Translations under genes and position numbers: made by a program
The notes under the pieces: model-generated
Databases searched by the model: none
What the model saw: only the letters and a program-made list of their open reading frames with translations
Told to the model about the DNA's origin: nothing
In this document: in pieces, positions 1 through 64,000 of the stretch
Numbering within the stretch: position 1 is the first letter of the stretch
How the letters are laid out: each line of letters opens with the position of its first letter
Source: an uncultured Desulfurococcaceae archaeon
Lineage (GTDB): Archaea > Thermoproteota > Thermoprotei_A > Sulfolobales > NBVN01
Direction: 5' to 3'
Length of the DNA: 64,000 nt
Assembly: GCA_964627805.1 (NCBI GenBank)
Contig: CAZVLA010000036.1
Location: 10,422 to 74,421 of the forward strand

Positions 1-118
1 TTTACTTTAAAGTTAGGTCTATGATTGCTTATTCTGTAGAGTTGTTATAACTATATATACTTGTATTTACTATATTTATACCAAATACTTATTAATAAAT
101 GTGTAATAATTATTTACG

Positions 119-556
119 GTGTTTATTATGTCTGGTGAGGAGGCAGGTAAGGCTAAGGTGTCTCCTCAGGAGCTTCAGGATGAGTTAAGGAGTTTAATAG
201 CTCAGTCCGAGTACTTGAGGGGTCAGATCGACGCCATTAACGACACTATAAGGGATCTTGCTGAGGCTATTGAGGTTCTAGACTATGTTAAGGAGAAGGG
301 ATCTGGTAAGGTAGTTCTAGTACCTATAGGTGCTGGTAACTTTATAAGAGCAAGGATTGAGAGTACGGACACGGTCATTATGGGTGTTGGCGGTAGGTTA
401 AGTATTGAAGTAAGTATTGAGGAGGCTAGGAAGTCCTTGGAGGATAGGATTAAAGTGCTTGAGGGACTTAGGCTCGACCTACTTAGGAAGTTAGAGGAGA
501 TTAACAGAAGGATTAATGAATTAATACCTAAGATTAGGGAGTCCCCTAAGGAGTAG
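119..556 (+). CDS. pfdA: Prefoldin alpha subunit
   Basis: 145-aa ORF; ATG at 128 is the more likely start. Heptad-rich N- and C-terminal helices flank the central double beta-hairpin block [39 protein letters not shown], the alpha-class prefoldin layout. AT-rich TATA-like sequence lies upstream. Confidence 0.85.
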
Positions 557-565
557 AGGTACTGA

Positions 566-862
566 GTGTTGAGCAGTAATGAAGTTATTGAACTCGTAAG
601 TAGGTATGAGCGGTTGAAGGAGGAGTTAACGAGGATTAAGAGTGAGTTACTGAGGATTAGGGAGGCTAAGGAATTCCTTAGTAGGGTAAGTAATGAAGCT
701 AAGATATACTTAAGCGTGGGTAAGGTAATGATTGAGGTTAGCAGGGCTGAGGCTATGGAGTACTTAAGTAGGGAGGAGGAGGTGCTTAACTTAACCGAAT
801 CAACAGTAAGTAAGGAGTTAAGGATACTCGAGAATAGGATTAAGGAGCTTAAGAAAAAGTAA
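566..862 (+). CDS. pfdB: Prefoldin beta-class subunit (short)
   Basis: 98-aa ORF, GTG start 10 nt after the pfdA stop. Layout is coiled coil, single hairpin (KIYLSVGKVMIEVSRAEA), coiled coil, as in beta-class prefoldins. A T5 run (870-874) follows the stop. Confidence 0.6.
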   Translation: MLSSNEVIELVSRYERLKEELTRIKSELLRIREAKEFLSRVSNEAKIYLSVGKVMIEVSRAEAMEYLSREEEVLNLTESTVSKELRILENRIKELKKK

Positions 863-976
863 CTAAGTCTTTTTCCCTACTTAACTTAAGCATTAAGAAA
901 GAAGTTACTCGCATCACCTACAAAACCTCATTACTTTTATGTAATGACGTAAGGAAGTAGTTACTCGGGTGTTGCT

Positions 977-2866
977 GTGGGTGATCCTTACTCATGGCTT
1001 GAGGACTTAAGTAGTGAGGAGACCCTTAAGTTCATTGAGGAGCGTAATAGGAGGTTTAGGGAGTTCGTAGATGACTTACCTAGGGAGTTCGTTAGTAGGG
1101 TTAGGAAGTACCTTGGGGTACCTTACGTAAGGAGCTTTAAGTGCTGTGGATGCGGTGTCTACGTAGTTGTTAGGGAGTTGAGTAGGTACGTAGTTAAGTT
1201 GATTCGTTGGGGTGGTGGTGAGGAGAGCATCATATCTAGTGAGAACTTAGGTGAGGAGGTAGTTATTTCTGAGGTTTACCCATCACCTAGTGGTAGTAAG
1301 TTAGGTATCGCATACACCCTCGGAGGTAGTGATGAGGGATTCATTAAGGTAATTGACGTAGGTACTCACGAGGTACTTGATGAGTTACGCGGTACCGTAG
1401 GTAACTTAGTTTGGTGTGGTGAGGATCGCTACTACTACGTAAGGATGTTCAGGAGTGGTAAGTCAGTAGATGGTGTTGAGGCACCTACGGAGCGTGTCTT
1501 CCTTAGGGAGTTAGGTGGTGGTGTTGAGGAGTTAGTGTTTGGTGAGGGATTACCTACTAACTACATGATCTCCCTAGAGGAGTGTAATGACCCGTCGAGG
1601 ATATTCATTACTGTGTGGCGTAGTTGGTGTAGTACCTACGTCTGTGGGGGGTACTTAAGAGACCCTAGTACGTGGTCGGTACTACTTGACGTTGGTGACT
1701 ACTTAATTAAGCCCGTAGGTTACGTAGGTGACGAGGCTTACTTAGTGATTCACGATCGTGGGGGTATGGGTAGGGTAGTTAAGGTAGTCGGTGGTGATGT
1801 TGAGGAGGTCATACCTGAGCAGGAGTACCCACTACGTCAAGCAGTTATTGCTGGGGGTATGGTAGTCACTAACTCCTTAATTAATGCCTCAAGTAGGTTA
1901 AGGATCTTCAGTACTGAGGGCTCATTAATTAAGGAGTTCGTATTTAGTAAGCCGTTAAGTATCGAGTCTATGGAGTCCTTCAAGGATTTAGTCGTACTTA
2001 AGGGGGAGTCATTCAGTAAGCCAGCAAGTCTCTACGTTGTGGACCTGAATGCATTAAGTATTGAGGAGTTCTACGGGTGTGGTGAAGTTACTGAGGTTAG
2101 GGTTAGTGAGGATTGGGTAGTCTCGAGTGTCGGTACTAGAGTTCACGTATTCATTATTGAGGGTGAGGGTAGTGGTAAGGCTGACGTAGCTATTGTTTAC
2201 GGGTACGGAGGCTTCGGAATACCTGTAACGCCCTTCTACTTAGGACCCCTAATACCCTTCATTGAGGACGGGGGTACTTTCGTAGTAGCTAACATACGTG
2301 GTGGGGGTGAGTTTGGTGAGGAGTGGCATAGGTTAGGTATGAGGGAGAGGAAGCAGAATGTCTTTGAGGACTTTAAGGCAGTACTTAAGTACGTTAGGGG
2401 TAAGGGCTTAAGGACGGTTGGGTGGGGGGTTAGTAATGGTGGGTTATTAATAGCTACCGTAATGACTCAATCACCTAACCTCCTGGACACCGCACTTATC
2501 GGGTACCCAGTAATTGATATGCTTAAGTTCCACAAACTCTACATAGGTAAGTTATGGATTAGTGAGTATGGAGACCCGGACAACCCTAGAGATAGGGAGT
2601 ACCTAATTAAGTACTCACCATACCATAACGTACGTGAGGGGGTTAAGTACCCACCAACACTAGTCTACACAGGACTCCACGACGATAGGGTACACCCAGC
2701 ACACGCACTAAAGTTCGTAGCTAAGCTAGAGTCCGTAGGAGCTCCAGCGTACTTAAGAGTAGAGACTAGGAGCGGGCATAGAGGAGCTACACCAGAGACT
2801 AAGGTGAGGGAGTACAGTGACATACTAACATTCACGTACAAAGTACTTAAAATCAAGAACCACTAA
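977..2866 (+). CDS. Prolyl oligopeptidase family (S9) serine peptidase
   Basis: 629 aa. N-terminus GDPYSWLED is typical of prolyl endopeptidases. C-terminal alpha/beta hydrolase has nucleophile elbow GWGVSNGGLL (GxSxGG), acid block HDDRVHP and histidine block SGHRGA. Confidence 0.85.
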   Translation: MGDPYSWLEDLSSEETLKFIEERNRRFREFVDDLPREFVSRVRKYLGVPYVRSFKCCGCGVYVVVRELSRYVVKLIRWGGGEESIISSENLGEEVVISEVYPSPSGSKLGIAYTLGGSDEGFIKVIDVGTHEVLDELRGTVGNLVWCGEDRYYYVRMFRSGKSVDGVEAPTERVFLRELGGGVEELVFGEGLPTNYMISLEECNDPSRIFITVWRSWCSTYVCGGYLRDPSTWSVLLDVGDYLIKPVGYVGDEAYLVIHDRGGMGRVVKVVGGDVEEVIPEQEYPLRQAVIAGGMVVTNSLINASSRLRIFSTEGSLIKEFVFSKPLSIESMESFKDLVVLKGESFSKPASLYVVDLNALSIEEFYGCGEVTEVRVSEDWVVSSVGTRVHVFIIEGEGSGKADVAIVYGYGGFGIPVTPFYLGPLIPFIEDGGTFVVANIRGGGEFGEEWHRLGMRERKQNVFEDFKAVLKYVRGKGLRTVGWGVSNGGLLIATVMTQSPNLLDTALIGYPVIDMLKFHKLYIGKLWISEYGDPDNPRDREYLIKYSPYHNVREGVKYPPTLVYTGLHDDRVHPAHALKFVAKLESVGAPAYLRVETRSGHRGATPETKVREYSDILTFTYKVLKIKNH

Positions 2867-3027
2867 AACACGTAACCACCCCACTGACATCACCTTAATA
2901 TACTGATCATGAGTTAAGATTCAGTTACTAATCCTAATGACTCTCAAGTACTTCATAACTACGCAGTACTTACTAACTCAAGTACTTATACCTCTACCCA
3001 ATAACATTACTTGGCGGTGCTTAGATC

Positions 3028-4152
3028 TTGAAATTCATTGAGGCTGTAGAGATTGAGTGGTTTAGAGGTATTAGGGAGGGGTTGATTGAGGGCTTCAGTG
3101 ACTTCACAGTATTAGTTGGTAGGAATGGTGCGGGTAAGTCAACGGTTCTTGAGGCTCTCTACCTAACCTCAGCATGGCTCAAGGAGACTGACGAGGTACG
3201 TAACACTAGTAAGTACGACTACGTAGTCTACAGACGCGGAGGTAGGGGTAGGTGGAGGAGCGCTAGCTACGCTCTATGGTACTCAATGGATACTAGTAGG
3301 GAGGTTAGGATAGCTATTAAATTTAGGGGTTTATGGAGAGAACTACTTATCTACCACAACACATCACCTCCTACTTGGTTAGTAATGCATGAGTGCATTA
3401 AGCAGAGGATTACGCAGGGATTCGGTCCTGCATACACTCATTACGAGTTACTGGGGTTTCGTGGAGGTACTACGTACCTAGCGAGGAAGGCACTTAAGGG
3501 GGGTGTAGCTACCTTCACTCATGAAGAGGTACTTAAGTACTTCACAGAGTGTTACCCAGTATTTACTGAGGTGCTAAGGAGTACCTTACTCATTGATGAG
3601 GCACTACTCCGCGACTTAGGAGTTGTTGAGAAGTATTCATGGCCTAAGGTCCTTTCTAAGAGGCTTGATAAGGAGGTTGTGAGGGTTATTAAGGAGGAGT
3701 TTGAGGTTGATGCTGAGGGACTTACGTACGCACCCGTAGGTGAGGATACGGTACTCCTCCTTCAGTTAAGTAATACTGCAGTAAGGATTGATGATTTAGG
3801 TGATGGTGCTAGACACGCAGTACTTACGATGCTCCTCCTACTAGCTACTAAGCCTAAGTTAATACTTATTGAGGAGCCCGAGAGTAAGTTACACCCCCGA
3901 GGGATGAGGGTACTTACGGAGGCTATCCTAAAGTACGCTAAGGAGTATGGTGCGCAGGTAGTCGTAAGTACTCATAGTATGGAGTTCATTAAGGTAGGTA
4001 GTGAATTAGCTAAGAGATTAGGTATTGAGATGTCACTAATACACTTAGAGAGGAGTAAGGATGGTGCGTTAATTACGAGGAGACTTAACCAACCCGACCT
4101 TAAGTTACTAACAGACTTAGGTATAGATCCTAGATTCTTAGACATGCTGTGA
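3028..4152 (+). CDS. ABC-type (AAA_15/AAA_21-like) ATPase, OLD/AriA/GajA-like
   Basis: 374 aa, TTG start. Walker A GRNGAGKST (nt 3118-3144), signature-like LGDGARHAV, Walker B/D-loop LILIEEPESKLHP, H-loop VSTHS. Confidence 0.75.
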   Translation: MKFIEAVEIEWFRGIREGLIEGFSDFTVLVGRNGAGKSTVLEALYLTSAWLKETDEVRNTSKYDYVVYRRGGRGRWRSASYALWYSMDTSREVRIAIKFRGLWRELLIYHNTSPPTWLVMHECIKQRITQGFGPAYTHYELLGFRGGTTYLARKALKGGVATFTHEEVLKYFTECYPVFTEVLRSTLLIDEALLRDLGVVEKYSWPKVLSKRLDKEVVRVIKEEFEVDAEGLTYAPVGEDTVLLLQLSNTAVRIDDLGDGARHAVLTMLLLLATKPKLILIEEPESKLHPRGMRVLTEAILKYAKEYGAQVVVSTHSMEFIKVGSELAKRLGIEMSLIHLERSKDGALITRRLNQPDLKLLTDLGIDPRFLDML

Positions 4153-4161
4153 CGGGAGAAG

Positions 4162-4839
4162 GTGGTATTAATGCTAATACAGCTAAAGCCTAGTGAGAGG
4201 AGCTTCGACGTATTCGTACTTAGTGATATCAAGAGTTTTAATGTTTTTATCCTCTGTGAAGGTAGGACTGAAGTAGAGGTTATTAAGTCACTATGTAGTA
4301 GGTTAGGAATAACTAGTGCTAAGTCAGTAGCTATTAGTGATTGTGAGGGTATTGATAGGGTCTATGGCTTAGTACCGTCTATTGCGTTACTATCTAAGTT
4401 ATCTAGGAGGTTGAGGGCACTTGCTGTAGTTACTGATGCTGATGAGTTAAGCTATGAGGGTAGGTTTAGGAGCTTAATTAATAGCTTAAGGTCTAGAGGT
4501 ATTAATGTTGTACTTAGTAATGACTACGTAGTAAGTAGTCAGTTATTTAAGGCCTTAATTAAGGCTAATGATAGGGAGCTCAAGTTTTACGTAGCAGTTA
4601 ACGGCATTAGTGAGTATAAATTCTCTAAACACGTGCTTGAGGACCACGTAATTAAGTTACTCGAGCTTGAAGGTGAAGTTAACGTCTCGGAACTCAGTAA
4701 TGTAAGTAACTCTAAGGAATTCATTAGGGAGCGAAGCATTAACGTCATTAAGGAGGTAGTGGATGCTGAGCCACGCCTCCTTAGGGAGTCCTTCAGTCAC
4801 TTAGTGAAGCTCATGGAGTTAGTACTTAAGGACCCTTAG
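4162..4839 (+). CDS. TOPRIM-like (OLD/DUF4435/DUF4276-type) putative nuclease partner
   Basis: 225 aa; starts 10-19 nt after the ATPase stop (GTG 4162 or ATG 4171). FILCEGRTEVEV gives Glu33 and AVVTDADE gives Asp92-x-Asp94, about 60 residues apart, which is the TOPRIM E...DxD pattern. No other domain recognised. Confidence 0.55.
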   Translation: MVLMLIQLKPSERSFDVFVLSDIKSFNVFILCEGRTEVEVIKSLCSRLGITSAKSVAISDCEGIDRVYGLVPSIALLSKLSRRLRALAVVTDADELSYEGRFRSLINSLRSRGINVVLSNDYVVSSQLFKALIKANDRELKFYVAVNGISEYKFSKHVLEDHVIKLLELEGEVNVSELSNVSNSKEFIRERSINVIKEVVDAEPRLLRESFSHLVKLMELVLKDP

Positions 4840-4897
4840 TTAATCCCCTTCAGTAATGTCGTAAGTGTTTTGAAGTGCTTAGTTCATATTTGTTAGG

Positions 4898-5569
4898 GTG
4901 GGTGTTTTGAGGTTATTAGTAGTTTCTGATGTTCATGGTGCTTACGGTAATCTTAAGTCCTTAGTTGATGTTGTCAGTGATTTTGATGCGTTACTAATTG
5001 CTGGTGACTTAACTCACTACGGTTCTGGGTTGAGGGGTGTTTGTAGCGTTATTAAGTCTGTTGTTGATTCCGGTAAGTCAGTAATTACTGTGTTAGGTAA
5101 TATGGACCCACCGAGGATTAGTGAGGAGGTTTCCTCAGTAGGTGCTTTAGTCCTTCACGGATCCTCAACTGAGTTAAGTAGGTATTACGTAGTAGGTGTT
5201 AGTGGATCCCCTAAGACCCCCTTCAGAACTGCTTTTGAGTTAAGTGAGGGTGAGTTTAGGGAATTACTTAGTAGGGTCGTAGTGAGTGATTTTAGGAAGT
5301 CAATACTCCTAACACACGCCCCACCCTACGGGACTAAGTTAGATAGGACTTACTTCGGGATACATGCTGGCTCCGTAGTTATTAGGGAGTTCATTAAGGA
5401 GAAGCAACCACTACTAGCTATATGCGGGCACATACATGAGGGTAGGGGTACTGAGACCATAGGTAGTACTACAGTAGTGAATCCAGGCCCACTATTCAGG
5501 AAGTACTACGCAGTAGTAGAGTTAGTTAAGGGTAGCGTCAAGCTCGAGTTGAGGAGGTTAAGTACTTAG
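4898..5569 (+). CDS. Calcineurin-like metallophosphoesterase (YfcE/MJ0936-type)
   Basis: Metal-ligand blocks VVSDVHG, GDLTHYG, GNMD and GHIHEG in a 223-aa protein. Confidence 0.8.
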   Translation: MGVLRLLVVSDVHGAYGNLKSLVDVVSDFDALLIAGDLTHYGSGLRGVCSVIKSVVDSGKSVITVLGNMDPPRISEEVSSVGALVLHGSSTELSRYYVVGVSGSPKTPFRTAFELSEGEFRELLSRVVVSDFRKSILLTHAPPYGTKLDRTYFGIHAGSVVIREFIKEKQPLLAICGHIHEGRGTETIGSTTVVNPGPLFRKYYAVVELVKGSVKLELRRLST

Positions 5570-5617
5570 GGGATTCTCTAGCTAAAGCCTTAAATCCTAC
5601 TCAAGTACCTTACTATC

Positions 5618-6691
5618 TTGGTTAAGAAGGTACTTACCTTAGGAGGTGGCGTCTTGGCCTCATTGATGTGGTACTTAATTACTTGCGTAGTAGTAGGTGT
5701 TATTGGGTCATTAATCAGTAGTTACTTACCTTACTACCTCATTAGGAGAGGTGTTAGGGTCTCTAAAGCTATTAAGGTAGCTACACTCACTACAGGCTTA
5801 TTCGTCTCATTAGCTATAGTACCTGCTATACTCATACCAGTACTCCTCACTGGTTTACTAGGTCTTACTGGTTTAGCGGCTGTAGCTCTATACCTAATTA
5901 TTCAGTACTTAATAACCCCCTACGTCCTCACCGTAGGTACTGAGAAGGTTAGGTTAGGTAGTAAGTATGGTTGGGTCCTTAAGTTAGCTCGTGACGTAGC
6001 TCGTGATGCTGGATACAGTAAGGGGTTTGAGGTACGTATAGTTAATAGTGAAGTACCTAACGCTTACGCTGTAGGTAATGTGCTTAAGCGCTCCATAGTG
6101 ATTCATGAGGGACTACTGAAGGTACTCAGTAGGGATGAGGTGAAGGCAGTAATAGCTCATGAGTTAGGTCACTTAGCACATCACGACAATTCATACATGC
6201 TCGCAACTTCATTCACCCCCATGCTGACTTACTTACTAGGGCTTACGTTACTACTTACCGGTTACGTACTAATTACTGAAGCACCTAAGTCTAGGGAGGA
6301 GGGTAGTGGGGCTGGGTTAGCTGGCCTCACACTAGTACTACTCGGTGCTGTAGTGACTGCCTTAGCTATGGTACTGAACATAGCTGTACTAGCGTTCAGT
6401 AGGGTTAGGGAGCACATGGCTGATATATACTCAGTACGCACTACTAGGAACGACGCAATAGCTACTGCCTTAGATAAGATACGTGCCGCTACCTCAAACA
6501 TTAAAGTAGGTAGTACTTCATTAGTACCTAAGCTAAGGAACATGCTCTACATAGTCCCTCAATTAAGTGAGGTAGCTGCGGTCGGGTACGCGTCATTCAT
6601 ACTAAGTACGCACCCACCAATATACCTAAGGAAGTATGTCGTGAGGAAGTACTTAAGGGAATTAAGTCAAGAAGTAAGTCCTCAGTATTGA
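5618..6691 (+). CDS. M48 family zinc metalloprotease, HtpX-like
   Basis: 357 aa with several TM helices. HExxH in AHELGHLAHHD and a downstream Glu block REHMAD. TTG start. Confidence 0.8.
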   Translation: MVKKVLTLGGGVLASLMWYLITCVVVGVIGSLISSYLPYYLIRRGVRVSKAIKVATLTTGLFVSLAIVPAILIPVLLTGLLGLTGLAAVALYLIIQYLITPYVLTVGTEKVRLGSKYGWVLKLARDVARDAGYSKGFEVRIVNSEVPNAYAVGNVLKRSIVIHEGLLKVLSRDEVKAVIAHELGHLAHHDNSYMLATSFTPMLTYLLGLTLLLTGYVLITEAPKSREEGSGAGLAGLTLVLLGAVVTALAMVLNIAVLAFSRVREHMADIYSVRTTRNDAIATALDKIRAATSNIKVGSTSLVPKLRNMLYIVPQLSEVAAVGYASFILSTHPPIYLRKYVVRKYLRELSQEVSPQY

Positions 6692-6726
6692 GGTTAAGCT
6701 CAAAAGACTTGAAGGGATTAAGTAAG

Positions 6727-6785
6727 TGCCGCAGACACCCGAGGGGCTTCTCGGGCGGATGAAGCGGGCGGTCGGGACCCCCCAA
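6727..6785. other. GC-rich island, candidate small structured RNA or 3' element
   Basis: About 60 nt of much higher GC than the flanks, just after the HtpX-like stop. Hairpin CCCGAG-GGGCTT-CTCGGG (6738-6755). Direct repeat CGGGCGG twice (6752-6758 and 6765-6771). Confidence 0.2.
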
Positions 6786-6901
6786 ACACTATTAGGTTAG
6801 GTATTGAGTGCGATTGTTACATACCTAACAGGATTAAGGAGCGGTTCTGTAGTTTATGGGGTTTAGATGTAGAGAAAACGCGTGGTTCTAGTTTAATTTC
6901 A

Positions 6902-8224
6902 TTACTTACTGATTAGCTCCATACGTATCTCCTCGGCATTTACTAGTGCTTCATTACCTATTCCGAAGGTCTTAGTTATGATGCTTGGTAGGGTAGGTGT
7001 TAGTAGTCCGTTGAATACCTTCATACTTACCTCCTTTAGTGTGCCGTCACTCATGTACGTCATGCTCTCTAGGTTGGGGCTTAACTCGAGTACGTACGAC
7101 TTGCTACCTACCTCAATACCGTAGTAGGTCGTTAACACCTTAGCCTTAGATCCTTTATAGGTACTTACGTACTCAGTACTCCCTAGCTTAACTACTTTGA
7201 ATCTACATAACCTACGTAGTTTACTTAAGTCAATGCTCCACTTAATGAATTCTTCACTACTTGGGTTATAAGTGCAGTGCCTGATGAATGGTGGTGCCTT
7301 AATTAACTCTCTACACCTAACCAGCTTACTCACTAACTCCTTAGGTATTCTGAGGATCCTCTCATCCATGAGTAAAGTACCCTTGGGTAGTCCTTTGTAG
7401 TTGTTGCTGAATTCAATACCTGATGCCTTAAGTGAATTACCTACCTTATTTAAGTATATGACATCAGCTAGTGGGTATAGTGATTCCTTAATACTTAATG
7501 AGGGTTCACTCCATAACCTATAAATTATTAATGCCTCACCACTCCTTAGTACGTAATTCCCTAGCTTAAATATGAAGTCACCTAGAAACTCACCGTTAGT
7601 TCCCTTAGAAGCTCCTGTATACGTATTAACCGTTAATTCCTTAGTTATATTTAGGTACTTGAACTTAGCGATGTAATGATTACCTACCTTAATCCACCTA
7701 CTACTGACCTTAGGTAACGGCTTGTAGGAGATCCCGCAAGTAGCTATTCCGTTAATAAAGCTTAGAGTTACCTTAGCTCTTATGTACTCACCGCTACCGT
7801 AGGTATGTATGATAATCCTCAACTCCTTAGATACTACGATGCAGGAGGTACTTTCAAGCTCCCTTAAATACTTAAGAATCTCATCCTTAGGTAATTTAGA
7901 CCCACTGGCGATTAGCGATTTAACCCTTAAGTATAGTGTGTAGTTACTGTGTAGGGGTACTACGAACCTATAACTACTTAAGTCTGTACTACCAACTACC
8001 TTCCTAAGGTCATCCTTAAACATACTCAGCGCCATTCCGGAGCTTAAACTACCGTAAGGCACTACTTCATACACTAGGTACTTAGTGAGGCTTGCTCTCA
8101 CTCGTAAGTAACTATAAGTGGGTACTATCGTTAATGTTACTGAACATATCACAATAGCGCAGATCAAGCTTATTAATACTATTTTAACGTGCTTCATGGA
8201 CATCACCTCTTTTAACTCAGACAT
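6902..8224 (-). CDS. Hypothetical N-terminally anchored or exported protein
   Basis: 440-aa ORF. Hydrophobic segment HVKIVLISLICAIVICSVTLTIV follows alternative ATG starts at 8203/8197. Overlaps or abuts the upstream 173-aa ORF. No motif recognised. Confidence 0.5.
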   Translation of the reverse strand: MSELKEVMSMKHVKIVLISLICAIVICSVTLTIVPTYSYLRVRASLTKYLVYEVVPYGSLSSGMALSMFKDDLRKVVGSTDLSSYRFVVPLHSNYTLYLRVKSLIASGSKLPKDEILKYLRELESTSCIVVSKELRIIIHTYGSGEYIRAKVTLSFINGIATCGISYKPLPKVSSRWIKVGNHYIAKFKYLNITKELTVNTYTGASKGTNGEFLGDFIFKLGNYVLRSGEALIIYRLWSEPSLSIKESLYPLADVIYLNKVGNSLKASGIEFSNNYKGLPKGTLLMDERILRIPKELVSKLVRCRELIKAPPFIRHCTYNPSSEEFIKWSIDLSKLRRLCRFKVVKLGSTEYVSTYKGSKAKVLTTYYGIEVGSKSYVLELSPNLESMTYMSDGTLKEVSMKVFNGLLTPTLPSIITKTFGIGNEALVNAEEIRMELISK

Positions 8225-8733
8225 AGACCACTTAAGGTAGCCTCTACGGAAGGTCTTACGTTGTCACACCAGTTAATCTCCACTGATGTAGATGTCGCAT
8301 CACCAGCGGGATAGAATGTCATTGAAACGGATCCGTCAAAGTCTAGTACCCTTATGTAGACAAACCACTCACCTAAAAGACGATAACCGAAGTCCATACG
8401 TGCTGCAGCAGTAATTACGCAGCATATTCCTCCGTCCACAACATATCCGTCTGCTCTTCCGCCACCACTAGAACTATAAGGATCTGTTCCCGTAATCCAC
8501 GCTTCTACAACTATAGAGTCACAGGAGCTACTACCTGAATTGTAGCAGTCAGGATCGGAGGTACTTAGGACGTTATGCTCACTTTCCACAGTACTTATGT
8601 TATTTGTGCTTCCCGCCCAAACACCTTTCATAGTAATAATAGCTACGATTACAGAAGCCACTATTAATATCACCGTCACAGTCGCTAATTTATTAGCTCC
8701 TATATTTAATCTCAATATAGACGCCTTCTCCAA
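8212..8733 (-). CDS. Small Cys-rich exported protein, atypical codon usage
   Basis: 173 aa, TTG start (uncertain). Signal-like segment LATVTVILIVASVIVAIITMKGVWA followed by GS. Seven Cys. Gly GGA, Arg AGA/CGT and Tyr TAT are used repeatedly, unlike neighbouring genes. Confidence 0.5.
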   Translation of the reverse strand: MEKASILRLNIGANKLATVTVILIVASVIVAIITMKGVWAGSTNNISTVESEHNVLSTSDPDCYNSGSSSCDSIVVEAWITGTDPYSSSGGGRADGYVVDGGICCVITAAARMDFGYRLLGEWFVYIRVLDFDGSVSMTFYPAGDATSTSVEINWCDNVRPSVEATLSGLCLS

Positions 8734-8946
8734 TTCTCTTTAAAGTTTCAGTTCTTTTATCTTTTTCTCGAACATTAGCATATAGGGTGCGTGACACTAA
8801 GTTTTATTTTACTTAAATTGAATTAAAACACAGCATTAAGAGCATTAAATAAAAAGCTGAGTGCTTAACTCTTATGTGATAAATAGCATAGCTAATGTGG
8901 TATTCCTTATTACTTTCTGTAGGTAATACTTCCTAGGGGTGCTTCC

Positions 8947-10092
8947 GTGAGGGTTGTATTCATATCTTCATACCCACCATCACACTGCGGTATTGCTGAG
9001 TACTGTAGGATGTTGATTGCTTCACTAAAGTCGATTAGTAGGGGTTTGGAGTTCTACGTACTATCTGACTTAGTAGGTGATGGTAGGGCTTGGTATGATG
9101 GCTTCGCAGGTACTCACGTATACCCAGTATTCGTTAGGGGTGGTGGTAGGGTTAATGAATTACTTAACGCCCTCTCTGAGGTTGGTGGGGCTGACGTACT
9201 TCACGTACAGCATGACTACAGCTTATTCGGTTACGGTGATGAGGTCCTTAAGGTAGCTGTGAGGGCTCGTGAGGAGGGCTTAGTTAGGAAGGTAGTATTC
9301 ACGATGCATACGGTCCACCACCCATATACTGATGAGGTAGGTACGATAGATTTTCAGAGGAGGTTAAACCTATGTGATGCAGTCATAGTCCATAGCCACC
9401 TACAGGAGTTTGAGCTTAGGAATCAAGGAATAGCACCCCACAGGATCTTCAGGATACCTCACGGGACCCTACTAAACCCGTACCTAGGCTACCCTAGGAG
9501 GGAGCTCCTTAGGGACTTAGGTATAGGTGATGAGGGTATTGAGGGGGCCATAGCTGTAGTCCCTGGATTCCTAAAGCGTGATAAGGGACTCGACATTCTC
9601 CTTGAAGCACTTAAGTTAATGAGGGTTAGGAGGGGGGAGTTGACCTTAATAGTGGCTGGTGAGGTGTGGGATGCTAGCGTAGTTAAGTACGTTGATGGGT
9701 TAAGTGAAGTAGTTAATCTAGTGTTTTGGGAGAAGTACTTGAGTAGGGATGAGATACTTAAGTTAGCTGCTCTAGCAGACATCATACTACTGCCTTACAG
9801 GAGCGTTAAGTTCTATAGCGTAAGCGGTATACTCCACCTCTCAATGGGTAGTATGAAGCCCATCGTAGGTACTAGCGTACCTAAGTTAATCGAGCTCTAC
9901 CAACACGTACCTAGAGTCACGGTACCCCCAGACAACCCGGGAGCACTTGCTGAGGTACTTAAGTGGGTAATAAGTAACTACGACTACGTAGTACCCTACA
10001 TGAGCTCACTATACAGCTACGCAGTAAGGACTCAATGGTTAAGAATGGCTAGGAGGCACCTAAACCTATACCAAACACTCCTTAAGTCCTAA
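8947..10092 (+). CDS. Glycosyltransferase, GT-B fold (group 1 / GT4-like)
   Basis: 381 aa. N-terminus MRVVFISSYPPSHCGIAEY is typical of GT4 enzymes. The C-terminal half has the group-1 nucleotide-sugar binding layout (LTLIVAGE ... DIILLPY ... GSMKPIVGT). Confidence 0.7.
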   Translation: MRVVFISSYPPSHCGIAEYCRMLIASLKSISRGLEFYVLSDLVGDGRAWYDGFAGTHVYPVFVRGGGRVNELLNALSEVGGADVLHVQHDYSLFGYGDEVLKVAVRAREEGLVRKVVFTMHTVHHPYTDEVGTIDFQRRLNLCDAVIVHSHLQEFELRNQGIAPHRIFRIPHGTLLNPYLGYPRRELLRDLGIGDEGIEGAIAVVPGFLKRDKGLDILLEALKLMRVRRGELTLIVAGEVWDASVVKYVDGLSEVVNLVFWEKYLSRDEILKLAALADIILLPYRSVKFYSVSGILHLSMGSMKPIVGTSVPKLIELYQHVPRVTVPPDNPGALAEVLKWVISNYDYVVPYMSSLYSYAVRTQWLRMARRHLNLYQTLLKS

Positions 10093-10423
10093 CCCTCAAG
10101 TACTCCGTCCTAACCTCAGATGCCTCAATAACTAAGGCAACACCCTCGCAACCACCTGGTCTGTAGGCGTTATGCCATTCAGTAACTATGTAAGCTACTC
10201 CAGGCTCCATCTTAACTTCCCTAATCTCCCTACCATCCTCACTAAGTACTAGTACTACATCACCCCTTACTAAGTAGAAGAGTTCAGGTACGTCGTGCTT
10301 CTCTAAGTACTTAACATCACTTAATGACTCATTCTCGGGTCTGTAAATACCTAACCTCCACCTACCGTCGTCGGTGAATAGTACCTCCCACCTACCCTTA
10401 GGGATTAGCTTAAGCTTAATCAA
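10082..10423 (-). CDS. Small cupin-like beta-barrel protein
   Basis: 113 aa with alternating beta pattern (ELFYLVRGDVVLVL ... GVAYIVTEWHNAY). Convergent 11-nt overlap with the glycosyltransferase 3' end. Confidence 0.4.
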   Translation of the reverse strand: MIKLKLIPKGRWEVLFTDDGRWRLGIYRPENESLSDVKYLEKHDVPELFYLVRGDVVLVLSEDGREIREVKMEPGVAYIVTEWHNAYRPGGCEGVALVIEASEVRTEYLRVRT

Positions 10424-10458
10424 TTAACCACCCACTAGTAAGTACTCGGGATTACCTA

Positions 10459-11235
10459 TTAAGTAAGGTCCCCACACACGCAGCTAAGCTCATGAACTAA
10501 CCTATGTAGTTCCTCCATCCCGTACCCCTTAAGAGCTGATACCTTAGGTACTTCAGTACTTCTTAAGTACTTAGTAATTACGGGTAGTAACTCCTTAAGT
10601 AATTCACTATAGAGTGACTCAGTACTTAAGCCATTAATAACTACCTCGTAATCCCTAATTAAGTCACCACTCAACCTACTTACTGACTCACTAAACACGT
10701 CAACCTTATTAATTACTAAGGCCGAGTCAACGTCAAGCCTTAACTGAGTAGCTAGGGCCATTAGTGACGACAGTACGTAATCCCTAGAATCCCTAATTAA
10801 GTCAGCACCAACGACGAATAAGGCGTAGGTACTACTGAAGCCACCACGCCTTAACTCACTAACTAACCTACTAGATACCTCCCTAAACAGGAATACCTCC
10901 ATCTGACCCGGGGTATCTATTAGTACGTAATCACTACCTACCTTAACTAAGTAGTTGATTAAGTCACTTAAGTAATTACATACCCTATCCATAGCTACTA
11001 ATAACGCACTATTAGGTCCTAAGCCCTCCCTAATAGCTAATTCCCTAGCACTAACGAAGTCCCTAACGTCGTAGTCGGGAATGTATGGTAAGTAATCAGC
11101 TGCTGGGTCTAGATTAACCTTAGTTACTGAGTAGCCATTACTTAGTAACCACTTAGAGTAGGTACTAACTAACGTTGACTTACCGGAACCTGCAGGCCCT
11201 AACACGATAAGTACTACCGTACCCACTGAAACCAC
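10459..11235 (-). CDS. GPN-loop GTPase (PAB0955/Npa3 family)
   Basis: P-loop GPAGSGKST, the diagnostic GPN motif in EGLGPNSALL, switch II DTPGQMEVF and NKVD specificity motif. Confidence 0.85.
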   Translation of the reverse strand: MVSVGTVVLIVLGPAGSGKSTLVSTYSKWLLSNGYSVTKVNLDPAADYLPYIPDYDVRDFVSARELAIREGLGPNSALLVAMDRVCNYLSDLINYLVKVGSDYVLIDTPGQMEVFLFREVSSRLVSELRRGGFSSTYALFVVGADLIRDSRDYVLSSLMALATQLRLDVDSALVINKVDVFSESVSRLSGDLIRDYEVVINGLSTESLYSELLKELLPVITKYLRSTEVPKVSALKGYGMEELHRLVHELSCVCGDLT

Positions 11236-11278
11236 CTAATTAAGGTGCTTATCTGCTTAAGTACCTTAAACTAATTAA

Positions 11279-11884
11279 TTGACTTCGGGGTATGTAGTGA
11301 AGTGCTTTAAGTTAGTAATTATTGACTTAGACGGTACCTTAGTAGGTACGAGGATTAATTGGGAGTACGTTAGGAGGCGTGTTAGGGAGGTTCTAGGGCT
11401 TAATGAGGGAGCACCACTTAAGCCATTAGCAACTACGTTACTTAAGTACTGGAGGGGTCGTGAGGGTTTTGAGGAGGCGTTAAGGATTATTGAGGAAGCT
11501 GAGTTAAGGAGTGTTGAGGGTGCTGAGTACCCAGTAGGTATTAAGGAGTTAATTAAGGAGTTAAGGAGCTTAGGTATTGAGGTAGCTATAGTAACTCTAC
11601 GCTCAAGGAGAACTACTGAACCACTACTTACTAAGTTAGGTATTGAGGGCTTAGTAAGTAAGGTAGTGACTAGGGATGAGGAGCCGGACCGTAGGGAGCA
11701 ATTAATTAAGTTAATGAGGGAGTTAGGGGTAGCCCCTAATGAGGCACTCTTCATAGGTGATTGGTTAGGTGATGAATTAGCTGGTAGGGAGGTAGGTACC
11801 AACACCTACATAGTTAGGAGTTACGAAGAAACACCTAAGGTAATTAAGGAAGTAATTAATGCGTGCAGGGAATTCCTTAAGTAA
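11279..11884 (+). CDS. HAD superfamily hydrolase
   Basis: Motif I VIIDLDGTLV and motif IV-like FIGDWLGDE; 201 aa. The overlapping antisense ORF 11275-11805 is low-complexity shadow. Confidence 0.8.
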   Translation: MTSGYVVKCFKLVIIDLDGTLVGTRINWEYVRRRVREVLGLNEGAPLKPLATTLLKYWRGREGFEEALRIIEEAELRSVEGAEYPVGIKELIKELRSLGIEVAIVTLRSRRTTEPLLTKLGIEGLVSKVVTRDEEPDRREQLIKLMRELGVAPNEALFIGDWLGDELAGREVGTNTYIVRSYEETPKVIKEVINACREFLK

Positions 11885-11960
11885 GGTTACTTAATTAATT
11901 TAAGCTACATCTTAAAATATCTTAGATAATGCTTAAGAAGAGGTCTTATAACGTCATTCC

Positions 11961-13814
11961 TTAAGTAGTACTTAATCCCTTCCTTAATTCATTAGCTATG
12001 GGTATTAACTCATTAAGTCCTAACTTCCTGAGTGTCTCCTCCGTAGGTATTCCGTACTCATCCCAACCTATTGAGTAGTAGTACTCCCTAAGCGCCTTCC
12101 TAACTTCCTCACGATCTACTTTAGAGCCTCTGTAAGGCCCCGTAGGTAGTGGTTCGTAGAATCTCGGTGGGTTATCATCATCTACTCTAGGATCCCACCT
12201 CACGTCCGGCCCCCCAATGAGTAGTAGGACTCTCTGGATAGCTAGTACCCTAGGTGCTATTACTTCGTAGACCTCATCAGTACTTACGAACCAGCCAGTA
12301 ACTGCGTTTAGGTAGTTAATTAGTTCCTCATCACTTACTTGGTAAGCTACGAACATGCATATACCTAAGCTATCGATTAGTACCCTCCAAGCCTCTGAAT
12401 TCCTTGACTTAAGCGGTAGCCCAGCAACTGATGTGTGGTCACCTCCCTGTACGGATGCTGCGTAAGCTATTGGTTGTGGGTAGTCCTTACCACTCCTAAC
12501 TCCGTGAGCACCTACACCAATACCCTTAACCTGTACTGCGTACTTCATTACGTCCCTACCCTTAACCCTAGAGACCTCCTTAGCTAGTCTGTAAGTACCC
12601 TCACCCATTAACCTACCAAACCCTACCCTCCTAACCATTAACTCAATAAGCTCCTTAACACCCCTGAAGTCACCCCAACTAACATCAACACCTACTTCAT
12701 CCTTAGTGAGTACCCCCTCACTAAGTAACTCAAGTACGAGACCTAACGTATTACCTACTTGAATACCGCATAGACCTAAATCATCAATTAATCCTGAGAG
12801 AGCAGCTAGTTCCTCTGGATTGAATATACCTAGGTTAGGTCCTAAGTAAGCACCTAATTCGTAGTCGGGCCCGTCGGTTAGGTAGGTCTCACCATTAATT
12901 ACTACCCTACATAACTTCATACACCCTATAGGGCAGCTCCAGTCAGACCATACCTTCCTAACCCAGAATGAACTCAGTACGTTATGACTTAATTCCCTAC
13001 GGTCATGCCACTCCTCCCTCCAATTCATGACTGGTTCAGAACTGGTTACCGCACCCACCCTCCACACAGCTGGTGACGTACCCCACATCCTAAACTCACT
13101 AACCTTCTTAGCTACGGACTCAATCACCCTATACCACAGCTCCTTAACCTTACTTGAGTTAGCTACCTTAGGTAGTGGCTTACGTGACTTAGCAATTACT
13201 GCCTTAAGCTTCTTAGACCCCATGACGGCACCGTAGCCACCGTACCCAGCAGCGTGGGTTAATTTACTCATTACCGCAGCTACCCTAACTAAGGACTCAC
13301 CAGCGGGTCCTATGTAGACCATGGGTAGTGAGTAAATACCTAAATCAACTAACTCCCTACTTAATGACTTAATGAGTTCAGTACCTCCTAAACCCCATAA
13401 CTTACTAGCGTCCCTAAACTCAATACCCTCATCAGTTATTAGTAGGTATGTCGGGTCCTTAGAAGCACCCTTAATGACTAAGGCGTCGTAACCGCAGGCC
13501 TTAAGCTCAACTGATAAGTCAGTAGATACTGCAGACCCCACGACACCGTTACTTAATGGTGACTTACCAGTAACTATTAACTTACTCCCTCCAGGGAAGT
13601 AACCAGTTAGTGGCCCCGTAGCCATTACTAAGACGTTCCTAGGGCTTAGTGGGTCGACATCACCCCACTCCCTACCTAACTCCCTCCACAGTATGTAAGT
13701 ACCTAAGCCCCTACCACCTAAGTAGTCCCTAAGGACCCTCCTAGGTAACTCAACTACTCTGTAGCTACACCTACTTAAGTCAACCTCTAAGTACCTGTAA
13801 TTAACTCCACTCAA
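11961..13814 (-). CDS. aor: Aldehyde:ferredoxin oxidoreductase family (tungstopterin enzyme)
   Basis: 617 aa. N-terminus YLEVDLS...DYLGGRGLGTYILW is characteristic of the AOR N-domain. Length and conserved Cys-containing blocks fit the family. 4-nt overlap with the upstream ferredoxin gene. Confidence 0.9.
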   Translation of the reverse strand: MSGVNYRYLEVDLSRCSYRVVELPRRVLRDYLGGRGLGTYILWRELGREWGDVDPLSPRNVLVMATGPLTGYFPGGSKLIVTGKSPLSNGVVGSAVSTDLSVELKACGYDALVIKGASKDPTYLLITDEGIEFRDASKLWGLGGTELIKSLSRELVDLGIYSLPMVYIGPAGESLVRVAAVMSKLTHAAGYGGYGAVMGSKKLKAVIAKSRKPLPKVANSSKVKELWYRVIESVAKKVSEFRMWGTSPAVWRVGAVTSSEPVMNWREEWHDRRELSHNVLSSFWVRKVWSDWSCPIGCMKLCRVVINGETYLTDGPDYELGAYLGPNLGIFNPEELAALSGLIDDLGLCGIQVGNTLGLVLELLSEGVLTKDEVGVDVSWGDFRGVKELIELMVRRVGFGRLMGEGTYRLAKEVSRVKGRDVMKYAVQVKGIGVGAHGVRSGKDYPQPIAYAASVQGGDHTSVAGLPLKSRNSEAWRVLIDSLGICMFVAYQVSDEELINYLNAVTGWFVSTDEVYEVIAPRVLAIQRVLLLIGGPDVRWDPRVDDDNPPRFYEPLPTGPYRGSKVDREEVRKALREYYYSIGWDEYGIPTEETLRKLGLNELIPIANELRKGLSTT

Positions 13815-14314
13815 GAATCAACACCCCAACTCCTTAAGTAGTACTTAGTAATTACTTCAGGACTTACTAAGTAGGACTTAACGGCTTCACCGGGGTGCTT
13901 AGTTAGTTTGAGTGCCTTAAACCCTACTAACTCACAAACCTTAACGCATTCAGGGTCCCCACCGCATAGGTCGCATATAATGACTGATGACTTACCCTTA
14001 ACTACCTTAGGTACCTTACCGGGGCATGCATTAACGCACTTACCGCATAGGGTGCATAGACCCTCATCAACAACTACAGCACCTAAATCCTCCCTAACCC
14101 TAATAGCGCCTGTAGGGCATGACTTAACGCATGGGTAGTCAGGGCATTGAACGCACATGTAGGGTATGGTGACTCCAGGGAATAACTCAATGACCCTAAC
14201 CCTAGAAGCTTCCCTCCAGAAAGTACCTTCATGCCTTAAGGAGCACGCAATCTCGCATAAGCCGCACCCACTACATAAGCTGTAGTCACGTAGAATCCAA
14301 GGTCTTTCAGGCAT
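13811..14314 (-). CDS. Poly-ferredoxin (four Cys clusters), AOR electron-transfer partner
   Basis: CSGCGLCEIAC, CVQCPDYPCVKSCP, CTLCGKCVNACP and CDLCGGDPECVKVC in 167 aa. Translationally coupled to aor. Confidence 0.85.
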   Translation of the reverse strand: MPERPWILRDYSLCSGCGLCEIACSLRHEGTFWREASRVRVIELFPGVTIPYMCVQCPDYPCVKSCPTGAIRVREDLGAVVVDEGLCTLCGKCVNACPGKVPKVVKGKSSVIICDLCGGDPECVKVCELVGFKALKLTKHPGEAVKSYLVSPEVITKYYLRSWGVDS

Positions 14315-14409
14315 GGGTTAAGAACCCAACTAGAATTACTTAAGCTTAATAATAAGTTTTTGAATCCCCTAACCTACTCTTGAGTAGTTAATGGGTTAGG
14401 GAGGGGGTA

Positions 14410-15450
14410 GTGGTTAGGGTACGTATTAAGGTACTAGGTACTGAGTCTTTAGGTGTTAGGGGCTTATCGTGCTTTATTGAGTATAGGGGTGTTAAGGTAG
14501 TTATTGATCCTGGGGTCGCCCTAGGTTTTAGTAGGTACGGACTACATCCACACCCCATTCAAGCACTTACTGGTTACTGCGTTAGGGGTGAGTTACTTAA
14601 TTCCCTACTAAGTACTGACTACGTAGTCATTAGTCACTTACACGGTGATCACGTGCCCTTAGTTAATGCTAACCCATTCCAACTACCTATTCAGTTAGTT
14701 AGGTTGAGGGAGGGTAGTGAGGTACTCCTACCCGTACCTACTGAGGGCTTAGGTAGGTTGTTTAGGCGTAGGTTTAGGGGGTTGATTAGGTACTTAAGTA
14801 ACTCAATTAAACTACTTACTCACCCACCACATCATGAAGGCCCATTAAGTATTTACTGGCCCCTACCCCACGGACTTAACTCAAGTACTTACGTAGCTAT
14901 TACCTCAGTAAACTTCAGTAACTTAAGGTTCGTTCACGCACCGGGTTCTCAGTTAGTACTTAGGGGTTCCGTGGAGTTAATAAGTAGGTTAAGACCTGAT
15001 GTAGTAGTTATTGATGGGCCACCGATATATAGGTACGTTAATGACTTAAGCACGTACTCACTACTCCTTAGGAAGTCCTTAGAGGGTGTTAGGGAGTTAG
15101 TTAGGGTCTGTGACGTCGTTATTATTGACCACCACGTACTTAGGTGTAGTGAGGGTCTTGAGTGGGTTAAGTGGGTTGGGGAGTTATTTAGTGGTGTCGC
15201 TAACGTATTAACAGCTGCTGATTACTTAGGTAGGGACCCCCTACTCCTTGAGGCTTGGAGGAGGTCCCTCTACGAGTTAGTTAAGGTACCTAATGACTGG
15301 TTCTTAAGTAGGGATTCCTTCATGAAGTACTTAAGTATGTGTAGGAGGTACTACGACTTAATTATGGACTCAGTACTTAGGGGTTGTGGTGTCGTTAGGG
15401 ATGAATTAAGTTTTAAGTACTTACTTAAGTCCCTACTAATTAATGATTAA
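14410..15450 (+). CDS. Metallo-beta-lactamase-fold protein
   Basis: HxHxDH motif in VISHLHGDHVP near the N-terminal third; 346 aa. Function not assignable. Confidence 0.6.
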   Translation: MVRVRIKVLGTESLGVRGLSCFIEYRGVKVVIDPGVALGFSRYGLHPHPIQALTGYCVRGELLNSLLSTDYVVISHLHGDHVPLVNANPFQLPIQLVRLREGSEVLLPVPTEGLGRLFRRRFRGLIRYLSNSIKLLTHPPHHEGPLSIYWPLPHGLNSSTYVAITSVNFSNLRFVHAPGSQLVLRGSVELISRLRPDVVVIDGPPIYRYVNDLSTYSLLLRKSLEGVRELVRVCDVVIIDHHVLRCSEGLEWVKWVGELFSGVANVLTAADYLGRDPLLLEAWRRSLYELVKVPNDWFLSRDSFMKYLSMCRRYYDLIMDSVLRGCGVVRDELSFKYLLKSLLIND

Positions 15451-16133
15451 ATCCTAAGTATAGCTACTGACCTAATAACGTCTGCTGAGTCCTCACACCT
15501 ATCTGCTGAGTTCTCAACAGCATCTACTACCTCCTTAGCTACTATACATGCTGATGGCCTGGACTCATCACAGAACTTAAGTACCTTAGCTAGTGCGTTT
15601 ATCCTTAACTCATCAACTTCCTCCTCAATACTCTCAACCCTATCAGCTAGTTCTAGTGACTTCCTAGGGTCCCTACTTAACTCCTCAATAGCTTCCTTAA
15701 GTAATTCAGTAGCTTCACGTACCTTCCTAACCATACTAAGTACTAACTCCTTAATACCCTCACTAACTACGTTAGGCTCTACTAAGCAAGCCCTCCTAGT
15801 AGCTGCTTTTAGGTAGACAGCTATGTCGTCATTAATCAGTACTAACCTAACTAACTCCTCCCTACTTATTGGGTGTATCAACCCCTTAGATAGCTCCTTA
15901 AGTAACTCACGCTTAATAGCGTCAGCCTCACCCTCTAGCCTATGGACCTCCCTACATAGGCCCTTAAAGCCCTCTGAATCACCTCTTAAGAACCTACTGA
16001 AGAGTTCCTCAGTAGCCTTAGCTACCTCAATTACCTTACTTAAGTGCTTAATAGCTCCGGTAAGTACTTGAGCCTCAACCCTCCTACTAACCCAGGCCCA
16101 CGTTGACCCACCCAACCTAATCACCTCATACAT
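15447..16133 (-). CDS. PhoU-like / DUF47 phosphate-transport regulator
   Basis: 228-aa all-helical protein with repeated E..D..I/ADR blocks. 8-nt overlap with the upstream PiT gene, the usual PiT-DUF47 pairing. Confidence 0.7.
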   Translation of the reverse strand: MYEVIRLGGSTWAWVSRRVEAQVLTGAIKHLSKVIEVAKATEELFSRFLRGDSEGFKGLCREVHRLEGEADAIKRELLKELSKGLIHPISREELVRLVLINDDIAVYLKAATRRACLVEPNVVSEGIKELVLSMVRKVREATELLKEAIEELSRDPRKSLELADRVESIEEEVDELRINALAKVLKFCDESRPSACIVAKEVVDAVENSADRCEDSADVIRSVAILRI

Positions 16134-17178
16134 GTAGTGTAGTTATTAATAAGTACCTAATACATAGTGAGGTAACGGCTGTTATGGGTACGGTTAGGAG
16201 CCATGAAGCAACTATCTTAGCGAAGGTACCCCAATTAACTCCCTTCCTACCGTACTTAGCTAGCCCAACACCTAAGACAGCCGATACTGAGGCGTGTGTA
16301 GTTGATATGGGCATACCCCAACCCCACACCATCATCGGTACCGTAGTGAATACCCAAACAACTAATGCGTTAGCTAACCCAGCTGCTGAGCCCGTTACGT
16401 AGTCTAACCTAGTTATCCTGTACGCTACGGTCCTAATTACCCTCCTACCTAGTGTGAAACCACCTATTGATATACCTACAGCACCTAAAGCAGCTAGTGG
16501 TAGGGCTACTTGAGGTGTGAAGGTATTTACTGAAGTACCTGAGGCAGTAACTACAGCTACGTAAACACCCGTTGCGTTACCTACGTCATTAGCTCCGAAG
16601 GAGTATGCTGAGTAGGCTAACCCAGCAATTAGTAATGCCCTAAAGATCTTCTCAGTATTGAATCCCCTACTACTTAACCTACGTGATAGGGACGTGAATG
16701 ATTTGTAGAAGGTAGCTGCTAAGGCCATAGCTCCTAAGGGTGATACTACCCAACTCATGAATACCTTAGTAAGTACTGAGTAGTTAATGCTCTCACTATA
16801 CCCTAGGAGTAGGTAGGTAAGCCCAATACCTAGTACTGAACCAACTGATGATTGGGTAGTCGATATTGGTAGTCCCTTGTAGGAGGCTAGGGTTATCCAT
16901 AGGGCAGTAGTTAATGAAGCGACTACAGCATCCATTACGCACCTAATACTAGCTATCCCCTTACCGAAGGTCTTAATAACCATCCAACCCTGAATAACCG
17001 CACCTACGAACGCGAAGAAACTAAAGAGAGCTACTGCTGACTTAAGCGTTAAGGCACCAGAACCTACTGCGGTATTCGTTGGGTTAGCAGCGTCGTTAGT
17101 ACCTATACACCACGCTATGTAGGTAGCTAACCCTAGACCCAGTATCACTAGTGGGTTAATCAGCATGAGCACCACCAA
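16126..17178 (-). CDS. Inorganic phosphate transporter, PiT family
   Basis: 350 aa, polytopic. Duplicated GxNDxxN signature (GTNDAANPT and GANDVGNAT). Confidence 0.85.
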   Translation of the reverse strand: MVVLMLINPLVILGLGLATYIAWCIGTNDAANPTNTAVGSGALTLKSAVALFSFFAFVGAVIQGWMVIKTFGKGIASIRCVMDAVVASLTTALWITLASYKGLPISTTQSSVGSVLGIGLTYLLLGYSESINYSVLTKVFMSWVVSPLGAMALAATFYKSFTSLSRRLSSRGFNTEKIFRALLIAGLAYSAYSFGANDVGNATGVYVAVVTASGTSVNTFTPQVALPLAALGAVGISIGGFTLGRRVIRTVAYRITRLDYVTGSAAGLANALVVWVFTTVPMMVWGWGMPISTTHASVSAVLGVGLAKYGRKGVNWGTFAKIVASWLLTVPITAVTSLCIRYLLITTLHV

Positions 17179-17423
17179 ACAAACTACTCACTCCGAGTGG
17201 TAGTCTACTTAAGAGTTAAAAGATTGGGACTACCTAATTAATTAACTCATTAAGGAGCTACTACGTAACTACGAAGTAGTTAGGAGGCCGTATTAAGGCA
17301 CTCCCGTTAGCTAAATAATTAGATATAGCTTAACTAGTTTAGAACTACTCAATAACCCTACCCACTCCATAAGTGGTTAGGAGGTGGTATTGAGTCTAAA
17401 TAGCTCTATAGGTACTTAATCAC

Positions 17424-18416
17424 TTACTTACTCTCTGAAGGTAATGGTACGTAACCACTGATTAAGTACTTACTACCCCTACTCACTAACCACTTAATGA
17501 ACTCCTTAACTAAGCTTGAGTTAGGTAGGTCATTAACTGACTTACTAATTACTAAGTACTGTACGTACGTCATTGGGTATGAGTTAGGTCCTTCAGACTC
17601 AATAATACTTACTAACTCACTCCTTAAGCTACTGAAGCTACTTAGTCTTAACCCATTAACTGACGACTTCATCGACTCATTAGTTGGTAGTACGTACCTA
17701 CCGTACCTATTCATTACTGAAGCTACGTGGAGTCCGTACTTAATAGCCTCACTTAAGCTTACGTAACCTAGTGAGTATGGTGTCTTAAGTACCCCCTCAG
17801 CTACGTCACACTCCTTAACGTAGCCATTACCGTACTTAAGGCTTAAGGACTTACTAATGAATCCCCACTCACTAGGTACTAACTCATGTAGGTACGTGGT
17901 CAGTACTTCATTAAGGCTTGAGGGTGTCCTTAAGTAATTAATTATGATTTCCTTATGGGGTAGGTAATTAGCTACTTCAGGATTTAACTCCTTAATCCTC
18001 GGGTCGTCCCAGTACCTCACTTCATGCTTAAGTATTAAAGCTATGACTTCAGGACTTAGTCTTAAGTGGTAATTACTGGGTAGTTCAGGGATGTTGTAGG
18101 TGATTACTAGGGCTGAGAGGCTTAGCGGTACCTTAGTAACTCCCGTACTTGGTGGTTCATTAGTTACTAGTAAGTAATCACTACTTAAGTACTTACTACT
18201 ACCACTAACTAACCTAATGACTAACCCCTTAACACCGAATGATTTAACCCAAGCCTTGAGTTGGGGTAGTAGGGACTCGTCATTAGTTACTACCGTGACT
18301 GACTTAATTAGTGATGGGTTAGTTACTTCTAATGGCTTAAGTACGGTCATGGCTAGGGAGGAAACAATAATGACTATACCTAATGTTACGTAGCATAGGA
18401 GCTTCATGTAGTACAT
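17424..18416 (-). CDS. PstS-like phosphate-binding protein (divergent), membrane anchored
   Basis: N-terminal hydrophobic anchor. Block LKHEVRYWDDPRIKELNP...LPHKEII resembles the PstS central motif. No pstCAB is adjacent. Confidence 0.5.
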   Translation of the reverse strand: MYYMKLLCYVTLGIVIIVSSLAMTVLKPLEVTNPSLIKSVTVVTNDESLLPQLKAWVKSFGVKGLVIRLVSGSSKYLSSDYLLVTNEPPSTGVTKVPLSLSALVITYNIPELPSNYHLRLSPEVIALILKHEVRYWDDPRIKELNPEVANYLPHKEIIINYLRTPSSLNEVLTTYLHELVPSEWGFISKSLSLKYGNGYVKECDVAEGVLKTPYSLGYVSLSEAIKYGLHVASVMNRYGRYVLPTNESMKSSVNGLRLSSFSSLRSELVSIIESEGPNSYPMTYVQYLVISKSVNDLPNSSLVKEFIKWLVSRGSKYLISGYVPLPSESK

Positions 18417-18557
18417 CCCACTTAAGCACCCATGGATGCGTGGTTAATTTAGGCTAAATCCCTTACCTACCTAGTAAATATAGGTATATAGAGTTGATGT
18501 AGGGCTAAAGGACCTACTAAGGAGTACCTACTACTAGGGAGTAGTACCTACTCAAGA

Positions 18558-18640
18558 AGGAGAGGGAGGGGGTGTTACGCGGTGAATACGTCCCCGGAAC
18601 CCTCATCCCTACCGCTTACGCGGGTGTCGGGCCCCTCTAC
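18558..18640. other. GC-rich island, candidate structured RNA
   Basis: About 80 nt of sharply elevated GC between two minus-strand genes. Hairpin CCGC-TTAC-GCGG (18612-18623; a GUAA loop if read on the minus strand). Direct repeat TTACGCGG (18575-18582 and 18616-18623). Possible closing stem AGAGGG/CCCTCT (18561-18566 with 18633-18638). Confidence 0.25.
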
Positions 18641-18670
18641 TTAGTTGTTGCTGAAGTAATTAAGTTTAGG

Positions 18671-19765
18671 TTAAAACCTAGTTACTTGCTCTAACCCATC
18701 CCTACCTAGGATGAAGGTATCCTCAATCTTAACCTGCCCGAGGCCCTCTATGAGTATTGGTGAGTGTATCATAGCTACTGCCATACCCTCCCTTAACTTA
18801 ATGAATCTATGGCTAGGTACTATAGTAGTTATTGGTGGTTCCTCAACCTGAAGACCTACGCTGTGTAGGTAACCAAGTACCCTATTATCTAGGAACCCGT
18901 ACTTACGGTAGACCTTATCGAGCTCCATCATCACCTCAGAAGGCTTAACACCTGGCTTAGTCAGTTCCTTAGCTACTTCGTAGACCTCCTCAGCACACTT
19001 AAGTGCTTTACGACCTAACTCACTACTACCTACTATGAATGTCCTTGAGATGTTAGCGTAGTAGTTTAGGTAGTCAATACCTAAGACAACCGTAACTGCC
19101 GTGCCCTCACGTACCTTAACACTACTTAATGGCTCAGCATGCACCCTAGGGTGGGGTCCCGCATTAACGTGTACCTTAGGCTCCTCAGAACCTAACTTAA
19201 GTGCTTGGTAGTAGGCTTCAGCAGCTACTTCAGTCTCACTAACTCCTGGCTTAATAGTACTAGCTACTACCTCCATGACCTTAGAAGCTAACTCACCAGC
19301 CCTCCTAATAGCACTTAACTCATACTCATCCTTAACCATCCTCAACTCAGTAACTAACCCGGAAATATCAACGACGTCAACACCGGGGTTCAGCCTCTTA
19401 AACATCTCGTAAAACAGTATGTAGGCATCCCTCTCAATACCGTACTCAAGACCAACAACCCTAAAACCACGCCCCCTAACAGTACTTGATACCTTACCCA
19501 TCAACTCACCACCATCCCTAAAAGTAACGACCTCACCAACCCATAGGTACTCACTAAAACCAACCTCCTCACCCTTAGGAACGAAGAATACGGGATCACC
19601 ATCAGCAGGAACCAACATAGCAGGCCTCAACCACTTAAACCCAACTAAGTAAGTGAACGTAGACTTAACACGAACCATAGCAGCATCAACACCCCTAGAC
19701 CTAAGACCCTCCTGAAAAGCCCTCAACCTCCTACGAAGAACCTCAACCGGGAACCTACGAACCAC
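18671..19765 (-). CDS. M24 family Xaa-Pro peptidase
   Basis: 364 aa. Creatinase-like N-domain plus pita-bread C-domain with HSVGLQVEEPP and EDTFIL metal-ligand blocks. Confidence 0.85.
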   Translation of the reverse strand: MVRRFPVEVLRRRLRAFQEGLRSRGVDAAMVRVKSTFTYLVGFKWLRPAMLVPADGDPVFFVPKGEEVGFSEYLWVGEVVTFRDGGELMGKVSSTVRGRGFRVVGLEYGIERDAYILFYEMFKRLNPGVDVVDISGLVTELRMVKDEYELSAIRRAGELASKVMEVVASTIKPGVSETEVAAEAYYQALKLGSEEPKVHVNAGPHPRVHAEPLSSVKVREGTAVTVVLGIDYLNYYANISRTFIVGSSELGRKALKCAEEVYEVAKELTKPGVKPSEVMMELDKVYRKYGFLDNRVLGYLHSVGLQVEEPPITTIVPSHRFIKLREGMAVAMIHSPILIEGLGQVKIEDTFILGRDGLEQVTRF

Positions 19766-19926
19766 ACTACCACCTACACATCAAGAACCAAGCAGGAAGG
19801 AATATATTAGACATTACGTAAGACCACAACACACTTAAACTTAACAACCCAACATATTAACCCACTACGTTAATGAGTTACTCAGTAAGACCTATCACGG
19901 TATAGTACGTAATTAGTACTTGGTGG

Positions 19927-20400
19927 TTGGTATTAGTCGAGACTATTAATTATAGGAAGTTAAGGCTTCACCTAGATGTACTTCATAACATCGTGAAGCA
20001 CAAGTACTTAAGTAGCTCAATGCTTGAAGTAGTACGTTACTGGTATGAATCACGTGGAGATATTGAGGATACTGAAGTCCTAGCATTAGTAGCTGCACTC
20101 TATGATTTCCAGATGAGGGTAGTTACTATTAAGAATAACTTCATGACTATACTGAAGTACTTAGACTCTAAAGGACTTAGGTTCATTGACTTATCTAATG
20201 AGGAGGTGGCTAGGGAGGTATTTAAGTTAGTTAAGGACAGAAGTAAGTTCTTCCACAGATTTGACCCAGTCATGAGAGTACTGCCCATACTCACGAAGTC
20301 AGTAGCTAATGCGGGGCTAAGGGAGGTAGCTAGGAGGTACTCATGGGATATTGAATTGCTTACTAGGAAGCTATTGGAGCGTGTGGGTCTCAGTACTTAA
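19927..20400 (+). CDS. N-terminal part of a DUF2400-type (HhH-GPD-like) protein, split or frameshifted
   Basis: 157-aa ORF ending in frame 1. Carries DTEVLALVAALYDF and FFHRFDP blocks that I recall from the N-half of DUF2400 proteins. The continuation lies in frame +1 (open from 20330). Confidence 0.5.
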   Translation: MVLVETINYRKLRLHLDVLHNIVKHKYLSSSMLEVVRYWYESRGDIEDTEVLALVAALYDFQMRVVTIKNNFMTILKYLDSKGLRFIDLSNEEVAREVFKLVKDRSKFFHRFDPVMRVLPILTKSVANAGLREVARRYSWDIELLTRKLLERVGLST

Positions 20401-21325
20401 TAACTTAGGTATTAAGCGTAGGTACTCATTAATTCAGTTCCTTAAAGGTATTAAATGCTCATGTAGGGAGGACCTACTAAGTAATGTTAAGTGCATACTA
20501 CCACTACCTAATCATTCAGTAACCTATAAGAGAGTGAATCTATTCCTTAGGTGGTTAGTTAGGGATGAGTACCCTGACTTAGGCTTATGGGGCTTCATAA
20601 GTAAGAGTAAGTTGATTATCCCATTAGATACGGGAATACTGAGAGTTGTTGGTAGGATGTTGGGTAGGGGTGAGTTAAGGAGGGGTAGGGAGTCACTTAA
20701 TGTAGTTATGAGGTTCTTAAGGTCAGTAAATCCTGAAGATCCCGTTAAGTATGACTTCATACTTTCTAGACCATCAATACTGGGTTGGTGTAAGGCTAGT
20801 ATTGAGGAATCGAATTGTGATATATGCTACTTAAGGAATCTATGCTTAACTGGTAGGTCGTGGAGGTATAGGGAACCTAGGAAAGTTAGTGAGTCTAGGG
20901 AGCACCTAACGGTTAAGGAGGTAATGCTTAGGATCATGATGAGGTTATTCAAGAAGCATAAATGCTGGACTGAGAAAGTAATTAATCATCACTTAAGACC
21001 CGATGTTTACTGTGAGAATTCAGATGTAGTGGTTGGTGAGGCTAAGGTTGTTAAGGGTAGGATACCTAATAGGTTATCTGATGTAGAAGGTCCTCAGCAA
21101 GTCATTAGGTACTTCAATACACTCGTTAATGAGCAAGGAGCTAATGTTAGGGCGGTAGTTCTTGCTTACTACTATAAGGGTAGGAAGTTACCTGAGGTTA
21201 TTCTTGAAGCTATTAAGGAGAACATAGAGTACGCTAAGTTAAGTGTGATGAAGGGTAGGGACGTTAAGGTAATCCTAATACATGTAGGTGAGGAGGGTAG
21301 GGTAGTTAGTGTTATGGGTATTTAG
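20351..21325 (+). CDS. DUF2400-type C-terminal part with 4-Cys Fe-S loop, fused to a RecB/Cas4-like PD-(D/E)xK nuclease
   Basis: KRVNLFLRWLVRDEYPDLGLW, IIPLDTG and DPVKYDF blocks. Cys-x8-Cys-x2-Cys-x5-Cys at nt 20789-20845. Then RPDVY (Asp at 21002-21004), GEAK (21038-21046) and QVIRY (21097-21111), i.e. D...ExK...QxxxY. Confidence 0.6.
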   Translation: MNCLLGSYWSVWVSVLNNLGIKRRYSLIQFLKGIKCSCREDLLSNVKCILPLPNHSVTYKRVNLFLRWLVRDEYPDLGLWGFISKSKLIIPLDTGILRVVGRMLGRGELRRGRESLNVVMRFLRSVNPEDPVKYDFILSRPSILGWCKASIEESNCDICYLRNLCLTGRSWRYREPRKVSESREHLTVKEVMLRIMMRLFKKHKCWTEKVINHHLRPDVYCENSDVVVGEAKVVKGRIPNRLSDVEGPQQVIRYFNTLVNEQGANVRAVVLAYYYKGRKLPEVILEAIKENIEYAKLSVMKGRDVKVILIHVGEEGRVVSVMGI

Positions 21326-21327
21326 GA

Positions 21328-22713
21328 TTAACTAATTACCTTCACTAACGGTTCTGGTGTTGTGTATGGTCTTATCCTTATGGTGTCTACTACGTATGGG
21401 TACCCACCGAATACGTATACTCTAGTGAATGTTGTGTATGTAGTGTCTACGGTCCTTACCTCAGCTACTTTAGTTCCGTTACTTAGGTAGACCTCAGCTA
21501 TTAGGGTTCCGTTACTTAACCTTATGAATCTGTCGAAGTACCATATACCCTGCCCTAGACCAGGTACTGAGTCTATTGAGGCTATTATGGTTCCGTAGGA
21601 GTTCGTCCTCTTATCTATGAATACGTAGGGACCTACACCACCTAGTGTTGCTGATGGTATTGCGTAGACACCAACACCTATTCCGTAACCATTCATTGAG
21701 TCATCAACAACCCCTACCCTATCCCACCAGCATGGTGTCTTACTTAACCTCATTACCCAAGCCTCTAGAGCGAATGAACCCGTAAGTACCTTACCTAACT
21801 CCCTATAGCCTCCGTTAGGGTCGCAGTACACGTCCTTCTCTAGGCTGTAGGTACCGTCGTGACTTAATGAGTTGATTCTGTAGACGATACCTAATGACCA
21901 ATTAACCCACTCAAACCTACCCTCGAAACTATCGAAGAATATGAATGTCCTGTATGGATTCATGTAGCTACCGTACGGGTTCCTACCTAAGGTTCTTGAG
22001 TACCCGTAGAACATGTATATAGTTACGTTTGAGTTAGCTGGTATGTAGGGGACCTTAACCCATATAGTACCTACTCTAGACCCGTAGTCGAACCTCTCAA
22101 TCCAGAAGTAGAGTGGGTTACCTCTTGAGTCAGCGAAGAATATGTCTGAACCATTAGGTAGTACGTACCCCCACCCACTCCATGAGGGTGTTAAGGTTAC
22201 GTTAACTACGTAATTACGTAGTGACTCACCACTACGTTCAGTAATCACTACCTTAGACCACTTCATAACCATCAATGTAGGTAAGTCAGCTAACCTCAAA
22301 CCAGTAACTACTGAGGACTCAACACCCCTACCACATACCTTAATGGAGAATACCTCATAATCACTTAAGTTAGTAGGTACCGCTATCAAAGCCTCCGAAT
22401 CAGCCCTCACTACGTAAGGACCTATACCCACCTTAACTACTGAACCACCAGTACTAATGAGTGCCTCATCAATAACCGCAGGTACTGAACCTACGTTCCT
22501 AACCCTAAGCACCAGTAACTTAAGTACGGGGTCACCCCTATACACGTCCTCAATAACTACTACGTTCTTAAGTACCGCCTCCTCACCCTTAATAATACCT
22601 GAGTAATTCACCGTAACGACTAGGATAACTAATGAAGTAGCTACCACGACCGCCAGTAAAGTAGCTACTGCTACGTAACTACTCACACCACGCATTACGT
22701 ACTCCCGCATCAC
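21328..22713 (-). CDS. DUF2341 + ConA/LamG-like domain protein with type IV pilin-like (class III) signal peptide
   Basis: N-terminus MRG-VSSYVAVATLLAVVVATSLVILV fits the archaeal prepilin pattern. SDIFFADSRGNPLYFWIERFDYGSRVGTIWVKVPYIPANSNVTIYMFYGY matches the DUF2341 core as I recall it. Confidence 0.75.
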   Translation of the reverse strand: MMREYVMRGVSSYVAVATLLAVVVATSLVILVVTVNYSGIIKGEEAVLKNVVVIEDVYRGDPVLKLLVLRVRNVGSVPAVIDEALISTGGSVVKVGIGPYVVRADSEALIAVPTNLSDYEVFSIKVCGRGVESSVVTGLRLADLPTLMVMKWSKVVITERSGESLRNYVVNVTLTPSWSGWGYVLPNGSDIFFADSRGNPLYFWIERFDYGSRVGTIWVKVPYIPANSNVTIYMFYGYSRTLGRNPYGSYMNPYRTFIFFDSFEGRFEWVNWSLGIVYRINSLSHDGTYSLEKDVYCDPNGGYRELGKVLTGSFALEAWVMRLSKTPCWWDRVGVVDDSMNGYGIGVGVYAIPSATLGGVGPYVFIDKRTNSYGTIIASIDSVPGLGQGIWYFDRFIRLSNGTLIAEVYLSNGTKVAEVRTVDTTYTTFTRVYVFGGYPYVVDTIRIRPYTTPEPLVKVIS

Positions 22714-22798
22714 TAATGAATTAATTACGGATAACCTATTAAGAGTATCACATAATAGTTACTTAAGGACTGAAGCCCTGAGTGAATTATTCAATGTA

Positions 22799-23116
22799 TT
22801 AAGTACCACTACCTAAAGCCTTCTCAGCAGCTACTAATAACTTATTTAGGTATGAGGTAGTCTCCTCAACACCCTTCTCAGTAACCTTAACTACGGTCCT
22901 AGGCCTATCCTCTAAGTACCTAAGTATCTTAATGTAGCCAGCCTCCTCAAGCCTCCTTAAGTGACTCCATAAATTACCTGGTGTTAGGTTTAGGGCTGCC
23001 TGTATCTCCGTGAAGTAAGCCTTACCCCTCGAGAGTAGGTAGAGCATAATACCTAACCTAGTAGGTACGGACAGTACTTGATTCCTCATTATCTCCCTTA
23101 TTACCTCCTCGTACAA
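22799..23116 (-). CDS. ArsR-type winged-helix transcriptional regulator
   Basis: 105 aa. PTRLGIMLYLLSRGKAYFTEIQAALNLTPGNLWSHLRRLEEAGYI is the HTH plus wing. Confidence 0.75.
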   Translation of the reverse strand: MYEEVIREIMRNQVLSVPTRLGIMLYLLSRGKAYFTEIQAALNLTPGNLWSHLRRLEEAGYIKILRYLEDRPRTVVKVTEKGVEETTSYLNKLLVAAEKALGSGT

Positions 23117-23145
23117 GGAGGTGCACCGTCTAACCTAATACTCCC

Positions 23146-23829
23146 CTAATCTCTAACTAGGGTCCTGAATGACATTAATATGTACGCAACACCCATTAAA
23201 TTATACACAAGTACTATAGCACCGGACGCGAAGTCCCAGTAATTCCTACTTAGGAAGTAGTCAGTAGCTCCGGAGGTCAGTAGTAGTATTGAGCCCGTAA
23301 GTACTACGTAGTCGCTAGTGCCTAGGTAGAACTTAAGTATTAGGAACATAGTTAAGTTACCTAGTCCTAAAGCGAAGAGTAGTGCTGAGGACGCTAGTAA
23401 CTCACCACTTAAGCTTAAGTGCATTGCGTACGTTATTAGGGGTATTAACGTGAAGGAGGCCGAGAATGAAGCTCCCCAACCAATAGTTATTAACGTCATA
23501 GCCCTCTTGTAGTACTTCTTAGTCGCTTCAACATCCCTACCTAACCTACTAGCGAGTTTGAAGATACTGGGTTCTATGTACTTGAATAGGTAGAAGTAGA
23601 AGATAGCTATGGCGCTTACCCAGTAAATGAAGTTCACGGTATTAGGTACTGACTCGGCCTTAACTAAGCCCGTGTAGAGTGCGTGGAGTACTGTGTAGCC
23701 ACATACTATGGTGCTCCACACAATGTATATTATGGCTCCCCTCAACGTATCAACACTTACTAACCTCCTCCTAACGTCCTTAAGGACCTTAACGAACTCA
23801 GCTAGCGTGTCCTTACCCTCACTACTCAA
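23146..23829 (-). CDS. Hypothetical polytopic membrane protein
   Basis: 227 aa with about six hydrophobic segments. Co-directional and adjacent to the ArsR-type regulator. Confidence 0.5.
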   Translation of the reverse strand: MSSEGKDTLAEFVKVLKDVRRRLVSVDTLRGAIIYIVWSTIVCGYTVLHALYTGLVKAESVPNTVNFIYWVSAIAIFYFYLFKYIEPSIFKLASRLGRDVEATKKYYKRAMTLITIGWGASFSASFTLIPLITYAMHLSLSGELLASSALLFALGLGNLTMFLILKFYLGTSDYVVLTGSILLLTSGATDYFLSRNYWDFASGAIVLVYNLMGVAYILMSFRTLVRD

Positions 23830-23947
23830 GACCTAAGCACCTAGTAAGTGGTTACTACATATAATTTAATACTAGGTACTACTCTGCCCTACAGAGTTAT
23901 ACCTCCCTTTAATACCCTTAAATACCCTACCTAGGAAGGGTGAGGTA

Positions 23948-24886
23948 TTGCCCCTACTAAGTGTTGAGGGCTTAAGGAAGGTATACAGCGGTGGTGTTGA
24001 GGCACTTAAGGGTGTGTCATTCAGTATTGAGGAGCCATCACTAACGGCACTCCTAGGACCTAACGGTGCTGGTAAGACGACCCTACTCAATATAATAGTA
24101 GGTGTTACACCACCAACCTCAGGTAGGGTGAGTGTCTTAGGTAGGGATCCTTGGAGGGATCGGAGGGCTAGGGCATTAATTGGTTTCGTACCTCAGGAGG
24201 AGGGGATACTCAGGATGAGGACTGTTGAGGAGAACTTACTGACTATGGCTGCACTGTATGACGTACCTATTAGTGAGGCTAGGAGGAGGGCTAGGGAGGT
24301 TATGGAGTACTTAGGACTTACTGAGTATAGGCGTAGATTAGCTGCTAAGTTATCGGGTGGTCTTAAGCGTAGGTTAGCAGTAGCTATGGCGTTAATGCAT
24401 GACCCTAAAGTACTCATACTAGACGAACCGACTACAGGGCTTGACCCGGGTGCTAGGGTCTCATTCATTAAGTTACTTAAGGGATTCGTTAGGGATGGTA
24501 AGGTAGTACTCCTGTCCACACACATAGGTGAGGATGCTGAGGCGTGTGACGACGTCATAGTAATGCATAGGGGTGAGGTAGTAGCTAGGGGAGCACCTGA
24601 TGAGTTGAGGAGGAGGGTATTAGGTCTTAAGACTGTGGTTGAGTTAATAACTAGTAAGCCTGGGGTAGTTGCTGAGGTACTTAAGGGTGAGTTAGTTAGG
24701 GTAGGTACTTCAGAAGTAGTTAGGGTTCTCCTAGAGGATGCTGAGAGGGAGTTACCTAACCTAATGAGTAGGGTTGTGGGGTTGGGCGTACCTATTGATG
24801 AGGTTAGGATTAGGAAGCCCTCAATGAGTGACGTATTCATGGCCTTAACAGGTCAGTTACTTGAGGAGGAGGTCGTGGGTGGTTAG
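23948..24886 (+). CDS. ABC transporter ATP-binding protein (ABC-2/DrrA-type)
   Basis: Walker A GPNGAGKTT, signature LSGGLKRRL, Walker B LILDEPTTGLD. TTG start. Confidence 0.9.
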   Translation: MPLLSVEGLRKVYSGGVEALKGVSFSIEEPSLTALLGPNGAGKTTLLNIIVGVTPPTSGRVSVLGRDPWRDRRARALIGFVPQEEGILRMRTVEENLLTMAALYDVPISEARRRAREVMEYLGLTEYRRRLAAKLSGGLKRRLAVAMALMHDPKVLILDEPTTGLDPGARVSFIKLLKGFVRDGKVVLLSTHIGEDAEACDDVIVMHRGEVVARGAPDELRRRVLGLKTVVELITSKPGVVAEVLKGELVRVGTSEVVRVLLEDAERELPNLMSRVVGLGVPIDEVRIRKPSMSDVFMALTGQLLEEEVVGG

Positions 24887-24888
24887 GT

Positions 24889-26256
24889 ATGGTTAGGGTA
24901 CGTACGATTATTAAGTACGGTGTTAAGGAGTTCTTCAGGCGTAAGGACGTACTGTTCTGGACTCTAGCATGGCCTATACTCTGGCTCGTACTAGTTGCTT
25001 ACGTATTCATACCATCACCAACGACCTCAGTAACTGTTAAGTTACTAGTCATTAATGGTGATGCAGGCCCCTCAGAACTAACTTACACACCACCATACGC
25101 TAACTTAAGCCTTAACTTCTCTGAGGACTTCATGAAGGTACTTAAGAGCGTTAATGGGTCTGAAGGCATTATCTATAAGGTTAAGGTGGTTAGGGAGGTA
25201 TGCAGTAGTAGTGAGTGCTTGAGTAAGGTGAGGGAGTTACTGATTAGGAGGGGCTACGACGCAGCGATAGTTATACCTAGGAACGCTACGGCCTCATACA
25301 TACTGTGGTACCCGATTAGGTTGAGGGTATTCATTAAGGGGGCATCACCTATGGAGGTATCGCTTAGGTACGGGTACTTAATGAATCTACTATCTAAATT
25401 AATGGTTAATGCATCCATGGTAAGGATTAACGAAGCAACTAACTTCGTTAGTAAGTACATGAGTATGTACGGTAGTAAGTACTTCAGTAACCAAACACCC
25501 AGTAACTTCAGCATCAGTAACTACAGTAAGTACATTAAGTACTTCTTCTACGGCATAGCATTCCCGCTATACCCCAACGTAAGTAAGGTAGTACCTAAGA
25601 CCGTGAGTAGTAGGGCAGGTAATATTGGGTGGACAGCCGTAGGTGCTGTAGGTATGTCGGTAATGACTGGGTTACTAGTATCAGCTGCTGGGTTCTTCGC
25701 CTACAGGAAGGAGGAGGGGGTGCTTAGGAGGTTACTAGCATCACCCGTGAGTCTAGCATCGTTAATAACTACGGACATACTCGAGAACCTAGTAATTACT
25801 GCTATAGTATCAGCTATAATCATGACTGTAGGGTTAGCTATCGGTGGTAAGTTCGTAATCAACCCAACTAACCCACTCCACTACCTAGGGCTGGGGATGA
25901 TCTTCGTAGCCGCACTCTTCGCCTACGCATTAGGCCTACTACTAGCGCCAGTGACTAAGTCGGGTAAGGCAGCTAGTGGTGCGGTAGCTATAGGTCTCCT
26001 ACTAGTATTCATTACCGGTATTTGGTGGCCACCTAGGGAGCTCCTACCGCCGTTCCTAAGGACCTTCGCTCAGTACTTCCCACCCGCATGTGCCTTCGAG
26101 GTTACTAGGGACTTGATCGTGTGGGGTAAGCCCTTAAGTGACGTTACTCACGACTTACTAGTTGCTCTAGTAGGTACTGCCTTAATCTACGTAGTAGTTG
26201 CCCTGATCTACAGGGGTAGGGTTGAGAAGTTCGCTGAGAGGGTCTTAAGTGCTTAG
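24889..26256 (+). CDS. ABC-2 type transporter permease with large extracytoplasmic loop
   Basis: Starts 3 nt after the ATPase stop. One N-terminal TM, a loop of about 200 aa, then a C-terminal cluster of TM helices, as in ABC-2 permeases. Confidence 0.75.
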   Translation: MVRVRTIIKYGVKEFFRRKDVLFWTLAWPILWLVLVAYVFIPSPTTSVTVKLLVINGDAGPSELTYTPPYANLSLNFSEDFMKVLKSVNGSEGIIYKVKVVREVCSSSECLSKVRELLIRRGYDAAIVIPRNATASYILWYPIRLRVFIKGASPMEVSLRYGYLMNLLSKLMVNASMVRINEATNFVSKYMSMYGSKYFSNQTPSNFSISNYSKYIKYFFYGIAFPLYPNVSKVVPKTVSSRAGNIGWTAVGAVGMSVMTGLLVSAAGFFAYRKEEGVLRRLLASPVSLASLITTDILENLVITAIVSAIIMTVGLAIGGKFVINPTNPLHYLGLGMIFVAALFAYALGLLLAPVTKSGKAASGAVAIGLLLVFITGIWWPPRELLPPFLRTFAQYFPPACAFEVTRDLIVWGKPLSDVTHDLLVALVGTALIYVVVALIYRGRVEKFAERVLSA

Positions 26257-26350
26257 TAATTCCTTTTTAATTGGTTAAGTATTTAACAACGACGCATTAA
26301 GAACAACTTATATAACCTAAGCAGTACCACCACCTACGGGGTCGTCTTAG

Positions 26351-27334
26351 TTGAGGGTAGCTAGGAACGTACTTGAGTTAATAGGTAATACACCCGTAGT
26401 TAAGCTTAGTAAGGTCATACCACCGGACGTTAAGGCTGAGGTGTGGGGTAAGTGCGAGTTCATGAACCCCACGGGTAGTGTTAAGGATAGGATGGCTTAC
26501 TACATGATTAGGGAGGCTGAGAAGGCTGGTAAGCTCAAGCCGGGAATGACCTTAGTAATAGCTACTACGGGTAATACGGGGATATCATTCGCTGCCCTAG
26601 GTTCGTACTTAGGTTATAAGGTAATGATAGTCATTCCTGAGGAGATGAGTGAGGAGAGGTTCCTACTAATGAAGCTATTCGGAGCTGAGATCGTGACAAC
26701 ACCCGGTGGTGAGTCCGATGCTGGTAAGGCTCTCCAGTACTCGTTCGAGTTAGCTAGGAAGGAACCTGATAAGTACTTAGCACTTGATCAGTGGAGTGAT
26801 GAGGCTAATGTTAAGGCTCACTACGAGACCACGGGTAAGGAGATACTCGAGCAGTTAGGTAGGGTTGATGCTTTCGTAGCTCACATAGGTACTGGAGGTA
26901 CCTTAATAGGTGTTGCTAAGCGCCTTAAGGAGGAGAACCCAGACGTACTCGTAGTAGCTGCTGAACCAGCTGAGTGCCCAGTAGCTTACGGGTGGTTTAA
27001 GGAGGGTAAGGAAGGTCCTTGGGGTAGGCACGAAATCGAGGGTGTTGGTGACGGCTTCGTACCCAACATAGTTAGGAGGTATAAGCACTTAATAGATGAC
27101 TTCGTAACCGTATCAAGTGACGAAGCTATTGAGATGGCTAAGAGACTAGCTAGGGAGGAAGCACTAGCTGTAGGCATATCATCAGGAGCTAACGTAGTAG
27201 CAGCTATTAAGGTAGCTAGGAAATACGCGGACAGACTAGGTAAGGGAGCTAAGATCGTAACCATACTACCGGACTACGCAGCAAGGTACTTCAGCACAAG
27301 ACTATTCAGAGAAAAGAGACTCAAAGGAAAATAA
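26351..27334 (+). CDS. PLP-dependent cysteine synthase / cystathionine beta-synthase family
   Basis: PLP-lysine motif NPTGSVKDR, TTGNTG loop, GTGGT phosphate-binding loop; 327 aa. Confidence 0.85.
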   Translation: MRVARNVLELIGNTPVVKLSKVIPPDVKAEVWGKCEFMNPTGSVKDRMAYYMIREAEKAGKLKPGMTLVIATTGNTGISFAALGSYLGYKVMIVIPEEMSEERFLLMKLFGAEIVTTPGGESDAGKALQYSFELARKEPDKYLALDQWSDEANVKAHYETTGKEILEQLGRVDAFVAHIGTGGTLIGVAKRLKEENPDVLVVAAEPAECPVAYGWFKEGKEGPWGRHEIEGVGDGFVPNIVRRYKHLIDDFVTVSSDEAIEMAKRLAREEALAVGISSGANVVAAIKVARKYADRLGKGAKIVTILPDYAARYFSTRLFREKRLKGK

Positions 27335-27812
27335 CGCAAAATAATCTAAAGCAAGGAAAACCAACCCAGGAATCACGTCAATAAACCACTATCCACAACT
27401 TTTTAACACGTATCAATTCAACAGAAAGATCACCTCTTAGGCATAGTGTTAGCTCTAACCTCCCCAATCACGCTTAGACTCTCTCCTTAAGTACTTCCCT
27501 CGTCCTTTCTCTATCTTAGCTTAGAATCTAGAGTAAAACCAGAGGAACCGCTAGGCTCCTACACCTCCCTCTTTCCTCATCTCTAAGTCTAGAATGGGGA
27601 TTGAAGGAAGCTCCGAGTAGTTACATATCTGCTTAAGCATTTAATTTAAGGGTATGGCTTTGACTTGCGGGGGCCTAACCAGTATTTGGGGGTAGTGGGT
27701 CTTTAGGAGCTAGGGTTAGGTAGGGGTGGTTACTTGGGTTTAGGTGCTTCCTCAGTACTTAATTGTTTCTTGAGTTCTCTTACTGGGTTTGACGGGTTGG
27801 GTTAAACTCAGT

Positions 27813-27823
27813 ACATATTTATT
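27813..27823 (+). promoter_or_regulatory. TATA-box-like element upstream of the giant-protein operon
   Basis: CATATTTATTG about 30-40 nt upstream of the TTG/GTG start at 27854/27857. The spacing is compatible with a leaderless or very short-leader crenarchaeal transcript. Confidence 0.35.
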
Positions 27824-27853
27824 GATTACTCCCCTCACTTACGGTAATGGGTA

Positions 27854-30800
27854 TTGGTGGGTAGTGGGTTAGTTAGGTGCTTAACGTTCGTGGTTTCCGT
27901 GTTAGTGATTACTTCATTAGTGGTTCCGGTAGTTCATGTATTGGGTAGTGACTTAAGTAGTGATTACTTGGTGTGGTTCTCTAAGCGTAGCTTAAGTGAC
28001 TACGTACTTATTCAGGCGTTTAGGTTTAGGAGGTGGCCCGATAGGTTAGGGCCTAACCCGTTGGTTGAGAGGTATAGGAATCCGTGGTCTGGGACGTACT
28101 CTGGGTATGAGGGTGTCATTAACTACTTAATATCCCTCTACTACTTCAAGGGTATAGTCCCTAAGTACGAGGTAGTGCCCCCGCTACTTAAGAGGGTTAG
28201 GGAGTTAATGCCTTACTACCCCCTCTACGGGATCTACGAACCGCTTAAGGACGGTGAGGTACTTAGGGATGGTGACGTAATAACCGTGCCTAAGGGTGAG
28301 TCAGTAATCATTGCTTTAGGACCTAAGCTAGTGCTCAATTATGTCAATAAGTTCTTGAGGGGGGCTACCTTTGAGGCTGAAGTAACGCACCCACTAAGTA
28401 ATTACTCACTACTAGGTGAGGTTAGGAAGTACAGCTTAAGCCAGTACGCCGCCTTAGTACCTCTCTACCTAAGTAGTAAGGTGAATTACTACCTATACCT
28501 AACACTACTCAATAGTAACTTCATGAGGGTCCATAAGGAACTACCTAACCTACCGCCATCGCTAAACCCCTTCAGTAGGTCATCATCAATAGTGATCACC
28601 TACGAAATCATAGGTAATGACGGAGCCGCTTGGGTATTCATTGGCGCCCCCAGTAAGTACGTACCGACTAGCTACTTCAGGAGGGCTGAGGAGCTAGCTA
28701 GGAATGAAGTACGTGGGTTGAGACTAGCGAGTACCGTACCTGTAATACAGCCTACGCAGTACTTCATAGCTGGTAATGAGGCACTTAGGGAGGGTAGTAA
28801 GGGTGTCTTAGTAGTTAGGGAGGACGTACTAAGTAGTAACTACTTAATAGTAACTATAAACCCGAGAAAGTACTCAGGTACCTTCAAGATAAGGTTCAAG
28901 GCATACATAGTACCTAGGGGTAGGGAATTCGTAATTAGGGAATTCATTAGGTACGGCTTACGTAAGGATGAGGTAATGAAGTACCCTAAACTAAGGGAAT
29001 TCACACTAACCTTCAAGGTAGGTCCTGAGTACTGGAGGATCCTCGAGGGTAGTAGAGGAGCGAGTATTAGGAGCTCTAAAGCGGATGGGGTAGAGGTGAG
29101 TAACTCCTTAACTAAGGCGGAGATCGTGGGTTACGGTTACTTCGGCGAGGCTATACTGAGGGTTACTGAGTACAGGGACTCGAAGCACTCCTACAGTAGT
29201 CAAGTACTGTATCAGTCAATATTCGGTTCAGGGGTCTACCGTGTGTATAGGTCTAGGGACGTACTCAGGATTAAGTCAGTGGCTTACTTCCCCTTAGGAG
29301 GGGCTACGCCATTACCTAGTGGTGCACCGATAATTATGGAGTCACCTAAGGTTACTAAGTACGTAGCTGTTAAGTCCTTCTACAGCTACTACGACATAAT
29401 ATCGTATAAGTACTCAGTCTTCACGGACCCATGCGGTAATAGTGCTTGGCTCGATAAGTGGATGCACCCCCTATGTAAGTACGCCTACGAGATCATGGGT
29501 GAGACTAACCTATGGCTAACCTACCCCCTATACCAATACAGGTACTACATCGTAGAGCTAACTAGGATGGCTAACGATAACCTAAGGAGCTTCGGTAGTC
29601 ACTGCTTCATTAAGTTCCCATGCCTAATGTACGGTAATTTCATGAGTCTCTTCGATAGGCTCAAGCTAGCCCCAATACCAAGTAGCGTAATAGGTGAGTT
29701 GGATTATAGGGTACCGCCTAGTTGGTGGGGTGTGTTAGGAGTTAATGAAGCTAATGACTTCATATACGACGTAGGCATCGATGCTTACTACTCAGTATAT
29801 GATACCTACTTAAAGGCTAGGATACTCTTCTCCGTACTAGACCTAAGTAGGTTCGGGAAGGTCAGAGTAACTTACTTCGGTAAGTACGATAAGTACGTAG
29901 TGAGTGTGAGGACCTCCCTAGGATTCACTAGGTACGTAAGCCCACCACCCACCTACCTACAAGGAATTAACGAATTAACTTTAGGCGGTATAGTCTCCGG
30001 AACCTTAGCAGGTACGTACTACGTAGCCGGTAAGTTCATTAAGCGCGAGGTCAGGATGGAGGTACCTAACTTCACTATCAAGTCGATGTACATAGTAACT
30101 AATAAGGTGTACTACTCCCTGGGGGATGAGGTCACTGCCTACATACACCTACTTAAGGGTAAGGAACCATTAATGAGTAACTCAATAAGGGTGGTAGTCA
30201 CCCTTAATCATAGGTACTTAAGTAAGCCTAAGGTAATCCTCACTAAGAGATTAAGTACGGACTCATCAGGTACTGCTAAGTTAGTCTTTAAGCTACCTAC
30301 CTACGAGGAATTCTCCAGGGAGTTGAGGGAAGGCGGGAGCAGTAAGTTACCCCCCATCATTAAGTTAGAGATAATCGCCTACGACGACGTTAATAAGCTG
30401 GACTACGTAGCTGAGCGCTGGGTATTGATGGGGGTTGTATTCATCGAGTTAATGGATGTTAAGTCAGTAATATCGCCTAACGTAAACAGTAACTACCCAC
30501 TAATCGAGTTCAGGGATAGGTACTCAGCTAAGTCATTCAGTGACTTACGTAGCCTGTGGTTAATCGACTCAAGAAATAGTAATAAGTTGGTCGTGGAGCT
30601 CAACATCTACGATAGAGTAACTGGTGAGTTGGTTAAGAACCTAAGGCTTAGCAGCCCCTTCGCAGTTATTAAGTTACCTATGGGTGATTACTCGGCCGAG
30701 GTAATCGTCAGGATTAATGACTTAAGCGATGCTTACGTACTTAAGACCCAACTATATAACTTCACGATAGATGAGACCATAACGATGGGTGCGGCACCCG

Positions 30801-33800
30801 TAGTCGAGATTGACGTACCCGTTACGTTGGTAATGAATGCCTTAGAGGTTGAGTCCCAGCTCGAGAAGCTCCAGTACGTCGACGCGACACTACTTAATTC
30901 CGTAATATCCAGCATTAAGAACGTACTAAATAAAGGCGTTAGTAAGTCGGCGGACTTCCTCGATGAGCTAGTAGTCATTAGTAAGGCAGTTAGTAGGGTA
31001 TGTAGTGAGTTAGGTGGTTACGTAGGTAGTAGATGCAGTAAATTAGCTAATTACCTAGTAAGTACCTACTCAGCACCTAGTAACTACTTAAGTAAGTTAA
31101 TCCTAGTTAAGACACCCATTAAGGTCAGATTGATTAGGGAGTACTTAGGGCCTTACATAACGGGTTCTAAGAGGCTACCTAGGTACGGTAGGGACTCCCT
31201 AAGCAACCCGGATAGCTTCTGGTCTAGGCTAGTTAGGGCTACCTTAGTTGAGGCCGTAGTCATTAATAGGTACTACAGGTCAGTGAAGCTTATACACTCG
31301 TCCGTGTACTACGTGAATGACCTCCTATGGGACGTCATTGACGTTACTAAGTTAGGTGAGTTAATATCTGAGATGCGTAGGGCATCCTCCCCGGACGTAA
31401 TCGATGTTAAGGCCCTTGAGGAGGACCTACTTAAGGGCTCAGGCCCCTTCATGAATTACCTTAAGGAGCTTAAGTCATTAGGTGGTTACTCCGTATTTGA
31501 TAAGCTCAATGAGGAGTTAGTTAAGGATGTAGGTGACTTACGTAATGACATCGTTAATGTAGTAGTTAATACGTTCATTAGTCAATCAATTAAGAGCCTC
31601 GTTAGTAACGTAATGATTGGTAAGGTACTGAGTAAGGCCATGAACCTAACATCAAGCGACTTAAGCTACTTAGATACTGAATTAACTAATGAACTCACTA
31701 AACTAGCTACACCACTAACCCACCTAGCATTAAGTAGGGTAGGCGTCACTAAGAAACTACTTGGTTACGACGCGGTACCACCGGATAAGGTATTCAGTAC
31801 TGACTTACGGGGGGCCTTAGGCGCTGTTCTTGATGAGGCTATGAAGTTAGGTACTAAGTTAGTAGCTCATTACGTAGCTGAGGAGTACATAGTTAATGAG
31901 TTAGTACCTAAGCTTAAGGAATTCCTTAAGTACTCAGTAGGTAGCATACTGCATAGGCATAACGCAGGATCTACTCGGGTAATTATTGACTACGTAAGCA
32001 CATTAACGAGCTTCGTAGGTGACGTTGACGGTAGTATGGATGACCTCATGAGTACCTACTCACTAGCTACTAACCCGTTAGGGGCACTTACTAAGCACTT
32101 AAGCTTCATAAGTAGCTACGAGCTTAAGGGGTATAAGGCATTAGAGAGTTCGAGGGCTTTACTGGAGCTAATCGAGGCTAGTAAATCACCTGTGGTATCA
32201 CCCTACAGAGGCACGGAACTCGAGCCACTGATTAGTAAGGTCTACTCTAAAGTGATTGACGGTCTAGGATCGAGGAGCTTCGCATCCAAGAAGCTCTCGT
32301 GGCTGGTTAAGAACCTTAAGGAGGTATTCGGGGAGGCTGGTGAGGGGTTTAGGAGGGCTACCTCACAATTAATGATTATATACCTACTCAAGATAAGTGT
32401 TGAGGGCTTCCTAGCGTACAGTACGTGGACAGCAGGTACCTTAGGTACGGAGTTAGTCCTTAAGTCACTACACTACGAGGTTAAGGGGGTACCCGTAGTT
32501 AGGGCTGATGAGGTCGCTCAAGCATACGCGGGTATCTTCAAGTACTTCCTAAACATAGCTCCGGGGTGGACACTCTCGATTCAATCACAGATCAGTATGT
32601 CGGGTAGTAAGTACTCAGTAAGTGACTTAAGTACGTCATACGTAGTCAGTAACTCACCAAGGATTAAGGACCTAAGCACCCTCGTGAGTAGCGTAGGCGT
32701 TAACTCATTCAGTACTAGATTCGCTAGGCTTAAGGAATTAATCAGTAAGTTAGTATCCAGTAACTACTTAATGGGTAGGGACTTAATCGAGGCCTTAAAC
32801 CTCACTGACTCAACCTACCATGACTTAGGGATAGTGATTAAGGCGTTAGGTAGTGGCTTAATCAGTAGGGAAGGGGTAGGTATTAATGAATTAGTGAACC
32901 TACTAAGTACTTACTACGTACTGAGGCTAGTTAGGGACTCCATCCTCCAGCTATACGCGTCACCCATAATCACCCTCAACCGCTCCGAACTAACTATACT
33001 AATGAATGCCTTAATGAGGTCCTCAAACACCCTTGACGACCTAATGAGCAGGTTAGTTAGTGGGTTAGGTAGTGATGAGGCGGTGGTATTCGTTGATGCC
33101 TACGTAAGTAAGGCAGGTATCCACGGACTGAACAGTACGTTAAGGTTACTAGTAACTACGTACTCAGGAGGTACTCACGAGTTAGTGATTAGGTTCAGAC
33201 CCTTAAGGAACGTAGTTAGGTTAGGTAGGGACGAGGTTAGGCTTAAGCTAGGTAATGGATTAAGGAGGTACGGCGTAACCAATTACGTAATCATGAAGAA
33301 CCCCGTAAGGTACGGCTTAGTCGAGGTTAAGGCATTCCTTGACGGTAGGTTAGTGAGTTACTCAGTAGTTAGGACTGAAGCTATTAGTGACTTCAAGAAG
33401 TTAGTCGTTGGTAACTTAATCATTAATTACTTAGTAAGCATGCCTAAGGTAGTTATTAAGGACGGGGCTATTAGGTTAAGTAACTTAACCAGTAAGGACT
33501 ACGTAGTTATCTACTTACCTAAGGTAGGTAGCGGTGCTAAGCCTGAGTTAGTATGTAGCGGTAACTACACGTCCGTAATCATTGACTTAGGTAGGTACTA
33601 CGTAATTAAGGTTACTTATGACTCAGTAGGTAGTTTAGTGATTAAGTACTCACTGAAGCACGAATCCTACATAGCTAACCTCGGGGAGGGTAAGGTTATT
33701 TACGAAGGAAGCGGTGAGGTACTACAGCACTCTAAGGTATTGAGTAGGGAGGTGGTTAGTAAGTCAGTAGGAACTACTACCGGGACCTACGGAACCCCAT

Positions 33801-33982
33801 TAAGCAGTAGTAGGGGTGAGGGATTAGCGAGTGGTGAGGTACTGAGTACCTCCTCAGTAGCCAAGGCTAAGGCAGGGGCTAGTCCTCTCGGCTACGTAGT
33901 TGTGACTTACGTACTAGTAACTACCCTAGTAGCTGCTTTCGTAACTTACCTAATCATTAGGAGGAGGGGAGGAGGTGGTTGA
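27854..33982 (+). CDS. Giant (2042 aa) exported protein with C-terminal membrane anchor; function unknown, candidate envelope stalk/anchor
   Basis: Uninterrupted 6.1-kb ORF. N-terminal hydrophobic segment LTFVVSVLVITSLVVPVV. Ser/Thr/Gly-rich tract (GTTTGTYGTPLSSSRGEG...STSSVAKAKAG), then TM YVVVTYVLVTTLVAAFVTYLII and RRRGGGG at the C-terminus. No catalytic motif recognised. Confidence 0.7.
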   Translation: MVGSGLVRCLTFVVSVLVITSLVVPVVHVLGSDLSSDYLVWFSKRSLSDYVLIQAFRFRRWPDRLGPNPLVERYRNPWSGTYSGYEGVINYLISLYYFKGIVPKYEVVPPLLKRVRELMPYYPLYGIYEPLKDGEVLRDGDVITVPKGESVIIALGPKLVLNYVNKFLRGATFEAEVTHPLSNYSLLGEVRKYSLSQYAALVPLYLSSKVNYYLYLTLLNSNFMRVHKELPNLPPSLNPFSRSSSIVITYEIIGNDGAAWVFIGAPSKYVPTSYFRRAEELARNEVRGLRLASTVPVIQPTQYFIAGNEALREGSKGVLVVREDVLSSNYLIVTINPRKYSGTFKIRFKAYIVPRGREFVIREFIRYGLRKDEVMKYPKLREFTLTFKVGPEYWRILEGSRGASIRSSKADGVEVSNSLTKAEIVGYGYFGEAILRVTEYRDSKHSYSSQVLYQSIFGSGVYRVYRSRDVLRIKSVAYFPLGGATPLPSGAPIIMESPKVTKYVAVKSFYSYYDIISYKYSVFTDPCGNSAWLDKWMHPLCKYAYEIMGETNLWLTYPLYQYRYYIVELTRMANDNLRSFGSHCFIKFPCLMYGNFMSLFDRLKLAPIPSSVIGELDYRVPPSWWGVLGVNEANDFIYDVGIDAYYSVYDTYLKARILFSVLDLSRFGKVRVTYFGKYDKYVVSVRTSLGFTRYVSPPPTYLQGINELTLGGIVSGTLAGTYYVAGKFIKREVRMEVPNFTIKSMYIVTNKVYYSLGDEVTAYIHLLKGKEPLMSNSIRVVVTLNHRYLSKPKVILTKRLSTDSSGTAKLVFKLPTYEEFSRELREGGSSKLPPIIKLEIIAYDDVNKLDYVAERWVLMGVVFIELMDVKSVISPNVNSNYPLIEFRDRYSAKSFSDLRSLWLIDSRNSNKLVVELNIYDRVTGELVKNLRLSSPFAVIKLPMGDYSAEVIVRINDLSDAYVLKTQLYNFTIDETITMGAAPVVEIDVPVTLVMNALEVESQLEKLQYVDATLLNSVISSIKNVLNKGVSKSADFLDELVVISKAVSRVCSELGGYVGSRCSKLANYLVSTYSAPSNYLSKLILVKTPIKVRLIREYLGPYITGSKRLPRYGRDSLSNPDSFWSRLVRATLVEAVVINRYYRSVKLIHSSVYYVNDLLWDVIDVTKLGELISEMRRASSPDVIDVKALEEDLLKGSGPFMNYLKELKSLGGYSVFDKLNEELVKDVGDLRNDIVNVVVNTFISQSIKSLVSNVMIGKVLSKAMNLTSSDLSYLDTELTNELTKLATPLTHLALSRVGVTKKLLGYDAVPPDKVFSTDLRGALGAVLDEAMKLGTKLVAHYVAEEYIVNELVPKLKEFLKYSVGSILHRHNAGSTRVIIDYVSTLTSFVGDVDGSMDDLMSTYSLATNPLGALTKHLSFISSYELKGYKALESSRALLELIEASKSPVVSPYRGTELEPLISKVYSKVIDGLGSRSFASKKLSWLVKNLKEVFGEAGEGFRRATSQLMIIYLLKISVEGFLAYSTWTAGTLGTELVLKSLHYEVKGVPVVRADEVAQAYAGIFKYFLNIAPGWTLSIQSQISMSGSKYSVSDLSTSYVVSNSPRIKDLSTLVSSVGVNSFSTRFARLKELISKLVSSNYLMGRDLIEALNLTDSTYHDLGIVIKALGSGLISREGVGINELVNLLSTYYVLRLVRDSILQLYASPIITLNRSELTILMNALMRSSNTLDDLMSRLVSGLGSDEAVVFVDAYVSKAGIHGLNSTLRLLVTTYSGGTHELVIRFRPLRNVVRLGRDEVRLKLGNGLRRYGVTNYVIMKNPVRYGLVEVKAFLDGRLVSYSVVRTEAISDFKKLVVGNLIINYLVSMPKVVIKDGAIRLSNLTSKDYVVIYLPKVGSGAKPELVCSGNYTSVIIDLGRYYVIKVTYDSVGSLVIKYSLKHESYIANLGEGKVIYEGSGEVLQHSKVLSREVVSKSVGTTTGTYGTPLSSSRGEGLASGEVLSTSSVAKAKAGASPLGYVVVTYVLVTTLVAAFVTYLIIRRRGGGG

Positions 33983-36900
33983 TGTGGGTTTGTTAGGTAG
34001 GTCTAAACCCTTAGTAGCTACATTAATCGTAGTAGCTGCAATCCTAGCGACTACCCCCTACGTAACTCAAGTAAGTGCTGATTACTACACACTTAAGGTA
34101 GTCACTAACAAACCATTATTCGCTGTATTCATTAACGGTACGTTCAAGGGGCTCTACGACACGGAAGCTCTACTGAGGTTAAGGAGGGGTACTTACGAAG
34201 TATCGTTAATTAGCGTAGGTACTGATTGGGTTAACCGCACGGTAGTACTCAACAGTAATAAGGTAGTTAAGGTGGGGTTAGGGATTGGTGGGTACGTAAG
34301 TATTAAGGCGTTGATTAAGGGACCGACTAACTACGGAGGGACAGTCAAGGCATGCATATTTAAGAACGGGCGCTTAAGCAGTACTACATTCATAAGTAAT
34401 AACTCCGTACTTGAGATGGTCCCTAAGTTACGTAGTACGTTGCTGGGACTGGGTATTGAGGGTGGCGAGTTAGTTAATTACGTAGTAGGTCCTAAAGAGG
34501 CTAGGGAAGGTAGGTTAATTATAAAGTATAAGGACTTAGGGTTAGGTCTGCTGAAGGTAGTACCAGTAACTAGTAATGTGGAGGACCTCCGTGGAGGAGT
34601 GAAGGCATTAGTGGTTAACGGTAAGTACGTAGTAGTTCTTAAGGAGTACGGAGGTAATTACGTAGTAGCCCTACGTAAGGGTAGGTACAGGGTTAAGTTA
34701 GTAGTGACTCCTTACTGCTCAGACATGAGTAACTGCCCTCAAGGAATTACCTACATGTCCGACGAGACTACAGTAAACGTCGCTCCCGGGGAGTTGAGGG
34801 AGGTAGTGCTTAAGGTCAGACCAACCTACGCGCGCTCCATGAGGTTCGTCATCCATGCTAAGTACTTAGGGAGGAGGTACTTAACGTACAGTAACGTATT
34901 CGGGCTACCTACGTGGGCTCCGGGGTCGACGTACTTACTAGATAATAAGTTAGTACTGATTAATGGTGAGGAATTAGCACTACTCACTAGAAGTAGTGAC
35001 TACGCACTCCTAAGGATGGACCTAAGTAACTTAAGTAGGTTCAACATCACGTTACTCTCACCAACCTACGGGGTGAAGTCAGTCCGTACCGACGTCTCCC
35101 CCAAGTCACTGCAGGTGAGGTCTGAGGTGGTATTGAGTGTTAAGTTAGGTAGGGTCGTGTTTAGGGGTTTGAGGGGTTACTTAGGACCTAGTACGTACGT
35201 ATTAATTAATGGTGAGTTAGTTAATACGGTACCTACTTCATACTTAGAGAGTCAAGGGATGTACCTACCACGGGGTAGGTGGTGCATTAAGTTACTGAGT
35301 ATGAACTGGCGTACGTACACTATGTACGAGGTTAGTAAGTGCTTGAGTATTAGGGGTTACGACTACTTAGTCATCGATAGTGGTAACTACACCTTAAGGA
35401 AGTACCCGTACTTAAGTACGTCAGTAACCAATAGTAAGTTCAAGTACGTAAGCATTAACTTAGTCGGTATTAACTACAGATCGACCTACGACTTAAGGGC
35501 CTTAGTACTAATTAATGGTGAGCCAGTAGCTTATAAGTACTTAAGAGGGAGTAAGGGTGTTCTATCGCTAGTTAATGCCTTCATACCAGCTAACGTAAGT
35601 AACTCCTCCGTAATCAAGATTAAGGCTTTAGTAAGGGACGTAAGGACGGGTGCGCTGTACGTTGGTGAGTCCGAAGTAACTGCCTCCGGCGCGTTACTTG
35701 TTAACGTACGTATGAGGAGGGTTAATGGCGACTTAATCATCGACTTAAGGAGCGGTGGTAGGGATTACAGGATATACGCAGTAGGTAATTGGGTTGACGG
35801 TCACTTCGTAGGTGCTGTTAGTGGGGGTTACGGAAGCTCCACTAAGTACGTACTTAGGGGGTTGAGCTTAGGTAGGCATAGTGTTAAGTTACTGGTTAAG
35901 GTATGCCGTAGGTACGTATGCTCCCTAATCAGTAGGGAGTACTTAGTGAGTGTCGGTTCTGGGGATAACTCATTAAGTGTGTTAGTCAGTAGTAAGGACT
36001 TCAACGAAGCGTTAGGTAGGGCTAAGTTAGTGATTAAGGGTAAGTTAGGTTCCCGGAACCTACTAATGATTAGTAAGTCCGGTGAGGCTAGGTTATGCTC
36101 TACCTACTTAGCTAGGGAGGACATCACTATCGACGGTCTTAAGCTAGGTGATGAGGTTAAGATAGTGAGTAGTAACGACACCGTAGTGTTCAAGGAAATC
36201 AACGGCGACGTAGTAGCTCTAGGACCTACTAACTACTACACTAACTGGGTTAGGTTGAGTGACTTAGTTAATGAAGTTAATTTAAGGAGTGACTACGCTT
36301 ACCTACTAGTGAATTTAGGTAGGAGGGTTAAGGGTGAGGCAGTAGCTATTGATTCCGAAGGTACCGTACGTTCAGTAAGTAGTAAGTCATACAAGGCGTT
36401 TGGGGAGTACAGTAACTACCTAGTAATACCCGTTAGTGCAGGCTACTTCAGACTACTTAAGCTCTACATCACGGTATCTAGCCACGTACTTACCCCCGGA
36501 GGGGGTAGGGAGTACTACCTAGTCCTTAGTAATAAGTTACTCGATCCTGGTAAGTACTACGTAATACCCCGTACCTCCTTAAGACCCGCTACGGCCACCT
36601 TAGTAGTTAAGCCAGTAAGTAGCGTTACTGGGGAGCCCGTATACCTTGAGTTAATGGCTCTATTCATTAACGGGACCTTCGTAAAGGCAGTTACCCTAGT
36701 CCCTAACTCCATCAACTACGTACTCCTTAACCTACCCATAAACCTCACCTACAGAATATCGATTTACTCAAGGAACTACGAACTACGTAACTACGTAGTT
36801 AAGTTAGTTAGGGATTACCAGGTAGTTGAGTTACCGATGAGGTTGAGGAGCGGTGAGGTACCTACTTACGTGTACTTAAGTGAGGTAGTTATTGATGGTA

Positions 36901-37694
36901 GTAAGTACTTAGAGGTCGTTATGAGTATTGAGGACTCATCACCCCTCAAGAACGTACTTCCCGAGAATGTAGACTTAGTAATTAATGGTGAGGCCTACGT
37001 AATGAGTAAGTACTCAGGGGGTTCGTGGGTAGCACTAATACCTACTAAGCTCCTACGTAAGGGCATTAACCACTTAGTAATAACTGCCGGTGATGTTAAG
37101 CTCCATGAACGTACATTCACCTTAAGCAGTACCGAGGTAGTTACTGAGTTCAGTAGGTACTTGGTTAGGGTTGGTGAGGGGGTTAAGGTTAGGGTTAAGG
37201 TATTTAATGCCTCAGAACCCCTCAGTAGGTACTCATTAGTTATTACCTACGTAAGTACATCAAGCAACGTAAGTAATTACCTAGCGTACGTCACGGAGTT
37301 GAGCAGTAGTGAATTACTCATTAATTGGGTACCTAAGGAGGCAGGGATCTACGTAGTAACTACTAAGCTCCTTAAGGACGGTGAGTTAATTAGTAAGTAC
37401 GTTAGTAGGGAATTAATCGTCGTACCTAAGGATGAGACGACACTACTTAAGTTCATACCTGAGGTAGCGGGTAATGCGTTAGTTATTGATGGTTTAGCGT
37501 ACGTACCTTGGGGTAATGAAGTACGGGTTAAGGTATTCATCAATAACTCACTAGTCCATGAGGGTGTGGTTAAGGGTTACGTATTCAAGTATTCAGTAAG
37601 GGTAGGTAGGGGTAGTACATACGTAGTTAGGGTTGAGTACGTAGTCGATGGTGAATCAGTAGCAACTGAAGAAGCTATCGTTAGGGTTAAGTGA
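33975..37694 (+). CDS. Large (1239 aa) secreted multi-repeat beta-rich protein (PEGA-like modules); function unknown, candidate envelope lattice protein
   Basis: Overlaps the upstream stop by 8 nt (GTG 33975). An alternative GTG at 33984 is preceded by SD-like GGAGGTG (33971-33977). Signal-like LVATLIVVAAILATT ... QVSA/DY. Recurrent [LFV][IV]NG[ET] motif; many N-x-S/T sequons. Confidence 0.7.
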   Translation: MVDVGLLGRSKPLVATLIVVAAILATTPYVTQVSADYYTLKVVTNKPLFAVFINGTFKGLYDTEALLRLRRGTYEVSLISVGTDWVNRTVVLNSNKVVKVGLGIGGYVSIKALIKGPTNYGGTVKACIFKNGRLSSTTFISNNSVLEMVPKLRSTLLGLGIEGGELVNYVVGPKEAREGRLIIKYKDLGLGLLKVVPVTSNVEDLRGGVKALVVNGKYVVVLKEYGGNYVVALRKGRYRVKLVVTPYCSDMSNCPQGITYMSDETTVNVAPGELREVVLKVRPTYARSMRFVIHAKYLGRRYLTYSNVFGLPTWAPGSTYLLDNKLVLINGEELALLTRSSDYALLRMDLSNLSRFNITLLSPTYGVKSVRTDVSPKSLQVRSEVVLSVKLGRVVFRGLRGYLGPSTYVLINGELVNTVPTSYLESQGMYLPRGRWCIKLLSMNWRTYTMYEVSKCLSIRGYDYLVIDSGNYTLRKYPYLSTSVTNSKFKYVSINLVGINYRSTYDLRALVLINGEPVAYKYLRGSKGVLSLVNAFIPANVSNSSVIKIKALVRDVRTGALYVGESEVTASGALLVNVRMRRVNGDLIIDLRSGGRDYRIYAVGNWVDGHFVGAVSGGYGSSTKYVLRGLSLGRHSVKLLVKVCRRYVCSLISREYLVSVGSGDNSLSVLVSSKDFNEALGRAKLVIKGKLGSRNLLMISKSGEARLCSTYLAREDITIDGLKLGDEVKIVSSNDTVVFKEINGDVVALGPTNYYTNWVRLSDLVNEVNLRSDYAYLLVNLGRRVKGEAVAIDSEGTVRSVSSKSYKAFGEYSNYLVIPVSAGYFRLLKLYITVSSHVLTPGGGREYYLVLSNKLLDPGKYYVIPRTSLRPATATLVVKPVSSVTGEPVYLELMALFINGTFVKAVTLVPNSINYVLLNLPINLTYRISIYSRNYELRNYVVKLVRDYQVVELPMRLRSGEVPTYVYLSEVVIDGSKYLEVVMSIEDSSPLKNVLPENVDLVINGEAYVMSKYSGGSWVALIPTKLLRKGINHLVITAGDVKLHERTFTLSSTEVVTEFSRYLVRVGEGVKVRVKVFNASEPLSRYSLVITYVSTSSNVSNYLAYVTELSSSELLINWVPKEAGIYVVTTKLLKDGELISKYVSRELIVVPKDETTLLKFIPEVAGNALVIDGLAYVPWGNEVRVKVFINNSLVHEGVVKGYVFKYSVRVGRGSTYVVRVEYVVDGESVATEEAIVRVK

Positions 37695-37789
37695 GTTAAG
37701 CCACCACTCCCTAACCCACGAACACAGGGTATCCTACGCATGAGGATGCAGTAACTGCTTTCGGGTTCCTTAAGATTACGTACCCTCCC

Positions 37790-38551
37790 CTACCTACTAA
37801 TTAACTCGTTGATTACGTCGACTATCTTAGGTAGTGCCTCACCAGCTCGTTCCTTAATGAATATGTCTGCTATGTAGGTAATAGCACTCTCACTTACGTT
37901 GATCTCTATCACCTTACCTCCCCTATACTTAACTATCCTCGGTATGTAGGATGCTGGAGCAACTACTGCGCTAGTACCCACCACTAATATAGCGTCTGCC
38001 CTGTACGTATGCTCCATAGCTGAGGACCATGCATCCTCAGGTATTGCCTCACCAAACCATACTACGTCGGGCCTCAGTAGCGAGCCGCACTTAGGGCACT
38101 TAGGTGGTACTTCCTTAGGTGGTTCATTAATTACCTCCCTAAAGCCGCAGCTAACACACCTAACCCTCCTTAAGCTACCGTGTAACTCAATAACGCATTT
38201 AGAACCAGCTAGTTGGTGTAGTCCATCAACGTTCTGAGTTATTAAGCACTTAAGGATCCCTAAACCCTCAAGCTTAGCTAGTGCCTCATGAGCTGGGTTA
38301 GGCTTAGCCCTAAAGACTATACCCATCCTCCACACATACCACTCCCAAACCAACTTAGGGTTCCTACGGAACGCCTCTGGAGTAGCTAGTTCCTCAGCCC
38401 TAAACCTCCTCCATAGACCGTCCCTACCCCTAAAGGTAGGTACTCCGGACTCAGCAGATACCCCAGCACCCGTCAACGCTATTAAGTACTTAGACCTCAG
38501 TATGGCCTCAGCAGCCTCCCTAATTAAGTCCTTAACCACCCCACCACCCAC
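37790..38551 (-). CDS. cobB: NAD-dependent protein deacylase, Sir2 family
   Basis: GAGVSAESGVPTFRG, TQNVDGLH, zinc ribbon CVSCG...CPKCG, GTS block. Confidence 0.9.
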   Translation of the reverse strand: MGGGVVKDLIREAAEAILRSKYLIALTGAGVSAESGVPTFRGRDGLWRRFRAEELATPEAFRRNPKLVWEWYVWRMGIVFRAKPNPAHEALAKLEGLGILKCLITQNVDGLHQLAGSKCVIELHGSLRRVRCVSCGFREVINEPPKEVPPKCPKCGSLLRPDVVWFGEAIPEDAWSSAMEHTYRADAILVVGTSAVVAPASYIPRIVKYRGGKVIEINVSESAITYIADIFIKERAGEALPKIVDVINELISR

Positions 38552-38578
38552 TGAATTACTTGGCGTACATACATATTA

Positions 38579-38911
38579 GTGAGTAGTGCGTACCTAGGTA
38601 GGTGGTTATTAATGCTAGCTAAGAACCCCCTAGACCTGATTAAGGGTGAGTCATTAAGTACTGAGGGCGTCGCTCAAGCGATTAGATTAGCTATTATTGG
38701 TGAGTTAGACGCTATTAACCTGTACCTACAGTTGGCTGAGGTAATTAGTGATGGTAGGGTTAGGGAGGTTCTTAAGGACATTGCTGAGGAGGAGAAGGTG
38801 CATGTAGGTGAGTTACTTGAGGTTCTTAAGATGATTGATGAGGAGCAGAGTAAGGCACTGATTAAGGGTAGGGAGGAGGTTCGTGAGTTAATTGGTGGTG
38901 GTTCTAGGTAG
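38579..38911 (+). CDS. Encapsulated-ferritin-like (EncFtn family) small ferritin-like protein
   Basis: ATG at 38612 is the likelier start (99 aa). GELDAINLYLQ and IAEEEKVHVGELLEVLK match the E-x-x-A...Y and EExxH helices of EncFtn proteins as I recall them. Confidence 0.6.
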   Translation: MSSAYLGRWLLMLAKNPLDLIKGESLSTEGVAQAIRLAIIGELDAINLYLQLAEVISDGRVREVLKDIAEEEKVHVGELLEVLKMIDEEQSKALIKGREEVRELIGGGSR

Positions 38912-38947
38912 GTTAGCAGTGCTTATCGATTCATAAGTGATTTTATT

Positions 38948-38987
38948 AGGTTAGGTTTCCTAACCCTATAGAATAGTTAGATTTTTT
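38948..38987 (+). terminator. Hairpin plus T6 run downstream of the EncFtn-like gene
   Basis: AGGTTAGG-TTT-CCTAACCC (38948-38966; 7 of 8 positions pair), followed by TTTTTT at 38982-38987. Oligo-T tracts act as archaeal terminators. Confidence 0.35.
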
Positions 38988-39019
38988 ATCCTATAGGTTA
39001 ATTCTTCTCGGTGGGTTAG

Positions 39020-39547
39020 TTGAGGAGTAGGGCTTGGGAATCACTGCTTAAGTTAGGTGTTACGTACTCATTAGTGATGATACTGGCTTCACTTGCTTTA
39101 GGAGTTACTTATAGGGAGGTGAGTAAGGCTTACTTGAGTTCATTACCGCTGGATAAGTCATTGCTTGCTTCCTACTACTTAAGCTTAATGCATGGGCATG
39201 CGTTAGTAGCTGGTGCGTTACTAGTAACTACTTTGTTAGTGATTACCTACCTACTAATGAAGTCCGGAGTACTTAGTGAGGGTGACTTAATGGGTTTAAG
39301 GAAGGCTATGGTAGTGTTAGTTATTGGTTCATTAGCTGCGGTAGTGCTACTTACTTACAAGGGGTTAGTAGTAGCTACTAACTACGTAGGCTTAGGTAGC
39401 TTAGGTATGGCTAATGAAGCACTATTCGATGGTGATTCAGTAGTTAGGGAGGGTATCTACGGCGTATCTCACCTACTCTTAGGTATTGGGGTTACTTGGT
39501 ACGTTATTAAGTTAATGAAGGCGTCACTTAGGTTAGGTAAGTCATGA
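39020..39547 (+). CDS. Hypothetical membrane protein (4-5 TM)
   Basis: 175 aa, hydrophobic segments throughout, TTG start. No motif recognised. Confidence 0.5.
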   Translation: MRSRAWESLLKLGVTYSLVMILASLALGVTYREVSKAYLSSLPLDKSLLASYYLSLMHGHALVAGALLVTTLLVITYLLMKSGVLSEGDLMGLRKAMVVLVIGSLAAVVLLTYKGLVVATNYVGLGSLGMANEALFDGDSVVREGIYGVSHLLLGIGVTWYVIKLMKASLRLGKS

Positions 39548-39601
39548 ATGTACTGAACGTCTTTAACTAGGGTATACTCAGTATTAAGTGGTAGTGAGTG
39601 T

Positions 39602-40093
39602 ATGAGGTCGTACGTCTTTAGGAGGTTCATGATACCTACTACGTACTTAGTAATAGGTACCACATCACTAGCTTACGGAGGTACCTTAGTACTTAATTAC
39701 TTAGCTGAGCTAGTGATTAGGTTAGTGTCTTCAGTAGTCTTCATACTAACAATCATAGCTATGGTTAAGGTACACTCAATGTACCCTAAGAAGCATGACC
39801 TACCGTCAGACTTCCCTAAGCTACTTAGGGAGGGTCCGTACGCAGTAGTTAGGCACCCACTATACGCACTAGTAATTACTAATCAATTAAGCATACCTGC
39901 ATTCATGCTTAGTCTATGGGGGCTAATTACCTTCCTAGCATGCCTACCCCTATGGTACGTACTGATTAGGCTTGAGGAGAGGGAACTCATTGATTACTGG
40001 GGTGAGGAGTACTTAAGGTACATGAGGGAGGTCCCATCAATCATACCCATACCTAGGAGGTTTAGGAGGGGTGGTTCCGGAGGTAATTCTTAA
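39602..40093 (+). CDS. Isoprenylcysteine carboxyl methyltransferase (ICMT) / phospholipid methyltransferase family membrane protein
   Basis: 163 aa, multi-TM. LREGPYAVVRHPLYAL and EERELIDYWGEEY match the ICMT/PEMT C-terminal cofactor-binding region. Confidence 0.7.
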   Translation: MRSYVFRRFMIPTTYLVIGTTSLAYGGTLVLNYLAELVIRLVSSVVFILTIIAMVKVHSMYPKKHDLPSDFPKLLREGPYAVVRHPLYALVITNQLSIPAFMLSLWGLITFLACLPLWYVLIRLEERELIDYWGEEYLRYMREVPSIIPIPRRFRRGGSGGNS

Positions 40094-40129
40094 ATACCTC
40101 GCACCCCGAGGTATTTCTTAGGTGCTGGA

Positions 40130-41014
40130 ATGAGTACTTACGAACTACCCCTACGTAAGGTATTGATTACCTACGTACTAACCTCCTTCAGTATTGCTTA
40201 CCTACTAGACACACCCCTAATAACTGGTTATTTACCACGTACGTACTTCCCCCTAATAGCTACGGTACGTATGTGGGCACCATTCACAGCAGTAATTACC
40301 TCACTCTGGGTCTGTGGCGTACCTATTAGGGGTGGTCTTAAGTACGTTGGTGTTAGGTTAGGTAGGCTTAAGTACGTACCCCTAGCCCTCTCAATACCCT
40401 ACGTAATATACTTACTAGGTGCTAGTATCTGCTACTTAGGGGGTCTAGAACCCACTAACCCACTACTAGCTATTACTAAGGAGTTAGGTAAGTCAGCAGT
40501 GATTGCGTCAGCACTCATTAAGGCTAACCCACTAGGTTTCCTAGCCCTCCAACTAGTGATGTCGGGGGTTGCTGGAGTAACGATTAATGCTGTAGTAGCT
40601 CTTGGTGAGGAGGTTGGTTGGAGGGGCTTAATGTACTCAGTACTAAGGCCTAAGTACGGGTTAGTACCCTCAGCACTAGTGACTGGTGTTGCTTGGGGTT
40701 TATGGCACGCACCACTAATAATATTCCTTAAGTACGGACTACCACACCACCCAGACGCCTTAGGCGTAGCTATGTACACGGCAGTAGTGAGTGTTTGGTC
40801 GTTAATTATGTACGTACTTAGGGAGGCTTCAGGATCCGTAGTACCTCCAGCCGTAATGCACGGTACCTTAAACGCCTTAGGTAATTTAATGCTATTCACC
40901 TACCCAGGTATTGATGAGGTATACACCATACCCTTAGGGCTAGCTTCCTTAGTAGCTTCAGTTTTAGTAGCTACTGCATTACTCATTATAAGGTCCGCCT
41001 TAATGAGTAGGTAA
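40130..41014 (+). CDS. CPBP family intramembrane glutamic endopeptidase (CAAX protease / Abi family)
   Basis: 294 aa, polytopic. Motif 1 EEVGWRGLMY (EExxxR), motif 2 WGLWHAP, motif 3 HGTLN. Confidence 0.8.
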   Translation: MSTYELPLRKVLITYVLTSFSIAYLLDTPLITGYLPRTYFPLIATVRMWAPFTAVITSLWVCGVPIRGGLKYVGVRLGRLKYVPLALSIPYVIYLLGASICYLGGLEPTNPLLAITKELGKSAVIASALIKANPLGFLALQLVMSGVAGVTINAVVALGEEVGWRGLMYSVLRPKYGLVPSALVTGVAWGLWHAPLIIFLKYGLPHHPDALGVAMYTAVVSVWSLIMYVLREASGSVVPPAVMHGTLNALGNLMLFTYPGIDEVYTIPLGLASLVASVLVATALLIIRSALMSR

Positions 41015-41089
41015 TTAAGTAGTTAGTAGAACCTAAGCCACTCAATACTAATTACTGACCTTAACCAGTAATTAATTGGGTGTTCTTCA

Positions 41090-41854
41090 TTGGGTAGGTG
41101 GTCTGAACTTCATGAGAGGATCTTGAGGATTATAAGACCCAAGGGTGACCCAGTAGGTATTAAGTTATTCACTACGGAGGATGAGGCCCGTAGAGTTGCT
41201 GGTGAGTTCTCTAAGTTAAGTATAGCTATGTGCCAAGCAATTAAGTTAGCATCAAACTGTAGGCAGGTAGTAATAGCTAATGCTGATAACATTGATGAGT
41301 GCGTCGTAGGTACTTACGTACTAGGCTTTAAGGAACCACCACCAGACCTCGAGAAGAGGTGGGTTGAGGGATTCGGCTACACACCCGAGCTATTCAAGAA
41401 GTTAGTTGAGGGTGTCCACGCACTACCCATGGGTAAGTACAGAGCAGCTGTATTCGCGCCACTCAAGAACTTCGATAAGTACGGTGTCGAGCCCGACGCT
41501 ATAGTATTAGTAGTTAATTCAATGCAGGCATACCTAGCACTAGTCGGTTACTTCGACGCTACGGGTAAGAAAGTAGTTAGTGACTTCAACGGACACGCAG
41601 CTTGCGAGGTAGTAGCTACGGTAGTTAATGGTAAGTCACCATGGCTGACAATACCGTGTGGTGGTGCTAGGGGTATTGCTGAAGCTCAAGACGATGAGTT
41701 ATGGCTAGGTATGAGAGTTAATGAGGTTGAGGCAGCCCTCAAGAGGCTTGAGGCAGTAGGACTTAACTACCCACCACCAATCTTCCAGAAGCTATGGTCA
41801 CCACTAGTACCTAAGCACCCACTAACCTACTTAATAGCTAGGAAACCAAAGTAG
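41090..41854 (+). CDS. DUF169 (COG2043-like) protein
   Basis: 254 aa. N-terminal PVGIKLF block and conserved Cys positions ([18 protein letters not shown]) resemble DUF169 as I recall it. Confidence 0.5.
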
Positions 41855-41934
41855 TTTTTACCATACCCAACCCTACTCAAGAGTAGGGGTTAACTTATAC
41901 GGGGAGTCACCCCCAGTACTTAGGGAGTAACTCG

Positions 41935-42927
41935 GTGTGGAGTAAGTTAAGGATACTACCACCTAAGGACTTAAGGTACGGAGGCTCAGCTAAGCTACAT
42001 CCTGAGGTTTACCGTTGGTTAAGTAGTTACGGTGGCTACTCAGTAATTACTTACTGGTTTAAGTTCCCCTACGACCTCATACCCGGTGATGGTGTTGAGT
42101 ACGAACCCCTAAGCATTATTGAGTGTGGGGAGGGTCTTCGTGAGGTTCAGGTTAGGGCTCACTGGAGGTTAATAGGCTTTAGTCGTGACGTGCTCGACTT
42201 AAGTAGTGGTTACTTAGTAGTTAGCTTTACGGACTCAGGGCATACACCACTACCTAAGCTTAATGAGGGTATTAAGTTACGTGAGTTAATGAGTAGGACC
42301 TACGTATTAAGTCCTGAAGTACTTAATGACTCAGTAACCCTCCTGTCAGTTACTGCAGTAATTACTTACTCACTCATGACTAGTGATTGGGGGGACGCCT
42401 ACGAACCCGTAATCCATGAGGGTGGGGGACCTACGAAGGACTTAAGAGTGGGTAGGGACCCCTTAAGTAAGCCTTGGGTAGTTCCTGAAGGACTTAGTAG
42501 GGTAGGTACTCCAGTAGTTAATGCTTGGTTAAGTGACGTATCTGGGTTACTGAACACACCCTTAGGGGAAGTCGTTAGTGAGTCCATTAAGTACTTAGGA
42601 GTTGGTGATGCTTTAGAAGCTATTAACTCATGCGTAGACCCTAACTCAAGGATTGAGGGTGTAGGTGATGGGTTACTTAAGTCAGTAATTAATGCGTTCC
42701 TTAAGGGGTACGGAGTATCTAGGGGATGTGTTGATTACGTACTTAGGAAGTACCTACCATTAACTATAGTTACTTCAGTACTACCTAACATTACTAACTT
42801 AATAAGTAAGGAGTTACTACCTAAGGTGCTTAAGGCTTCATTAATAGTCATAACCGCCTACTTAAGTGACGTAGGTGACGTACTTAGTGCTTACTTAAGG
42901 AGGTTAGGTAGTGGCTTACCTACTTGA
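41935..42927 (+). CDS. Hypothetical protein
   Basis: 330-aa ORF with typical local codon usage. No recognisable motif. Confidence 0.5.
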   Translation: MWSKLRILPPKDLRYGGSAKLHPEVYRWLSSYGGYSVITYWFKFPYDLIPGDGVEYEPLSIIECGEGLREVQVRAHWRLIGFSRDVLDLSSGYLVVSFTDSGHTPLPKLNEGIKLRELMSRTYVLSPEVLNDSVTLLSVTAVITYSLMTSDWGDAYEPVIHEGGGPTKDLRVGRDPLSKPWVVPEGLSRVGTPVVNAWLSDVSGLLNTPLGEVVSESIKYLGVGDALEAINSCVDPNSRIEGVGDGLLKSVINAFLKGYGVSRGCVDYVLRKYLPLTIVTSVLPNITNLISKELLPKVLKASLIVITAYLSDVGDVLSAYLRRLGSGLPT

Positions 42928-44196
42928 GTGGGGCCTTACCCAAGGCTCCTCACGTGTTGGCTCGGTTAATCTAGTTAATTCCCTGTTTAGGAACTTCCTA
43001 ATAGCTACCTCTAAGGTAGTCCCCTCATCAACCCTCCAAACGAATATCTTATGCCTAAGTAGTAGTGAGTAAGCTAACTCACCTATATTAGTTACTAGTA
43101 CGTCAGTAACTCCTAACCTATGGAGCTCCTCAGCAACCGTAGCACCTACTAGTAACTTCCTCCTAACACCACCCTCTGAAGTACCTACCTTAGGTTCAGG
43201 CCTCCTAACGTACTCCACCTTAACCACTTCACCACCCCTAACCCTAACTATGGTGAAGTACTTAGCCCTACCGAAGTGCTTAGATAGGGGCTTACCCATA
43301 CCTACCTCATCCTGAGGTACGCATATCGTGAATTCCTCCCTAACCCTAGGCTCGACCTTAACCACTACATCCTCTACGTATGGGTACCTCCTCCTAACCT
43401 CCCTACTGAACCTACTTATGAATACGTAGGTATCCTCGATTAGGTGTAGTGGTGGTGCTTGAGTAGTTACCTCAAGAAACACTACAGGACCTGCCCACCT
43501 AGCCCTTAAGTCAGTAAGTACGTACTCACCCCTAGACACCTCCCTAAACACCTCCTTAACACCCTCCATGAAACCCCTATCCTTAGGTAGGTCTAGGAGC
43601 GATAGTAGTGAGTCCTTACCAGCTTCGTAGGAGGCCCAGAAGAGACCAGCTACAGCAACGATTACTGAGGCTAGGTAAGCAATTACGGAGTTAGTTAGGA
43701 GGTAAGTAATTAGACCTACTAAGACCCCCGAACCCTCAATAACGTCGGATACCGTATGTAGTGCGTCAGCTCTTAAGGCTGGTGAGTTACTTACTGAAGC
43801 ACCCCTAAACTTAACGTAAGCAGCACCACCTATGAGGGGTAGTGAAGCTGCTTGAGTAATAGCTGGTAGTGGGTTAGGTGGTGTTAAGGACTTAGTAGTT
43901 AGGGATGAGGTCAGTACCTCAGCACCTAGGAACGCCATAGCTACAGCTAAGCCTAAGCTAGCTAAGTCCTCAATCCTGTATAGCCCGTAGGGGAACTTCC
44001 TAGATACCTCAGACCTCACCAGAACCATCGACGCTAGGACCGCTAAGGTAATGACTACATCAAGTAATGCGTGCATAGCCTCAACAGCTACTGCCGCATT
44101 ACCTACTAAGTAACCACCTAAGAACCTAAGTAGGGTAGCTAATGCCGTCAGTAGTAGTGAAGCTAGTACGTACCTATACACGCTACGTAGGGACAC
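42916..44196 (-). CDS. Cation diffusion facilitator transporter fused to a NifX/NifB-like (dinitrogenase FeMo-cofactor-binding fold) domain
   Basis: TM domain with AMHALLDVV and HTVSDVIEG (CDF metal-site helices), and a cytoplasmic CDF domain. Then the C-terminal block ICVPQDE...LSKHFGRAKYFTIV is typical of the Nitro_FeMo-Co domain. Confidence 0.7.
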   Translation of the reverse strand: MSLRSVYRYVLASLLLTALATLLRFLGGYLVGNAAVAVEAMHALLDVVITLAVLASMVLVRSEVSRKFPYGLYRIEDLASLGLAVAMAFLGAEVLTSSLTTKSLTPPNPLPAITQAASLPLIGGAAYVKFRGASVSNSPALRADALHTVSDVIEGSGVLVGLITYLLTNSVIAYLASVIVAVAGLFWASYEAGKDSLLSLLDLPKDRGFMEGVKEVFREVSRGEYVLTDLRARWAGPVVFLEVTTQAPPLHLIEDTYVFISRFSREVRRRYPYVEDVVVKVEPRVREEFTICVPQDEVGMGKPLSKHFGRAKYFTIVRVRGGEVVKVEYVRRPEPKVGTSEGGVRRKLLVGATVAEELHRLGVTDVLVTNIGELAYSLLLRHKIFVWRVDEGTTLEVAIRKFLNRELTRLTEPTREEPWVRPHSSR

Positions 44197-44315
44197 TCAA
44201 CCACCTAAGCCTTAATTACTTAGGGGTAAATAACGTGATTATAGGTGGGCTTAACTGAATTAGTTAAACCCAAGCATTATTACCTAAGCCTAAACCCTAC
44301 GAATTAGGTGGTTCA

Positions 44316-45119
44316 ATGAGTAGTAAGTTAAGTAACTTAAACACACTACAGTTAGGGATCCTAGCATTCGCTGGTGCCGCCTCATTAGATGCCTTAAGCA
44401 GTATCGTGGTATCCGCTGGTTTACTAGCGATTCCATTCGTTACTAGGGCGGTTGCTTTAGGGGTAGTTATTGGGTTACTTGAGTTCTGCGTAGTCGCTAT
44501 AGCCCTCATACCTAGGGTTAAGTCATTAAGTACTGACTTAAGTAGTGACTTAGTTAGTGGGAGGGGTGCGTTACTGATTACGCTACTCACCCTAATACTG
44601 ATCATAGGTGGTGCTGAGTTAATAGCCTTCGGGGCAGTCCTCCCAGGCTCTATGGAGATCGTAGGTGCTGTAGTAGGTGCTTTAGTTTACTTCATTAAGT
44701 TCAGGTCATCACTACCCGTGAGTAGGAATGAGTTACTTACGTCAGTACTTACTTTAGTAGCTATGGTGTTCCTAGCAATAGCTGGGTTTAGTGGGGCACC
44801 TAACGTACTAACTACCCACTTAGGTGTGGTCTCCATAGCCCTAATGATGGTTGCTGTAGCTGCCCTCGCTAGGAGTTACGGAGCTAGTGATAAGGTCGTC
44901 GCTGCGTTACTCACGGTAGCAGCTATAGTGTTCGCGGTATCCCTACTCGTAGGTAATGGGGTGGGTATATGGCTATCATCAAGGGCCTTCAGATTCGGTG
45001 GTGCCGTACTCGCTGGTGCTGTACTGGGGATACTATCAGGTATTTCAGGTGTCATAGCTGGTGTAGTGCTAGTTATTGAGGGTTTGAGGAAGGTAGGTAA
45101 CTTAATGAAGGGTAGTTAA
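44316..45119 (+). CDS. Hypothetical polytopic membrane protein (Ala/Gly/Val-rich)
   Basis: 267 aa, about eight hydrophobic segments. The antisense ORF 44297-44605 was judged a shadow. Confidence 0.5.
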   Translation: MSSKLSNLNTLQLGILAFAGAASLDALSSIVVSAGLLAIPFVTRAVALGVVIGLLEFCVVAIALIPRVKSLSTDLSSDLVSGRGALLITLLTLILIIGGAELIAFGAVLPGSMEIVGAVVGALVYFIKFRSSLPVSRNELLTSVLTLVAMVFLAIAGFSGAPNVLTTHLGVVSIALMMVAVAALARSYGASDKVVAALLTVAAIVFAVSLLVGNGVGIWLSSRAFRFGGAVLAGAVLGILSGISGVIAGVVLVIEGLRKVGNLMKGS

Positions 45120-45193
45120 TGATTCAGTATTCTGTACGGCAGAACTCATTATCCGCTTTTCAAACCCTAAGTAATTAATTACTGGTGTAGGGG

Positions 45194-46513
45194 GTGATTA
45201 GGGACTACACACTACTAACTGCCTCAGTAATTGCTGCGTTAGTCGTACTTACTTCATTAGTTCCTCAAGTAGTTACTAGTGGTGCTGGGGTTGAGGGGGT
45301 ACCTTACTACCCAATGCACTCAGCTATATGCGCTATTAAGTCACTACAGATGGTCCTATCCTACTACGGGTACAACTACAGTGAGTCCCTACTACTCCAG
45401 TTAAGTGGTTGGGACTACGGCGCCTTCTACCTACCTAATCAGCACGTAGGTTTCGGTATAGGTCTATACCCAGTAACCGCTATGTTCAGAGCTAGTAACT
45501 TACTGGGGTTTGACATGAGTTACTTAAGTAAGAGTGACTTTAACGACGCACTAAACTACGTAATTAACGCCTTAAGGAACTCAACACCCGTGATTATTCA
45601 GTTAAGGGAGCATACCGTAGTTGCTGCTGGCTACACTAAGGACTCACTAATAATTAATGACCCAAGCGGTGGCCCCTACTCATGGAGTAGCTTAGAGGAT
45701 TTTGAGGTACTTAACATTAGTAAGCACTTAAGTAGGGACTTCATTAAGTACTACAAACTAATAAGTAGTAGGGTAGGGTTCGGTGGTTACGTCAGGATTA
45801 ATTACGGGGTACTTAGGGAGTTATGGAGGTCTTGGTGGGGTACTTACCAGTTAATAATTATTAAGCCTAGGAAGCCTAGGGAATTCATTAACTTGAGCCT
45901 ATGGGCTGAAGTACTTAGGTATGATGGTGAGTTAGAACTAGGTATTACTGGTGGGGGTGGTGGGGGTACTTACTTAAGTGGTGTTAGGGCTTGGAGGGCA
46001 TTAGCTGAGGACCTAGCACTGTACTTCCCAAGCGTAGTTAGGGAGTACCCAGCTAATCTATACTGGATTAAGTCCTGCATGCTAGACATAGCTACTGCGA
46101 GGAGGTTAGACGCCTCATCATTCCTAAGTAGCTTAGCTAACACCATTAAGTCAAGGAACTTAAGCCTAGCTTCCTGGTACTTAGAGAGGGCCTCCGACGA
46201 ATTCAGCTACGCATCAGTCCTCGTAGCTCAAGCAATTAAGTACAGAAGCAACTCCTCACTAGTTAAGGAATTACTCACTAGAGCATCAAAACACGTACTT
46301 AAGGCAGCTAAGTACGAAGAACTAGCTGGTAAGTACTTAATAATGGCGTCTAAAGAAATCAGTAAGTACCCCCTAAGGAAGGAAGTAATTAACGCAGTAA
46401 GTAAGGAGGGATTAACTGAGGAAGTAACGTACGCACTAATAACAGCAGTAATAGCTGCTGCGGCGGCCTCAGTAGTAGCTGTATTAATTAAGGGTAGGAC
46501 TAAGGAACGCTAG
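45194..46513 (+). CDS. Exported C39-like (papain-fold) cysteine peptidase domain protein with C-terminal TM anchor
   Basis: N-terminal signal-like LLTASVIAALVVLTSLV. HSAICAIKSLQMVLSYYG (Cys block) and EHTVVAAGYTKDSLIINDPSGG (His block) as in Peptidase_C39_2. GGGGGG linker, helical region, then C-terminal TM ALITAVIAAAAASVVAVLI. Confidence 0.6.
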   Translation: MIRDYTLLTASVIAALVVLTSLVPQVVTSGAGVEGVPYYPMHSAICAIKSLQMVLSYYGYNYSESLLLQLSGWDYGAFYLPNQHVGFGIGLYPVTAMFRASNLLGFDMSYLSKSDFNDALNYVINALRNSTPVIIQLREHTVVAAGYTKDSLIINDPSGGPYSWSSLEDFEVLNISKHLSRDFIKYYKLISSRVGFGGYVRINYGVLRELWRSWWGTYQLIIIKPRKPREFINLSLWAEVLRYDGELELGITGGGGGGTYLSGVRAWRALAEDLALYFPSVVREYPANLYWIKSCMLDIATARRLDASSFLSSLANTIKSRNLSLASWYLERASDEFSYASVLVAQAIKYRSNSSLVKELLTRASKHVLKAAKYEELAGKYLIMASKEISKYPLRKEVINAVSKEGLTEEVTYALITAVIAAAAASVVAVLIKGRTKER

Positions 46514-46626
46514 ATAATATCACGTAACTTCATACCATACACTCCCATAACGCATTAATTAACTACCGTACCCAGTACTGAGCACGTACTTAGAACTCAT
46601 TTAAAACACTCACCGTAGCGGATAAT

Positions 46627-47292
46627 GTGAGGGTGTTCCTTGTGTCGGTAATATTCGCTGTATTAATAGCTGTTGGTGCGGCCTCACTAGTAATTATCCT
46701 TTCAAGTATTGTGACTAGTATCTTAGCTAGGAAGCTCAAGGGTAAGCCTGAACTACTTCTTGGCGTACTCACGCAGGTCATGATTATTGCCTTCACGCTA
46801 CTCATTACGTACCTACTGACTAGGGACTTACGTGTCCTTGGGTCTTTATCGATCCCACCAATAGACTTAGGTAAGGGTGTAGCACTAGCTGCGTTGGTTT
46901 CCTTAGTCACTTACTTCTTAGGAGCTAGGATTAAGGGGAGGTGTAACCCTCCAATTAAATTAAGGAGTGTTTGGGAGTTCGTTGTCCTAGCGTTTGTAGT
47001 AGCACCTACTGGTGAGGAGCTCCTCTTTAGGGGTATGGTGGAGGGGTACTTATTAGCTAGTGGTGCAGGCATAGTAACGTCAGTAGCTTTACCAGCTACG
47101 ATGTTCTCGCTAGTACACATAGCGCCCTACAGAGGCTCTGGAAGGTCATGCTTAGCAGTAGTAATTACTTCAGCACTTGCTATAGGGCTGATTGCGGGGT
47201 TATTCAGAGCTAGCACAGGCTCCATCACTTTACCAATAGTGATTCATGCAGTAGGAAACCTAGCTGGACTTAAGCAGTATTTAGGGAAGTAA
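46627..47292 (+). CDS. CPBP family intramembrane endopeptidase (second copy)
   Basis: GEELLFRGMV (EExxxR), SLVHIAP, HAVGN; 221 aa, polytopic. Confidence 0.8.
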   Translation: MRVFLVSVIFAVLIAVGAASLVIILSSIVTSILARKLKGKPELLLGVLTQVMIIAFTLLITYLLTRDLRVLGSLSIPPIDLGKGVALAALVSLVTYFLGARIKGRCNPPIKLRSVWEFVVLAFVVAPTGEELLFRGMVEGYLLASGAGIVTSVALPATMFSLVHIAPYRGSGRSCLAVVITSALAIGLIAGLFRASTGSITLPIVIHAVGNLAGLKQYLGK

Positions 47293-47378
47293 CTCACCTG
47301 AAGTAACGATGACTTAAACCCTACCATAACCTCGGTTATTAATTAAGTAATGCGTACTTAATTAAAAAGTTGGGTTAT

Positions 47379-49481
47379 TTAGAATACCTTCTTACCGTCT
47401 AGTTGTAGGAGTTTGCGCCAGTTCTCATTAATTACCTTCTGTATCTCCTCGATCTCCTCATCACTTAAGTGTGAGAACCTACCCTGTAGTCTTAGGTACT
47501 CCTTAATTGGTTTTAGTTCCTTAGGCTTCACACTTAACTTAAGTACTCCGTGGTCTATCTCGTATAGCGGCCAAGCACCTGTTAGTACTGCTAACCTAGC
47601 TACCTCGACGGTCTTACTCTCAGGGAATCTCCAGCCTGTTGGGCATGGTGAGTGGATGTGTATGTAAGCTAGGCCCTCACCTGATTCCGTAACCTTAATT
47701 GCCTTAGCTACCTTACTCCTTAAGTCATTAATGAATGCTGGTGATGCAGTAGCTATGTAGGGTACTTTATGAGCTGCTACGATCGATATTAGGTCCTTAG
47801 GTACTTCACGCTTACCCCTCCAGACCCTACCTACGGGTGTGGTTGTTGTCCATGCCTTAAGTGGTGTAGTACCGCTCCTCTGAATACCTGTGTTCATGTA
47901 TGCTTCATTATCGTACGTAATCCATATTATAGGCTCACCACACTCAGCAGCTGATGATAGTGACTGAAGACCTATGTCGGCAGCGCAGCCATCACCTGCG
48001 AAAGCAACTACCCTAACCCTACCTCCCTTACCCCTAACCCTAAACGCCCTAGCTATCCCCCTAGCGTATGCGGCGGCTGCCGCGAAGTTAGCTAGGACGC
48101 ATGGAGCACCTATCCAGTTACTCGGGAAGTGCATGGCTACAGCAGCTGATACGCAGTTAGGTGGGAACACTATTACTGAGTTCCTACCCACTACATCAAG
48201 TACGTGCCTAGTAATTAGTAAGGCACCACACCCAGCACATAACTGAGAACCCGGTGCGTACACAGCACCCCTAAACTCCACAGCACCCCTCCTACGCCTA
48301 GGCTCATGCTCCACGAAGTACGTCCTAACGCATGAGTCCCTACACCCCTCCCTAACTACGTCAATCATCCACCTAAAGTCCCTAATCGATACGTCATCAC
48401 CACCCATACCAGCTACGAAGTTAATTACTGCTGGTTTAGAGCCCATACTATACAGCGTCGATAGTACGTCAAGCCCTAACGGACCGTGCTTAGTACCGTG
48501 AGCTACGGCCCTATCAACTACACCAACAGCAACTACACCCTCCCTCTCAATGACCCCCCTAATCTCCTCACTCGGGAATGGCCTGTAGAAACCTACCTTA
48601 ATTAAGCCGACCCTAATACCCTCCTCCCTAGCAGCGTCGACTGCCCTCCTAGCTGCTGTGGTCATTGAGCCCATAGTGATTAGTAGGTAGTCAGCACCTT
48701 CAGTCCTGTACTCCTCAATTAATCCGTAGCCCCTACCGAACCTCTCCCTAAACTCCCTCGTAACCTCCCTAATCACCCCCTTAGCCCTCTCAAGAACACC
48801 CTCAAACACCCTCCTGTAGGGTGTGTGGTACGGTGCTGGCATTACCGGGAATACGTACTCGTTAGTCTCCTCAGGATCTACGGTGTGTCTGTAGGTCCTC
48901 CTAGGTGGTAGGAACTCATCAACCTCACCCTGCTCAGGGATGTCTACGGGTTCTGATGAGTGTGATATGTGGAAGCCGTCTAAGCACATCATAGCTGGTA
49001 GTAAGACCCTAGAGTCCTCAGCTATCCTGTATAACTGAATAACCATGTCTAAGCACTCCTGACAGGACTCTACGTAGTACTGAATCCACCCTAAATCCCT
49101 AGCAGTCATTGAGTCTGAGTAGTCTGAAGCTAATGCCCAGTACCAACCTAAGGTCCTATTAGCTACCGCCATTACGAAGGGGGCTCTGTAGGCGGGTGCT
49201 TGAGCGATTACTTCGAAGCCGTAGCCGAAGCCTTGGGAGCACGTAGCTGTGAATGACCTAGCACCAGCTATCGCAGCTGCTAAGGCAGCAGCTATTGCTG
49301 AGTGCTCACCCTCTGGGTGTATGTACTCAGCCTTAAGCTCACCCCTAGCTACGAACTCAGCTATGTACTCAACTATCGGTGTCTGAGGTGTTATTGGGTA
49401 GGCTGAAACTACTTGAACCCTAGATAACTTAACACCGTAAGCTACTGCCTTATTACCCGATAGTAGAGCTAACTTACCCAT
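47379..49481 (-). CDS. 2-oxoacid:ferredoxin oxidoreductase, fused alpha-beta subunit
   Basis: 700 aa. The N-half begins LSGNKAVAYGVKLSRVQVVSAYPITPQT (alpha). The C-half has GSQLCAGCGALL and AFAGDGCAADIG (beta, ThDP-binding GDG). Confidence 0.85.
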   Translation of the reverse strand: MGKLALLSGNKAVAYGVKLSRVQVVSAYPITPQTPIVEYIAEFVARGELKAEYIHPEGEHSAIAAALAAAIAGARSFTATCSQGFGYGFEVIAQAPAYRAPFVMAVANRTLGWYWALASDYSDSMTARDLGWIQYYVESCQECLDMVIQLYRIAEDSRVLLPAMMCLDGFHISHSSEPVDIPEQGEVDEFLPPRRTYRHTVDPEETNEYVFPVMPAPYHTPYRRVFEGVLERAKGVIREVTREFRERFGRGYGLIEEYRTEGADYLLITMGSMTTAARRAVDAAREEGIRVGLIKVGFYRPFPSEEIRGVIEREGVVAVGVVDRAVAHGTKHGPLGLDVLSTLYSMGSKPAVINFVAGMGGDDVSIRDFRWMIDVVREGCRDSCVRTYFVEHEPRRRRGAVEFRGAVYAPGSQLCAGCGALLITRHVLDVVGRNSVIVFPPNCVSAAVAMHFPSNWIGAPCVLANFAAAAAYARGIARAFRVRGKGGRVRVVAFAGDGCAADIGLQSLSSAAECGEPIIWITYDNEAYMNTGIQRSGTTPLKAWTTTTPVGRVWRGKREVPKDLISIVAAHKVPYIATASPAFINDLRSKVAKAIKVTESGEGLAYIHIHSPCPTGWRFPESKTVEVARLAVLTGAWPLYEIDHGVLKLSVKPKELKPIKEYLRLQGRFSHLSDEEIEEIQKVINENWRKLLQLDGKKVF

Positions 49482-49485
49482 AACA

Positions 49486-49752
49486 TCACACCTCCCTAAC
49501 CATCCTTATAGCCCCTCTAGGGCATTCATTAGCACATACACCACACCCCTTACAGAACCTATAATCAATCACTGGACCCTCACCAGACTTACTAATTACG
49601 CCTTCAGGGCAGTACTGAACGCATAGCCAGCACTTAACGCACTTACCGTAATCGATTACTGGCTTCATAACCCTCCAACTAGCTGTTGGTTCAGACCACA
49701 GAATATCTGACCTTATGGTTGGTATCTCAGGTACTTTAACCTCTTGACTCAA
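49486..49752 (-). CDS. porD: 2-oxoacid:ferredoxin oxidoreductase delta subunit (2x[4Fe-4S])
   Basis: CVKCWLCVQYCP and CKGCGVCANECP in 88 aa. 4-nt overlap with the gamma gene. Confidence 0.85.
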   Translation of the reverse strand: MSQEVKVPEIPTIRSDILWSEPTASWRVMKPVIDYGKCVKCWLCVQYCPEGVISKSGEGPVIDYRFCKGCGVCANECPRGAIRMVREV

Positions 49753-50321
49753 CCCTTAATCACCTCCAAAGAAACGCCTTCGTAACCCGCCTTAACGCAC
49801 TCTACGTAACTACTCCATAGCTTCTCAGGGAACCTCTCCTTAACTGCCTTAATAGCTGATTCAAGACTTACTAAGCCAGTTACTCTAGCGAATGCACCAA
49901 GCATTACTATGTTAGGTATGGGCCTACCAATGAGTTCTAAGGCGTACTTAGTAGCGTCTATAGTAGCTACCTTACTCAACCTAACACTTAAGTTCAGCTC
50001 CTTAAGTAACTCCCTAGGCTCCTTAGGTACGTTCTGAATGTAGACACCACCCTCCCTAATACCTGCAGTAACTGTCGGTAGTACCTTATGTAGCCTAGGG
50101 TCTAGAACCATTACGTACTTAGGCTCGTATATCATACTCCTACTGACCCTACCCGGCTCACCAATCGATACGAAAGCAGTTACTGGAGCACCACGCCTAG
50201 CCATACCGAACCAGGGGAATGCCCTAGCGAACTTACCGTCGTGTAGGGCTGCTAGGGCTATTAATTCAGAACATAGAACAACTCCTTGACCACCACGACC
50301 GTGGAGACGGACCTCCTCCAT
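49749..50321 (-). CDS. porG: 2-oxoacid:ferredoxin oxidoreductase gamma subunit
   Basis: 190 aa. HGRGGQGVV N-terminal motif typical of gamma subunits. Confidence 0.85.
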   Translation of the reverse strand: MEEVRLHGRGGQGVVLCSELIALAALHDGKFARAFPWFGMARRGAPVTAFVSIGEPGRVSRSMIYEPKYVMVLDPRLHKVLPTVTAGIREGGVYIQNVPKEPRELLKELNLSVRLSKVATIDATKYALELIGRPIPNIVMLGAFARVTGLVSLESAIKAVKERFPEKLWSSYVECVKAGYEGVSLEVIKG

Positions 50322-50587
50322 TAATTAACTCCTAGTTAACTATAGTTACTTAAGCCTTTAATTGTTACGTAGAATTCATTGATTAAGGCATAAGTAATTA
50401 AGTAAATCACATACAGTAACTCAAGGGCAAGCACTAACTTACTTACTAAGGAGGTTAATGACCTAGGGAATTAACTCCCCTAAAAACCGCGGAGGTACGT
50501 ACCATTGAGGTTAGGTACTGCGTGAGTATAACCAAAGGTAATGCTGGTTTAGGGGTCTGTCTGCGGGTCTTAACTACTACGGAATTA

Positions 50588-51703
50588 CTACGGATTAGCC
50601 CCCTCCTCCCCCGCAGCCTCTAGGGTTCTTATCCTCTCGTTAGTTGATGCCTTGAATAGGTGTACCTTCCTTAAGGATACGTAGGCTTCATCACCTACCC
50701 TAAACCTCTCCCTAATCGGTGAGAGTGCCCTCAGTAACGTACCACCACCTAAGTCCACAGTAACGTACTGCCTAGAACCTATGTACTCGTAATGCTCGAC
50801 CCTACCCTTAACCGTAGCTACTCCTGAAGTAGCTTGCTCAGCCCTCTTGAATACGTAGGCTTCATCAGGCCTAACACCGACTATTATCTCCTCCTCACCG
50901 TAACCCTCAACCCTTATCCCGAAGTACTTAATCACGCCATTAATGACTGGTACCTTAATTAGGTTTATCGGTGGCTCACCTATGAAGTTAGCTACGAACA
51001 CATTAACGGGTTCCTCATAGAGCTCCTCAGGTGTTCCGTACTGAATTACCTTACCGTGGTTAATCACTACTATCTTATCACCTACTGCGAACGCGTCTGC
51101 CTGGTCGTGAGTCACTAGGATGGTCGTTATCCCTAACCTACGCTGTATCATCTTAACGAATGACCTAGCAGTTATCCTTACCCTAGCGTCTAAGTTACTG
51201 AATGGCTCGTCGAGGAGCAGTACCTGCGGGTTCTTAACTAATGCTCTAGCTAGGGCTACCCTCTGCTGCTGACCGCCTGATAACTGCCTTGGGTACCTAT
51301 TAAGTAGTTGGTCAATACCTAATACCTCAGCGATCTCCTTAACACGCCTCCTAATCTCCTCCTTAGGGACTCCCTTAATCTCTAGTGGGAACGCTATGTT
51401 ATCGAATACCTTCATGTGTGGGTATAGTGCCCAGTTCTGGAACACCATACCTACGTCACGCTTCTGAGGAGGTACGTAGACCTTCCTCTCAGCATCAACA
51501 ACTACCTTATCACCTATTACTACCCTACCCTTCGTAGGTACTTCAAGACCTGCTAGTATCCTTAGGAAGGTCGTCTTACCCGATCCCGAAGGACCCAGGA
51601 TTACTAGGAACTCCTTATCATTGACCTTGATACTTACGTTATCTAGAGCTACTACGTTCGGTGGGAAGATCTTCGTTAGGTTCTCAGCAAGTATTGACAC
51701 CAT
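50588..51703 (-). CDS. Sugar ABC transporter ATP-binding protein (MalK/UgpC-type)
   Basis: GPSGSGKTT, LSGGQQQRVALARAL, LLLDEPFSNLD, plus a C-terminal TOBE-like regulatory domain. Confidence 0.9.
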   Translation of the reverse strand: MVSILAENLTKIFPPNVVALDNVSIKVNDKEFLVILGPSGSGKTTFLRILAGLEVPTKGRVVIGDKVVVDAERKVYVPPQKRDVGMVFQNWALYPHMKVFDNIAFPLEIKGVPKEEIRRRVKEIAEVLGIDQLLNRYPRQLSGGQQQRVALARALVKNPQVLLLDEPFSNLDARVRITARSFVKMIQRRLGITTILVTHDQADAFAVGDKIVVINHGKVIQYGTPEELYEEPVNVFVANFIGEPPINLIKVPVINGVIKYFGIRVEGYGEEEIIVGVRPDEAYVFKRAEQATSGVATVKGRVEHYEYIGSRQYVTVDLGGGTLLRALSPIRERFRVGDEAYVSLRKVHLFKASTNERIRTLEAAGEEGANP

Positions 51704-51709
51704 AGCCCA

Positions 51710-52537
51710 TCACCCCTTAGCACCAGTACCCAGCATTAGTAACCCACGGATGAAGTACCTACCAAGGAATATAAAGACTATGAGTGGTGGTAGTGAACCT
51801 ATGAGAGCTGCGGCGAACATCTGGTTGTATAGGGTACCGCTCTGACCTACGTAACTGAATATCTTCAGTGTTATGTGCTTGTCGTATCCCCTAGTGAGTA
51901 TTAGGGGCATGAAGAAGTTGTTCCAGGTCATTATGAGTATGAATACGATCGTAGACGCTATCCCCGGCCCTAGGAGCGGTAGTACTACCTTCCTAAACAC
52001 CCTGAAGTCACTGGCTCCATCAACTACGGCAGCCTCTATTAAGTCCTTAGGTATTGAGGTTAGGAATATAACCATTAGTAGGGCAGCCATTGGTGTGTAG
52101 TATATTAGGAACCCAACCATGATCCCGGGTAGGGTGTTGTAGAGCCTTAACGCCTTAATGACGTGTACTAGAGGTACTAGGATTGACTGGTAGGGTATGT
52201 AGGTCGATATAGCTATTAAGAGCATTATAGTATCACTTAACTTATCAGCCCTCCTATGTATTGCGTAGGCCGTTGCAGTACCTATTAACGTAGCTATTAC
52301 TGAGGTAGGTATGACTACTACGGCAGTATTAATGAGTGGTGTCTTGAGTTGGTTAAACACCTTAACTAAGGTGCTTAGGCTTAGTTGGGTCGGTGGGTAA
52401 ATTACTGGGGTACCCATAACCTCAGCTAAGGTCTTTATAGAACCTACTATTAGTGAGTAAACAGGTATGAACCACACGATACCGAATACGACCACGACCA
52501 CGATAGCCACTATTAGGTTTAGCCTAAAGCCCGTCAC
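51710..52537 (-). CDS. Sugar ABC transporter permease
   Basis: EAA loop EAAVVDGASDFRVFRKVVLPLLGPG; 275 aa, 6 TM. Confidence 0.85.
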   Translation of the reverse strand: MTGFRLNLIVAIVVVVVFGIVWFIPVYSLIVGSIKTLAEVMGTPVIYPPTQLSLSTLVKVFNQLKTPLINTAVVVIPTSVIATLIGTATAYAIHRRADKLSDTIMLLIAISTYIPYQSILVPLVHVIKALRLYNTLPGIMVGFLIYYTPMAALLMVIFLTSIPKDLIEAAVVDGASDFRVFRKVVLPLLGPGIASTIVFILIMTWNNFFMPLILTRGYDKHITLKIFSYVGQSGTLYNQMFAAALIGSLPPLIVFIFLGRYFIRGLLMLGTGAKG

Positions 52538-52543
52538 GCCCCA

Positions 52544-53410
52544 TCACCTCCTAACGACCCACCTCTTAAGTCCGTAGAGTGCGTAGGGTATTACTATGAA
52601 AGCTGAAACAACTATTATGACTATAGCAGCTGCTGATGCTAGGTAGAAGTACATTGAGACGAACTTACTGTACACGTACATTACTAGAGTCTCAACGAAT
52701 GGGTTTAGGAAGAGTACTGAGTAGGGTAGGTCGAACATCTGGATAGCGAATAGTGTTAGGAAGATCGTAGCTATTATTAAGCCCTGCCTAGCATTAGGTA
52801 GTACGACCCTAAGCATGATGGTTAGTGTGTTAGCTCCATCAACCATAGCACTCTCTATTAAGGACCTATCGACGTTATAGAACATAGCTAGGTAGAGCAT
52901 AGCTGCGAAACCAGCGTATACCCAGCACGAAACAAGTACTAAGCTCCAGAACGCGTTAGTACCTTCTAACCAGTATATAGTCGGTAGCCCGAACTCCCTA
53001 AGTATTATGTCTATGCCCTTGTACGGGTCGAATAACCACCTCCAGATAATACCCACAACCACTAGTGATAGGGATAGTGGGTATATGAAGAAGGCCGTCA
53101 AAGCGTTCCTAACCCTAGGGCTCTCGAACTGGAATATAGCGCTAGCGAGGGCTAAGCCTATGGCGTTACCTAAAGCAACCAGTACTACAGCCCATAGGAG
53201 GGTCCTCTCGAACGCCTGCCTAAACTCGACATCACTGAATAGTTGCTGGAAACTAGCTAAGCCCGTGAATTTGGGGTTGGGGTTAAGTATTGAGTAGTCC
53301 GTAAGTGATATAGCTACGTTCCAGAAGATGCAGTAGTAGAGAATACCCGCTAAAGCAAGTGTAGGGATTAGGAGGGCTACGAAGACCTTAGTACTCATCT
53401 TCACAGCCAT
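52544..53410 (-). CDS. Sugar ABC transporter permease
   Basis: EAA loop ESAMVDGANTLTIMLRVVLPNARQG; 288 aa, 6 TM. Confidence 0.85.
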   Translation of the reverse strand: MAVKMSTKVFVALLIPTLALAGILYYCIFWNVAISLTDYSILNPNPKFTGLASFQQLFSDVEFRQAFERTLLWAVVLVALGNAIGLALASAIFQFESPRVRNALTAFFIYPLSLSLVVVGIIWRWLFDPYKGIDIILREFGLPTIYWLEGTNAFWSLVLVSCWVYAGFAAMLYLAMFYNVDRSLIESAMVDGANTLTIMLRVVLPNARQGLIIATIFLTLFAIQMFDLPYSVLFLNPFVETLVMYVYSKFVSMYFYLASAAAIVIIVVSAFIVIPYALYGLKRWVVRR

Positions 53411-53525
53411 TCACATCATCTCCCGCACTACAGGCTCCGCTACGTAGTACTCACCAGAGTTAAAACGTGATGTGGGTTAGGTCTTAATCAATGTTTAAGT
53501 ATGAGAAAAAGCTAGGGTTTTACCC

Positions 53526-55043
53526 TTACTTCTTAGCCCATGGAGGTAGGAACCCAGCGAATGGCTCCTGGTAGGAGCCTAGGAATAACCCGCTGCTCTC
53601 CCACTCCTTCTTCTCAGTAGCTAGTGCTGATGATACGGTCTGGTACCATAGGTTGAGGTTCTTGGTCTGAGCAAGTACTATGGCACCACCTAGTAACTTC
53701 TTCCAGACGTCGGAGAATAGGGCTCCGTGGGTTAGGCTGAATACCTGGTACTTAGACTCCCTGTACTGCTTGACCTCCCACTTCTGAATGACTGTTGGGT
53801 ATATGCTCGGCGGTATGTCTGGGTAGTCAGCGATTGAGCCCTTAAGCGGGTTGAAGATCCTCTGACCCTCCTCAGAAGCGAAGAACTTAGCGAATAACAC
53901 ACCAGCCTTCTCCTCAGGACCTACGGGTACGGCTATAGCGTCAATGACCATGTCGTAAATACCCTGAGTACCTGGGAATGGAGCTGCTATGATGTCGCAG
54001 TCAGGTGTTATGTTGTCTATGGAGCACATCTTAGTGTTCTTGTATACGTTATATACTAGACCAACTACCCAGTCACCATCTACGTGGAAAGCTCCCTTAC
54101 CCTTAACTAACGCGTCAACGGCTGAGGTCCAGTCTAGGGACATCCAGTTGCTTGGGAAGGTCTTGGATAGCTCAACGAATATCTCTGAAGCCTTCTTAAT
54201 GCTTGGGTCGTCGGGGCTTAGGAGTCCGTACATGAACTGAACGAACTTCTTAGGACCAGCTACAGCTAGGAATATCTGCTCCCAGAGATGTAGGACTGTG
54301 AACTGGTCGGCACCTGCCTGTATTAGGCACGGCACTCCGTGCTGTGATAGTACCTTACAGTCATTCAGTAAGTCGTCTAGTGTCTTCGGAGGCTTTAGAC
54401 CGTACTTATCAAGTACGTGCTTATTCATGAATATTAAGTTGGCCCTATGCAGGTTAACCGGTAGTGAGTATAGGTGACCGGCAAGCATGCATGCGTGAGC
54501 TGGTGGTGTCTTAATCAGTCCTATCTCCTTAGCTACGTCGGTTAAGTCAACGAAGTCCTTCTCCTTATGCGGTGCTGCCATGAAGTAACTAATGATCTCG
54601 GGACCACAGTGTACTTGGAATGCCGCTGGTGGCTTACCAGCCATTATGAGGGCGAGGATAGCGAACTTAGCGTTAACACCAGCACCTCCGGGTACTGCTG
54701 TCTTAACTACCTTGATGCCGTATTTCTTCGTGAAGTTACCTATTAAGGCATCGATAGCGAACCTCTCTAGACCAGCCCACCAAGTGTAGAAGGTTATCTT
54801 CTTAGGCATACCAGCCGTTGTCGTGGTTGGTGATGTGGTCGTCTTAGTTACTGCTGTCGTACTTACTACAGTCTTAGTAACGGTTACGGTCTTAGGTGGA
54901 GCGGTTGTCCTAGGGACTGACGAGACTGCTGCGTAGTAAGTAACTACACCAACTACTATGGCAGTAACTATAACGGCAATGATTACACCGGCTGCGGCTT
55001 TAGAAATACCGCGACGGAGGTTCACCGTTTTTAACACCGACAT
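53526..55043 (-). CDS. Sugar ABC transporter substrate-binding protein with class III (prepilin-like) signal and Thr-rich linker
   Basis: N-terminus LRRG-ISKAAAGVIIAVIVTAIVV. Thr-rich tract TVTVTKTVVSTTAVTKTTTSPTTTT. Then a family-1 SBP-like body (ITFYTWW...). Confidence 0.8.
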   Translation of the reverse strand: MSVLKTVNLRRGISKAAAGVIIAVIVTAIVVGVVTYYAAVSSVPRTTAPPKTVTVTKTVVSTTAVTKTTTSPTTTTAGMPKKITFYTWWAGLERFAIDALIGNFTKKYGIKVVKTAVPGGAGVNAKFAILALIMAGKPPAAFQVHCGPEIISYFMAAPHKEKDFVDLTDVAKEIGLIKTPPAHACMLAGHLYSLPVNLHRANLIFMNKHVLDKYGLKPPKTLDDLLNDCKVLSQHGVPCLIQAGADQFTVLHLWEQIFLAVAGPKKFVQFMYGLLSPDDPSIKKASEIFVELSKTFPSNWMSLDWTSAVDALVKGKGAFHVDGDWVVGLVYNVYKNTKMCSIDNITPDCDIIAAPFPGTQGIYDMVIDAIAVPVGPEEKAGVLFAKFFASEEGQRIFNPLKGSIADYPDIPPSIYPTVIQKWEVKQYRESKYQVFSLTHGALFSDVWKKLLGGAIVLAQTKNLNLWYQTVSSALATEKKEWESSGLFLGSYQEPFAGFLPPWAKK

Positions 55044-55182
55044 AAAGTACGAGTACGGAGTAAAAAATTTATCCTAACTTTTTAGTAAGAGAGATTATAT
55101 CGTGGCGGGTCGGTCGTCATAAAAATTTACTTAAACTCCTAAGGAGCGAGTACTACCTATGGGTAGTAGTTACCCTTAACAG

Positions 55183-56418
55183 TTACTTACGTACGTAATC
55201 AGTCCTAGCACCCTCATCGTAATTAACGGTTAGGGCTGATACAGCACCTGCTGACTTACAAGCTAGAGCTACCTCAGCAGCTACTCCGTAGTCCGTGCTT
55301 AGGGATATTAAGGAACCACCTAACCCAGCACCACTTAACTTAGTACCTAAGGCACCAGCCCTTAATGAAGCATCCCTAATCCTCTCTAACTCAGGTAGGC
55401 TGACGTCGTATAAGTCCCTAAGTAGTTCGTGCTGGTGATTAACTACGGCAGCTACCGTAGCTAGGTCCTTACTAACGCCTTCATGAACTAACTTATCTAT
55501 GTAGTTAAGCCACTTAACGCCTAGGAACTCCCTAATAAACTCATCACTAACTGACTCACCCCTCATTACCTTAAGAGCCACTAGGGTTGACTTATGAGTT
55601 CTTAACGTGTAGAGTATCCTCCTCCTAGGTACTTCAGGTATTCTGAGTAGGTAGGGACGTAACTCCTCCTCACTTAACTCACTCCACGACACACTCCAGT
55701 ACTCACTACCTAACCTACTCCTTAAGCCCTCAGGTAGGTCCTGCTTAAGTAACTCCCTCAAACCCTCATTAATCTCGGCCTGCCTCCTAGGGTGTACCTC
55801 AGCTGTGCTATGCCTAATACCTGAGTCAGCTACGGTGAATACGCCCTTAGTGAAGTTCAGCTTCTCTACGTTGTATGGTGGCTTAGTCTCTATGTAGGTA
55901 ACCCCACCAAATACTGATGAGTACTGATCTAACCTACCACAGGGTATACCCATTACGTCGTGCTCAGCCTCGTAAGCTACTTCAGCAACTTCCCTACGCT
56001 TAAGACCTAACTTAAGTAACTCATTAATACCCCAAGTAAATGCTACCTCAAGAGCAGCACTACTAGCTAATCCGGAAGCTACTGGTACGTCACTAATGAT
56101 TAGTACCTCCATACCGGGTACGTCGATACCCCCGTCTCTAAGCACCTTAACCACGGCTCTTAAGTAATCACCGAACCAACCACCACCCTTAAGTAGTGGT
56201 TCCTTAGGGTTGAATGAGTCCCTCCACTCAAGCCCCTCACGCCTTAAGTTCTCTGAAGCTACCTTAACTACGTCACTACTTAACTCCTTAATACCTATGA
56301 AGCACCTTAAGTTAACACCTACACCAACTACTGGTAAGCCCTTATAGTCCTGATGCGTGTTAAGGAAGTCTAACCTACCGGGTGCTGAAGTCACTACGTC
56401 CGGTTCCTTACTAAACAC
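55183..56418 (-). CDS. galK: GHMP kinase, probable galactokinase
   Basis: APGRLDFLNTHQDY (galactokinase signature-like) and GHMP motif PVASGLASSAALEVA. galT lies in the same minus-strand gene block. Confidence 0.7.
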   Translation of the reverse strand: MFSKEPDVVTSAPGRLDFLNTHQDYKGLPVVGVGVNLRCFIGIKELSSDVVKVASENLRREGLEWRDSFNPKEPLLKGGGWFGDYLRAVVKVLRDGGIDVPGMEVLIISDVPVASGLASSAALEVAFTWGINELLKLGLKRREVAEVAYEAEHDVMGIPCGRLDQYSSVFGGVTYIETKPPYNVEKLNFTKGVFTVADSGIRHSTAEVHPRRQAEINEGLRELLKQDLPEGLRSRLGSEYWSVSWSELSEEELRPYLLRIPEVPRRRILYTLRTHKSTLVALKVMRGESVSDEFIREFLGVKWLNYIDKLVHEGVSKDLATVAAVVNHQHELLRDLYDVSLPELERIRDASLRAGALGTKLSGAGLGGSLISLSTDYGVAAEVALACKSAGAVSALTVNYDEGARTDYVRK

Positions 56419-56511
56419 CTCCTTAAAGCAATTAATTACTGAGTCCTTACTGATCAGTAAGCACCACCTAGTAATGCCTACTCAATAACCACGTAAGTAC
56501 TTTACGCTTAA

Positions 56512-57504
56512 TTACTTAGTGAATTCAGGCTTCTTAAGGAGTCTAAAGTACTCACGAGTTACTGACTCAGCCTCACCACTACTCACTAATGAGAACCTAA
56601 CCCTGTAGTAGGGACCGCACTGAGCTAGTATGTCTACGTATGGTTGGAGGACATGTAGAGCTACTGCGTAACCACCTGTTGTCTGTGCGTCAGCCATTAA
56701 CACAGCTAACTCACTACTAGGTAGTACCTGTACGTAACCCCTATCCGTAGCTATTGATGGTAACCTACCTAAGGACTTAACATCACTTAATTCAGGACCT
56801 ACTAACCTATAACCCATCCTATCAGACTTAGGTGATACTGAGTAGGTACTACTTAAGATGACTCTTAAGTCATTACGTATTAAGTCAGCGTGGATACCCT
56901 CAGTAGCTTTGAGTATAGTGCATGCTGACTTACTAGGTACTCTATACCTTAACCAATCAGGTGGTTCTAGGGACTCAATAGATTCCCAAGTAGATCTTAA
57001 GTCCCTCCTACGTACTTCAAGTACGTCACCCCTCCTAAGTAACCTACCCTTAAACCCCCCGAAACCACCTCTGTAGTAAGTTGATGCGCTACCCATTACG
57101 TAATCAGCTACTAAACCACCTGAGAAGGCTACGTAGGTTATGAAGCCCCTCTTAGGTGGTGATACATCAACTACGCACCCAGCCTCAAGCCATACGGGCT
57201 CCCAAGTATCTACGGACTCACCGCAGGCCTCAATATCGACCCAAGCACCACCTACGGCCATGATGACTTCCTTAAGTACTCTAAACCTAATAGGTGATGC
57301 TACTACCTCAATCAGTGGTGTGTTAGGTTCATTACCTACTAAGGCGTTTAGGTAGGCAGCTGATAACTTATCTAAAGCACCGGATACTGGAACACCTAAT
57401 GACCTATACCCGAACCTCCCTAAGTCCTGAATTGATGCGTAAGCTACGTTAAGAACCTCTACACTCACTAATGAACACCCCCTCAAACCTCCTGAAGTCC
57501 TCAT
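56512..57504 (-). CDS. pxpC: 5-oxoprolinase subunit C (allophanate hydrolase subunit 2 / KipA family)
   Basis: SIQDLGRFGYRSLGVPVSGALD N-terminal block. The likely true start is GTG at 57468, overlapping the pxpB end. Confidence 0.8.
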   Translation of the reverse strand: MRTSGGLRGCSLVSVEVLNVAYASIQDLGRFGYRSLGVPVSGALDKLSAAYLNALVGNEPNTPLIEVVASPIRFRVLKEVIMAVGGAWVDIEACGESVDTWEPVWLEAGCVVDVSPPKRGFITYVAFSGGLVADYVMGSASTYYRGGFGGFKGRLLRRGDVLEVRRRDLRSTWESIESLEPPDWLRYRVPSKSACTILKATEGIHADLIRNDLRVILSSTYSVSPKSDRMGYRLVGPELSDVKSLGRLPSIATDRGYVQVLPSSELAVLMADAQTTGGYAVALHVLQPYVDILAQCGPYYRVRFSLVSSGEAESVTREYFRLLKKPEFTK

Positions 57505-58189
57505 GACTTATTGGGTAGAACGTGATTAAGTCACCGGGCTTTATGGGTGTTGGTGGTTCCTTCCTAGGGTCGAAGGTAGTTACTGGTGTCCTACCTATTA
57601 ACCTCCAACCACCAGGTGCTTCAGTACCGTAGATACCTGTCTGCTTACCAGCAATACCTACTGAGCCCTTAGGTACTCTAGACCTAGGGCTCGGTAGCCT
57701 AGGTACTGCTATCCTATCATCGACCTCACCTAAGTAGAGGAACCCGGGTGTGAATCCCAGCATGAAGCATACGTACTCCCTAGATGTGTGTAGCTTAATG
57801 ACCTCCTCAGTACTTAAGCCAGTTAACTCAGCTACCTCCTCAAGATCGGGTCCGTACTCACCACCGTAGGCTACGGGTACTCTGTACTTAGTAGGCCTCA
57901 CTAACTCTGAAGTACCTACCTCCCTAACGTACCTCCACACACTCCTTACGTAATTAATTAACTTACTAGAGTCTACTTGGTTAGGGTCGTAGAATATTGT
58001 TAGGCTTGAGTAAGCAGGTACTAACTCACTAATCCCTACTACCTCACCACCCCTAATACCCTCCTTAATTAGGTAGTAGAGTGCGTGTACGTACTTATTA
58101 CACTCTAGGTTAATCCCCCTACATAACTCCACATATACTACGTAACCACCGCTACACCTAATTAGTGGTTCCTCGTAGGTACTACTCAT
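57449..58189 (-). CDS. pxpB: 5-oxoprolinase subunit B (allophanate hydrolase subunit 1 / KipI family)
   Basis: VPAYSSLTIFYDP and MLGFTPGFLYLG blocks; 246 aa. Confidence 0.8.
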   Translation of the reverse strand: MSSTYEEPLIRCSGGYVVYVELCRGINLECNKYVHALYYLIKEGIRGGEVVGISELVPAYSSLTIFYDPNQVDSSKLINYVRSVWRYVREVGTSELVRPTKYRVPVAYGGEYGPDLEEVAELTGLSTEEVIKLHTSREYVCFMLGFTPGFLYLGEVDDRIAVPRLPSPRSRVPKGSVGIAGKQTGIYGTEAPGGWRLIGRTPVTTFDPRKEPPTPIKPGDLITFYPISHEDFRRFEGVFISECRGS

Positions 58190-58956
58190 AGGAATTCCCT
58201 TAGAGGAGCTACTCTAATACCCACCCCCTCAAGACCCTCCCTAACCGCCTTAGCTAACTCAACAGCCCCTGGCGAGTCTCCGTGGACGCAGATCGTATGT
58301 ACCTCAACCTCAATTACCTCACCATCAATACTGACTACCCTACCCTCATCAACTGCCTTAATGACTCTCTCAACGACTTCCTTAGGGTTCGTTACTAGTG
58401 CCTTAGGGTGTGACCTAGGTACTAACCTACCGTTACTTAAGTAGTTCCTATCAGCGAAGAACTCGTAAGCTACCTTAATACCCTCACCCTCACCCACCTC
58501 CCTCATTAGTGAGTTCTGAGGTGCTACGAGTATTAAGTTGGGGTTGAACTCCTTGATAGCCAGTACTATAGCCTCTGCGTAGTCCCTCCTATCCCAAGCC
58601 ATATTATAGAGTGCTCCGTGTGGCTTAACGTGCTGTAACTCAATACCCTCAGCCTTAGTGAATGCGTGTAGAGCACCTACTTGGTAGAGTACGTAGTTCC
58701 TCAACTCATCACTCCTAACCTCCATCCTCCTCCTACCAAACCCCATCAAGTCAGGGAATCCGGGGTGAGCACCTACGGCTACCCCCAACTCCTTAGCTAA
58801 CCTAACGGTCCTCCTCATTACGTTAGGGTCACCTGCGTGGAAGCCACAGGCTACGTTGGCTGAGGTTACGTACTTGAAGACCTCCTCATCAAGACCTAAC
58901 TTATACCTACCGAATGACTCACCAGAATCTACGTTCATATCCACGTACTTAACCAA
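58186..58956 (-). CDS. pxpA: 5-oxoprolinase subunit A (LamB/YcsF family)
   Basis: DMNVDSGESFG, ANVACGFHAGDP and KPHGALYN blocks; 256 aa. Confidence 0.85.
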   Translation of the reverse strand: MVKYVDMNVDSGESFGRYKLGLDEEVFKYVTSANVACGFHAGDPNVMRRTVRLAKELGVAVGAHPGFPDLMGFGRRRMEVRSDELRNYVLYQVGALHAFTKAEGIELQHVKPHGALYNMAWDRRDYAEAIVLAIKEFNPNLILVAPQNSLMREVGEGEGIKVAYEFFADRNYLSNGRLVPRSHPKALVTNPKEVVERVIKAVDEGRVVSIDGEVIEVEVHTICVHGDSPGAVELAKAVREGLEGVGIRVAPLREFL

Positions 58957-59019
58957 TTAACGCACCCCCACGACGTAATTGGTTTAGAGGATTAAGAAGT
59001 GGTTTTACTTAATTAAAAA

Positions 59020-60564
59020 TCACGCCTCCTTAAGTATCTCGTAGTACTTAAGCCTCACCTCCTCAGGCGGTGGTTCCGTGAAGGCACCTATCACTACGGA
59101 TAGTAGGAAGTTAATTGCTAGGCCTATCATACCCGCTATCGCTGGGTGGAAGACTATCGGGAACCCTAAGCTACCGCCTACCTGCTTAGAGAGTAGGGCA
59201 GTTATGAATGAACCCACCAGTATACCTACGATAGCGCTCTTCTTAGTTATCCACGCCCTCCTAGACGGGAACACTATCTGGAGTACGGCAGGTAGGAACT
59301 GAAGCCCACCAGCACATGCTATGGCGGTTATGTTGAATATCAGTCCAGGCTTAAGTACGGCTAAGTACCAACCGATGAATGCCCAAGCAAGTAGTAGTAA
59401 CCTACCGACAATCACTAACTCACGCTCACTAGCCTTAGGCCTTACGTACCTCTGGTATATGTCCCTAGTAAGTATTAGTGACGTAGTACCTAGGAACGAG
59501 TCTAGGGTAGACATAGCGGCTGCTGCAGCACCAGCTAGTAGGAACCCAGCTAGTAGTGGTGGTGTGAAGTTGTAGATCATGTAGGCCATCACGGCGTCCC
59601 TAGAGCCGAACTGCTTAATTAGTGACTGTATGAACCCAGCATGAAGTACTCCAGGTACCCCCTTAATATTCAGTACAGCAGCTGTTAGGCCTACTAGAGC
59701 TGCTGGTATGTAGTAACTACTTAAGTATATTGCAGTACCTACGCTAGACCACTTAATAGTCCATGTATCCTTGGATGCGTAGTACTTAATCCATAGGTGC
59801 GGTAGTAGCATGAGTCCTACACTATAGACTATTAAGAAGCTGGTTAAGATGCTTGGGTCCCACCTCATAACCAGTAGTGAGGGCTTTAGAGTCGATAGTG
59901 TGTGGAATAGCTGAGGAACACCACCTGGGAAGAACTTGAAGAGTATTAGTAGGCCAGCGACCCAAACACCTATGTACATCCAGATACCCTGCATTACGTC
60001 GGTCCAGTAAGCAGCTCTTAAACCACCTATCACTACGTAGGCGGCGGCTACTAGCATGAGTATCAGCGACGCCCATACGTAGGGTATGTGACCACCACTA
60101 CCTATAGCTAGTATGATGCCTAAGCCGATAGCCTGAACTACTATGTAAGCTATTATGAATGTAGCTTGGATGACGGCGGTTATTACTCTTAAGGCCTCAC
60201 TCTGGAAGTAATCAGCTATTGCGTCAGCTGGTGTTATGAACTTACGGACCTTACCTAGTAAGTACATCCTCTTACCGTATATGTACCCCCAAATAGCTGC
60301 TAAGGTCGTCCAACCCATTGAGGCTATCCAGAATGATATACCAGCTGCTGAGAACACAGCTACGCTAGTTAGGAATGCGAATGCGCTGTGGTACGTCGAC
60401 GCTATCGATAGGAATATAACGATCAGTCCTGCGGTCCTACTCAGTACGTAGAAGTCCTCTATAGTCCTCCTGAAGAACCTCTTAGCTACGTACCCAATAC
60501 CTATGCAGATTACTGAGTAAGCTATTATTATTGAGGTTACGTAGACCCACGCACTGTTGGTCAA
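59020..60564 (-). CDS. Sodium:solute symporter family transporter
   Basis: 514 aa, about 13 TM. GGLRAAYWTDVMQG block is typical of SSS transporters. Confidence 0.85.
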   Translation of the reverse strand: MTNSAWVYVTSIIIAYSVICIGIGYVAKRFFRRTIEDFYVLSRTAGLIVIFLSIASTYHSAFAFLTSVAVFSAAGISFWIASMGWTTLAAIWGYIYGKRMYLLGKVRKFITPADAIADYFQSEALRVITAVIQATFIIAYIVVQAIGLGIILAIGSGGHIPYVWASLILMLVAAAYVVIGGLRAAYWTDVMQGIWMYIGVWVAGLLILFKFFPGGVPQLFHTLSTLKPSLLVMRWDPSILTSFLIVYSVGLMLLPHLWIKYYASKDTWTIKWSSVGTAIYLSSYYIPAALVGLTAAVLNIKGVPGVLHAGFIQSLIKQFGSRDAVMAYMIYNFTPPLLAGFLLAGAAAAAMSTLDSFLGTTSLILTRDIYQRYVRPKASERELVIVGRLLLLAWAFIGWYLAVLKPGLIFNITAIACAGGLQFLPAVLQIVFPSRRAWITKKSAIVGILVGSFITALLSKQVGGSLGFPIVFHPAIAGMIGLAINFLLSVVIGAFTEPPPEEVRLKYYEILKEA

Positions 60565-60570
60565 GCACCA

Positions 60571-60825
60571 TCACCTCCAACTAACCTTAGCCGCTATGAT
60601 CGTGAAGATCAGTATTAACCACCAAATCACTAAGGAGTAGAAGAATACGTAGCTAACACCGCATACCATGGGCTCGACCTTATTGACCGCGTAGACACCG
60701 TATAGTGCCGCGTACAGTACTATGAAGATACCTATTAATACGTAAGTTACTCTACTCTTGATTACTGAGGGTCTAATCTCATCAATAACTCTACGTGGGG
60801 TACGTTGCTTACTCAGAACTACCAC
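60571..60825 (-). CDS. Small 2-TM membrane protein accompanying the symporter
   Basis: 84 aa, two hydrophobic helices, 6 nt upstream of the SSS gene. This arrangement is known for small accessory proteins of SSS transporters. Confidence 0.5.
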   Translation of the reverse strand: MVVLSKQRTPRRVIDEIRPSVIKSRVTYVLIGIFIVLYAALYGVYAVNKVEPMVCGVSYVFFYSLVIWWLILIFTIIAAKVSWR

Positions 60826-60963
60826 CGACTATATAGTCTATATGTTACGTAAATAAATATTCTGCTACGCCCTCAAGTAACTCCCTTAACTTCTATTTAT
60901 TAAGTGGATAAAGAATCCATACGTAACTATCGAATAACTCACCCTAGACCACTCAATACGGTT

Positions 60964-61932
60964 TCAGACCTCCTTAACTAATTTCCTAAGCACCTCAGCC
61001 ACGTACTCCGGCGTCGTGTCGTAAGTGAAGTTACCCCCTCCCTGCTCCATACCTGCCGCGTACTTCAACCTACCACTAACTCTGTACATTCCGTAGATCT
61101 CGATATGTAGGTGGTAGTGACTGTAGTTACCCCCTCTTAAGGGTGCTTGATGCATTACTAGTATGTAGGGCATCGGCTTATCAAATACCTTATCAAGTGC
61201 TTTAAGTACCTTAACTAAGGCCTTAGCTAAGCCCCTAACCTCACCCTCACTTAACTCAGTAATTAATTGAGTGTGTCTCCTTAGGTAGATATGTACTTCG
61301 AATGGCCAGTGTGCGTAGAATGGTACGAAAGCTACTACGTAGTCATTAATCAGTAGTAACCTAGAGCCGTCCCTAACCTCAGCATTCATTATGTCGCAGA
61401 ATAAGCACCTCCCGAACCTCCTCATGTAGATCCACGAACTGTAGAGCTCCCTAAAGACCTTAGTTGGTGTGAATGGTGTTACGTAGATCTGACTGTGTGG
61501 GTGTGTTAGTGAGACACCTATCTCCTCACCCCTATTCCTAAACCATAGTACGTAGGTGTAGCCCTCCCTCCTACACTCCTCAGTAACCCTCCTAACCTCC
61601 TCAATAACCTTAGAGACACCATCAACACCTAACTCACTAATGTCCCTTAAGTCATGCTTAGGTGTCTCAATAAGTACTAAGCACCTACCCCTACCCTCAG
61701 CCCTAACTAGTGGGTACTCACCAACATCAACCTTAGGTGGGTTAGGTACTAGCATTGGGTACTTATTATCTAGGGTTAGTACCTCCCAATCACCACTACC
61801 TACCTCAGGGGATCCCGGGCAGAATGGGCACCCACCCTTAGGTCTCCAAGGCCTCAACTCCCTAATGTTGGAGACCATGACCCACTCAAGAAGTGTTGGG
61901 TCCCACCTAAGCTCAAGAACTAACTTACGCAA
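60964..61932 (-). CDS. galT: Galactose-1-phosphate uridylyltransferase
   Basis: CPFCPG zinc motif and active-site HPHSQIY (HxHxQ); 322 aa. Confidence 0.85.
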   Translation of the reverse strand: MRKLVLELRWDPTLLEWVMVSNIRELRPWRPKGGCPFCPGSPEVGSGDWEVLTLDNKYPMLVPNPPKVDVGEYPLVRAEGRGRCLVLIETPKHDLRDISELGVDGVSKVIEEVRRVTEECRREGYTYVLWFRNRGEEIGVSLTHPHSQIYVTPFTPTKVFRELYSSWIYMRRFGRCLFCDIMNAEVRDGSRLLLINDYVVAFVPFYAHWPFEVHIYLRRHTQLITELSEGEVRGLAKALVKVLKALDKVFDKPMPYILVMHQAPLRGGNYSHYHLHIEIYGMYRVSGRLKYAAGMEQGGGNFTYDTTPEYVAEVLRKLVKEV

Positions 61933-62002
61933 TTAAGCCCCTACTAAGGGTTGGTTAGCTTTACTTAAAAAGGTACGTGGGGTGTTTGGATTGTTAAGTA
62001 AC

Positions 62003-62197
62003 TCACTCCTCAACCTTAATAGCTCCTACGGGGCATGTGGACTCACAGACCCTACAGCCAATGCATGCGTCTGGATTAACTACCTCAGCCTTACCCTCCT
62101 TAACCTCCAGAACACCCTGAGGGCATGATGACGCGCACGCACCGCATCCGGTGCACTTCTCCTTATCAACTACTGGTCTAGGCATAGGCTTCACCAA
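62003..62197 (-). CDS. 2x[4Fe-4S] ferredoxin
   Basis: CTGCGACASSCP and CIGCRVCESTCP in 64 aa. Confidence 0.85.
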   Translation of the reverse strand: MVKPMPRPVVDKEKCTGCGACASSCPQGVLEVKEGKAEVVNPDACIGCRVCESTCPVGAIKVEE

Positions 62198-62326
62198 AAC
62201 CTCATTACGGGAGAATAATTTAAGCTTTTAACTCAGGGCTGGAGCTCGTGATACTCCGTAATTCATTAGGTAATCCCTACTACCTTAATTACGTACCTAA
62301 TCACTACATTACTAGGTGCTTAACTC

Positions 62327-63151
62327 GTGGGTGGGGAGCACATACTCTACACTAAGTTAGCTAAGTACTACGACGTAATCTATAGGGAGTACCTTAAGTC
62401 TGTAGTTCCTAGGGAGATTGATGCCGTTGAGGAGGTGTTTAGGAGGTTCGCTAGGAGGGTGGTTAGGGAGGTACTCGACATAGCCTGCGGTACTGGAGGA
62501 CCTACTCTTGAGTTAGCTAGGAGGGGCTACTTAGTTACTGGTGCTGACCTCCATGAGGAGGTTATTGAGTTAGCTAGGGTGAAGGCTAGGGAGGCTGGAC
62601 TTAAGGTAGACTTCGTAGTTACTGATGCTAGGGGCTTGAGTAGGGTATTCCCTAGTGATTCCTTCGACGCAGTAACTATGTTCTTCTCATCAATTAACTA
62701 CATGACTAGTTGGGGTGACCTACTTAAGTTATTGAGTGAGGTTAAGTACGTACTTAGGGAGGGTGGTGTATTCGTAGCTGACGCACCTAACCCCCACGAC
62801 CTCATGTTTAGGTTAGGTAGGGGAGGTGGTGAGGGTAGGGCATACACATGGGATGTGGAGGGGGCTGAGGAGGGTGAGTACGTAGTACTTACTGACTGGA
62901 AGGAAGTAATTAACTGGGTTGATGGCGTGATTAGGTTTAAGAGATTAATAACCATAGTGAGGAATAACGGGAGAACTGAGTCATACCTAATGAGTGATAC
63001 CCTAAGACTACACACAGCTAAGGAACTAGAACTAGCAGCTAAGGAAGCAGACTTCAAGGAAGTTAAGGTAATGTGCTACTCAAAAGGAAAACTACTTAAC
63101 CCATCCGAAGGAGGTACCTGCGGGAGGCTAGTACTAGTAGCTGTAAAGTAG
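62327..63151 (+). CDS. Class I SAM-dependent methyltransferase
   Basis: Motif I VLDIACGTGG and an acidic post-I residue (GADL); 274 aa. Confidence 0.8.
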   Translation: MGGEHILYTKLAKYYDVIYREYLKSVVPREIDAVEEVFRRFARRVVREVLDIACGTGGPTLELARRGYLVTGADLHEEVIELARVKAREAGLKVDFVVTDARGLSRVFPSDSFDAVTMFFSSINYMTSWGDLLKLLSEVKYVLREGGVFVADAPNPHDLMFRLGRGGGEGRAYTWDVEGAEEGEYVVLTDWKEVINWVDGVIRFKRLITIVRNNGRTESYLMSDTLRLHTAKELELAAKEADFKEVKVMCYSKGKLLNPSEGGTCGRLVLVAVK

Positions 63152-63632
63152 GTTTTGAACTTAGCTTACGCATAGACTACACTACGTAAATCACTGTTTG
63201 GGTAGGATTAGGTACTTCACTTAAGGAGCTTCAACAGCGAGGCTATAAGCACTAACACCACACAATGGTTCATAAAAAGAGAGTAACTAATTAAGTTTAC
63301 TGAAGTAATGAACGAAGCTAACTTGAGGAGGTGAGTCCTTACGGAGTTTGTAAGGTTAAGTAACGTAACGTACATCTCATTAATAGAAAACAAACCATGA
63401 ATATATCTTAGGAAGGATCCTAAGGTCAGTATCAGCACCCCCTATACGAGGGAGGGCTTTCCTGAGAATATAGTCTTATTCACTACTTAACTGATTTGTG
63501 AGGGGTTGGGTAGGTTCTTTACGGTCTTTTAGGGTAGTTATTACTAATTTTAGATTAGCTTTTAGTGTTGGGTTAGTGAGTCCTTCCCTTGATGTGGTGG
63601 TATCCTCTGTTATGAGGGCTTGATTAGTGGGT

Positions 63633-64000
63633 TTAGTTAGGTTGTTCCTGTGTTGTTAGTTTGTTGATTAGTTCTTCAATCTCCTTTAGGTCTTCCTTAC
63701 TTAGTTTCTTCTTACTCCTTATTTCCCTACCCTTATTAGCTAGTGCTTTATGTATTGGGTTTTGTGGGTTGTACTTAGGTATTTTGAAGTACCTTAGGAA
63801 TCTTGGCTGTACGTGCCCTACCCATGGTGAGAGCTCCTTAACTACTTCATTAATTTGTGGTGATAGTAACGTAGTCATTAAGTAGTTAGCTTCCTCCTCA
63901 CTACTAACTACTACGTAGTTTACGGTGTAGTCCGGTATTGCTCCTTCAGTATCTACTGCTACCTTAAATTCCTTAGCTACGTCTCTCCACATGACCTTAT
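63633..64000 (-). CDS. C-terminal fragment of a protein continuing beyond the window (function unknown; weak resemblance to C-termini of DNA methyltransferase/restriction proteins)
   Basis: The reading frame is open to the window edge, with no stop upstream of the listed Met. Lys/Glu-rich tail uses AAA/GAA/ACA/CAA codons, unlike the rest of the window. Confidence 0.35.
   Translation of the reverse strand, partial: KVMWRDVAKEFKVAVDTEGAIPDYTVNYVVVSSEEEANYLMTTLLSPQINEVVKELSPWVGHVQPRFLRYFKIPKYNPQNPIHKALANKGREIRSKKKLSKEDLKEIEELINKLTTQEQPN

Follow-up and report, generated by a model that had tools for sequence, protein, structure and literature searches.

Systems that combine an ABC ATPase with a TOPRIM protein include PARIS, AbiL, and MADS; split pairs with proven defense activity are known from PARIS and, as listed in PMC11464382, from AbiL and MADS. 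In PARIS (AriA/AriB, Class 4 of the OLD family), an AAA_15/21 ATPase gene is followed by a separate, co-evolving TOPRIM gene. OLD Classes 1–3 (P2 Old, the Gabija protein GajA, and the retron Eco8 effector) carry the same ATPase class within a single polypeptide of ~520–700 aa. According to the Cran1 paper, Classes 3 and 4, and hence PARIS, are confined to bacteria. Cran1 itself, an ATPase plus TOPRIM nickase of OLD-family clade U11, is the sole archaeal OLD-family protein studied so far; it is fused, restricted to the Sulfolobales, vertically inherited, and essential, and it proved to act in the cell cycle and not in defense.

Here, we compare these systems with a pair of adjacent genes from an archaeal stretch of 64,000 nucleotides (the window), which an earlier note had described as a split, OLD/PARIS-like candidate defense module. 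We have high confidence in the architecture of the pair: the two genes form one operon and together specify an OLD-type system in split form. Its features are as follows (partner residues are numbered in the 222-aa form).

2867..3027, + strand: upstream intergenic region, presumed promoter region of the two-gene operon, as read from the sequence
3028..4152, + strand: ATPase gene, 374 aa, TTG start (ORF; Pfam, PADLOC, AF2)
3118..3141, + strand: Walker A (P-loop) GRNGAGKS, ATPase residues 31–38 (motif location)
3796..3822, + strand: ABC signature-like LGDGARHAV, ATPase residues 257–265 (motif location)
3859..3897, + strand: Walker B and D-loop LILIEEPESKLHP, ATPase residues 278–290 (motif location)
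3967..3978, + strand: H-loop (switch) STHS, ATPase residues 314–317 (motif location)
4153..4170, + strand: spacer between the two genes, with a Shine-Dalgarno-like GGTGG (4161–4165) before the ATG at 4171 and an alternative GTG start (4162) inside it
4171..4839, + strand: partner gene, DUF3226 family, 222 aa (Pfam, PADLOC, AF2, Foldseek)
4252..4263, + strand: TOPRIM glutamate motif LCEG, partner residues 28–31, at the end of beta1 (alignment, AF2 strands)
4270–4272, + strand: Glu34, four residues past Glu30 (alignment)
4336..4350, + strand: SDCEG motif after beta2, partner residues 56–60 (alignment)
4432..4446, + strand: TOPRIM DxD within TDADE, partner residues 88–92, after beta3 (alignment, AF2)
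4630..4647, + strand: HVLEDH motif (HxxEDH), partner residues 154–159, at the entry to the helical domain (alignment, AF2 helix 157–166)

The TTG start of the ATPase gene lies two codons downstream of a stop codon. Its own stop codon occupies 4150–4152, and the partner begins anew at 4162 or 4171, so that the two are separate ORFs. From the ATG at 4171 the partner has 222 aa and follows after 18 nt, and from the GTG at 4162 it has 225 aa and follows after 9 nt; in a near-identical ENA contig, the ATG was called as the start. The earlier description of a 374-aa ORF closely followed by a second ORF is confirmed, its 225 aa being the length from the GTG, with the given spacing of 10–19 nt off by one at most. 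Sigma-70 promoter scans are inapplicable to archaea; upstream elements were taken straight from the sequence, which has a TATA-like TTATAC at ~2984–2989 and a GGCGGTG at ~3013–3019, just 5′ of the TTG start. Both ORFs are intact and full length, and they are 99–100% identical in independent assemblies. The flanking genes are housekeeping genes, as had been noted: Pfam identifies prefoldin alpha and beta and an S9 prolyl oligopeptidase upstream, and a metallophosphoesterase and an M48 peptidase downstream.

Sequence and predicted structure of the two proteins

The 374-aa protein is an ABC ATPase of the AAA_15/AAA_21 (OLD/AriA/AbiLi-type) class in which all nucleotide-binding motifs are present. 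It matches both Pfam ATPase profiles that the earlier note had named, AAA_21 (E = 5.8e-22) and AAA_15 (E = 1.2e-21), which places the motifs far above chance. The Walker A, signature-like, Walker B/D-loop, and H-loop motifs reported earlier were all located, and they are invariant or nearly so across 61 ATPase homologues. Specifically, G31, N33, G36, K37, and S38 of Walker A are invariant, as are G258 and G260 of the signature-like motif (L257 and D259 are conserved in at least 90%), L280, E282, P284, E285, H289, and P290 of Walker B/D-loop, and Q310 close to the H-loop, whose T315, H316, and S317 are conserved in at least 90%. The AF2 model (pLDDT 94.8) and Foldseek confirm the ABC head fold; the Foldseek matches are Rad50/SMC heads, which are the best, and PtuA/retron ATPases (E ~ 1e-13). 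We predict that this protein is the sensor or regulator subunit.

The earlier note had taken the second protein to be TOPRIM-like, and profile and structure comparisons agree. The partner matches Pfam DUF3226 (PF11536) at 45.7 bits against a gathering cut-off of 27 (E = 8.8e-12), in an alignment that covers only profile positions 4–86 of 208. The OLD-like_TOPRIM profile matches 27 of the 52 partner-family members (best E = 1.1e-7), the window protein itself scoring 20.8 bits, just under the cut-off of 23.2 (E = 5.9e-4); DUF3226 is matched by 49/52. With hhalign, the partner aligns at 97% probability to the TOPRIM domain of P0271, a fused AAA_21/OLD-like_TOPRIM protein. In the AF2 model (pLDDT 93, pTM 0.90), the N-terminal TOPRIM domain has the order beta1-alpha1-beta2-alpha2-beta3-alpha3-beta4, in which the Glu follows beta1 and the DxD follows beta3; behind this domain come a beta-hairpin insert and a helical domain at the C terminus. 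The top five PDB matches in Foldseek (6njv, 6njx, 6nk8_B, 6nk8_A, and 6njw) each represent the C-terminal nuclease region of a Class 2 OLD protein (BpOLD or XccOLD), with probabilities of 0.94–0.99, E-values from 8e-4, and modest TM-scores of 0.41–0.46. As modeled, the partner consists of a TOPRIM domain and a helical domain, as in the catalytic C-terminal region of OLD nucleases, and it is predicted to be a metal-dependent nuclease effector. The outcome that the earlier note had named as refuting its reading, a second protein that neither matches nor models as TOPRIM, did not occur.

The conserved residues of the partner point in the same direction. The Glu and DxD that had been placed about 60 residues apart are separated by 59 (Glu30 to Asp89), and both are conserved in the family: E30 and G31 are invariant (52/52), D89 is present in 49/52 (Asn in 3), and position 91 is acidic in 43/52 (D in 22, E in 21, N in 9). 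Position 34 is Asp or Glu in all 52 members. In the SDCEG motif, which has its counterpart in the ADCGG of the P0271 TOPRIM domain, G60 is found in 52/52 and D57 in 39/52. In HVLEDH, H154 is conserved in 44/52, E157 in 46/52 with Asp in 5 more, D158 in 50/52, and H159 in 39/52 (Tyr in 13); K182 is found in 43/52. For BpOLD, the OLD nuclease of B. pseudomallei, the residues compared were E400, E404, D455, D457, T506, E508, and K562 (PMC6755086). By position, E30, position 34, D89, position 91, E157, and K182 of the partner correspond to E400, E404, D455, D457, E508, and K562, and HVLEDH is a candidate second metal site, by analogy with T506/E508. The active site is likely a two-metal center, in which metal A would be bound by Glu30, Asp89, and Asp91, and metal B by Glu34 and the Glu157/Asp158 pair of HxxEDH, with Lys182 as the candidate counterpart of the catalytic lysine.

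We found no paper mentioning DUF3226 in the literature searched. The top PDB match by sequence profile is a weak one (E = 0.2) to 2P62, the DUF3226 protein PH0156 of Pyrococcus horikoshii, which has an “hhhhEGKTD” motif in common with the partner and an acidic VRDVDE in line with its DxD; the 50 best Foldseek matches of the partner do not include 2P62.

Comparison with described and candidate systems

The window pair shares with PARIS the order of an AAA_15/21 ATPase gene and a separate TOPRIM gene, and the two genes likewise evolve together. PADLOC AriA profiles match the ATPase at 8.1e-24, only over residues ~228–321, and they match all 61 members of the ATPase family. However, AriB is a DUF4435 protein of ~35 kDa, whereas the window partner is a DUF3226 protein of 25 kDa, and AriA (~55 kDa) builds a hexamer through coiled-coil insertions, whereas the window ATPase (43 kDa) has a beta-rich insert in its AF2 model and no long coiled coil in its predicted secondary structure. 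The PADLOC AriAB profile matches 1 of the 52 partner-family members. DUF4435 (PF14491), among the profiles named earlier, finds no match in the partner at E ≤ 1 or in the 52 members at E ≤ 0.01; since the partner lacks this domain, the pair is not PARIS. The label OLD/PARIS-like is borne out for an OLD-type ATPase and TOPRIM pair (Pfam, Foldseek) and given up for PARIS membership, and the suggestion of a distinct subfamily is upheld by a partner that belongs to DUF3226 and not to the DUF4435 of AriB.

In the case of AbiL, the ATPase scores better with PDLC02336, the AbiLi profile, than with any other PADLOC profile (8.2e-28), and only this profile aligns end to end (residues 3–368 against profile positions 1–339 of 340); it matches 61/61 family members (best 1.3e-38). 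At a score of 96 bits, we regard the ATPase as a distant relative of AbiLi and not as an orthologue. AbiLii has no match in the partner at E ≤ 1 and in 0/52 members at E ≤ 1e-3; although an AbiLi-type ATPase is present, AbiLii is missing, and we rejected membership in AbiL.

Both genes match components of one PADLOC candidate system, PDC-M38. PDC-M38A profiles (367–383 positions against 374 aa) match the ATPase at 7.8e-21 and 61/61 family members (best 7.9e-36). PDC-M38B (220 positions against 222 aa) matches the partner weakly (5.8e-7, 27 bits) and aligns only with its first ~85 residues; it is the best PADLOC match of the partner family (27/52, best 1.4e-8). PDC systems are untested PADLOC candidates that were defined in RefSeq genomes by lying inside BREX, DISARM, or type I RM loci; the window pair has no such embedding. 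We found no paper mentioning PDC-M38 in the literature searched. HEC-01 (A+B) likewise consists of an ABC ATPase and a small TOPRIM protein, and it gave no protection in its defense assay. We note that these nearest profile candidates, PDC-M38 and HEC-01, are unproven as defense systems, a point that we count against a defense role.

With OLD Classes 1–3, the pair has the ATPase class in common, and with OLD nucleases the nuclease TOPRIM, the helical layout, and, by position, the Glu, the Glu+4, the DxD, the helical-domain acidic residues, and a Lys. Membership in these classes was rejected because the ATPase and TOPRIM parts are not in one polypeptide here. Near the pair, we found neither a UvrD-like helicase gene, as in Gabija, nor a reverse transcriptase or ncRNA, as in retrons. 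MADS (Mad3/Mad4) and Menshen (NsnB/NsnC-DUF4276) also couple an AAA_15/21 ATPase with a small effector of the TOPRIM superfamily, DUF4276 having been described as TOPRIM (PMC12065111). The PADLOC mad3 and NsnB profiles match the ATPase (4.3e-18 and 7.4e-20, respectively), and mad4 matches the partner (4.4e-4) and 17/52 members of its family. Pfam DUF4276, another of the profiles named earlier, is matched by neither the partner nor its family, and no other MADS or Menshen genes occur in the neighborhood. We rejected MADS, with NCBIfam MAD3 (NF047739) at 59.6 bits against a cut-off of 420 and prefoldin, peptidases, and a phosphoesterase as neighbors.

Cran1 provides a precedent for archaeal members of the OLD family. 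The window family differs from it in being split, scattered over phyla, incongruent with taxonomy, and sometimes pseudogenized; with split genes and homologues in Thermoprotei, Bathyarchaeia, Baldrarchaeia, Njordarchaeales, and Culexmicrobium MAGs, it is not of the Cran1 type.

Family distribution and alternative explanations

With 155 clusters at E ≤ 1e-3 in a set of 1.84 billion representatives, the family is rare, yet it spans several phyla. All homologues bearing a source name or a record title are archaeal, in agreement with the earlier description. A genome scan with a 12-sequence alignment yielded five loci. In 13/13 independent loci, from Thermoprotei, Bathyarchaeia, Culexmicrobium, Baldrarchaeia, and Njordarchaeales MAGs, the ATPase gene is directly followed by the partner gene as a second ORF, so that the system is split throughout, as had been proposed; in 10 distinct homologous loci, the genes lie –11 to +29 nt apart. 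The two genes co-diverge, as the pairwise identities of their proteins are correlated (r = 0.85, Mantel p ~ 2e-4). The identities are also incongruent with taxonomy: one Baldrarchaeia copy is 57% identical to a Culexmicrobium copy but 44% identical to a second copy from the Baldrarchaeota.

The surroundings of the pair differ at every locus, and no single housekeeping operon is common to the homologues; the other outcome that the earlier note had named as refuting its reading, homologues consistently embedded in housekeeping operons, thus did not occur. About 8 of 14 loci adjoin PIN toxin-antitoxin pairs, HEPN-NTase pairs, or other AAA_15/21 or ATPase_2 genes. An all-vs-all comparison of flanking ORFs from 11 loci returned, as candidates for a conserved third gene, only PIN/antitoxin pairs and fragments of another AAA_15/21 ATPase. 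We downgraded the PIN adjacency to weak evidence, since PIN genes likewise occur within 6 kb at a control locus (L027). Housekeeping surroundings were found in the window and at loci L014 (RNase P subunits), L030 (amino-acid metabolism), and L031 (leucine genes), where the pair adjoins NurA and a HerA-like DUF87 gene. The nuclease gene alone is broken in two lineages, by a stop at the Glu59 codon (L011) and by a frameshift (L002/L003), and the catalytic Glu of the partner is absent in L030.

The window copy is without sign of recent acquisition. GC content is typical for the ATPase gene (z = –0.02) and low for the partner gene (z = –2.25; GC3 within range, z = –0.94), and other genes are equally low. 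No tRNA was found in the window, flanking repeats around the pair are short and at chance level, and Rfam gave no match. No partner relatives were found in IMG/VR viral contigs, phage records, or plasmids, the ATPase has no plasmid match, and a BFVD fold search gave no significant match. When metagenomes were scanned with the downstream phosphoesterase, all contigs returned were short or distant. Of the prolyl-oligopeptidase orthologues, the three closest (57–60% identity) have no pair within 6 kb, but their loci share no synteny with the window and therefore offer no comparison of occupied with empty sites. We note that the housekeeping flanks (window, L014, L030, L031), this lack of acquisition signs, and the non-defensive role of Cran1 are points against defense.

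One alternative is that the pair is a housekeeping genome-maintenance or chromatin module that acts in repair, replication restart, or the cell cycle on the cell's own DNA, as a Cran1-like system or an analogue of RecF/RecR. Bacterial RecF is an ABC ATPase of ~360 aa, and RecR is a protein of ~200 aa that contains a TOPRIM domain. The similar protein sizes, the housekeeping flanks and host-like base composition, the Rad50/SMC heads as best folds of the ATPase, and the example of Cran1 all argue for this reading, as does a weak N-terminal match to recF (TIGR00611, 8.9e-8). That match, however, scores 31.7 bits where the cut-off is 172, and it aligns the P-loop region alone; the partner has no RecR-related, zinc-finger, or HhH Pfam match at E ≤ 1, and its best folds are those of OLD nucleases, none of the 50 matches listed being a RecR chain. 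RecF/RecR membership was rejected on these scores. In addition, the family is rare and patchy, its tree departs from taxonomy, and its neighborhood is not conserved, unlike the vertical inheritance of Cran1 in the Sulfolobales; the pair is absent near the three prolyl-oligopeptidase orthologues, and the nuclease gene is disrupted in two lineages. We consider a housekeeping role improbable.

The pair could instead be a selfish addiction module resembling toxin-antitoxin systems, in which a nuclease toxin is checked by the ATPase and loss of the module kills the cell, with no dedicated antiviral role. The tight two-gene layout with the presumed toxic effector downstream, the repeated adjacency to PIN/RHH/MazE and HEPN-NTase modules, the inactivation of the effector gene alone (L011, L002/L003, and the lost Glu of L030), and the Pfam label of AAA_21 (“putative AbiEii toxin, Type IV TA system”) are consistent with this idea. 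On the other hand, addiction modules are common on plasmids and viruses, yet the searches of plasmids, viruses, and viral contigs found no copy; an ATPase of 374 aa whose catalytic motifs are fully conserved would be an unusually costly antitoxin, and characterized systems of the same architecture are infection sensors. We judge an addiction module, too, to be unlikely. The line between the addiction-module and abortive-infection readings is blurred.

That the pair is a decayed or inert remnant, whose ORFs keep their motifs with function lost in the window genome, is suggested by the housekeeping context and the disrupted partner genes of some homologues and is very improbable given intact, full-length ORFs with every family-invariant residue, their 99–100% identity across assemblies, and the very confident structure models of both proteins.

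Proposed mechanism and wider meaning

Because the pair is built like the bacterial OLD, PARIS, and AbiL antiviral systems, it is a credible defense candidate, and a defense or abortive-infection role is the explanation that we favor, with moderate confidence. In its favor, we count the accessory-gene behavior of a family that is rare yet multi-phylum, has no conserved neighborhood, departs from taxonomy, sometimes has its nuclease disrupted, and at about 8 of 14 loci adjoins toxin-antitoxin, HEPN-NTase, or other ATPase genes. We also count in its favor the domain identities and conserved catalytic residues, the linkage of the two genes, their joint match to PDC-M38, and the existence of split pairs with proven defense activity. 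PARIS, P2 Old, and Gabija suggest the most likely mechanism, in which the ATPase would dimerize or oligomerize, bind the nuclease, and hold it inactive. It may then sense an infection-associated cue, such as a viral protein or an aberrant nucleic acid, upon which ATP binding or hydrolysis would free or activate the nuclease. The nuclease would nick DNA or cut tRNA, so that the infected cell is arrested or the invader destroyed. Whereas the gene pair, its domains, the conserved catalytic residues, the strict adjacency, and the co-divergence are seen in the data, we infer that the proteins form a complex, and likewise the trigger, substrate, and antiviral role in this scheme.

A wider and more doubtful reading, which we offer tentatively, takes the family (~100–150 archaeal metagenome clusters) as a fifth class of split OLD-family systems, specific to archaea and based on DUF3226, with a logic unlike that of PARIS and possibly a non-defense role. 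In such a class, the ATPase would be compact, with a beta-rich insert in place of the coiled coil, a conserved N-terminal QLKP strand of the nuclease may dock on the ATPase, and the helical-domain HxxEDH motif would supply the second metal; a role other than virus defense may apply in lineages where the pair lies among core genes. If true, this would give a first function to DUF3226 and to the orphan structure PH0156 (2P62).

To our knowledge, very few defense systems have been characterized in archaea. With compact proteins (43 and 25 kDa), confident predicted folds, and a host that is probably a thermophile, the window pair would be a tractable model of an ABC ATPase sensor controlling a TOPRIM nuclease. 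Moreover, since some loci of the family are island-like and others housekeeping, and some copies have an inactivated nuclease, the family can serve as a test of whether archaeal OLD-type modules are immune systems, addiction modules, or domesticated genome-maintenance factors.

The gene pair and its surroundings

Both open reading frames that the earlier note had described are present on the forward strand, and a script located all four of the motifs it had claimed for the ATPase. The ATPase reading frame cannot extend further, since a stop codon precedes the TTG by two codons. The partner may begin at either of two codons; the ATG has a GGTGG motif in front of it and is the called start in a 99%-identical ENA contig. 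Partner residue numbers refer to the 222-aa form throughout.

Features of the gene pair (window coordinates, protein residues)
3028-4152, +: ATPase ORF, TTG at 3028, TGA at 4150-4152, 374 aa
ATPase residues 31-38: Walker A, GRNGAGKS
ATPase residues 257-265: signature-like LGDGARHAV
ATPase residues 278-290: LILIEEPE, then SKLHP
ATPase residues 314-317: STHS
GTG 4162 (225 aa) or ATG 4171 (222 aa) to 4839, +: partner ORF
Partner residues 28-31: LCEG
Partner residues 88-92: TDADE

The flanks were said to be housekeeping genes, and Pfam agrees: prefoldin alpha and beta and an S9 prolyl oligopeptidase lie upstream, and a calcineurin-like phosphoesterase and an M48 peptidase downstream. We also observed two overlapping ORFs about 2 kb downstream of the pair (6902-8224, -, 440 aa; 8212-8733, -, 173 aa), which have no Pfam match and correspond to called genes in the near-identical ENA contig (L001). 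Further on are two adjacent ORFs with an 8-nt overlap (27854-33982, +, 2042 aa; 33975-37694, +, 1239 aa), neither matching a Pfam family at E<=1e-3. L001 is longer and comes from the same organism; there a PaREP1-family gene (3238-3723) precedes the prefoldin genes by about 450 bp, just before the window's first base.

The ATPase matches AAA_21 (5.8e-22) and AAA_15 (1.2e-21) in Pfam, with SMC_N and DUF2813 weaker. Its best PADLOC match is AbiLi (8.2e-28; residues 3-368 against profile positions 1-339 of 340), the only profile there to align it end to end, followed in order by AriA, PDC-M38A, NsnB, HEC-01A, Old and mad3. Against the NCBIfam curated equivalogs, all scores are far under cut-off (MAD3 59.6 vs 420, recF 31.7 vs 172). 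The 174 homologues retrieved by a word-seeded search are about 325-400 aa long, and all those with a named source are archaeal MAGs (Thermoprotei, Desulfurococcales, Baldrarchaeia, Njordarchaeales, Archaeoglobales). When 61 of them are aligned, the P-loop residues G31, N33, G36, K37 and S38 are invariant, as are E282, P284, E285, H289, P290 and Q310, with T315, H316 and S317 nearly so. Because the nucleotide-binding residues are conserved in this way, the ATPase looks catalytically competent. Its AlphaFold model (pLDDT 94.8, pTM 0.93) has as Foldseek neighbours Rad50/SMC heads and the defence ATPases PtuA and retron-associated ATPases (E about 1e-13). The stretch from the P-loop lobe to the signature motif (residues ~90-250) is modelled as short strands and short helices, with no long coiled coil.

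The partner's fold and candidate active site

The partner is a member of Pfam DUF3226 (45.7 bits, cut-off 27), with only the first ~85 residues aligning to the profile (residues 30-114 of the 225-aa form); the solved DUF3226 structure, 2P62, matches it weakly. It scores slightly under threshold for OLD-like_TOPRIM (20.8 bits, threshold 23.2) and matches PDC-M38B (5.8e-7) and mad4 (4.4e-4) in PADLOC. Close homologues are scarce, with four from a word search. By profile, 1.84 billion cluster representatives gave 155 proteins at E<=1e-3 and 93 at E<=1e-10; with few exceptions these have 200-235 aa and align over their whole length. Within the 52 full-length members of the partner family, DUF3226 matches 49, OLD-like_TOPRIM 27 (best 1.1e-7), PDC-M38B 27 and mad4 17, with scattered matches to Old, GajA, AriAB and HEC-01B. 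Profile-profile comparison links the family to a fused protein, P0271 (AAA_21 2e-8, OLD-like_TOPRIM 3e-14), with 97% probability and 43% identity over beta1-alpha1-beta2, the common segment being ILCEGxTDxEV...VAIxDCxG. Another protein from the representative search, P0222 (401 aa), carries the family's first ~80 residues (QLKP, LCEG, TDCGG) fused to an HhH motif and DUF763 and stops short of the DxD; it may be a chimeric or rearranged gene.

For the partner, AlphaFold gives a model with pLDDT 93, pTM 0.90.

Elements of the partner model (residues)
25-29: beta1
32-44: alpha1
53-57: beta2
61-74: alpha2
83-89: beta3
95-108: alpha3
112-114: beta4
120-144: beta-hairpins
157-220: helical domain

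The model places a Glu after beta1 and the DxD after beta3, which is the TOPRIM signature (PMC12065111). The top five Foldseek PDB matches (6njv, 6njx, 6nk8_B, 6nk8_A, 6njw) are all C-terminal regions of Class 2 OLD nucleases (E from 8e-4, probability 0.94-0.99, TM-score 0.35-0.46, about 222-239 columns), which likewise consist of a TOPRIM and a helical domain (PMC6755086). Both results bear out the earlier description of the partner as TOPRIM-like, and we hold the domain architecture of the pair with high confidence.

Conserved partner residues (52-member alignment)
E30: 52/52
G31: 52/52
Position 34: Asp or Glu, 52/52
G60: 52/52
D89: 49/52, Asn in 3
Position 91: D 22, E 21, N 9
H154: 44/52
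E157: 46/52, Asp in 5
D158: 50/52
H159: 39/52, Tyr in 13
K182: 43/52

The glutamate that had been picked out from the sequence as conserved is so across the family, as is the first Asp of the DxD, with Asp or Glu at position 91 in 43/52. In the Class 2 OLD of B. pseudomallei (BpOLD), the catalytic set comprises E400, E404 (Glu+4), D455 and D457, together with T506/E508, where the helical domain begins, and K562 (PMC6755086). From sequence and predicted secondary structure, we infer that the partner has a positional counterpart for each of these residues. An N-terminal strand, xQLKP, is also conserved in the family (Q4 45/52, L5 44/52, P7 32/52).

Linkage, neighbourhoods and inheritance

In 13/13 independent loci, reached through either protein and with near-duplicates excluded, the partner gene comes directly after the ATPase gene, in the same orientation. 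Loci with taxon titles come from Thermoprotei, Bathyarchaeia, Candidatus Culexmicrobium, Baldrarchaeota/Baldrarchaeia and Njordarchaeales. In the ten loci with both ends readable, the intergenic gap runs from -11 to +29 nt. Pairwise identities of the two proteins are correlated across ten loci (Pearson 0.85, Mantel p about 2e-4), from which we conclude that the two genes are inherited together, the partner evolving faster (mean identity 36% vs 43% for the ATPase). Comparison of flanking ORFs in 11 loci revealed no third gene common to them.

No two loci share a neighbourhood. Four have housekeeping contexts: the window, L014 (RNase P subunits on one side and a folate enzyme on the other), L030 (amid amino-acid metabolism genes) and L031 (between leucine-biosynthesis genes and a NurA and DUF87 pair). 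The last two genes (L031 8343-10892; NurA a weak match, DUF87 HerA-like) lie about 0.5 kb and one small opposite-strand ORF past the pair. The window copy shows no sign of recent acquisition in composition, tRNA, repeats or mobile-element matches. Specifically, GC content is exactly typical for the ATPase and low for the partner, whose GC3 is within range; ARAGORN finds no tRNA gene in the 64-kb window, and no Rfam family reaches gathering score; no meaningful repeats flank the pair; and the partner matched nothing in viral contigs, phage records or plasmids, and the ATPase nothing in plasmids. The nearest relatives by prolyl oligopeptidase (57-60% identity) have no synteny with the window. 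We note that this organism's prolyl oligopeptidase has at most 64% identity to any other in the database. A genome-maintenance role like that of Cran1 or RecFR appears unlikely; Cran1, an archaeal OLD-family protein, is fused, Sulfolobales-restricted and vertically inherited, and the pair is unlike it.

Roughly eight loci look like variable regions. PIN genes with RHH or MazE antitoxins occur in L002, L004, L006, L009, L015 and L029, HEPN-nucleotidyltransferase pairs in L006 and L029, PF01637 ATPase_2 genes in L009 and L029, a TnpB-like gene in L002, and extra AAA_15/21 ATPases or fragments in L007, L011 and L015.

Other AAA_15/AAA_21 ATPase genes adjoining the pair
L007 840-4226: followed by a small ORF
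L008 126-3509: followed by a small ORF
L015 9074-10035: split into fragments
L011 792-1810: split into fragments

These extra genes suggest clusters of related ATPase modules. Toxin-antitoxin adjacency carries little weight, since two PIN genes also turn up within 6 kb in one of three control loci, which were chosen solely for a prolyl-oligopeptidase orthologue. That the pair is purely an addiction module is improbable.

The partner family is rare yet phylogenetically scattered (155 clusters at E<=1e-3 in 1.84 billion). The L006 copy, from Baldrarchaeia, shares 57% identity with the Culexmicrobium copy and 44% with the Baldrarchaeota copy in L012; the two Bathyarchaeia copies, at 41%, are no closer to each other than to others. 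Judged by these identities, relationships of the pair are out of step with taxonomy. In addition, in two lineages the partner gene is damaged next to an intact ATPase gene. In L011 (Thermoprotei archaeon B17_G15 MAG), the partner gene (3146-3760) has an in-frame TAG at the Glu59 codon (TDC*G), from either pseudogenisation or sequencing error. In L002 (7157-7813) and L003 (3528-4183), whose assemblies may derive from the same reads, a frameshift past residue ~22 gives called ORFs of 40 and 145 aa, and the remainder retains all catalytic motifs. MAG sequencing error may underlie any of these disruptions. The divergent L030 partner (7052-7660, 202 aa, 47.8 bits to the family profile), from the amino-acid metabolism context, has FGNG in place of LCEG and so lacks the TOPRIM glutamate. 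Rarity, scatter, taxonomy mismatch and nuclease damage are more telling than toxin-antitoxin adjacency. That the pair is an inert remnant is very unlikely. It is real and well formed, and apparently functional.

A probable split OLD-type module among known systems

The best-supported reading is a split OLD-type module, in which the ABC ATPase would serve as sensor or regulator and the TOPRIM and helical-domain nuclease as effector. AriA sequesters AriB until a viral trigger frees AriB to cleave tRNA; P2 Old, inactive as a tetramer, opens its TOPRIM site for cutting tRNA once the tetramer is destabilised; and Class 2 OLD nucleases use two-metal catalysis to nick DNA and degrade it (PMC6755086). 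On the strength of these precedents, we propose that the two proteins would form a complex in which ATP gates a two-metal nuclease that, once triggered, would damage host or invader nucleic acid, the putative substrate being DNA or tRNA. What the analysis demonstrates is the domain architecture, the conserved residues, the operon structure and the co-divergence; the complex, its trigger and substrate and the biological role are inferences. A defence or abortive-infection role is, on balance, the probable one.

The pair would act like PARIS or AbiL yet belongs to neither: it has no DUF4435 match and no AriA-like coiled coil in its predicted secondary structure, and the partner has no AbiLii match. 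It falls outside OLD Classes 1-3 because ATPase and nuclease are split into two genes, and outside MADS by its MAD3 score. The suggestion that it might be a distinct subfamily stands. The PADLOC candidate PDC-M38 also has two components, and each gene weakly matches one of them; the sizes of the two proteins fit the profile lengths. PDC systems, for their part, are untested predictions derived from guilt-by-embedding, and HEC-01, which is similar to them, gave no protection in its assay. DUF3226 is absent from the domain list of the PARIS paper's survey of AAA15/21 defence ATPases (PMC11464382), and we found no mention of it in the searchable literature.

Altogether, the pair is a previously undescribed archaeal variant of the ABC ATPase and TOPRIM theme. 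To a specialist it will be plausible and not surprising; its value is in offering a compact archaeal candidate and a likely function for DUF3226.

Follow-up and report, generated by a model that had tools for sequence, protein, structure and literature searches.

A frameshifted archaeal gene joining a DUF2400 domain, a putative relative of endonuclease III, to a NucS-like nuclease domain

The gene analyzed here belongs to a rare family of archaeal two-domain proteins and lies on a 64,000-nucleotide stretch of DNA from an uncultured Desulfurococcaceae archaeon (hereafter the window), in which it is split by a frameshift. The protein family combines an N-terminal DUF2400 domain, which carries a predicted Fe-S loop resembling that of endonuclease III, with a C-terminal domain of the predicted PD-(D/E)xK nuclease fold, and its members probably cleave DNA where bases are damaged or modified. 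Our explanation of the locus as a whole, a two-domain lesion-directed endonuclease whose copy in the window has been split, is given an even chance of being correct. The features of the gene are listed in Table 1.

Table 1. Features of the gene and of the encoded domains, in window coordinates.
Feature	Position	Strand	Description	Evidence
Whole gene	19927..21325	+	~466 codons with the frameshift bridged; DUF2400/EndoIII-like Fe-S domain, then NucS-like PD-(D/E)xK nuclease domain	Alignment with intact homologues P0002-P0011
Upstream ORF, 157 aa	19927..20400	+	First ~151 residues of the DUF2400 domain, among them the invariant HRF motif, then 6 out-of-frame residues and a stop	Alignment to P0002
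Frameshift site 'GAG C GTG'	20378..20383	+	Full codon in intact relatives (GCT in P0002); 2-nt deficit at ~20380/20381	Codon-level comparison, identical in L088
C-terminal half of DUF2400 domain	20381..20788	+	Basic helix KRVNLFLRW, PDLGLW, putative catalytic Asp of IIPLDTG, DPVKYDF	Pfam and family alignment
KRVNLFLRWLVRDEYPDLGLW motif block	20528-20590	+		Read from sequence
Basic helix KRVNLFLRW	20528-20554	+	Part of DUF2400 domain	
IIPLDTG	20615-20635	+	Asp codon 20627-20629, putative catalytic	
DPVKYDF	20738-20758	+	DUF2400 signature	
Cys-x8-Cys-x2-Cys-x5-Cys loop	20789..20845	+	Predicted [4Fe-4S] loop	Cys aligned to EndoIII ligands
NucS-like PD-(D/E)xK nuclease domain, ~145 aa	20888..21325	+		Profile, model and fold matches
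Glu of WTEK	20972-20974	+	Nuclease domain codon	
RPDVY	20996-21010	+	Asp of RPD 21002-21004; nuclease domain	
GEAK	21035-21046	+	Glu 21038-21040, Lys 21044-21046; nuclease domain	
QVIRY	21098-21112	+	Gln 21098-21100, Tyr 21110-21112; nuclease domain	

The preliminary description of this DNA had assigned the protein to a forward-strand open reading frame of 324 aa (20351..21325, TTG start). This reading frame is real and every motif named in it was found where it had been placed, far beyond chance (Pfam DUF2400, E 7e-24), but it contains only the 3' two-thirds of the gene. A tblastn search of the window with the intact homologue P0002 covered positions 20020-20394 and 20378-21322 in two frames. 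The 157-aa upstream ORF, which is in a different reading frame from the 324-aa ORF, aligned with the N-termini of the intact homologues and was 69% identical to the N-terminus of P0002. The intact homologues are 409-488 aa long, and the two ORFs joined gave a 466-aa protein that matched DUF2400 over positions 11-222 of 225 (95.9 bits, E 4.8e-27). In the codon-level alignment, 'AAG CTA TTG GAG C GTG TGG' in the window was opposite 'AAA GTA TTA ACG GCT ATA TGG' in P0002 (72% identical), one codon having shrunk to a single C in the window gene. Because the frameshift lies at ~20380, codons 20351-20380, the first ~10 of the 324-aa ORF, are an out-of-frame overlap outside the protein family. The fusion in one polypeptide that had been proposed is therefore real in the intact homologues, whereas in the window the gene is frameshifted and the 324-aa ORF is only part of the protein.

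The same split was present in other assemblies of the same strain: in the Logan contig L088, which differed from the window by one SNP and no gaps across 2604 nt, in a JGI contig and in a 125,787-nt NCBI contig. In other assemblies the 157-aa piece is annotated as a gene of its own. An exact-pattern search of metagenome contigs with 0-4 nt allowed at the frameshift site found no intact allele. The window copy is most likely a recent pseudogene, and at best a split gene. An unlikely alternative is that the frameshift is not inactivating, either as an error common to the assemblies, or by programmed ribosomal bypass, or by separate translation of the two ORFs and their assembly into a functional split enzyme. 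Such a reading would account for the undecayed state of both halves (157 and 324 codons, no further stops, ~41% GC over the gene), for the 50-nt overlap of the ORFs, which resembles that of coupled genes, and for the restart codons GTG (20381) and TTG (20351), both used by gene callers. An assembly error is opposed by the identical sequence in the Logan re-assembly (with its one SNP elsewhere), the JGI contig and the NCBI contig, which may still have raw data or error modes in common. Bypass is opposed by the context of the break, as neither a slippery heptamer nor a stop-codon context was found at 'TTG GAG C GTG TGG', and programmed frameshifting was rejected as unsupported for lack of a slippery site. 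The break interrupts a predicted helix (residues 112-130 in the model of the homologue), an unlikely place for a natural split, and all other full-length relatives have a single ORF.

The N-terminal domain was assigned to DUF2400 (PF09674), the core type that had already been recognized in the preliminary description. The 324-aa ORF alone scored 85.5 bits against the Pfam model, through ORF residues 41-141 and only profile positions 122-222 of 225, and the rejoined protein was above the gathering threshold of 25 bits with nearly end-to-end coverage of the model. The cut-off of the NCBIfam model TIGR02757 (hypothetical equivalog; 139.2 bits) was not reached by the repaired window protein (82), P0002 (93.2), P0007 (88.3) or P0010 (82), and the bacterial P0015 scored 220.8 bits. 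By these scores the archaeal fusions are a divergent DUF2400 subfamily.

Across 64 family members the motif residues of the C-terminal half of the domain were invariant or nearly so. At ~25% overall identity, R81, K172, R173, R179, W180, R183, D188, G190, W192, D205 and DPVKYDF were kept in 59-63 of the 64 sequences, and the conserved core residues are common to the archaeal fusions and the stand-alone bacterial DUF2400 proteins. A core that is nearly invariant from bacteria to archaea points to conserved chemistry or a conserved substrate rather than to a fast-evolving sensor. The four-Cys loop was invariant in the nine aligned full-length archaeal fusion proteins, was kept in all but one (a truncated fragment) of 23 fusion-family sequences, and occurred in about 41-44 of the 64 sampled DUF2400 sequences. 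The Asp of the PLD motif was present in 59 of 63 DUF2400 sequences; in one group of fusions, clade B, it is replaced by Gly with a Glu two residues on (PLG.E), so that a carboxylate is kept. A crenarchaeal HhH-GPD enzyme that lacks the Asp is active by means of another Glu (PMC11754123).

DUF2400 is widespread: the first search gave 573 clusters (E <= 1e-3), and the family occurs in many phyla. In several of these phyla the bacterial genes adjoin the stress genes Rrf2, Hcp and peroxiredoxin. The ~574-aa unannotated protein encoded directly downstream of bacterial DUF2400 genes resembled neither the nuclease domain nor any sequence in the PDB. In the literature searched, no characterization of DUF2400/TIGR02757 was found, only a single passing mention.

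A distant relationship of this domain to Fe-S HhH-GPD enzymes, which the preliminary description had proposed, was supported. When the family profile was compared with PDB sequences, all 10 matches were endonuclease III (best E 0.023), with the Asp motif and the Fe-S cysteines aligned. A separate model of the N-terminal domain, made from the 72%-identical intact homologue (pLDDT 93.8), gave 21 top Foldseek matches in the PDB that were all EndoIII, MutY, MUTYH, NTHL1 or AGOG, with probabilities up to 0.97 but weak E-values of 0.2-2 and TM scores of 0.44-0.53. The full-length model had returned nuclease-domain matches only, and the kinship to EndoIII emerged after the N-terminal domain was modeled separately. 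Alignment by hhalign with the validated E. coli Nth (E 3.4e-4, but a probability of only 38%) placed the PLD Asp on D138 and the four Cys on C187/C194/C197/C203. In both hmmsearch and hhalign the PLD Asp aligned with EndoIII D138/D144, its spacing from the basic helix being 33 residues versus 18. One bacterial member weakly matched the model of the DR2438 EndoIII-type glycosylase, the Pfam EndIII_4Fe-2S model was matched by one homologue only, at E 2, and Pfam HhH-GPD (PF00730) matched none of the members at E values as high as 10. Taken with its two-lobed helical fold in the model, DUF2400 appears to be a divergent member of the EndoIII/MutY (HhH-GPD) superfamily. The weakness of the EndoIII similarity by E-value and the lack of a canonical HhH-GPD motif by Pfam stand against our explanation of the locus.

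The C-terminal domain had been described as a RecB/Cas4-type nuclease. The nuclease fold was upheld and the family was not: the domain is, as judged from profile and model, a PD-(D/E)xK nuclease closest to NucS/EndoMS and SfsA. In the profile search against PDB sequences the sole significant match was NucS (2vld, E 3.1e-4), with the D, ExK and Q..Y motifs aligned. The full-length AlphaFold model of a homologue (pLDDT 91.2, pTM 0.87) had an alpha-beta-beta-beta-alpha-beta core (H298-314, E319-322, E334-337, E341-349, H362-376 and E381-391) in which the D and ExK lay on the expected strands. Foldseek with this model matched the nuclease domain to SfsA, EndoMS, NucS, CdiA-CT, XisH and BstEII at probabilities of 0.94-1.0. 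Among 27 relatives the D, E, Q and Y were the best conserved columns; clade C has a VEVE motif, with E-V-E where the others have ExK. The window's C-terminal domain alone matched nothing in Pfam, NCBIfam or PADLOC and was placed only by profile and fold methods; in relatives, NucS_C (PF01939) scored 18.7-20.2 bits against a cut-off of 24.

The preliminary description taken literally, as an intact 324-aa protein with a DUF2400-type module and a RecB/Cas4-family nuclease, is highly improbable. Cas4 was matched by some relatives and not by the window, in each case below threshold (Pfam Cas_Cas4, E 0.004-0.06; PADLOC, E 0.008 in one homologue), and the QxxxY motif, which would suit RecB/Cas4, is shared by NucS, with which it aligns in 2vld. 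The 324-aa ORF lacks the first ~120 DUF2400 profile positions, which were found in the upstream ORF. Among the top 50 fold matches, which NucS, EndoMS and SfsA lead, there was no RecB, AddB or Cas4 structure. The nuclease domain also lacks the four-Cys cluster of Cas4 and has only two Cys. RecB/Cas4 identity was rejected on these grounds.

The nuclease domain is very rare, with 29 clusters among 1.84 billion representatives, and the fusion was present at three of the 80 best genome loci. Its named sources were mostly Thermoproteota MAGs, the relatives being labeled as Thermoprotei MAGs and Thermofilum sp., and near-identical fusion proteins occurred in bins labeled as three different phyla. 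The 64-kb window gave no match in Rfam. Two of ~15 loci, the window and L002, carried frameshifted copies. No conserved partner gene recurred across the ~15 fusion loci, and in the neighborhoods of ~12 loci, which were mostly housekeeping or mixed, the fusion gene was mostly alone; the upstream genes of L098, L102 and L103 were unrelated to one another. The window and the species with the 72%-identical protein showed partial synteny (pstS/PHO4). A Schlafen-like helicase adjoins the fusion gene in L098/L099, in one lineage only, and PIN toxin-antitoxin pairs and an HsdM-like methyltransferase lie near some fusion loci. Six viral contigs held relatives with DUF2400 only and none held the fusion, and a viral origin was rejected.

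In the proposed mechanism, Domain 1 (~285 aa) would use its basic KRxNLFLRWxVR helix and its Fe-S loop to bind duplex DNA. A base that is damaged or non-canonical would be flipped into a pocket lined by the family-invariant residues of HRF, PDLGLW and DPVKYDF, and would probably be excised by the DUF2400 domain. Domain 2 (~145 aa; E...D...ExK...QxxxY) may then hydrolyze the backbone beside the recognized base or the resulting abasic site. Recognition and incision would be combined in one polypeptide, in the manner of an 'alternative excision repair'-like endonuclease of thermophilic archaea. A wider and more tentative reading, which we regard as a real possibility though less likely than not, is that the fusions are an enzyme class of thermophiles in which a catalytically live, Fe-S-containing glycosylase of the EndoIII-like kind is built into one chain with a NucS-type cutter, so that base recognition or excision leads to strand or double-strand cleavage, and that the fusion is also a 'Rosetta stone' that marks bacterial DUF2400/TIGR02757 as a base-excision or base-sensing family. 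The one particular base concerned might be a common lesion caused by heat, NO or oxidation, or one that is hypermodified in viral DNA.

Architectures of this kind are used in defense. END nucleases consist of an inactivated EndoIII/Ogg sensor and a nuclease, and restrict hypermodified phage DNA (PMC12191111; bioRxiv 2025). In one of them, END-Mag (MDV2503288), the nuclease is of a NucS-like PD-DExK type, and the phages that it restricts carry modified guanine (PMC12191111). By this precedent, the fusion could be a Type IV modification-dependent restriction enzyme, in which DUF2400 serves mainly to sense non-canonical (hypermodified) bases in invading viral or plasmid DNA and the NucS-like domain cuts that DNA, the frameshift being a case of the rapid loss usual among defense genes; we think this less probable than lesion-directed repair, though a serious possibility. 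Restriction would agree with the rarity and patchiness of the family, its variable neighborhoods, the two frameshifted copies, the near-identical proteins in bins of three labeled phyla, the clade B proteins without the canonical Asp, and the HsdM-like, PIN and Schlafen-like neighbors in single loci. In the clade of the window, however, the sensor is not inactivated, having retained its Asp, its invariant Lys-Arg and its Fe-S loop, and the core hardly varies between bacteria and archaea, whereas the specificity domains of restriction enzymes usually vary. PADLOC found no match for the window ORF, the loci showed no consistent defense-island context, the partly conserved gene order in related species suggests vertical descent, and the viral contigs held no copy of the fusion.

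Repair and restriction are inseparable at this locus, and we lean slightly toward lesion-directed repair, given that bacteria and archaea have an almost invariant DUF2400 core in common. Several observations count against this choice: a patchy, very rare distribution with two frameshifted loci fits accessory or defense genes better than core repair genes, the sole characterized protein of such an architecture is a restriction enzyme, and PIN pairs, an HsdM-like methyltransferase or a Schlafen-like helicase lie close by at some loci.

For DUF2400, the fusion to a NucS-type nuclease, combined with a fold like that of EndoIII and with the alignment of the Asp and of the Fe-S ligands, provides a first concrete and testable hypothesis, namely that the family acts on DNA bases. 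It would also carry the design of a glycosylase-fold base-flipping domain joined to a nuclease, recently shown in the antiviral restriction by END nucleases, into archaea and into a second branch of the EndoIII superfamily, one that apparently remains catalytic. The window copy is broken, and the significance for this genome is therefore modest; the intact orthologues are P0002, P0003, P0007 and P0010.

Typical members of DUF2400/TIGR02757 are stand-alone proteins of ~250-290 aa and mostly bacterial, to which the archaeal clade adds the ~145-aa nuclease domain. The N-terminal ~285 aa encoded in the window carry all DUF2400 invariants (HRF, KRxNLFLRW, PDLGLW, PLD and DPVKYDF), but the gene, unlike those of typical members, is frameshifted. 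With EndoIII/MutY (E. coli Nth, 2abk; G. stearothermophilus EndoIII, 1orn; D. radiodurans EndoIII-3, 4uob) the DUF2400 domain appears to share the two-lobed all-helical fold; the Asp of its (I/V)(P/A)(L/V)DTH-type motif falls on the catalytic Asp138 in the alignments, and the four Cys of its C-terminal loop fall on the [4Fe-4S] ligands. The similarity is remote (E 0.02-2, TM ~0.5), the Cys spacing is x8-x2-x5 in the fusion versus x6-x2-x5 in EndoIII, an insertion of ~15 residues (the PDLGLW region) separates the basic helix from the Asp, and the DPVKYDF signature is DUF2400's own.

Among the Foldseek matches of the nuclease domain, SfsA (PDB 4dap, 4dav) ranked first (E 2.5e-3, probability 1.0). 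The N-terminal part of SfsA is an OB fold, a glycosylase-like domain is absent from it, and the likeness is confined to the PD-(D/E)xK core at 13-18% identity. The archaeal and actinobacterial mismatch endonuclease NucS/EndoMS (PDB 2vld, 5gke) has the same fold, its D160, E174, K176 and Q..Y align with the C-terminal domain, and its logic is similar, a base-flipping recognition domain being joined to a PD-(D/E)xK cutter. In the fusion, however, the N-terminal mismatch-binding and dimerization domain of NucS/EndoMS is missing and DUF2400 stands in its place, NucS_C remains below its gathering threshold, and no PCNA-binding tail is evident. Judged by NucS_C and NucS_N, the fusion would not be a NucS/EndoMS orthologue, and homology of the catalytic domains is supported.

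The closest characterized architecture is that of the END nucleases, in which, as in the fusion, an EndoIII/Ogg-superfamily domain and a nuclease are present in one polypeptide. The preliminary description had named no characterized example of such a fusion, which still holds for a DUF2400 sensor; the END nucleases have now been characterized (PMC12191111), with a different, inactivated sensor that is not DUF2400. The likeness of END-Mag to the fusion is one of described architecture and not of sequence comparison. The END sensor is Ogg/AGOG-like and lacks catalytic residues, whereas the DUF2400 domain of the fusion has an invariant Lys-Arg, a predicted Fe-S loop and either the Asp aligned to D138, as in the clade of the window, or, as in clade B, a Gly with a nearby Glu.

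The 324-aa ORF of the preliminary description proved to be the downstream part of a longer, frameshifted gene (see the table). Pfam DUF2400 (PF09674) matched its residues 41-141 (E 7e-24), which upheld the assignment to this family, but only profile positions 122-222 of 225 were covered, so the ORF lacks the N-terminal half, which lies in the upstream ORF. The closest relatives found in a collection of 5.8 billion proteins were 409-488 aa long; the sole short one, P0001 (314 aa), was identical in sequence to the window protein. The intact homologue P0002 shared 69% identity with the upstream ORF and 72% with the downstream ORF. Codon-level comparison with P0002 located the frameshift at ~20380/20381, where the window reads 'AAG CTA TTG GAG C GTG TGG GTC TCA' and P0002 'AAA GTA TTA ACG GCT ATA TGG ACT TCG', a single C in place of one codon and hence a 2-nt deficit. 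Codons 1-10 of the 324-aa ORF are, given this junction, out-of-frame overlap. Since the joined protein matched DUF2400 positions 11-222 of 225 (E 4.8e-27), the joined ORFs were taken to be the real gene.

Features of the fusion gene, its motifs and its flanking genes in the window
Feature	Position	Strand or orientation	Remarks
M24 peptidase	18671-19765	divergent to fusion gene	flank
Whole gene	19927-21325		466 aa once ORFs are joined; DUF2400 match after joining
Upstream ORF	19927-20400		157 aa; other reading frame; aligns to N-termini of intact homologues
Downstream ORF	20351-21325	+	TTG start; 324 aa
KRVNLFLRWLVRDEYPDLGLW	20528-20590
IIPLDTG	20615-20635
DPVKYDF	20738-20758
Cys-x8-Cys-x2-Cys-x5-Cys	20789-20845
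RPDVY	20996-21010
GEAK	21035-21046
QVIRY	21098-21112
DUF2341 protein	21328-22713	-, convergent	461 aa; E 5e-19; N-terminal hydrophobic segment; stop 3 nt from fusion-gene end

The split was also present in the Logan contig L088 (run SRR8542060; 2604 nt, one SNP at 19855, no gap), in a JGI contig of 5609 nt and in an NCBI contig of 125,787 nt, in which the two halves are annotated as separate genes. No slippery sequence was found at the frameshift site, which falls within a predicted helix (residues 112-130 of the P0002 model), and both gene halves were otherwise undecayed. Our reading is that the frameshift is a real, recent inactivating mutation; a sequencing error common to the assemblies or a functional split gene may be the explanation instead. 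A second broken copy, notable given how few members the family has, was a close relative of the fusion in L001 and L003 and was located at L002:3239-4757 (~6x coverage); its ORF ends in '...AIDHD' and a stop, and the nuclease part (LRPDILCYNK...EIKL...QQLKTY) resumes in another frame. This frameshift could be a low-coverage assembly error. The closely similar fusions L001:5101-6417, L002:3239-4276 and L003:164-943 were binned as Nitrososphaeria, Omnitrophota (a bacterial phylum) and Aenigmatarchaeota, respectively, suggesting either binning errors or a recent horizontal transfer.

The motifs of both domains were confirmed at the positions first assigned to them, the Cys cluster exactly so. A DUF2400 family profile was built from 64 members and searched against PDB sequences. 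All ten matches were endonuclease III (EndoIII; best 1orn, E 0.023), with 'iPLDTH' aligned on the EndoIII catalytic Asp motif 'iaVDTH' and the Cys loop matched to the cluster of EndoIII. By hhalign, the profile matched E. coli Nth (PDB 2abk, identity checked) with an E-value of 3.4e-4 and a probability of only 38%; D205 (P0002 numbering) fell on Nth D138, and the loop's four Cys paired with C187, C194, C197 and C203, in agreement with the proposed resemblance to the EndoIII Fe-S loop. An AlphaFold model of P0002 residues 1-288 (mean pLDDT 93.8) was searched separately with Foldseek, and the 21 best PDB matches were all HhH-GPD Fe-S enzymes (EndoIII, MutY, MUTYH, NTHL1 or AGOG), with probabilities up to 0.97, TM 0.44-0.53 and E-values of only 0.2-2. 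No Pfam HhH-GPD match to DUF2400 proteins was obtained. As EndoIII-type matches were returned by all three approaches, DUF2400 is, judged by profiles and predicted structure, a far-removed branch of the HhH-GPD superfamily of Fe-S enzymes, and the distant kinship suggested earlier holds. The signatures HRF, KRxNLFLRW, PDLGLW, PLD and DPVKYDF were found in almost every one of the 64 sequences, which span many phyla at ~25% overall identity, and the Arg of HRF was invariant. The four-Cys loop was present in about two thirds of this sample and in all nine aligned full-length archaeal fusions; among 23 fusion-family sequences checked, it was absent from one truncated fragment only. Against TIGR02757, the archaeal fusions scored 82-93 bits, under the equivalog cut-off of 139.2.

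The last 145 residues of the window protein had no match in Pfam, NCBIfam or PADLOC. A profile built from nine homologous C-terminal regions matched Pyrococcus abyssi NucS (2vld; E 3.1e-4). In this alignment, RPD (Asp), GE(A/V)K (Glu, Lys) and QxxRY (Gln, Tyr) fell on the motifs of the NucS catalytic domain. The full-length P0002 model (pLDDT 91.2, pTM 0.87) contained the canonical alpha-beta-beta-beta-alpha-beta core of the PD-(D/E)xK fold; the pTM suggests that the two predicted domains are packed in a defined way. Foldseek returned SfsA, EndoMS, NucS, CdiA-CT, XisH and BstEII (probability 0.94-1.0), with no RecB or Cas4 structure in the top 50. Some relatives gave sub-threshold NucS_C and weaker Cas4 matches. 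Based on the NucS profile match and the Foldseek results, the PD-(D/E)xK label was right and RecB/Cas4-like was not the best one: the domain is, by sequence profile and modelled fold, a NucS/SfsA-like nuclease, and the QxxxY motif is common to NucS as well.

The fusion is rare. Among 1.84 billion representative proteins, the C-domain profile found no more than 29 clusters (E <= 1e-3). Most were DUF2400 proteins ending in this domain, or fragments of them; a few were small stand-alone nucleases. With one genome per species (185,579 species), a fusion-type protein was present in three of the best 80 loci listed, one copy being frameshifted. A clade-specific scan of JGI metagenomes yielded three loci; viral contigs contained six DUF2400-only relatives and none with the fusion. 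The few named sources were Thermoprotei MAGs and Thermofilum sp.

Three clades were defined by motif reading. Clade A, including the window, has PLD... and RPD...GE(A/V)K. In clade B (P0006-8, P0148, P0154, P0158, P0159, P0161) the motifs are PLG.E, with Gly replacing Asp and a Glu two residues on, and RPD...E.K. Clade C (P0010, P0011, P0163, P0165) keeps the Asp in SLD.G and has S.D...VEVE, with E-x-E for E-x-K; BamHI has the same Lys to Glu substitution. The motif changes in clades B and C are thus reciprocal, and a carboxylate close to the glycosylase position is retained throughout the three clades, as is an acidic triad in the nuclease. As an Asp-less Saccharolobus HhH-GPD glycosylase shows (PMC11754123), a protein without the canonical Asp, as in clade B, is not necessarily inactive.

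Farther out in the window, the upstream side carries the phosphate-uptake genes for PstS and PHO4, and the downstream side an ABC transporter and an ArsR-like regulator; pstS and PHO4 are also near the 72%-identical orthologue, in rearranged order. The GC content of 20000-21500 (0.40-0.41 vs 0.43-0.48 in the flanks) differs too little to argue for foreign origin. Rfam gave no family at gathering score over 1-64000, so the window contains none of the known RNAs, tRNA and rRNA included. No recurrent neighbour gene was found across ~15 fusion loci, and the protein seems to act on its own, as a single-polypeptide system. Isolated observations were PIN toxin pairs near some loci and, in L001, an HsdM-like N6-adenine methyltransferase two genes upstream (2725-4281, minus strand). 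In one lineage (L098:5069-8239, and L099), the fusion gene follows 25 nt downstream of a 635-aa Schlafen-group-3-like helicase (PF09848) on the same strand, with a family-4-type UDG and a PIN/RHH pair a few kb upstream; the upstream genes in L102 and L103 were unrelated to this helicase. Bacterial stand-alone DUF2400 genes (L004-L080, e.g. L034:6001-11500, L038, L031, L052, L065) were followed, at 18 loci, by a same-strand ~574-aa unannotated protein with no Pfam or PDB match. Also near them were an Rrf2 regulator (19 loci), cupin (13), Hcp/prismane (12), an HD protein (9) and peroxiredoxin (8), in Planctomycetota, Elusimicrobiota and Coatesbacteria; the grouping resembles a cluster for nitrosative or oxidative stress.

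In the fusion, a domain of the EndoIII superfamily that retains an Asp, a Lys-Arg pair and a predicted Fe-S loop is covalently linked to a NucS-type nuclease in which the residues of catalytic type are conserved. The DUF2400 domain would bind duplex DNA and flip a particular base, which it would probably excise, and the nuclease domain would cut the backbone nearby. We give roughly even chances to repair-type, lesion-directed incision, based on the almost invariant DUF2400 core shared by stand-alone bacterial proteins and archaeal fusions, the partial synteny retained between species, the lack of consistent defence genes in the neighbourhoods and the recurrence of bacterial DUF2400 beside Rrf2, Hcp and peroxiredoxin stress genes. 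END-like restriction is the more doubtful role; the extreme patchiness of the family, the two frameshifted copies and, by analogy, END nucleases as the only characterised analogue (PMC12191111) would favor it.

The broken copy lowers the importance of the window locus itself; the family is a lead worth an experiment. DUF2400 has been known solely as a family of uncharacterised proteins. The literature searched held no functional account of it and no description of its fusion to a NucS-like nuclease, and to this extent the statement that no characterised example exists stood. It did not extend to the design principle, since joining a glycosylase-fold domain to a nuclease already has a characterised precedent: END nucleases combine an inactivated EndoIII/Ogg sensor with a PLD, McrB-like or NucS-like PD-DExK module and restrict phages with hypermodified DNA (PMC12191111).

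Follow-up and report, generated by a model that had tools for sequence, protein, structure and literature searches.

To our knowledge, molecular descriptions of Desulfurococcales S-layer proteins exist for very few organisms (tetrabrachion, Aeropyrum), and every crenarchaeal order studied to date uses a different S-layer architecture. S-layer proteins are mostly acidic, and the characterised crenarchaeal ones are heavily N-glycosylated. In the Sulfolobales, the lattice gene slaA lies upstream of the anchor gene slaB; the SlaB anchor starts with beta domains and continues into a C-terminal coiled coil with a TM helix, and SlaA is anchorless and Ig-rich. The haloarchaeal S-layer glycoprotein (csg) has a Ser/Thr-rich linker directly outside its C-terminal membrane anchor, and a type-I layout in which a Ser/Thr linker leads into a C-terminal TM with a basic tail, the classical S-layer anchor, is typical of archaeal envelope proteins. 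In the tetrabrachion stalk, four chains form one unbroken coiled coil of ~500 residues that follows a hendecad/heptad periodicity, and as far as we know this S-layer protein is peculiar to its own organism and restricted at genus level. The S-layer is the sole wall in almost all Desulfurococcales (PMC5744192). Tetrabrachion of Staphylothermus marinus combines beta-rich arms and a 70-nm coiled-coil stalk within one gene product, and the STABLE protease is the second large protein associated with it (PMC5744192). Thermoproteales S-layers have been attributed to one colossal Ig-rich protein, not a pair, and PySLP is a single protein almost wholly made of Ig-like domains, including its stalk, with a TM helix, a membrane-proximal beta-hairpin and a basic tail ending in Lys (bioRxiv 10.64898/2026.08.21.746120).

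Coordinates and coupling of the gene pair

Here, we analysed two adjacent giant genes in a 64-kb window (the whole stretch of DNA studied), which the original prediction took for a coupled pair of exported proteins forming an S-layer-like module. Both open reading frames, claimed as 2042 and 1239 aa, are indeed uninterrupted and lie at 27854–33982 and 33975–37694. The features of the locus are as follows.

27813–27824, + strand: TATA-like element CATATTTATTGA, ~30–40 nt 5′ of the ORF1 start, a putative promoter element
27854–33982, + strand: ORF1, 2042 aa from a TTG start, identical to P0001
27854–27949, + strand: ORF1 aa 1–32, N-terminal hydrophobic segment (aa ~9–30; Kyte-Doolittle peak 2.64) with conserved Pro25
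27959–30808, + strand: ORF1 aa 36–985, predicted distal ectodomain (~950-aa head), from identity profile, composition and the conserved Cys pair C527/C541
30821–33073, + strand: ORF1 aa ~990–1740, predicted alpha-helical region (~750 aa), from AF2 secondary structure and helical hydrophobic periodicity
33176–33703, + strand: ORF1 aa ~1775–1950, predicted membrane-proximal beta domain (~180 aa), from AF2 secondary structure and composition
33731–33892, + strand: ORF1 aa 1960–2013, Ser/Thr/Gly-rich linker (S+T+G 47%; 52% in the homologue), predicted disordered
33893–33979, + strand: TM helix (ORF1 aa 2014–2035) together with the predicted cytoplasmic tail RRRGGGG (RRRLRR in the homologue; RRR invariant)
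33971–33977, + strand: SD-like GGAGGTG within the final ORF1 codons, 6 nt upstream of GTG 33984
33975–37694, + strand: ORF2 read from the alternative start GTG 33975, 1239 aa
33984–37694, + strand: ORF2 read from GTG 33984, 1236 aa, the database protein P0003
33984–34079, + strand: ORF2 signal peptide with basic n-region, hydrophobic core and a predicted cleavage site (...TQVSA/DY)

In a second genome (locus L001), the pair is likewise adjacent, with P0002 45% identical to ORF1 over its full length and P0004 39% identical to ORF2. Judged from this comparison, ORF1 and ORF2 are real genes, both kept full-length and side by side. The homologous ORF2 begins at an ATG, 6 nt past the ORF1 stop and preceded by AGGAGGTGA, and the 8-nt overlap between the two frames is not conserved there. 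The real start of ORF2 probably lies outside this overlap, with GTG 33984 favoured. Given GTG 33984 behind GGAGGTG and the ATG behind AGGAGGTGA, the genes are closely juxtaposed and SD-coupled in both genomes. The translational coupling proposed earlier is thus retained through the ribosome-binding motif and the tight linkage, but probably not through the overlap. Upstream of ORF1, the homologous locus carries a similar TTATTTACT at an equal distance from the start, and both loci have ACGGTAATG, 4 nt and the start codon in common. The position of the TATA-like element suggests that the ORF1 transcript is leaderless or has a very short leader.

Predicted layout of the two proteins

Both proteins are very probably exported and are strongly basic (pI 9.3–9.7). 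Their domain architecture is rough only: it is drawn from low-confidence AF2 models of ORF2 (pLDDT 38.8) and of ORF1 from its helical region onwards (pLDDT 31.5), and for the ORF1 head from identity profile and composition. ORF1 opens with a putative signal peptide or signal anchor (aa 1–32), and the N-terminus of its homologue is laid out alike (MFRGKLLKLL...ISEA/SSS). The ectodomain, about 221 kDa with a pI of 9.3, is best conserved at aa 100–400 (60–74% identity to the homologue). The ~950-aa head is probably beta-rich, its composition resembling that of beta regions, and an exhaustive profile search with it returned matches from the same lineage only. In the helical region, several helices of 50–64 residues were predicted, separated by breaks that contain Pro/Gly (AF2, low pLDDT of 31.5). 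Its periodicity spectrum gave a helical signal with no dominant 3.5 or 3.67 period, a conserved Cys pair (C1050/C1061) falls within it, and no PDB entry matched it by fold or sequence; it is a candidate spacer or stalk. The N-terminal hydrophobic segment, Ser/Thr/Gly tract, single C-terminal TM helix and RRRGGGG of the original prediction were all recovered, and ORF1 has a type-I topology in which a signal/anchor, a huge ectodomain, a Ser/Thr linker, a C-terminal TM and a basic tail follow one another.

ORF2, whose mature form is about 133 kDa with a pI of 9.6, begins with the signal-like QVSA/DY sequence described before, and its homologue is laid out alike (...YVVGA/TSGNY). Beyond this signal no second hydrophobic segment was found, hence no anchor is seen, as had been claimed. 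AF2 secondary structure was all-beta (pLDDT 38.8, low confidence). The pattern I-N-G ... G-x-Y-x-V is repeated about ten times along ORF2, and a recurrent module motif occurs 14 times versus 1.8 expected; on the models, ORF2 is predicted to be a secreted array of about ten diverged PEGA/Ig-like modules. PEGA (PF08308), a beta-sandwich module of S-layer-like proteins, aligned with ORF2 module 1 (aa 38–101) over model positions 2–64 of 71, at 15.2–15.5 bits (E = 0.016–0.021); this is the only one of 16 modules with a match, and the score falls below the gathering cut-off of 20.8 bits, which leaves the match sub-threshold. Foldseek matches to ORF2 consisted only of tandem Ig/FnIII/MG arrays, including the Haloferax S-layer entry 7ptp, adhesins (SiiE among them) and Big/FN3 fibre proteins of phages.

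All Cys residues common to the homologues fall in closely spaced pairs or clusters (C437/C456 and C644/C649 in ORF2), which suggests disulfide-stabilised extracellular domains. The statement that both proteins are rich in N-x-S/T sequons did not survive counting: ORF1 has 9 versus 11.9 ± 3.1 in shuffles (0.44 per 100 aa) and its homologue 6 versus 15.4 ± 3.6, a depletion, and ORF2 has 14 versus 9.3 ± 2.8 (P about 0.07; 1.13 per 100 aa) and its homologue 14 versus 9.9 expected. TRF found no meaningful near-identical tandem repeats in the DNA, and internal repeats were weakly detectable at the protein level. Pfam and NCBIfam yielded no catalytic or nucleotide-binding domain, bearing out the earlier remark that no enzymatic motif was recognisable. 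The same two databases yielded no lectin, RTX, cohesin/dockerin or other binding or adhesin domain, and no PGF-CTERM-type sorting signal was recognised, NCBIfam being without any match.

Distribution of the pair and its possible roles

No relatives were found beyond three strains of one lineage in Pfam, NCBIfam, PHROGs, PADLOC, PDB sequences and 5.8 billion proteins, and 1.84 billion representatives, scanned exhaustively with HMMER, yielded nothing outside these strains, the third of which contributes a fragment (P0005/L083). Scans of genomes, metagenomes and viral contigs added no further relatives. By these searches ORF1 and ORF2 appear to have no detectable relation to any known protein family. 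In the second genome the neighbouring genes are 60–98% identical, against 45% and 39% for the pair, which is thus diverging far faster than its flanks, a pattern expected of exposed surface proteins. The adjacent PALP gene has its nearest relatives in Desulfurococcales MAGs (81%); those in Thermogladius and Staphylothermus follow at 70–72%. Judged from these relatives, the host is a hyperthermophilic Desulfurococcales archaeon of an unsampled lineage, and the Thermoproteales frame of the original prediction is to be dropped. The chromosome of the related Thermogladius is 1.33 Mb, and by analogy the host genome is probably small.

The pair was absent beside PALP in 80 of 80 related loci, and toxin-antitoxin (TA) modules are inserted downstream of it in L001. 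Such patchiness and neighbours would suit genes carried by a virus or mobile element, or a toxin/effector pair that is secreted, instead of a structural envelope component. We consider this origin highly improbable: PHROGs and PADLOC gave no match to viral, defence or toxin families, no relatives occurred in viral contigs, the codon usage and GC content of the pair are native to the genome, no integrase or tRNA was found nearby, and upstream synteny is stable in both genomes carrying the pair.

Our tentatively preferred reading, to which we assign somewhat less than an even chance, is that the pair is one operon for a two-protein extracellular envelope assembly, most likely the S-layer-type wall of this Desulfurococcales lineage. 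After export, ORF1 would remain fixed in the membrane through its C-terminal helix, and its RRR tail would lie in the cytoplasm. The flexible Ser/Thr linker and the small beta domain would be positioned at the membrane, the ~750-residue long-helix region would act as spacer or stalk, and the conserved ~950-residue head would be presented distally. ORF2 would be made from the same predicted mRNA via an internal ribosome-binding site and then secreted; since it has no anchor of its own, binding to ORF1 would keep it at the cell surface, where it would serve as canopy, sheath or lattice partner. The ORF1–ORF2 interaction, the formation of a lattice, the choice of its lattice-forming member and a high abundance are what we infer.

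Several observations point to this envelope assembly. The pair is conserved, adjacent and SD-coupled in the second genome; the predicted succession of long helices, beta domain and Ser/Thr linker ahead of the TM and basic tail parallels the way in which tetrabrachion, SlaB and PySLP are anchored (PMC5744192; bioRxiv 10.64898/2026.08.21.746120); and the absence of enzymatic, viral and defence domains and the native codon usage also count for it, as does the lack of near-identical tandem repeats, unlike repetitive adhesins. Counting against it are the sequons, which are not enriched (and are depleted in the ORF1 homologue), the strongly basic pI of both proteins, the low confidence of both AF2 models, the lack of similarity to SlaA, SlaB or the tetrabrachion stalk fragment among PDB sequences and the absence of the pair beside PALP in related loci. 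Moreover, the window spans 64 kb of the genome, and another locus could encode the actual S-layer, such as a homologue of tetrabrachion. From the S-layer-like module first proposed, probable export, the anchor topology of ORF1, the anchorless all-beta nature of ORF2 and fast divergence were upheld; the sequon richness and the Thermoproteales frame were not.

Another explanation we regard as possible though on balance doubtful: the two proteins may form a sparse, non-lattice surface complex. It would be a giant adhesin, a fibre or a matrix-binding assembly that projects through or beyond a conventional S-layer encoded elsewhere and attaches cells to one another, to minerals or sulfur, or a symbiont to its host. 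The very narrow distribution, the variable region (relatives without the pair next to PALP, TA modules downstream in L001), a sequon density lower than in known crenarchaeal S-layer proteins and the SiiE and phage fibre matches would fit such a complex, and proteins of so basic a pI would bind more readily to anionic surfaces. However, the near-identical tandem repeats that typify giant adhesins (SiiE/Bap/RTX type) and the lectin, RTX, cohesin/dockerin or other binding domains were not detected, ten kilobases are a large investment for a probably small genome, and the C-terminal end of ORF1, where a Ser/Thr linker precedes the TM and a basic tail, is the classical archaeal S-layer anchor. If adhesin-type, the pair would still be among the largest investments of that genome, and it might help cells to attach in vent sediments. 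If the envelope assembly is real, the pair would show the speed of divergence (39–45% identity against 60–98% for neighbours), and such fast divergence would be why S-layer genes are overlooked by homology in MAGs. For metaproteomics or heterologous expression, the predicted operon offers a defined target.

Comparison with known S-layer systems

Like the pair as predicted here, tetrabrachion belongs to the Desulfurococcales and is a giant exported protein with a beta-rich distal part, a long helical part, a C-terminal membrane anchor and a large associated second protein. Given that the ~950-aa head is the best conserved part of ORF1, ORF1 could itself form the lattice and ORF2 be accessory. 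We consider it unlikely that ORF1 alone is a whole tetrabrachion-like S-layer protein (head, helical stalk, anchor), with ORF2 as a stalk- or lattice-associated accessory placed like the STABLE protease but non-catalytic, which would reverse the anchor/canopy assignment. The order of head, helical region and anchor mirrors tetrabrachion (PMC5744192), Staphylothermus is among the close relatives by the PALP gene, and ORF2 diverges faster than ORF1 (39% versus 45% identity). On the other side, the beta domain between helices and membrane goes unmentioned in the tetrabrachion description of PMC5744192, and ORF2 has no protease motif and is not a subtilisin. In place of one ~70-nm coiled coil, ORF1 has interrupted helices of up to 64 residues with Pro/Gly-containing breaks (AF2, low confidence, pLDDT 31.5) and no strong long-range heptad or hendecad signal, and it is about 500 aa longer. 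Sequence and profile searches of the PDB chains with ORF1 (E <= 10) returned no tetrabrachion entry; the PDB presumably holds just a short fragment of the stalk, to which this comparison is confined.

SlaA/SlaB resembles the predicted layout of the pair in being a two-gene operon: one product is fixed by a C-terminal TM that follows a helical region, the other is an anchorless beta/Ig-type partner, and there the lattice is held off the membrane, as is proposed for ORF1/ORF2. The gene order is reversed, the anchored ORF1 preceding the anchorless ORF2 in each of the two genomes, as had been predicted. In addition, ORF1 has roughly four times the size of SlaB and a 950-aa head; a TM, a helical region and beta regions are predicted in it (low-confidence models), with an extra beta domain between helices and TM. 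The two systems also belong to different orders of organisms, and the sequons of the pair are not enriched. No SlaA/SlaB homology was found among all PDB chain sequences (phmmer and profiles, E <= 1–10), a set that we take to include the solved SlaA/SlaB entries, and Pfam and NCBIfam were empty.

Like ORF1, PySLP-like proteins exceed 2000 aa and begin with a signal; in both, a huge ectodomain leads to a C-terminal TM with a basic cytoplasmic tail, and conserved Cys pairs and regionally uneven divergence are seen. By description, ORF1 is set apart by ~750 aa predicted to be helical, a tail ending in GGGG (RRRLRR in the homologue) and the presence of a second protein; a PySLP-like architecture was rejected, as the helical ectodomain part and the tail without terminal Lys do not match. 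Csg resembles ORF2 in its tandem Ig-like domains (Foldseek 7ptp) and ORF1 in its Ser/Thr-rich linker outside the C-terminal anchor, but it is very acidic, whereas ORF1 and ORF2 are basic, and it comes from a different phylum.

In its most specific form, which we hold to be rather unlikely, our proposal is that the pair is the S-layer of an unsampled Desulfurococcales genus and a fourth Thermoproteota architecture beside SlaA/SlaB, tetrabrachion and PySLP: a 221-kDa anchored subunit with a ~750-residue helix spacer and a conserved 950-residue head would be joined by a 133-kDa partner, co-translated and anchorless, with about ten PEGA-like beta-modules; the two proteins would be basic, poorly N-glycosylated and without detectable sequence kinship to known S-layer proteins. 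If true, this sequence-orphan module of helical spacer and PEGA/Ig-like partner would be another independent design for keeping a canopy off the membrane at high temperature.

Gene pair and translational coupling

The pair consists of two adjoining reading frames, the second of which can be read from either of two GTG codons.

27854-33982, + strand: ORF1, giant anchored protein, start TTG, 2042 aa
33975-37694, + strand: ORF2, anchorless secreted partner, 1239 aa with start GTG 33975, 1236 aa from GTG 33984

The original prediction of two long uninterrupted ORFs was confirmed by a second genome, in which homologous genes lie adjacent and in the same order (locus L001, an NCBI MAG contig, GCA_054043105.1). 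The ORF1 homologue (P0002) has 2041 aa and 45% identity, and the ORF2 homologue (P0004) has 1246 aa and 39% identity, both over the full length. Since full-length homologues keep this arrangement, ORF1 and ORF2 are judged to be genuine genes.

An SD-like GGAGGTG was observed at 33971-33977, 6 nt ahead of GTG 33984, and the ORF2 database protein (P0003) begins at this GTG, giving 1236 aa. In L001, ORF2 starts with an ATG 6 nt past the ORF1 stop, preceded by AGGAGGTGA. Tight SD-mediated coupling is therefore conserved. An 8-nt overlap with a start at GTG 33975 had been proposed; it is absent in L001, and with GGAGGTG and P0003 both pointing to GTG 33984, the start used for ORF2 probably lies elsewhere. 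The last ORF1 codons (RRRGGGG in the window, RRRLRR in L001) also provide ORF2 with its ribosome-binding site, at 33959-33982 in the window and 13075-13101 in L001, and therefore the ORF1 tail sequence is under dual constraint. At the other end of the operon, ACGGTAATG followed by 4 nt and the start codon of ORF1 is common to both genomes, and both carry a TATA-like element ~30-40 nt upstream of this start. These upstream elements fit a leaderless ORF1 followed by an SD-led ORF2, an arrangement known from crenarchaeal operons in general. Scans for sigma-70 promoters and intrinsic terminators are inapplicable to archaea and were uninformative here.

Distribution and genomic neighbourhood

Searches of Pfam, NCBIfam and PADLOC with the full proteins gave no match, and PHROGs gave one noise-level match, to ORF2 (E = 0.35). 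Pfam searches with 20 overlapping sub-segments yielded a sub-threshold PEGA match and otherwise noise. Thus no catalytic domain was detected in ORF1 or ORF2 by Pfam and NCBIfam on the full proteins or Pfam on the sub-segments, in agreement with the earlier statement that neither carries a recognisable catalytic motif. In a word-indexed search of 5.8 billion proteins, ORF1 and ORF2 each found themselves and one homologue only. The same search with a profile of the ORF1 C-half returned nothing, not even ORF1 itself, which indicates that queries of this kind saturate the candidate list. An exhaustive HMMER search of 1.84 billion representatives with a profile of the ORF1 head found the two known proteins and one fragment, P0005, the 150-aa product of a single ORF on an 853-bp contig (L083; ENA ERZ27248007, k141_61133). 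By blastx, the first part of this contig is 70% identical to P0002 aa 36-209, and its second part is ORF2-like, 58% identical to P0004 aa 848-938. The contig represents a third strain, and the fusion would have arisen either by chimeric assembly or misassembly, or by a large in-frame deletion within the operon. No relatives were found in genome contigs (ORF1), metagenome contigs (ORF1 and ORF2) or viral contigs (ORF2). As the homologue, profile and contig searches turned up nothing outside this one lineage, the family is an orphan restricted to it; at such a rate of divergence, sequence searches could miss homologues in the closest relatives sampled so far. The possibility that ORF1 and ORF2 are paralogues was rejected (hhalign probability below 3%).

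The PALP enzyme encoded directly upstream of the pair has its best matches in Desulfurococcales MAGs (81%), with Thermogladius and Staphylothermus at 70-72%. Therefore, the host is a Desulfurococcales archaeon, outside the Thermoproteales in which the pair had originally been framed. Among species-representative genomes, none encodes a PALP closer than 81% or an ORF1 relative, indicating an essentially unsampled lineage. The window gave no tRNA or Rfam match. A diverged counterpart of the pair beside PALP in related genomes was also rejected: in 80 loci tblastn detected no relative of ORF1 or ORF2 and there were no giant ORFs, the single large PALP neighbour, in Zestosphaera, being a reverse gyrase of 1216 aa.

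Upstream of the pair, the window and L001 share genes for a DUF2341 protein, an HTH protein, a 227-aa protein, an ABC ATPase, an ABC-2 permease and PALP. Downstream, SIR2, rubrerythrin-like and DUF2871 genes are common to both genomes in rearranged order, and in L001 HEPN/NTase and PIN/MazE toxin-antitoxin pairs are inserted between ORF2 and SIR2 (17774-20242), which marks the stretch behind the operon as a hotspot of variation. That the pair itself is mobile-element or toxin cargo is very improbable. No signal of horizontal transfer was seen, GC content and codon usage being native. Proteins encoded on either side of the pair share 60-98% identity between the two genomes, compared with 45% for ORF1 and 39% for ORF2; the pair diverges much faster than its surroundings. 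PALP (26351-27334; L001 5888-6871) is 98.5% identical and all other shared neighbours 60-86%, which suggests unusually strong constraint on, or recent exchange of, the PALP gene. Between PALP and ORF1 lies a 520-bp non-coding spacer (27335-27853), compared with 99 bp in L001. On the + strand the 3' half of this spacer is rich in G, and the spacer holds no ORF of at least 30 aa and no Rfam match; it could be a remnant, or it could serve as a long regulatory region. Other genes in the window are as follows.

3028-5569 (all three genes of the cluster), + strand: first gene an AbiLi-like ATPase of the OLD/Gabija-type class of ABC ATPases (full-length match to PADLOC AbiLi, E = 8e-28)
4162-4839, + strand: PDC-M38B-like protein, after the AbiLi-like ATPase
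4898-5569, + strand: PDC-S10-like protein, after the PDC-M38B-like protein
21328-22713, - strand: DUF2341-domain protein, 460 aa, syntenic with the pair in both genomes
39602-41014, + strand: ICMT/PEMT-like methyltransferase (163 aa), immediately upstream of Rce1-like CAAX/CPBP protease (294 aa)
45194-46513, + strand: C39-like peptidase-domain protein, 439 aa

The first three genes form a candidate anti-virus defence cluster, and the pairing of the methyltransferase with the Rce1-like protease is reminiscent, in an archaeon, of the enzymes of eukaryotic CAAX processing.

Predicted architecture of the two proteins

The topology had been read correctly from the sequence. ORF1 has a hydrophobic N-terminus (Kyte-Doolittle maximum 2.64 over aa 1-35), a Ser/Thr/Gly-rich tract at aa ~1960-2013 (47% S+T+G), a single TM helix at aa 2014-2035 and the tail RRRGGGG, while the sole hydrophobic segment of ORF2 is the signal-like N-terminus ending ...TQVSA/DY, without an anchor. 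The claim that both proteins are rich in N-x-S/T sequons did not hold: ORF1 has 9 (11.9 +/- 3.1 in shuffles) and its homologue 6 (15.4 +/- 3.6), and for both ORF2 and its homologue the count is 14, compared with 9-10 in shuffles, an excess with P about 0.07-0.1. All Cys common to both homologues occur as closely spaced pairs or clusters, namely C527/C541 and C1050/C1061 in ORF1, and C437/C456, C644/C649 and C248 with C254/C255 in ORF2. Both mature proteins are basic (pI 9.3-9.7).

AF2 models were built from two-sequence alignments and have low confidence (mean pLDDT 38.8 for ORF2 aa 40-1239 and 31.5 for ORF1 aa 960-2042), so the secondary-structure class alone was used and fold assignments were distrusted. 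On this basis ORF2 is predicted to be all-beta along its whole length. In ORF1, aa ~990-1740 are predicted to form helices, the longest of 64 residues, with breaks between them, and aa ~1775-1950 to be beta, followed by a disordered linker and the TM helix. The composition of ORF1 aa 36-985 is like that of the beta regions, and this part includes the best conserved stretch (aa 100-400, 60-74% identity). The motif ΦΦ[VILF][NDK][GN], defined post hoc after reading the ORF2 sequence, occurs 14 times in ORF2, where shuffles give 1.8 +/- 1.3; the ORF2 homologue has 12 occurrences, and ORF1 shows no enrichment. Module 1 of ORF2 gave a near full-length PEGA match below threshold (15.2-15.5 bits, cut-off 20.8), and it alone matched among the 16 modules extracted for Pfam. 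No DNA-level tandem repeats were found in ORF2.

The original prediction had named profile and structure searches. Searches of PDB sequences, run both with the single proteins and with profiles (A4, A5, A6, A7), gave noise only, and Foldseek with the ORF1 C-half model gave no significant match. Foldseek with ORF2 did return beta-sandwich arrays, solely strings of Ig/FnIII/MG/Big domains: cytokine receptors, titin-family and complement proteins, the Haloferax S-layer protein 7ptp, the SiiE adhesin and phage fibre proteins. The TM-scores were about 0.1, so the matches show a tandem array of beta-sandwiches and nothing beyond it. The list thus holds adhesin and fibre proteins beside an S-layer protein, and a non-lattice adhesin or fibre complex is a serious possibility, if a somewhat doubtful one.

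Envelope readings and known systems

We conclude with high confidence that the operon encodes two exported envelope proteins, a type-I anchored giant and an anchorless beta-array. This core of the original interpretation stands; the sequon richness and the Thermoproteales frame attached to it do not. The anchoring layout of ORF1 would run from a distal beta head over a helical spacer, a membrane-proximal domain and a Ser/Thr linker to the TM helix and the basic tail. As described, the anchoring of tetrabrachion, SlaB and PySLP resembles this layout (PMC5744192; bioRxiv 10.64898/2026.08.21.746120), and the S-layer is the sole wall of nearly all Desulfurococcales (PMC5744192). For these two reasons we tentatively rank first an S-layer-type envelope module, with either division of labour. 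Against it weigh the low sequon density, the basic pI, the very narrow distribution, an abundance of both proteins that is only presumed, and a view limited to 64 kb of the genome. Within the S-layer-type module, ORF1 may serve as anchor only, as originally proposed, or as the complete S-layer protein. The overlapping reading that ORF1 is a whole tetrabrachion-like S-layer protein, with ORF2 as an accessory, shares the layout argument and is unlikely.

The pair failed all membership tests for SlaA/SlaB that could be run, as well as those for tetrabrachion (a comparison limited to the stalk fragment), for PySLP on architecture, for PEGA on the score threshold, and for repetitive adhesins. Taken together, these comparisons place the pair outside the SlaA/SlaB, tetrabrachion, PySLP, PEGA and repetitive-adhesin families, yet it would work like the known crenarchaeal stalked envelopes.
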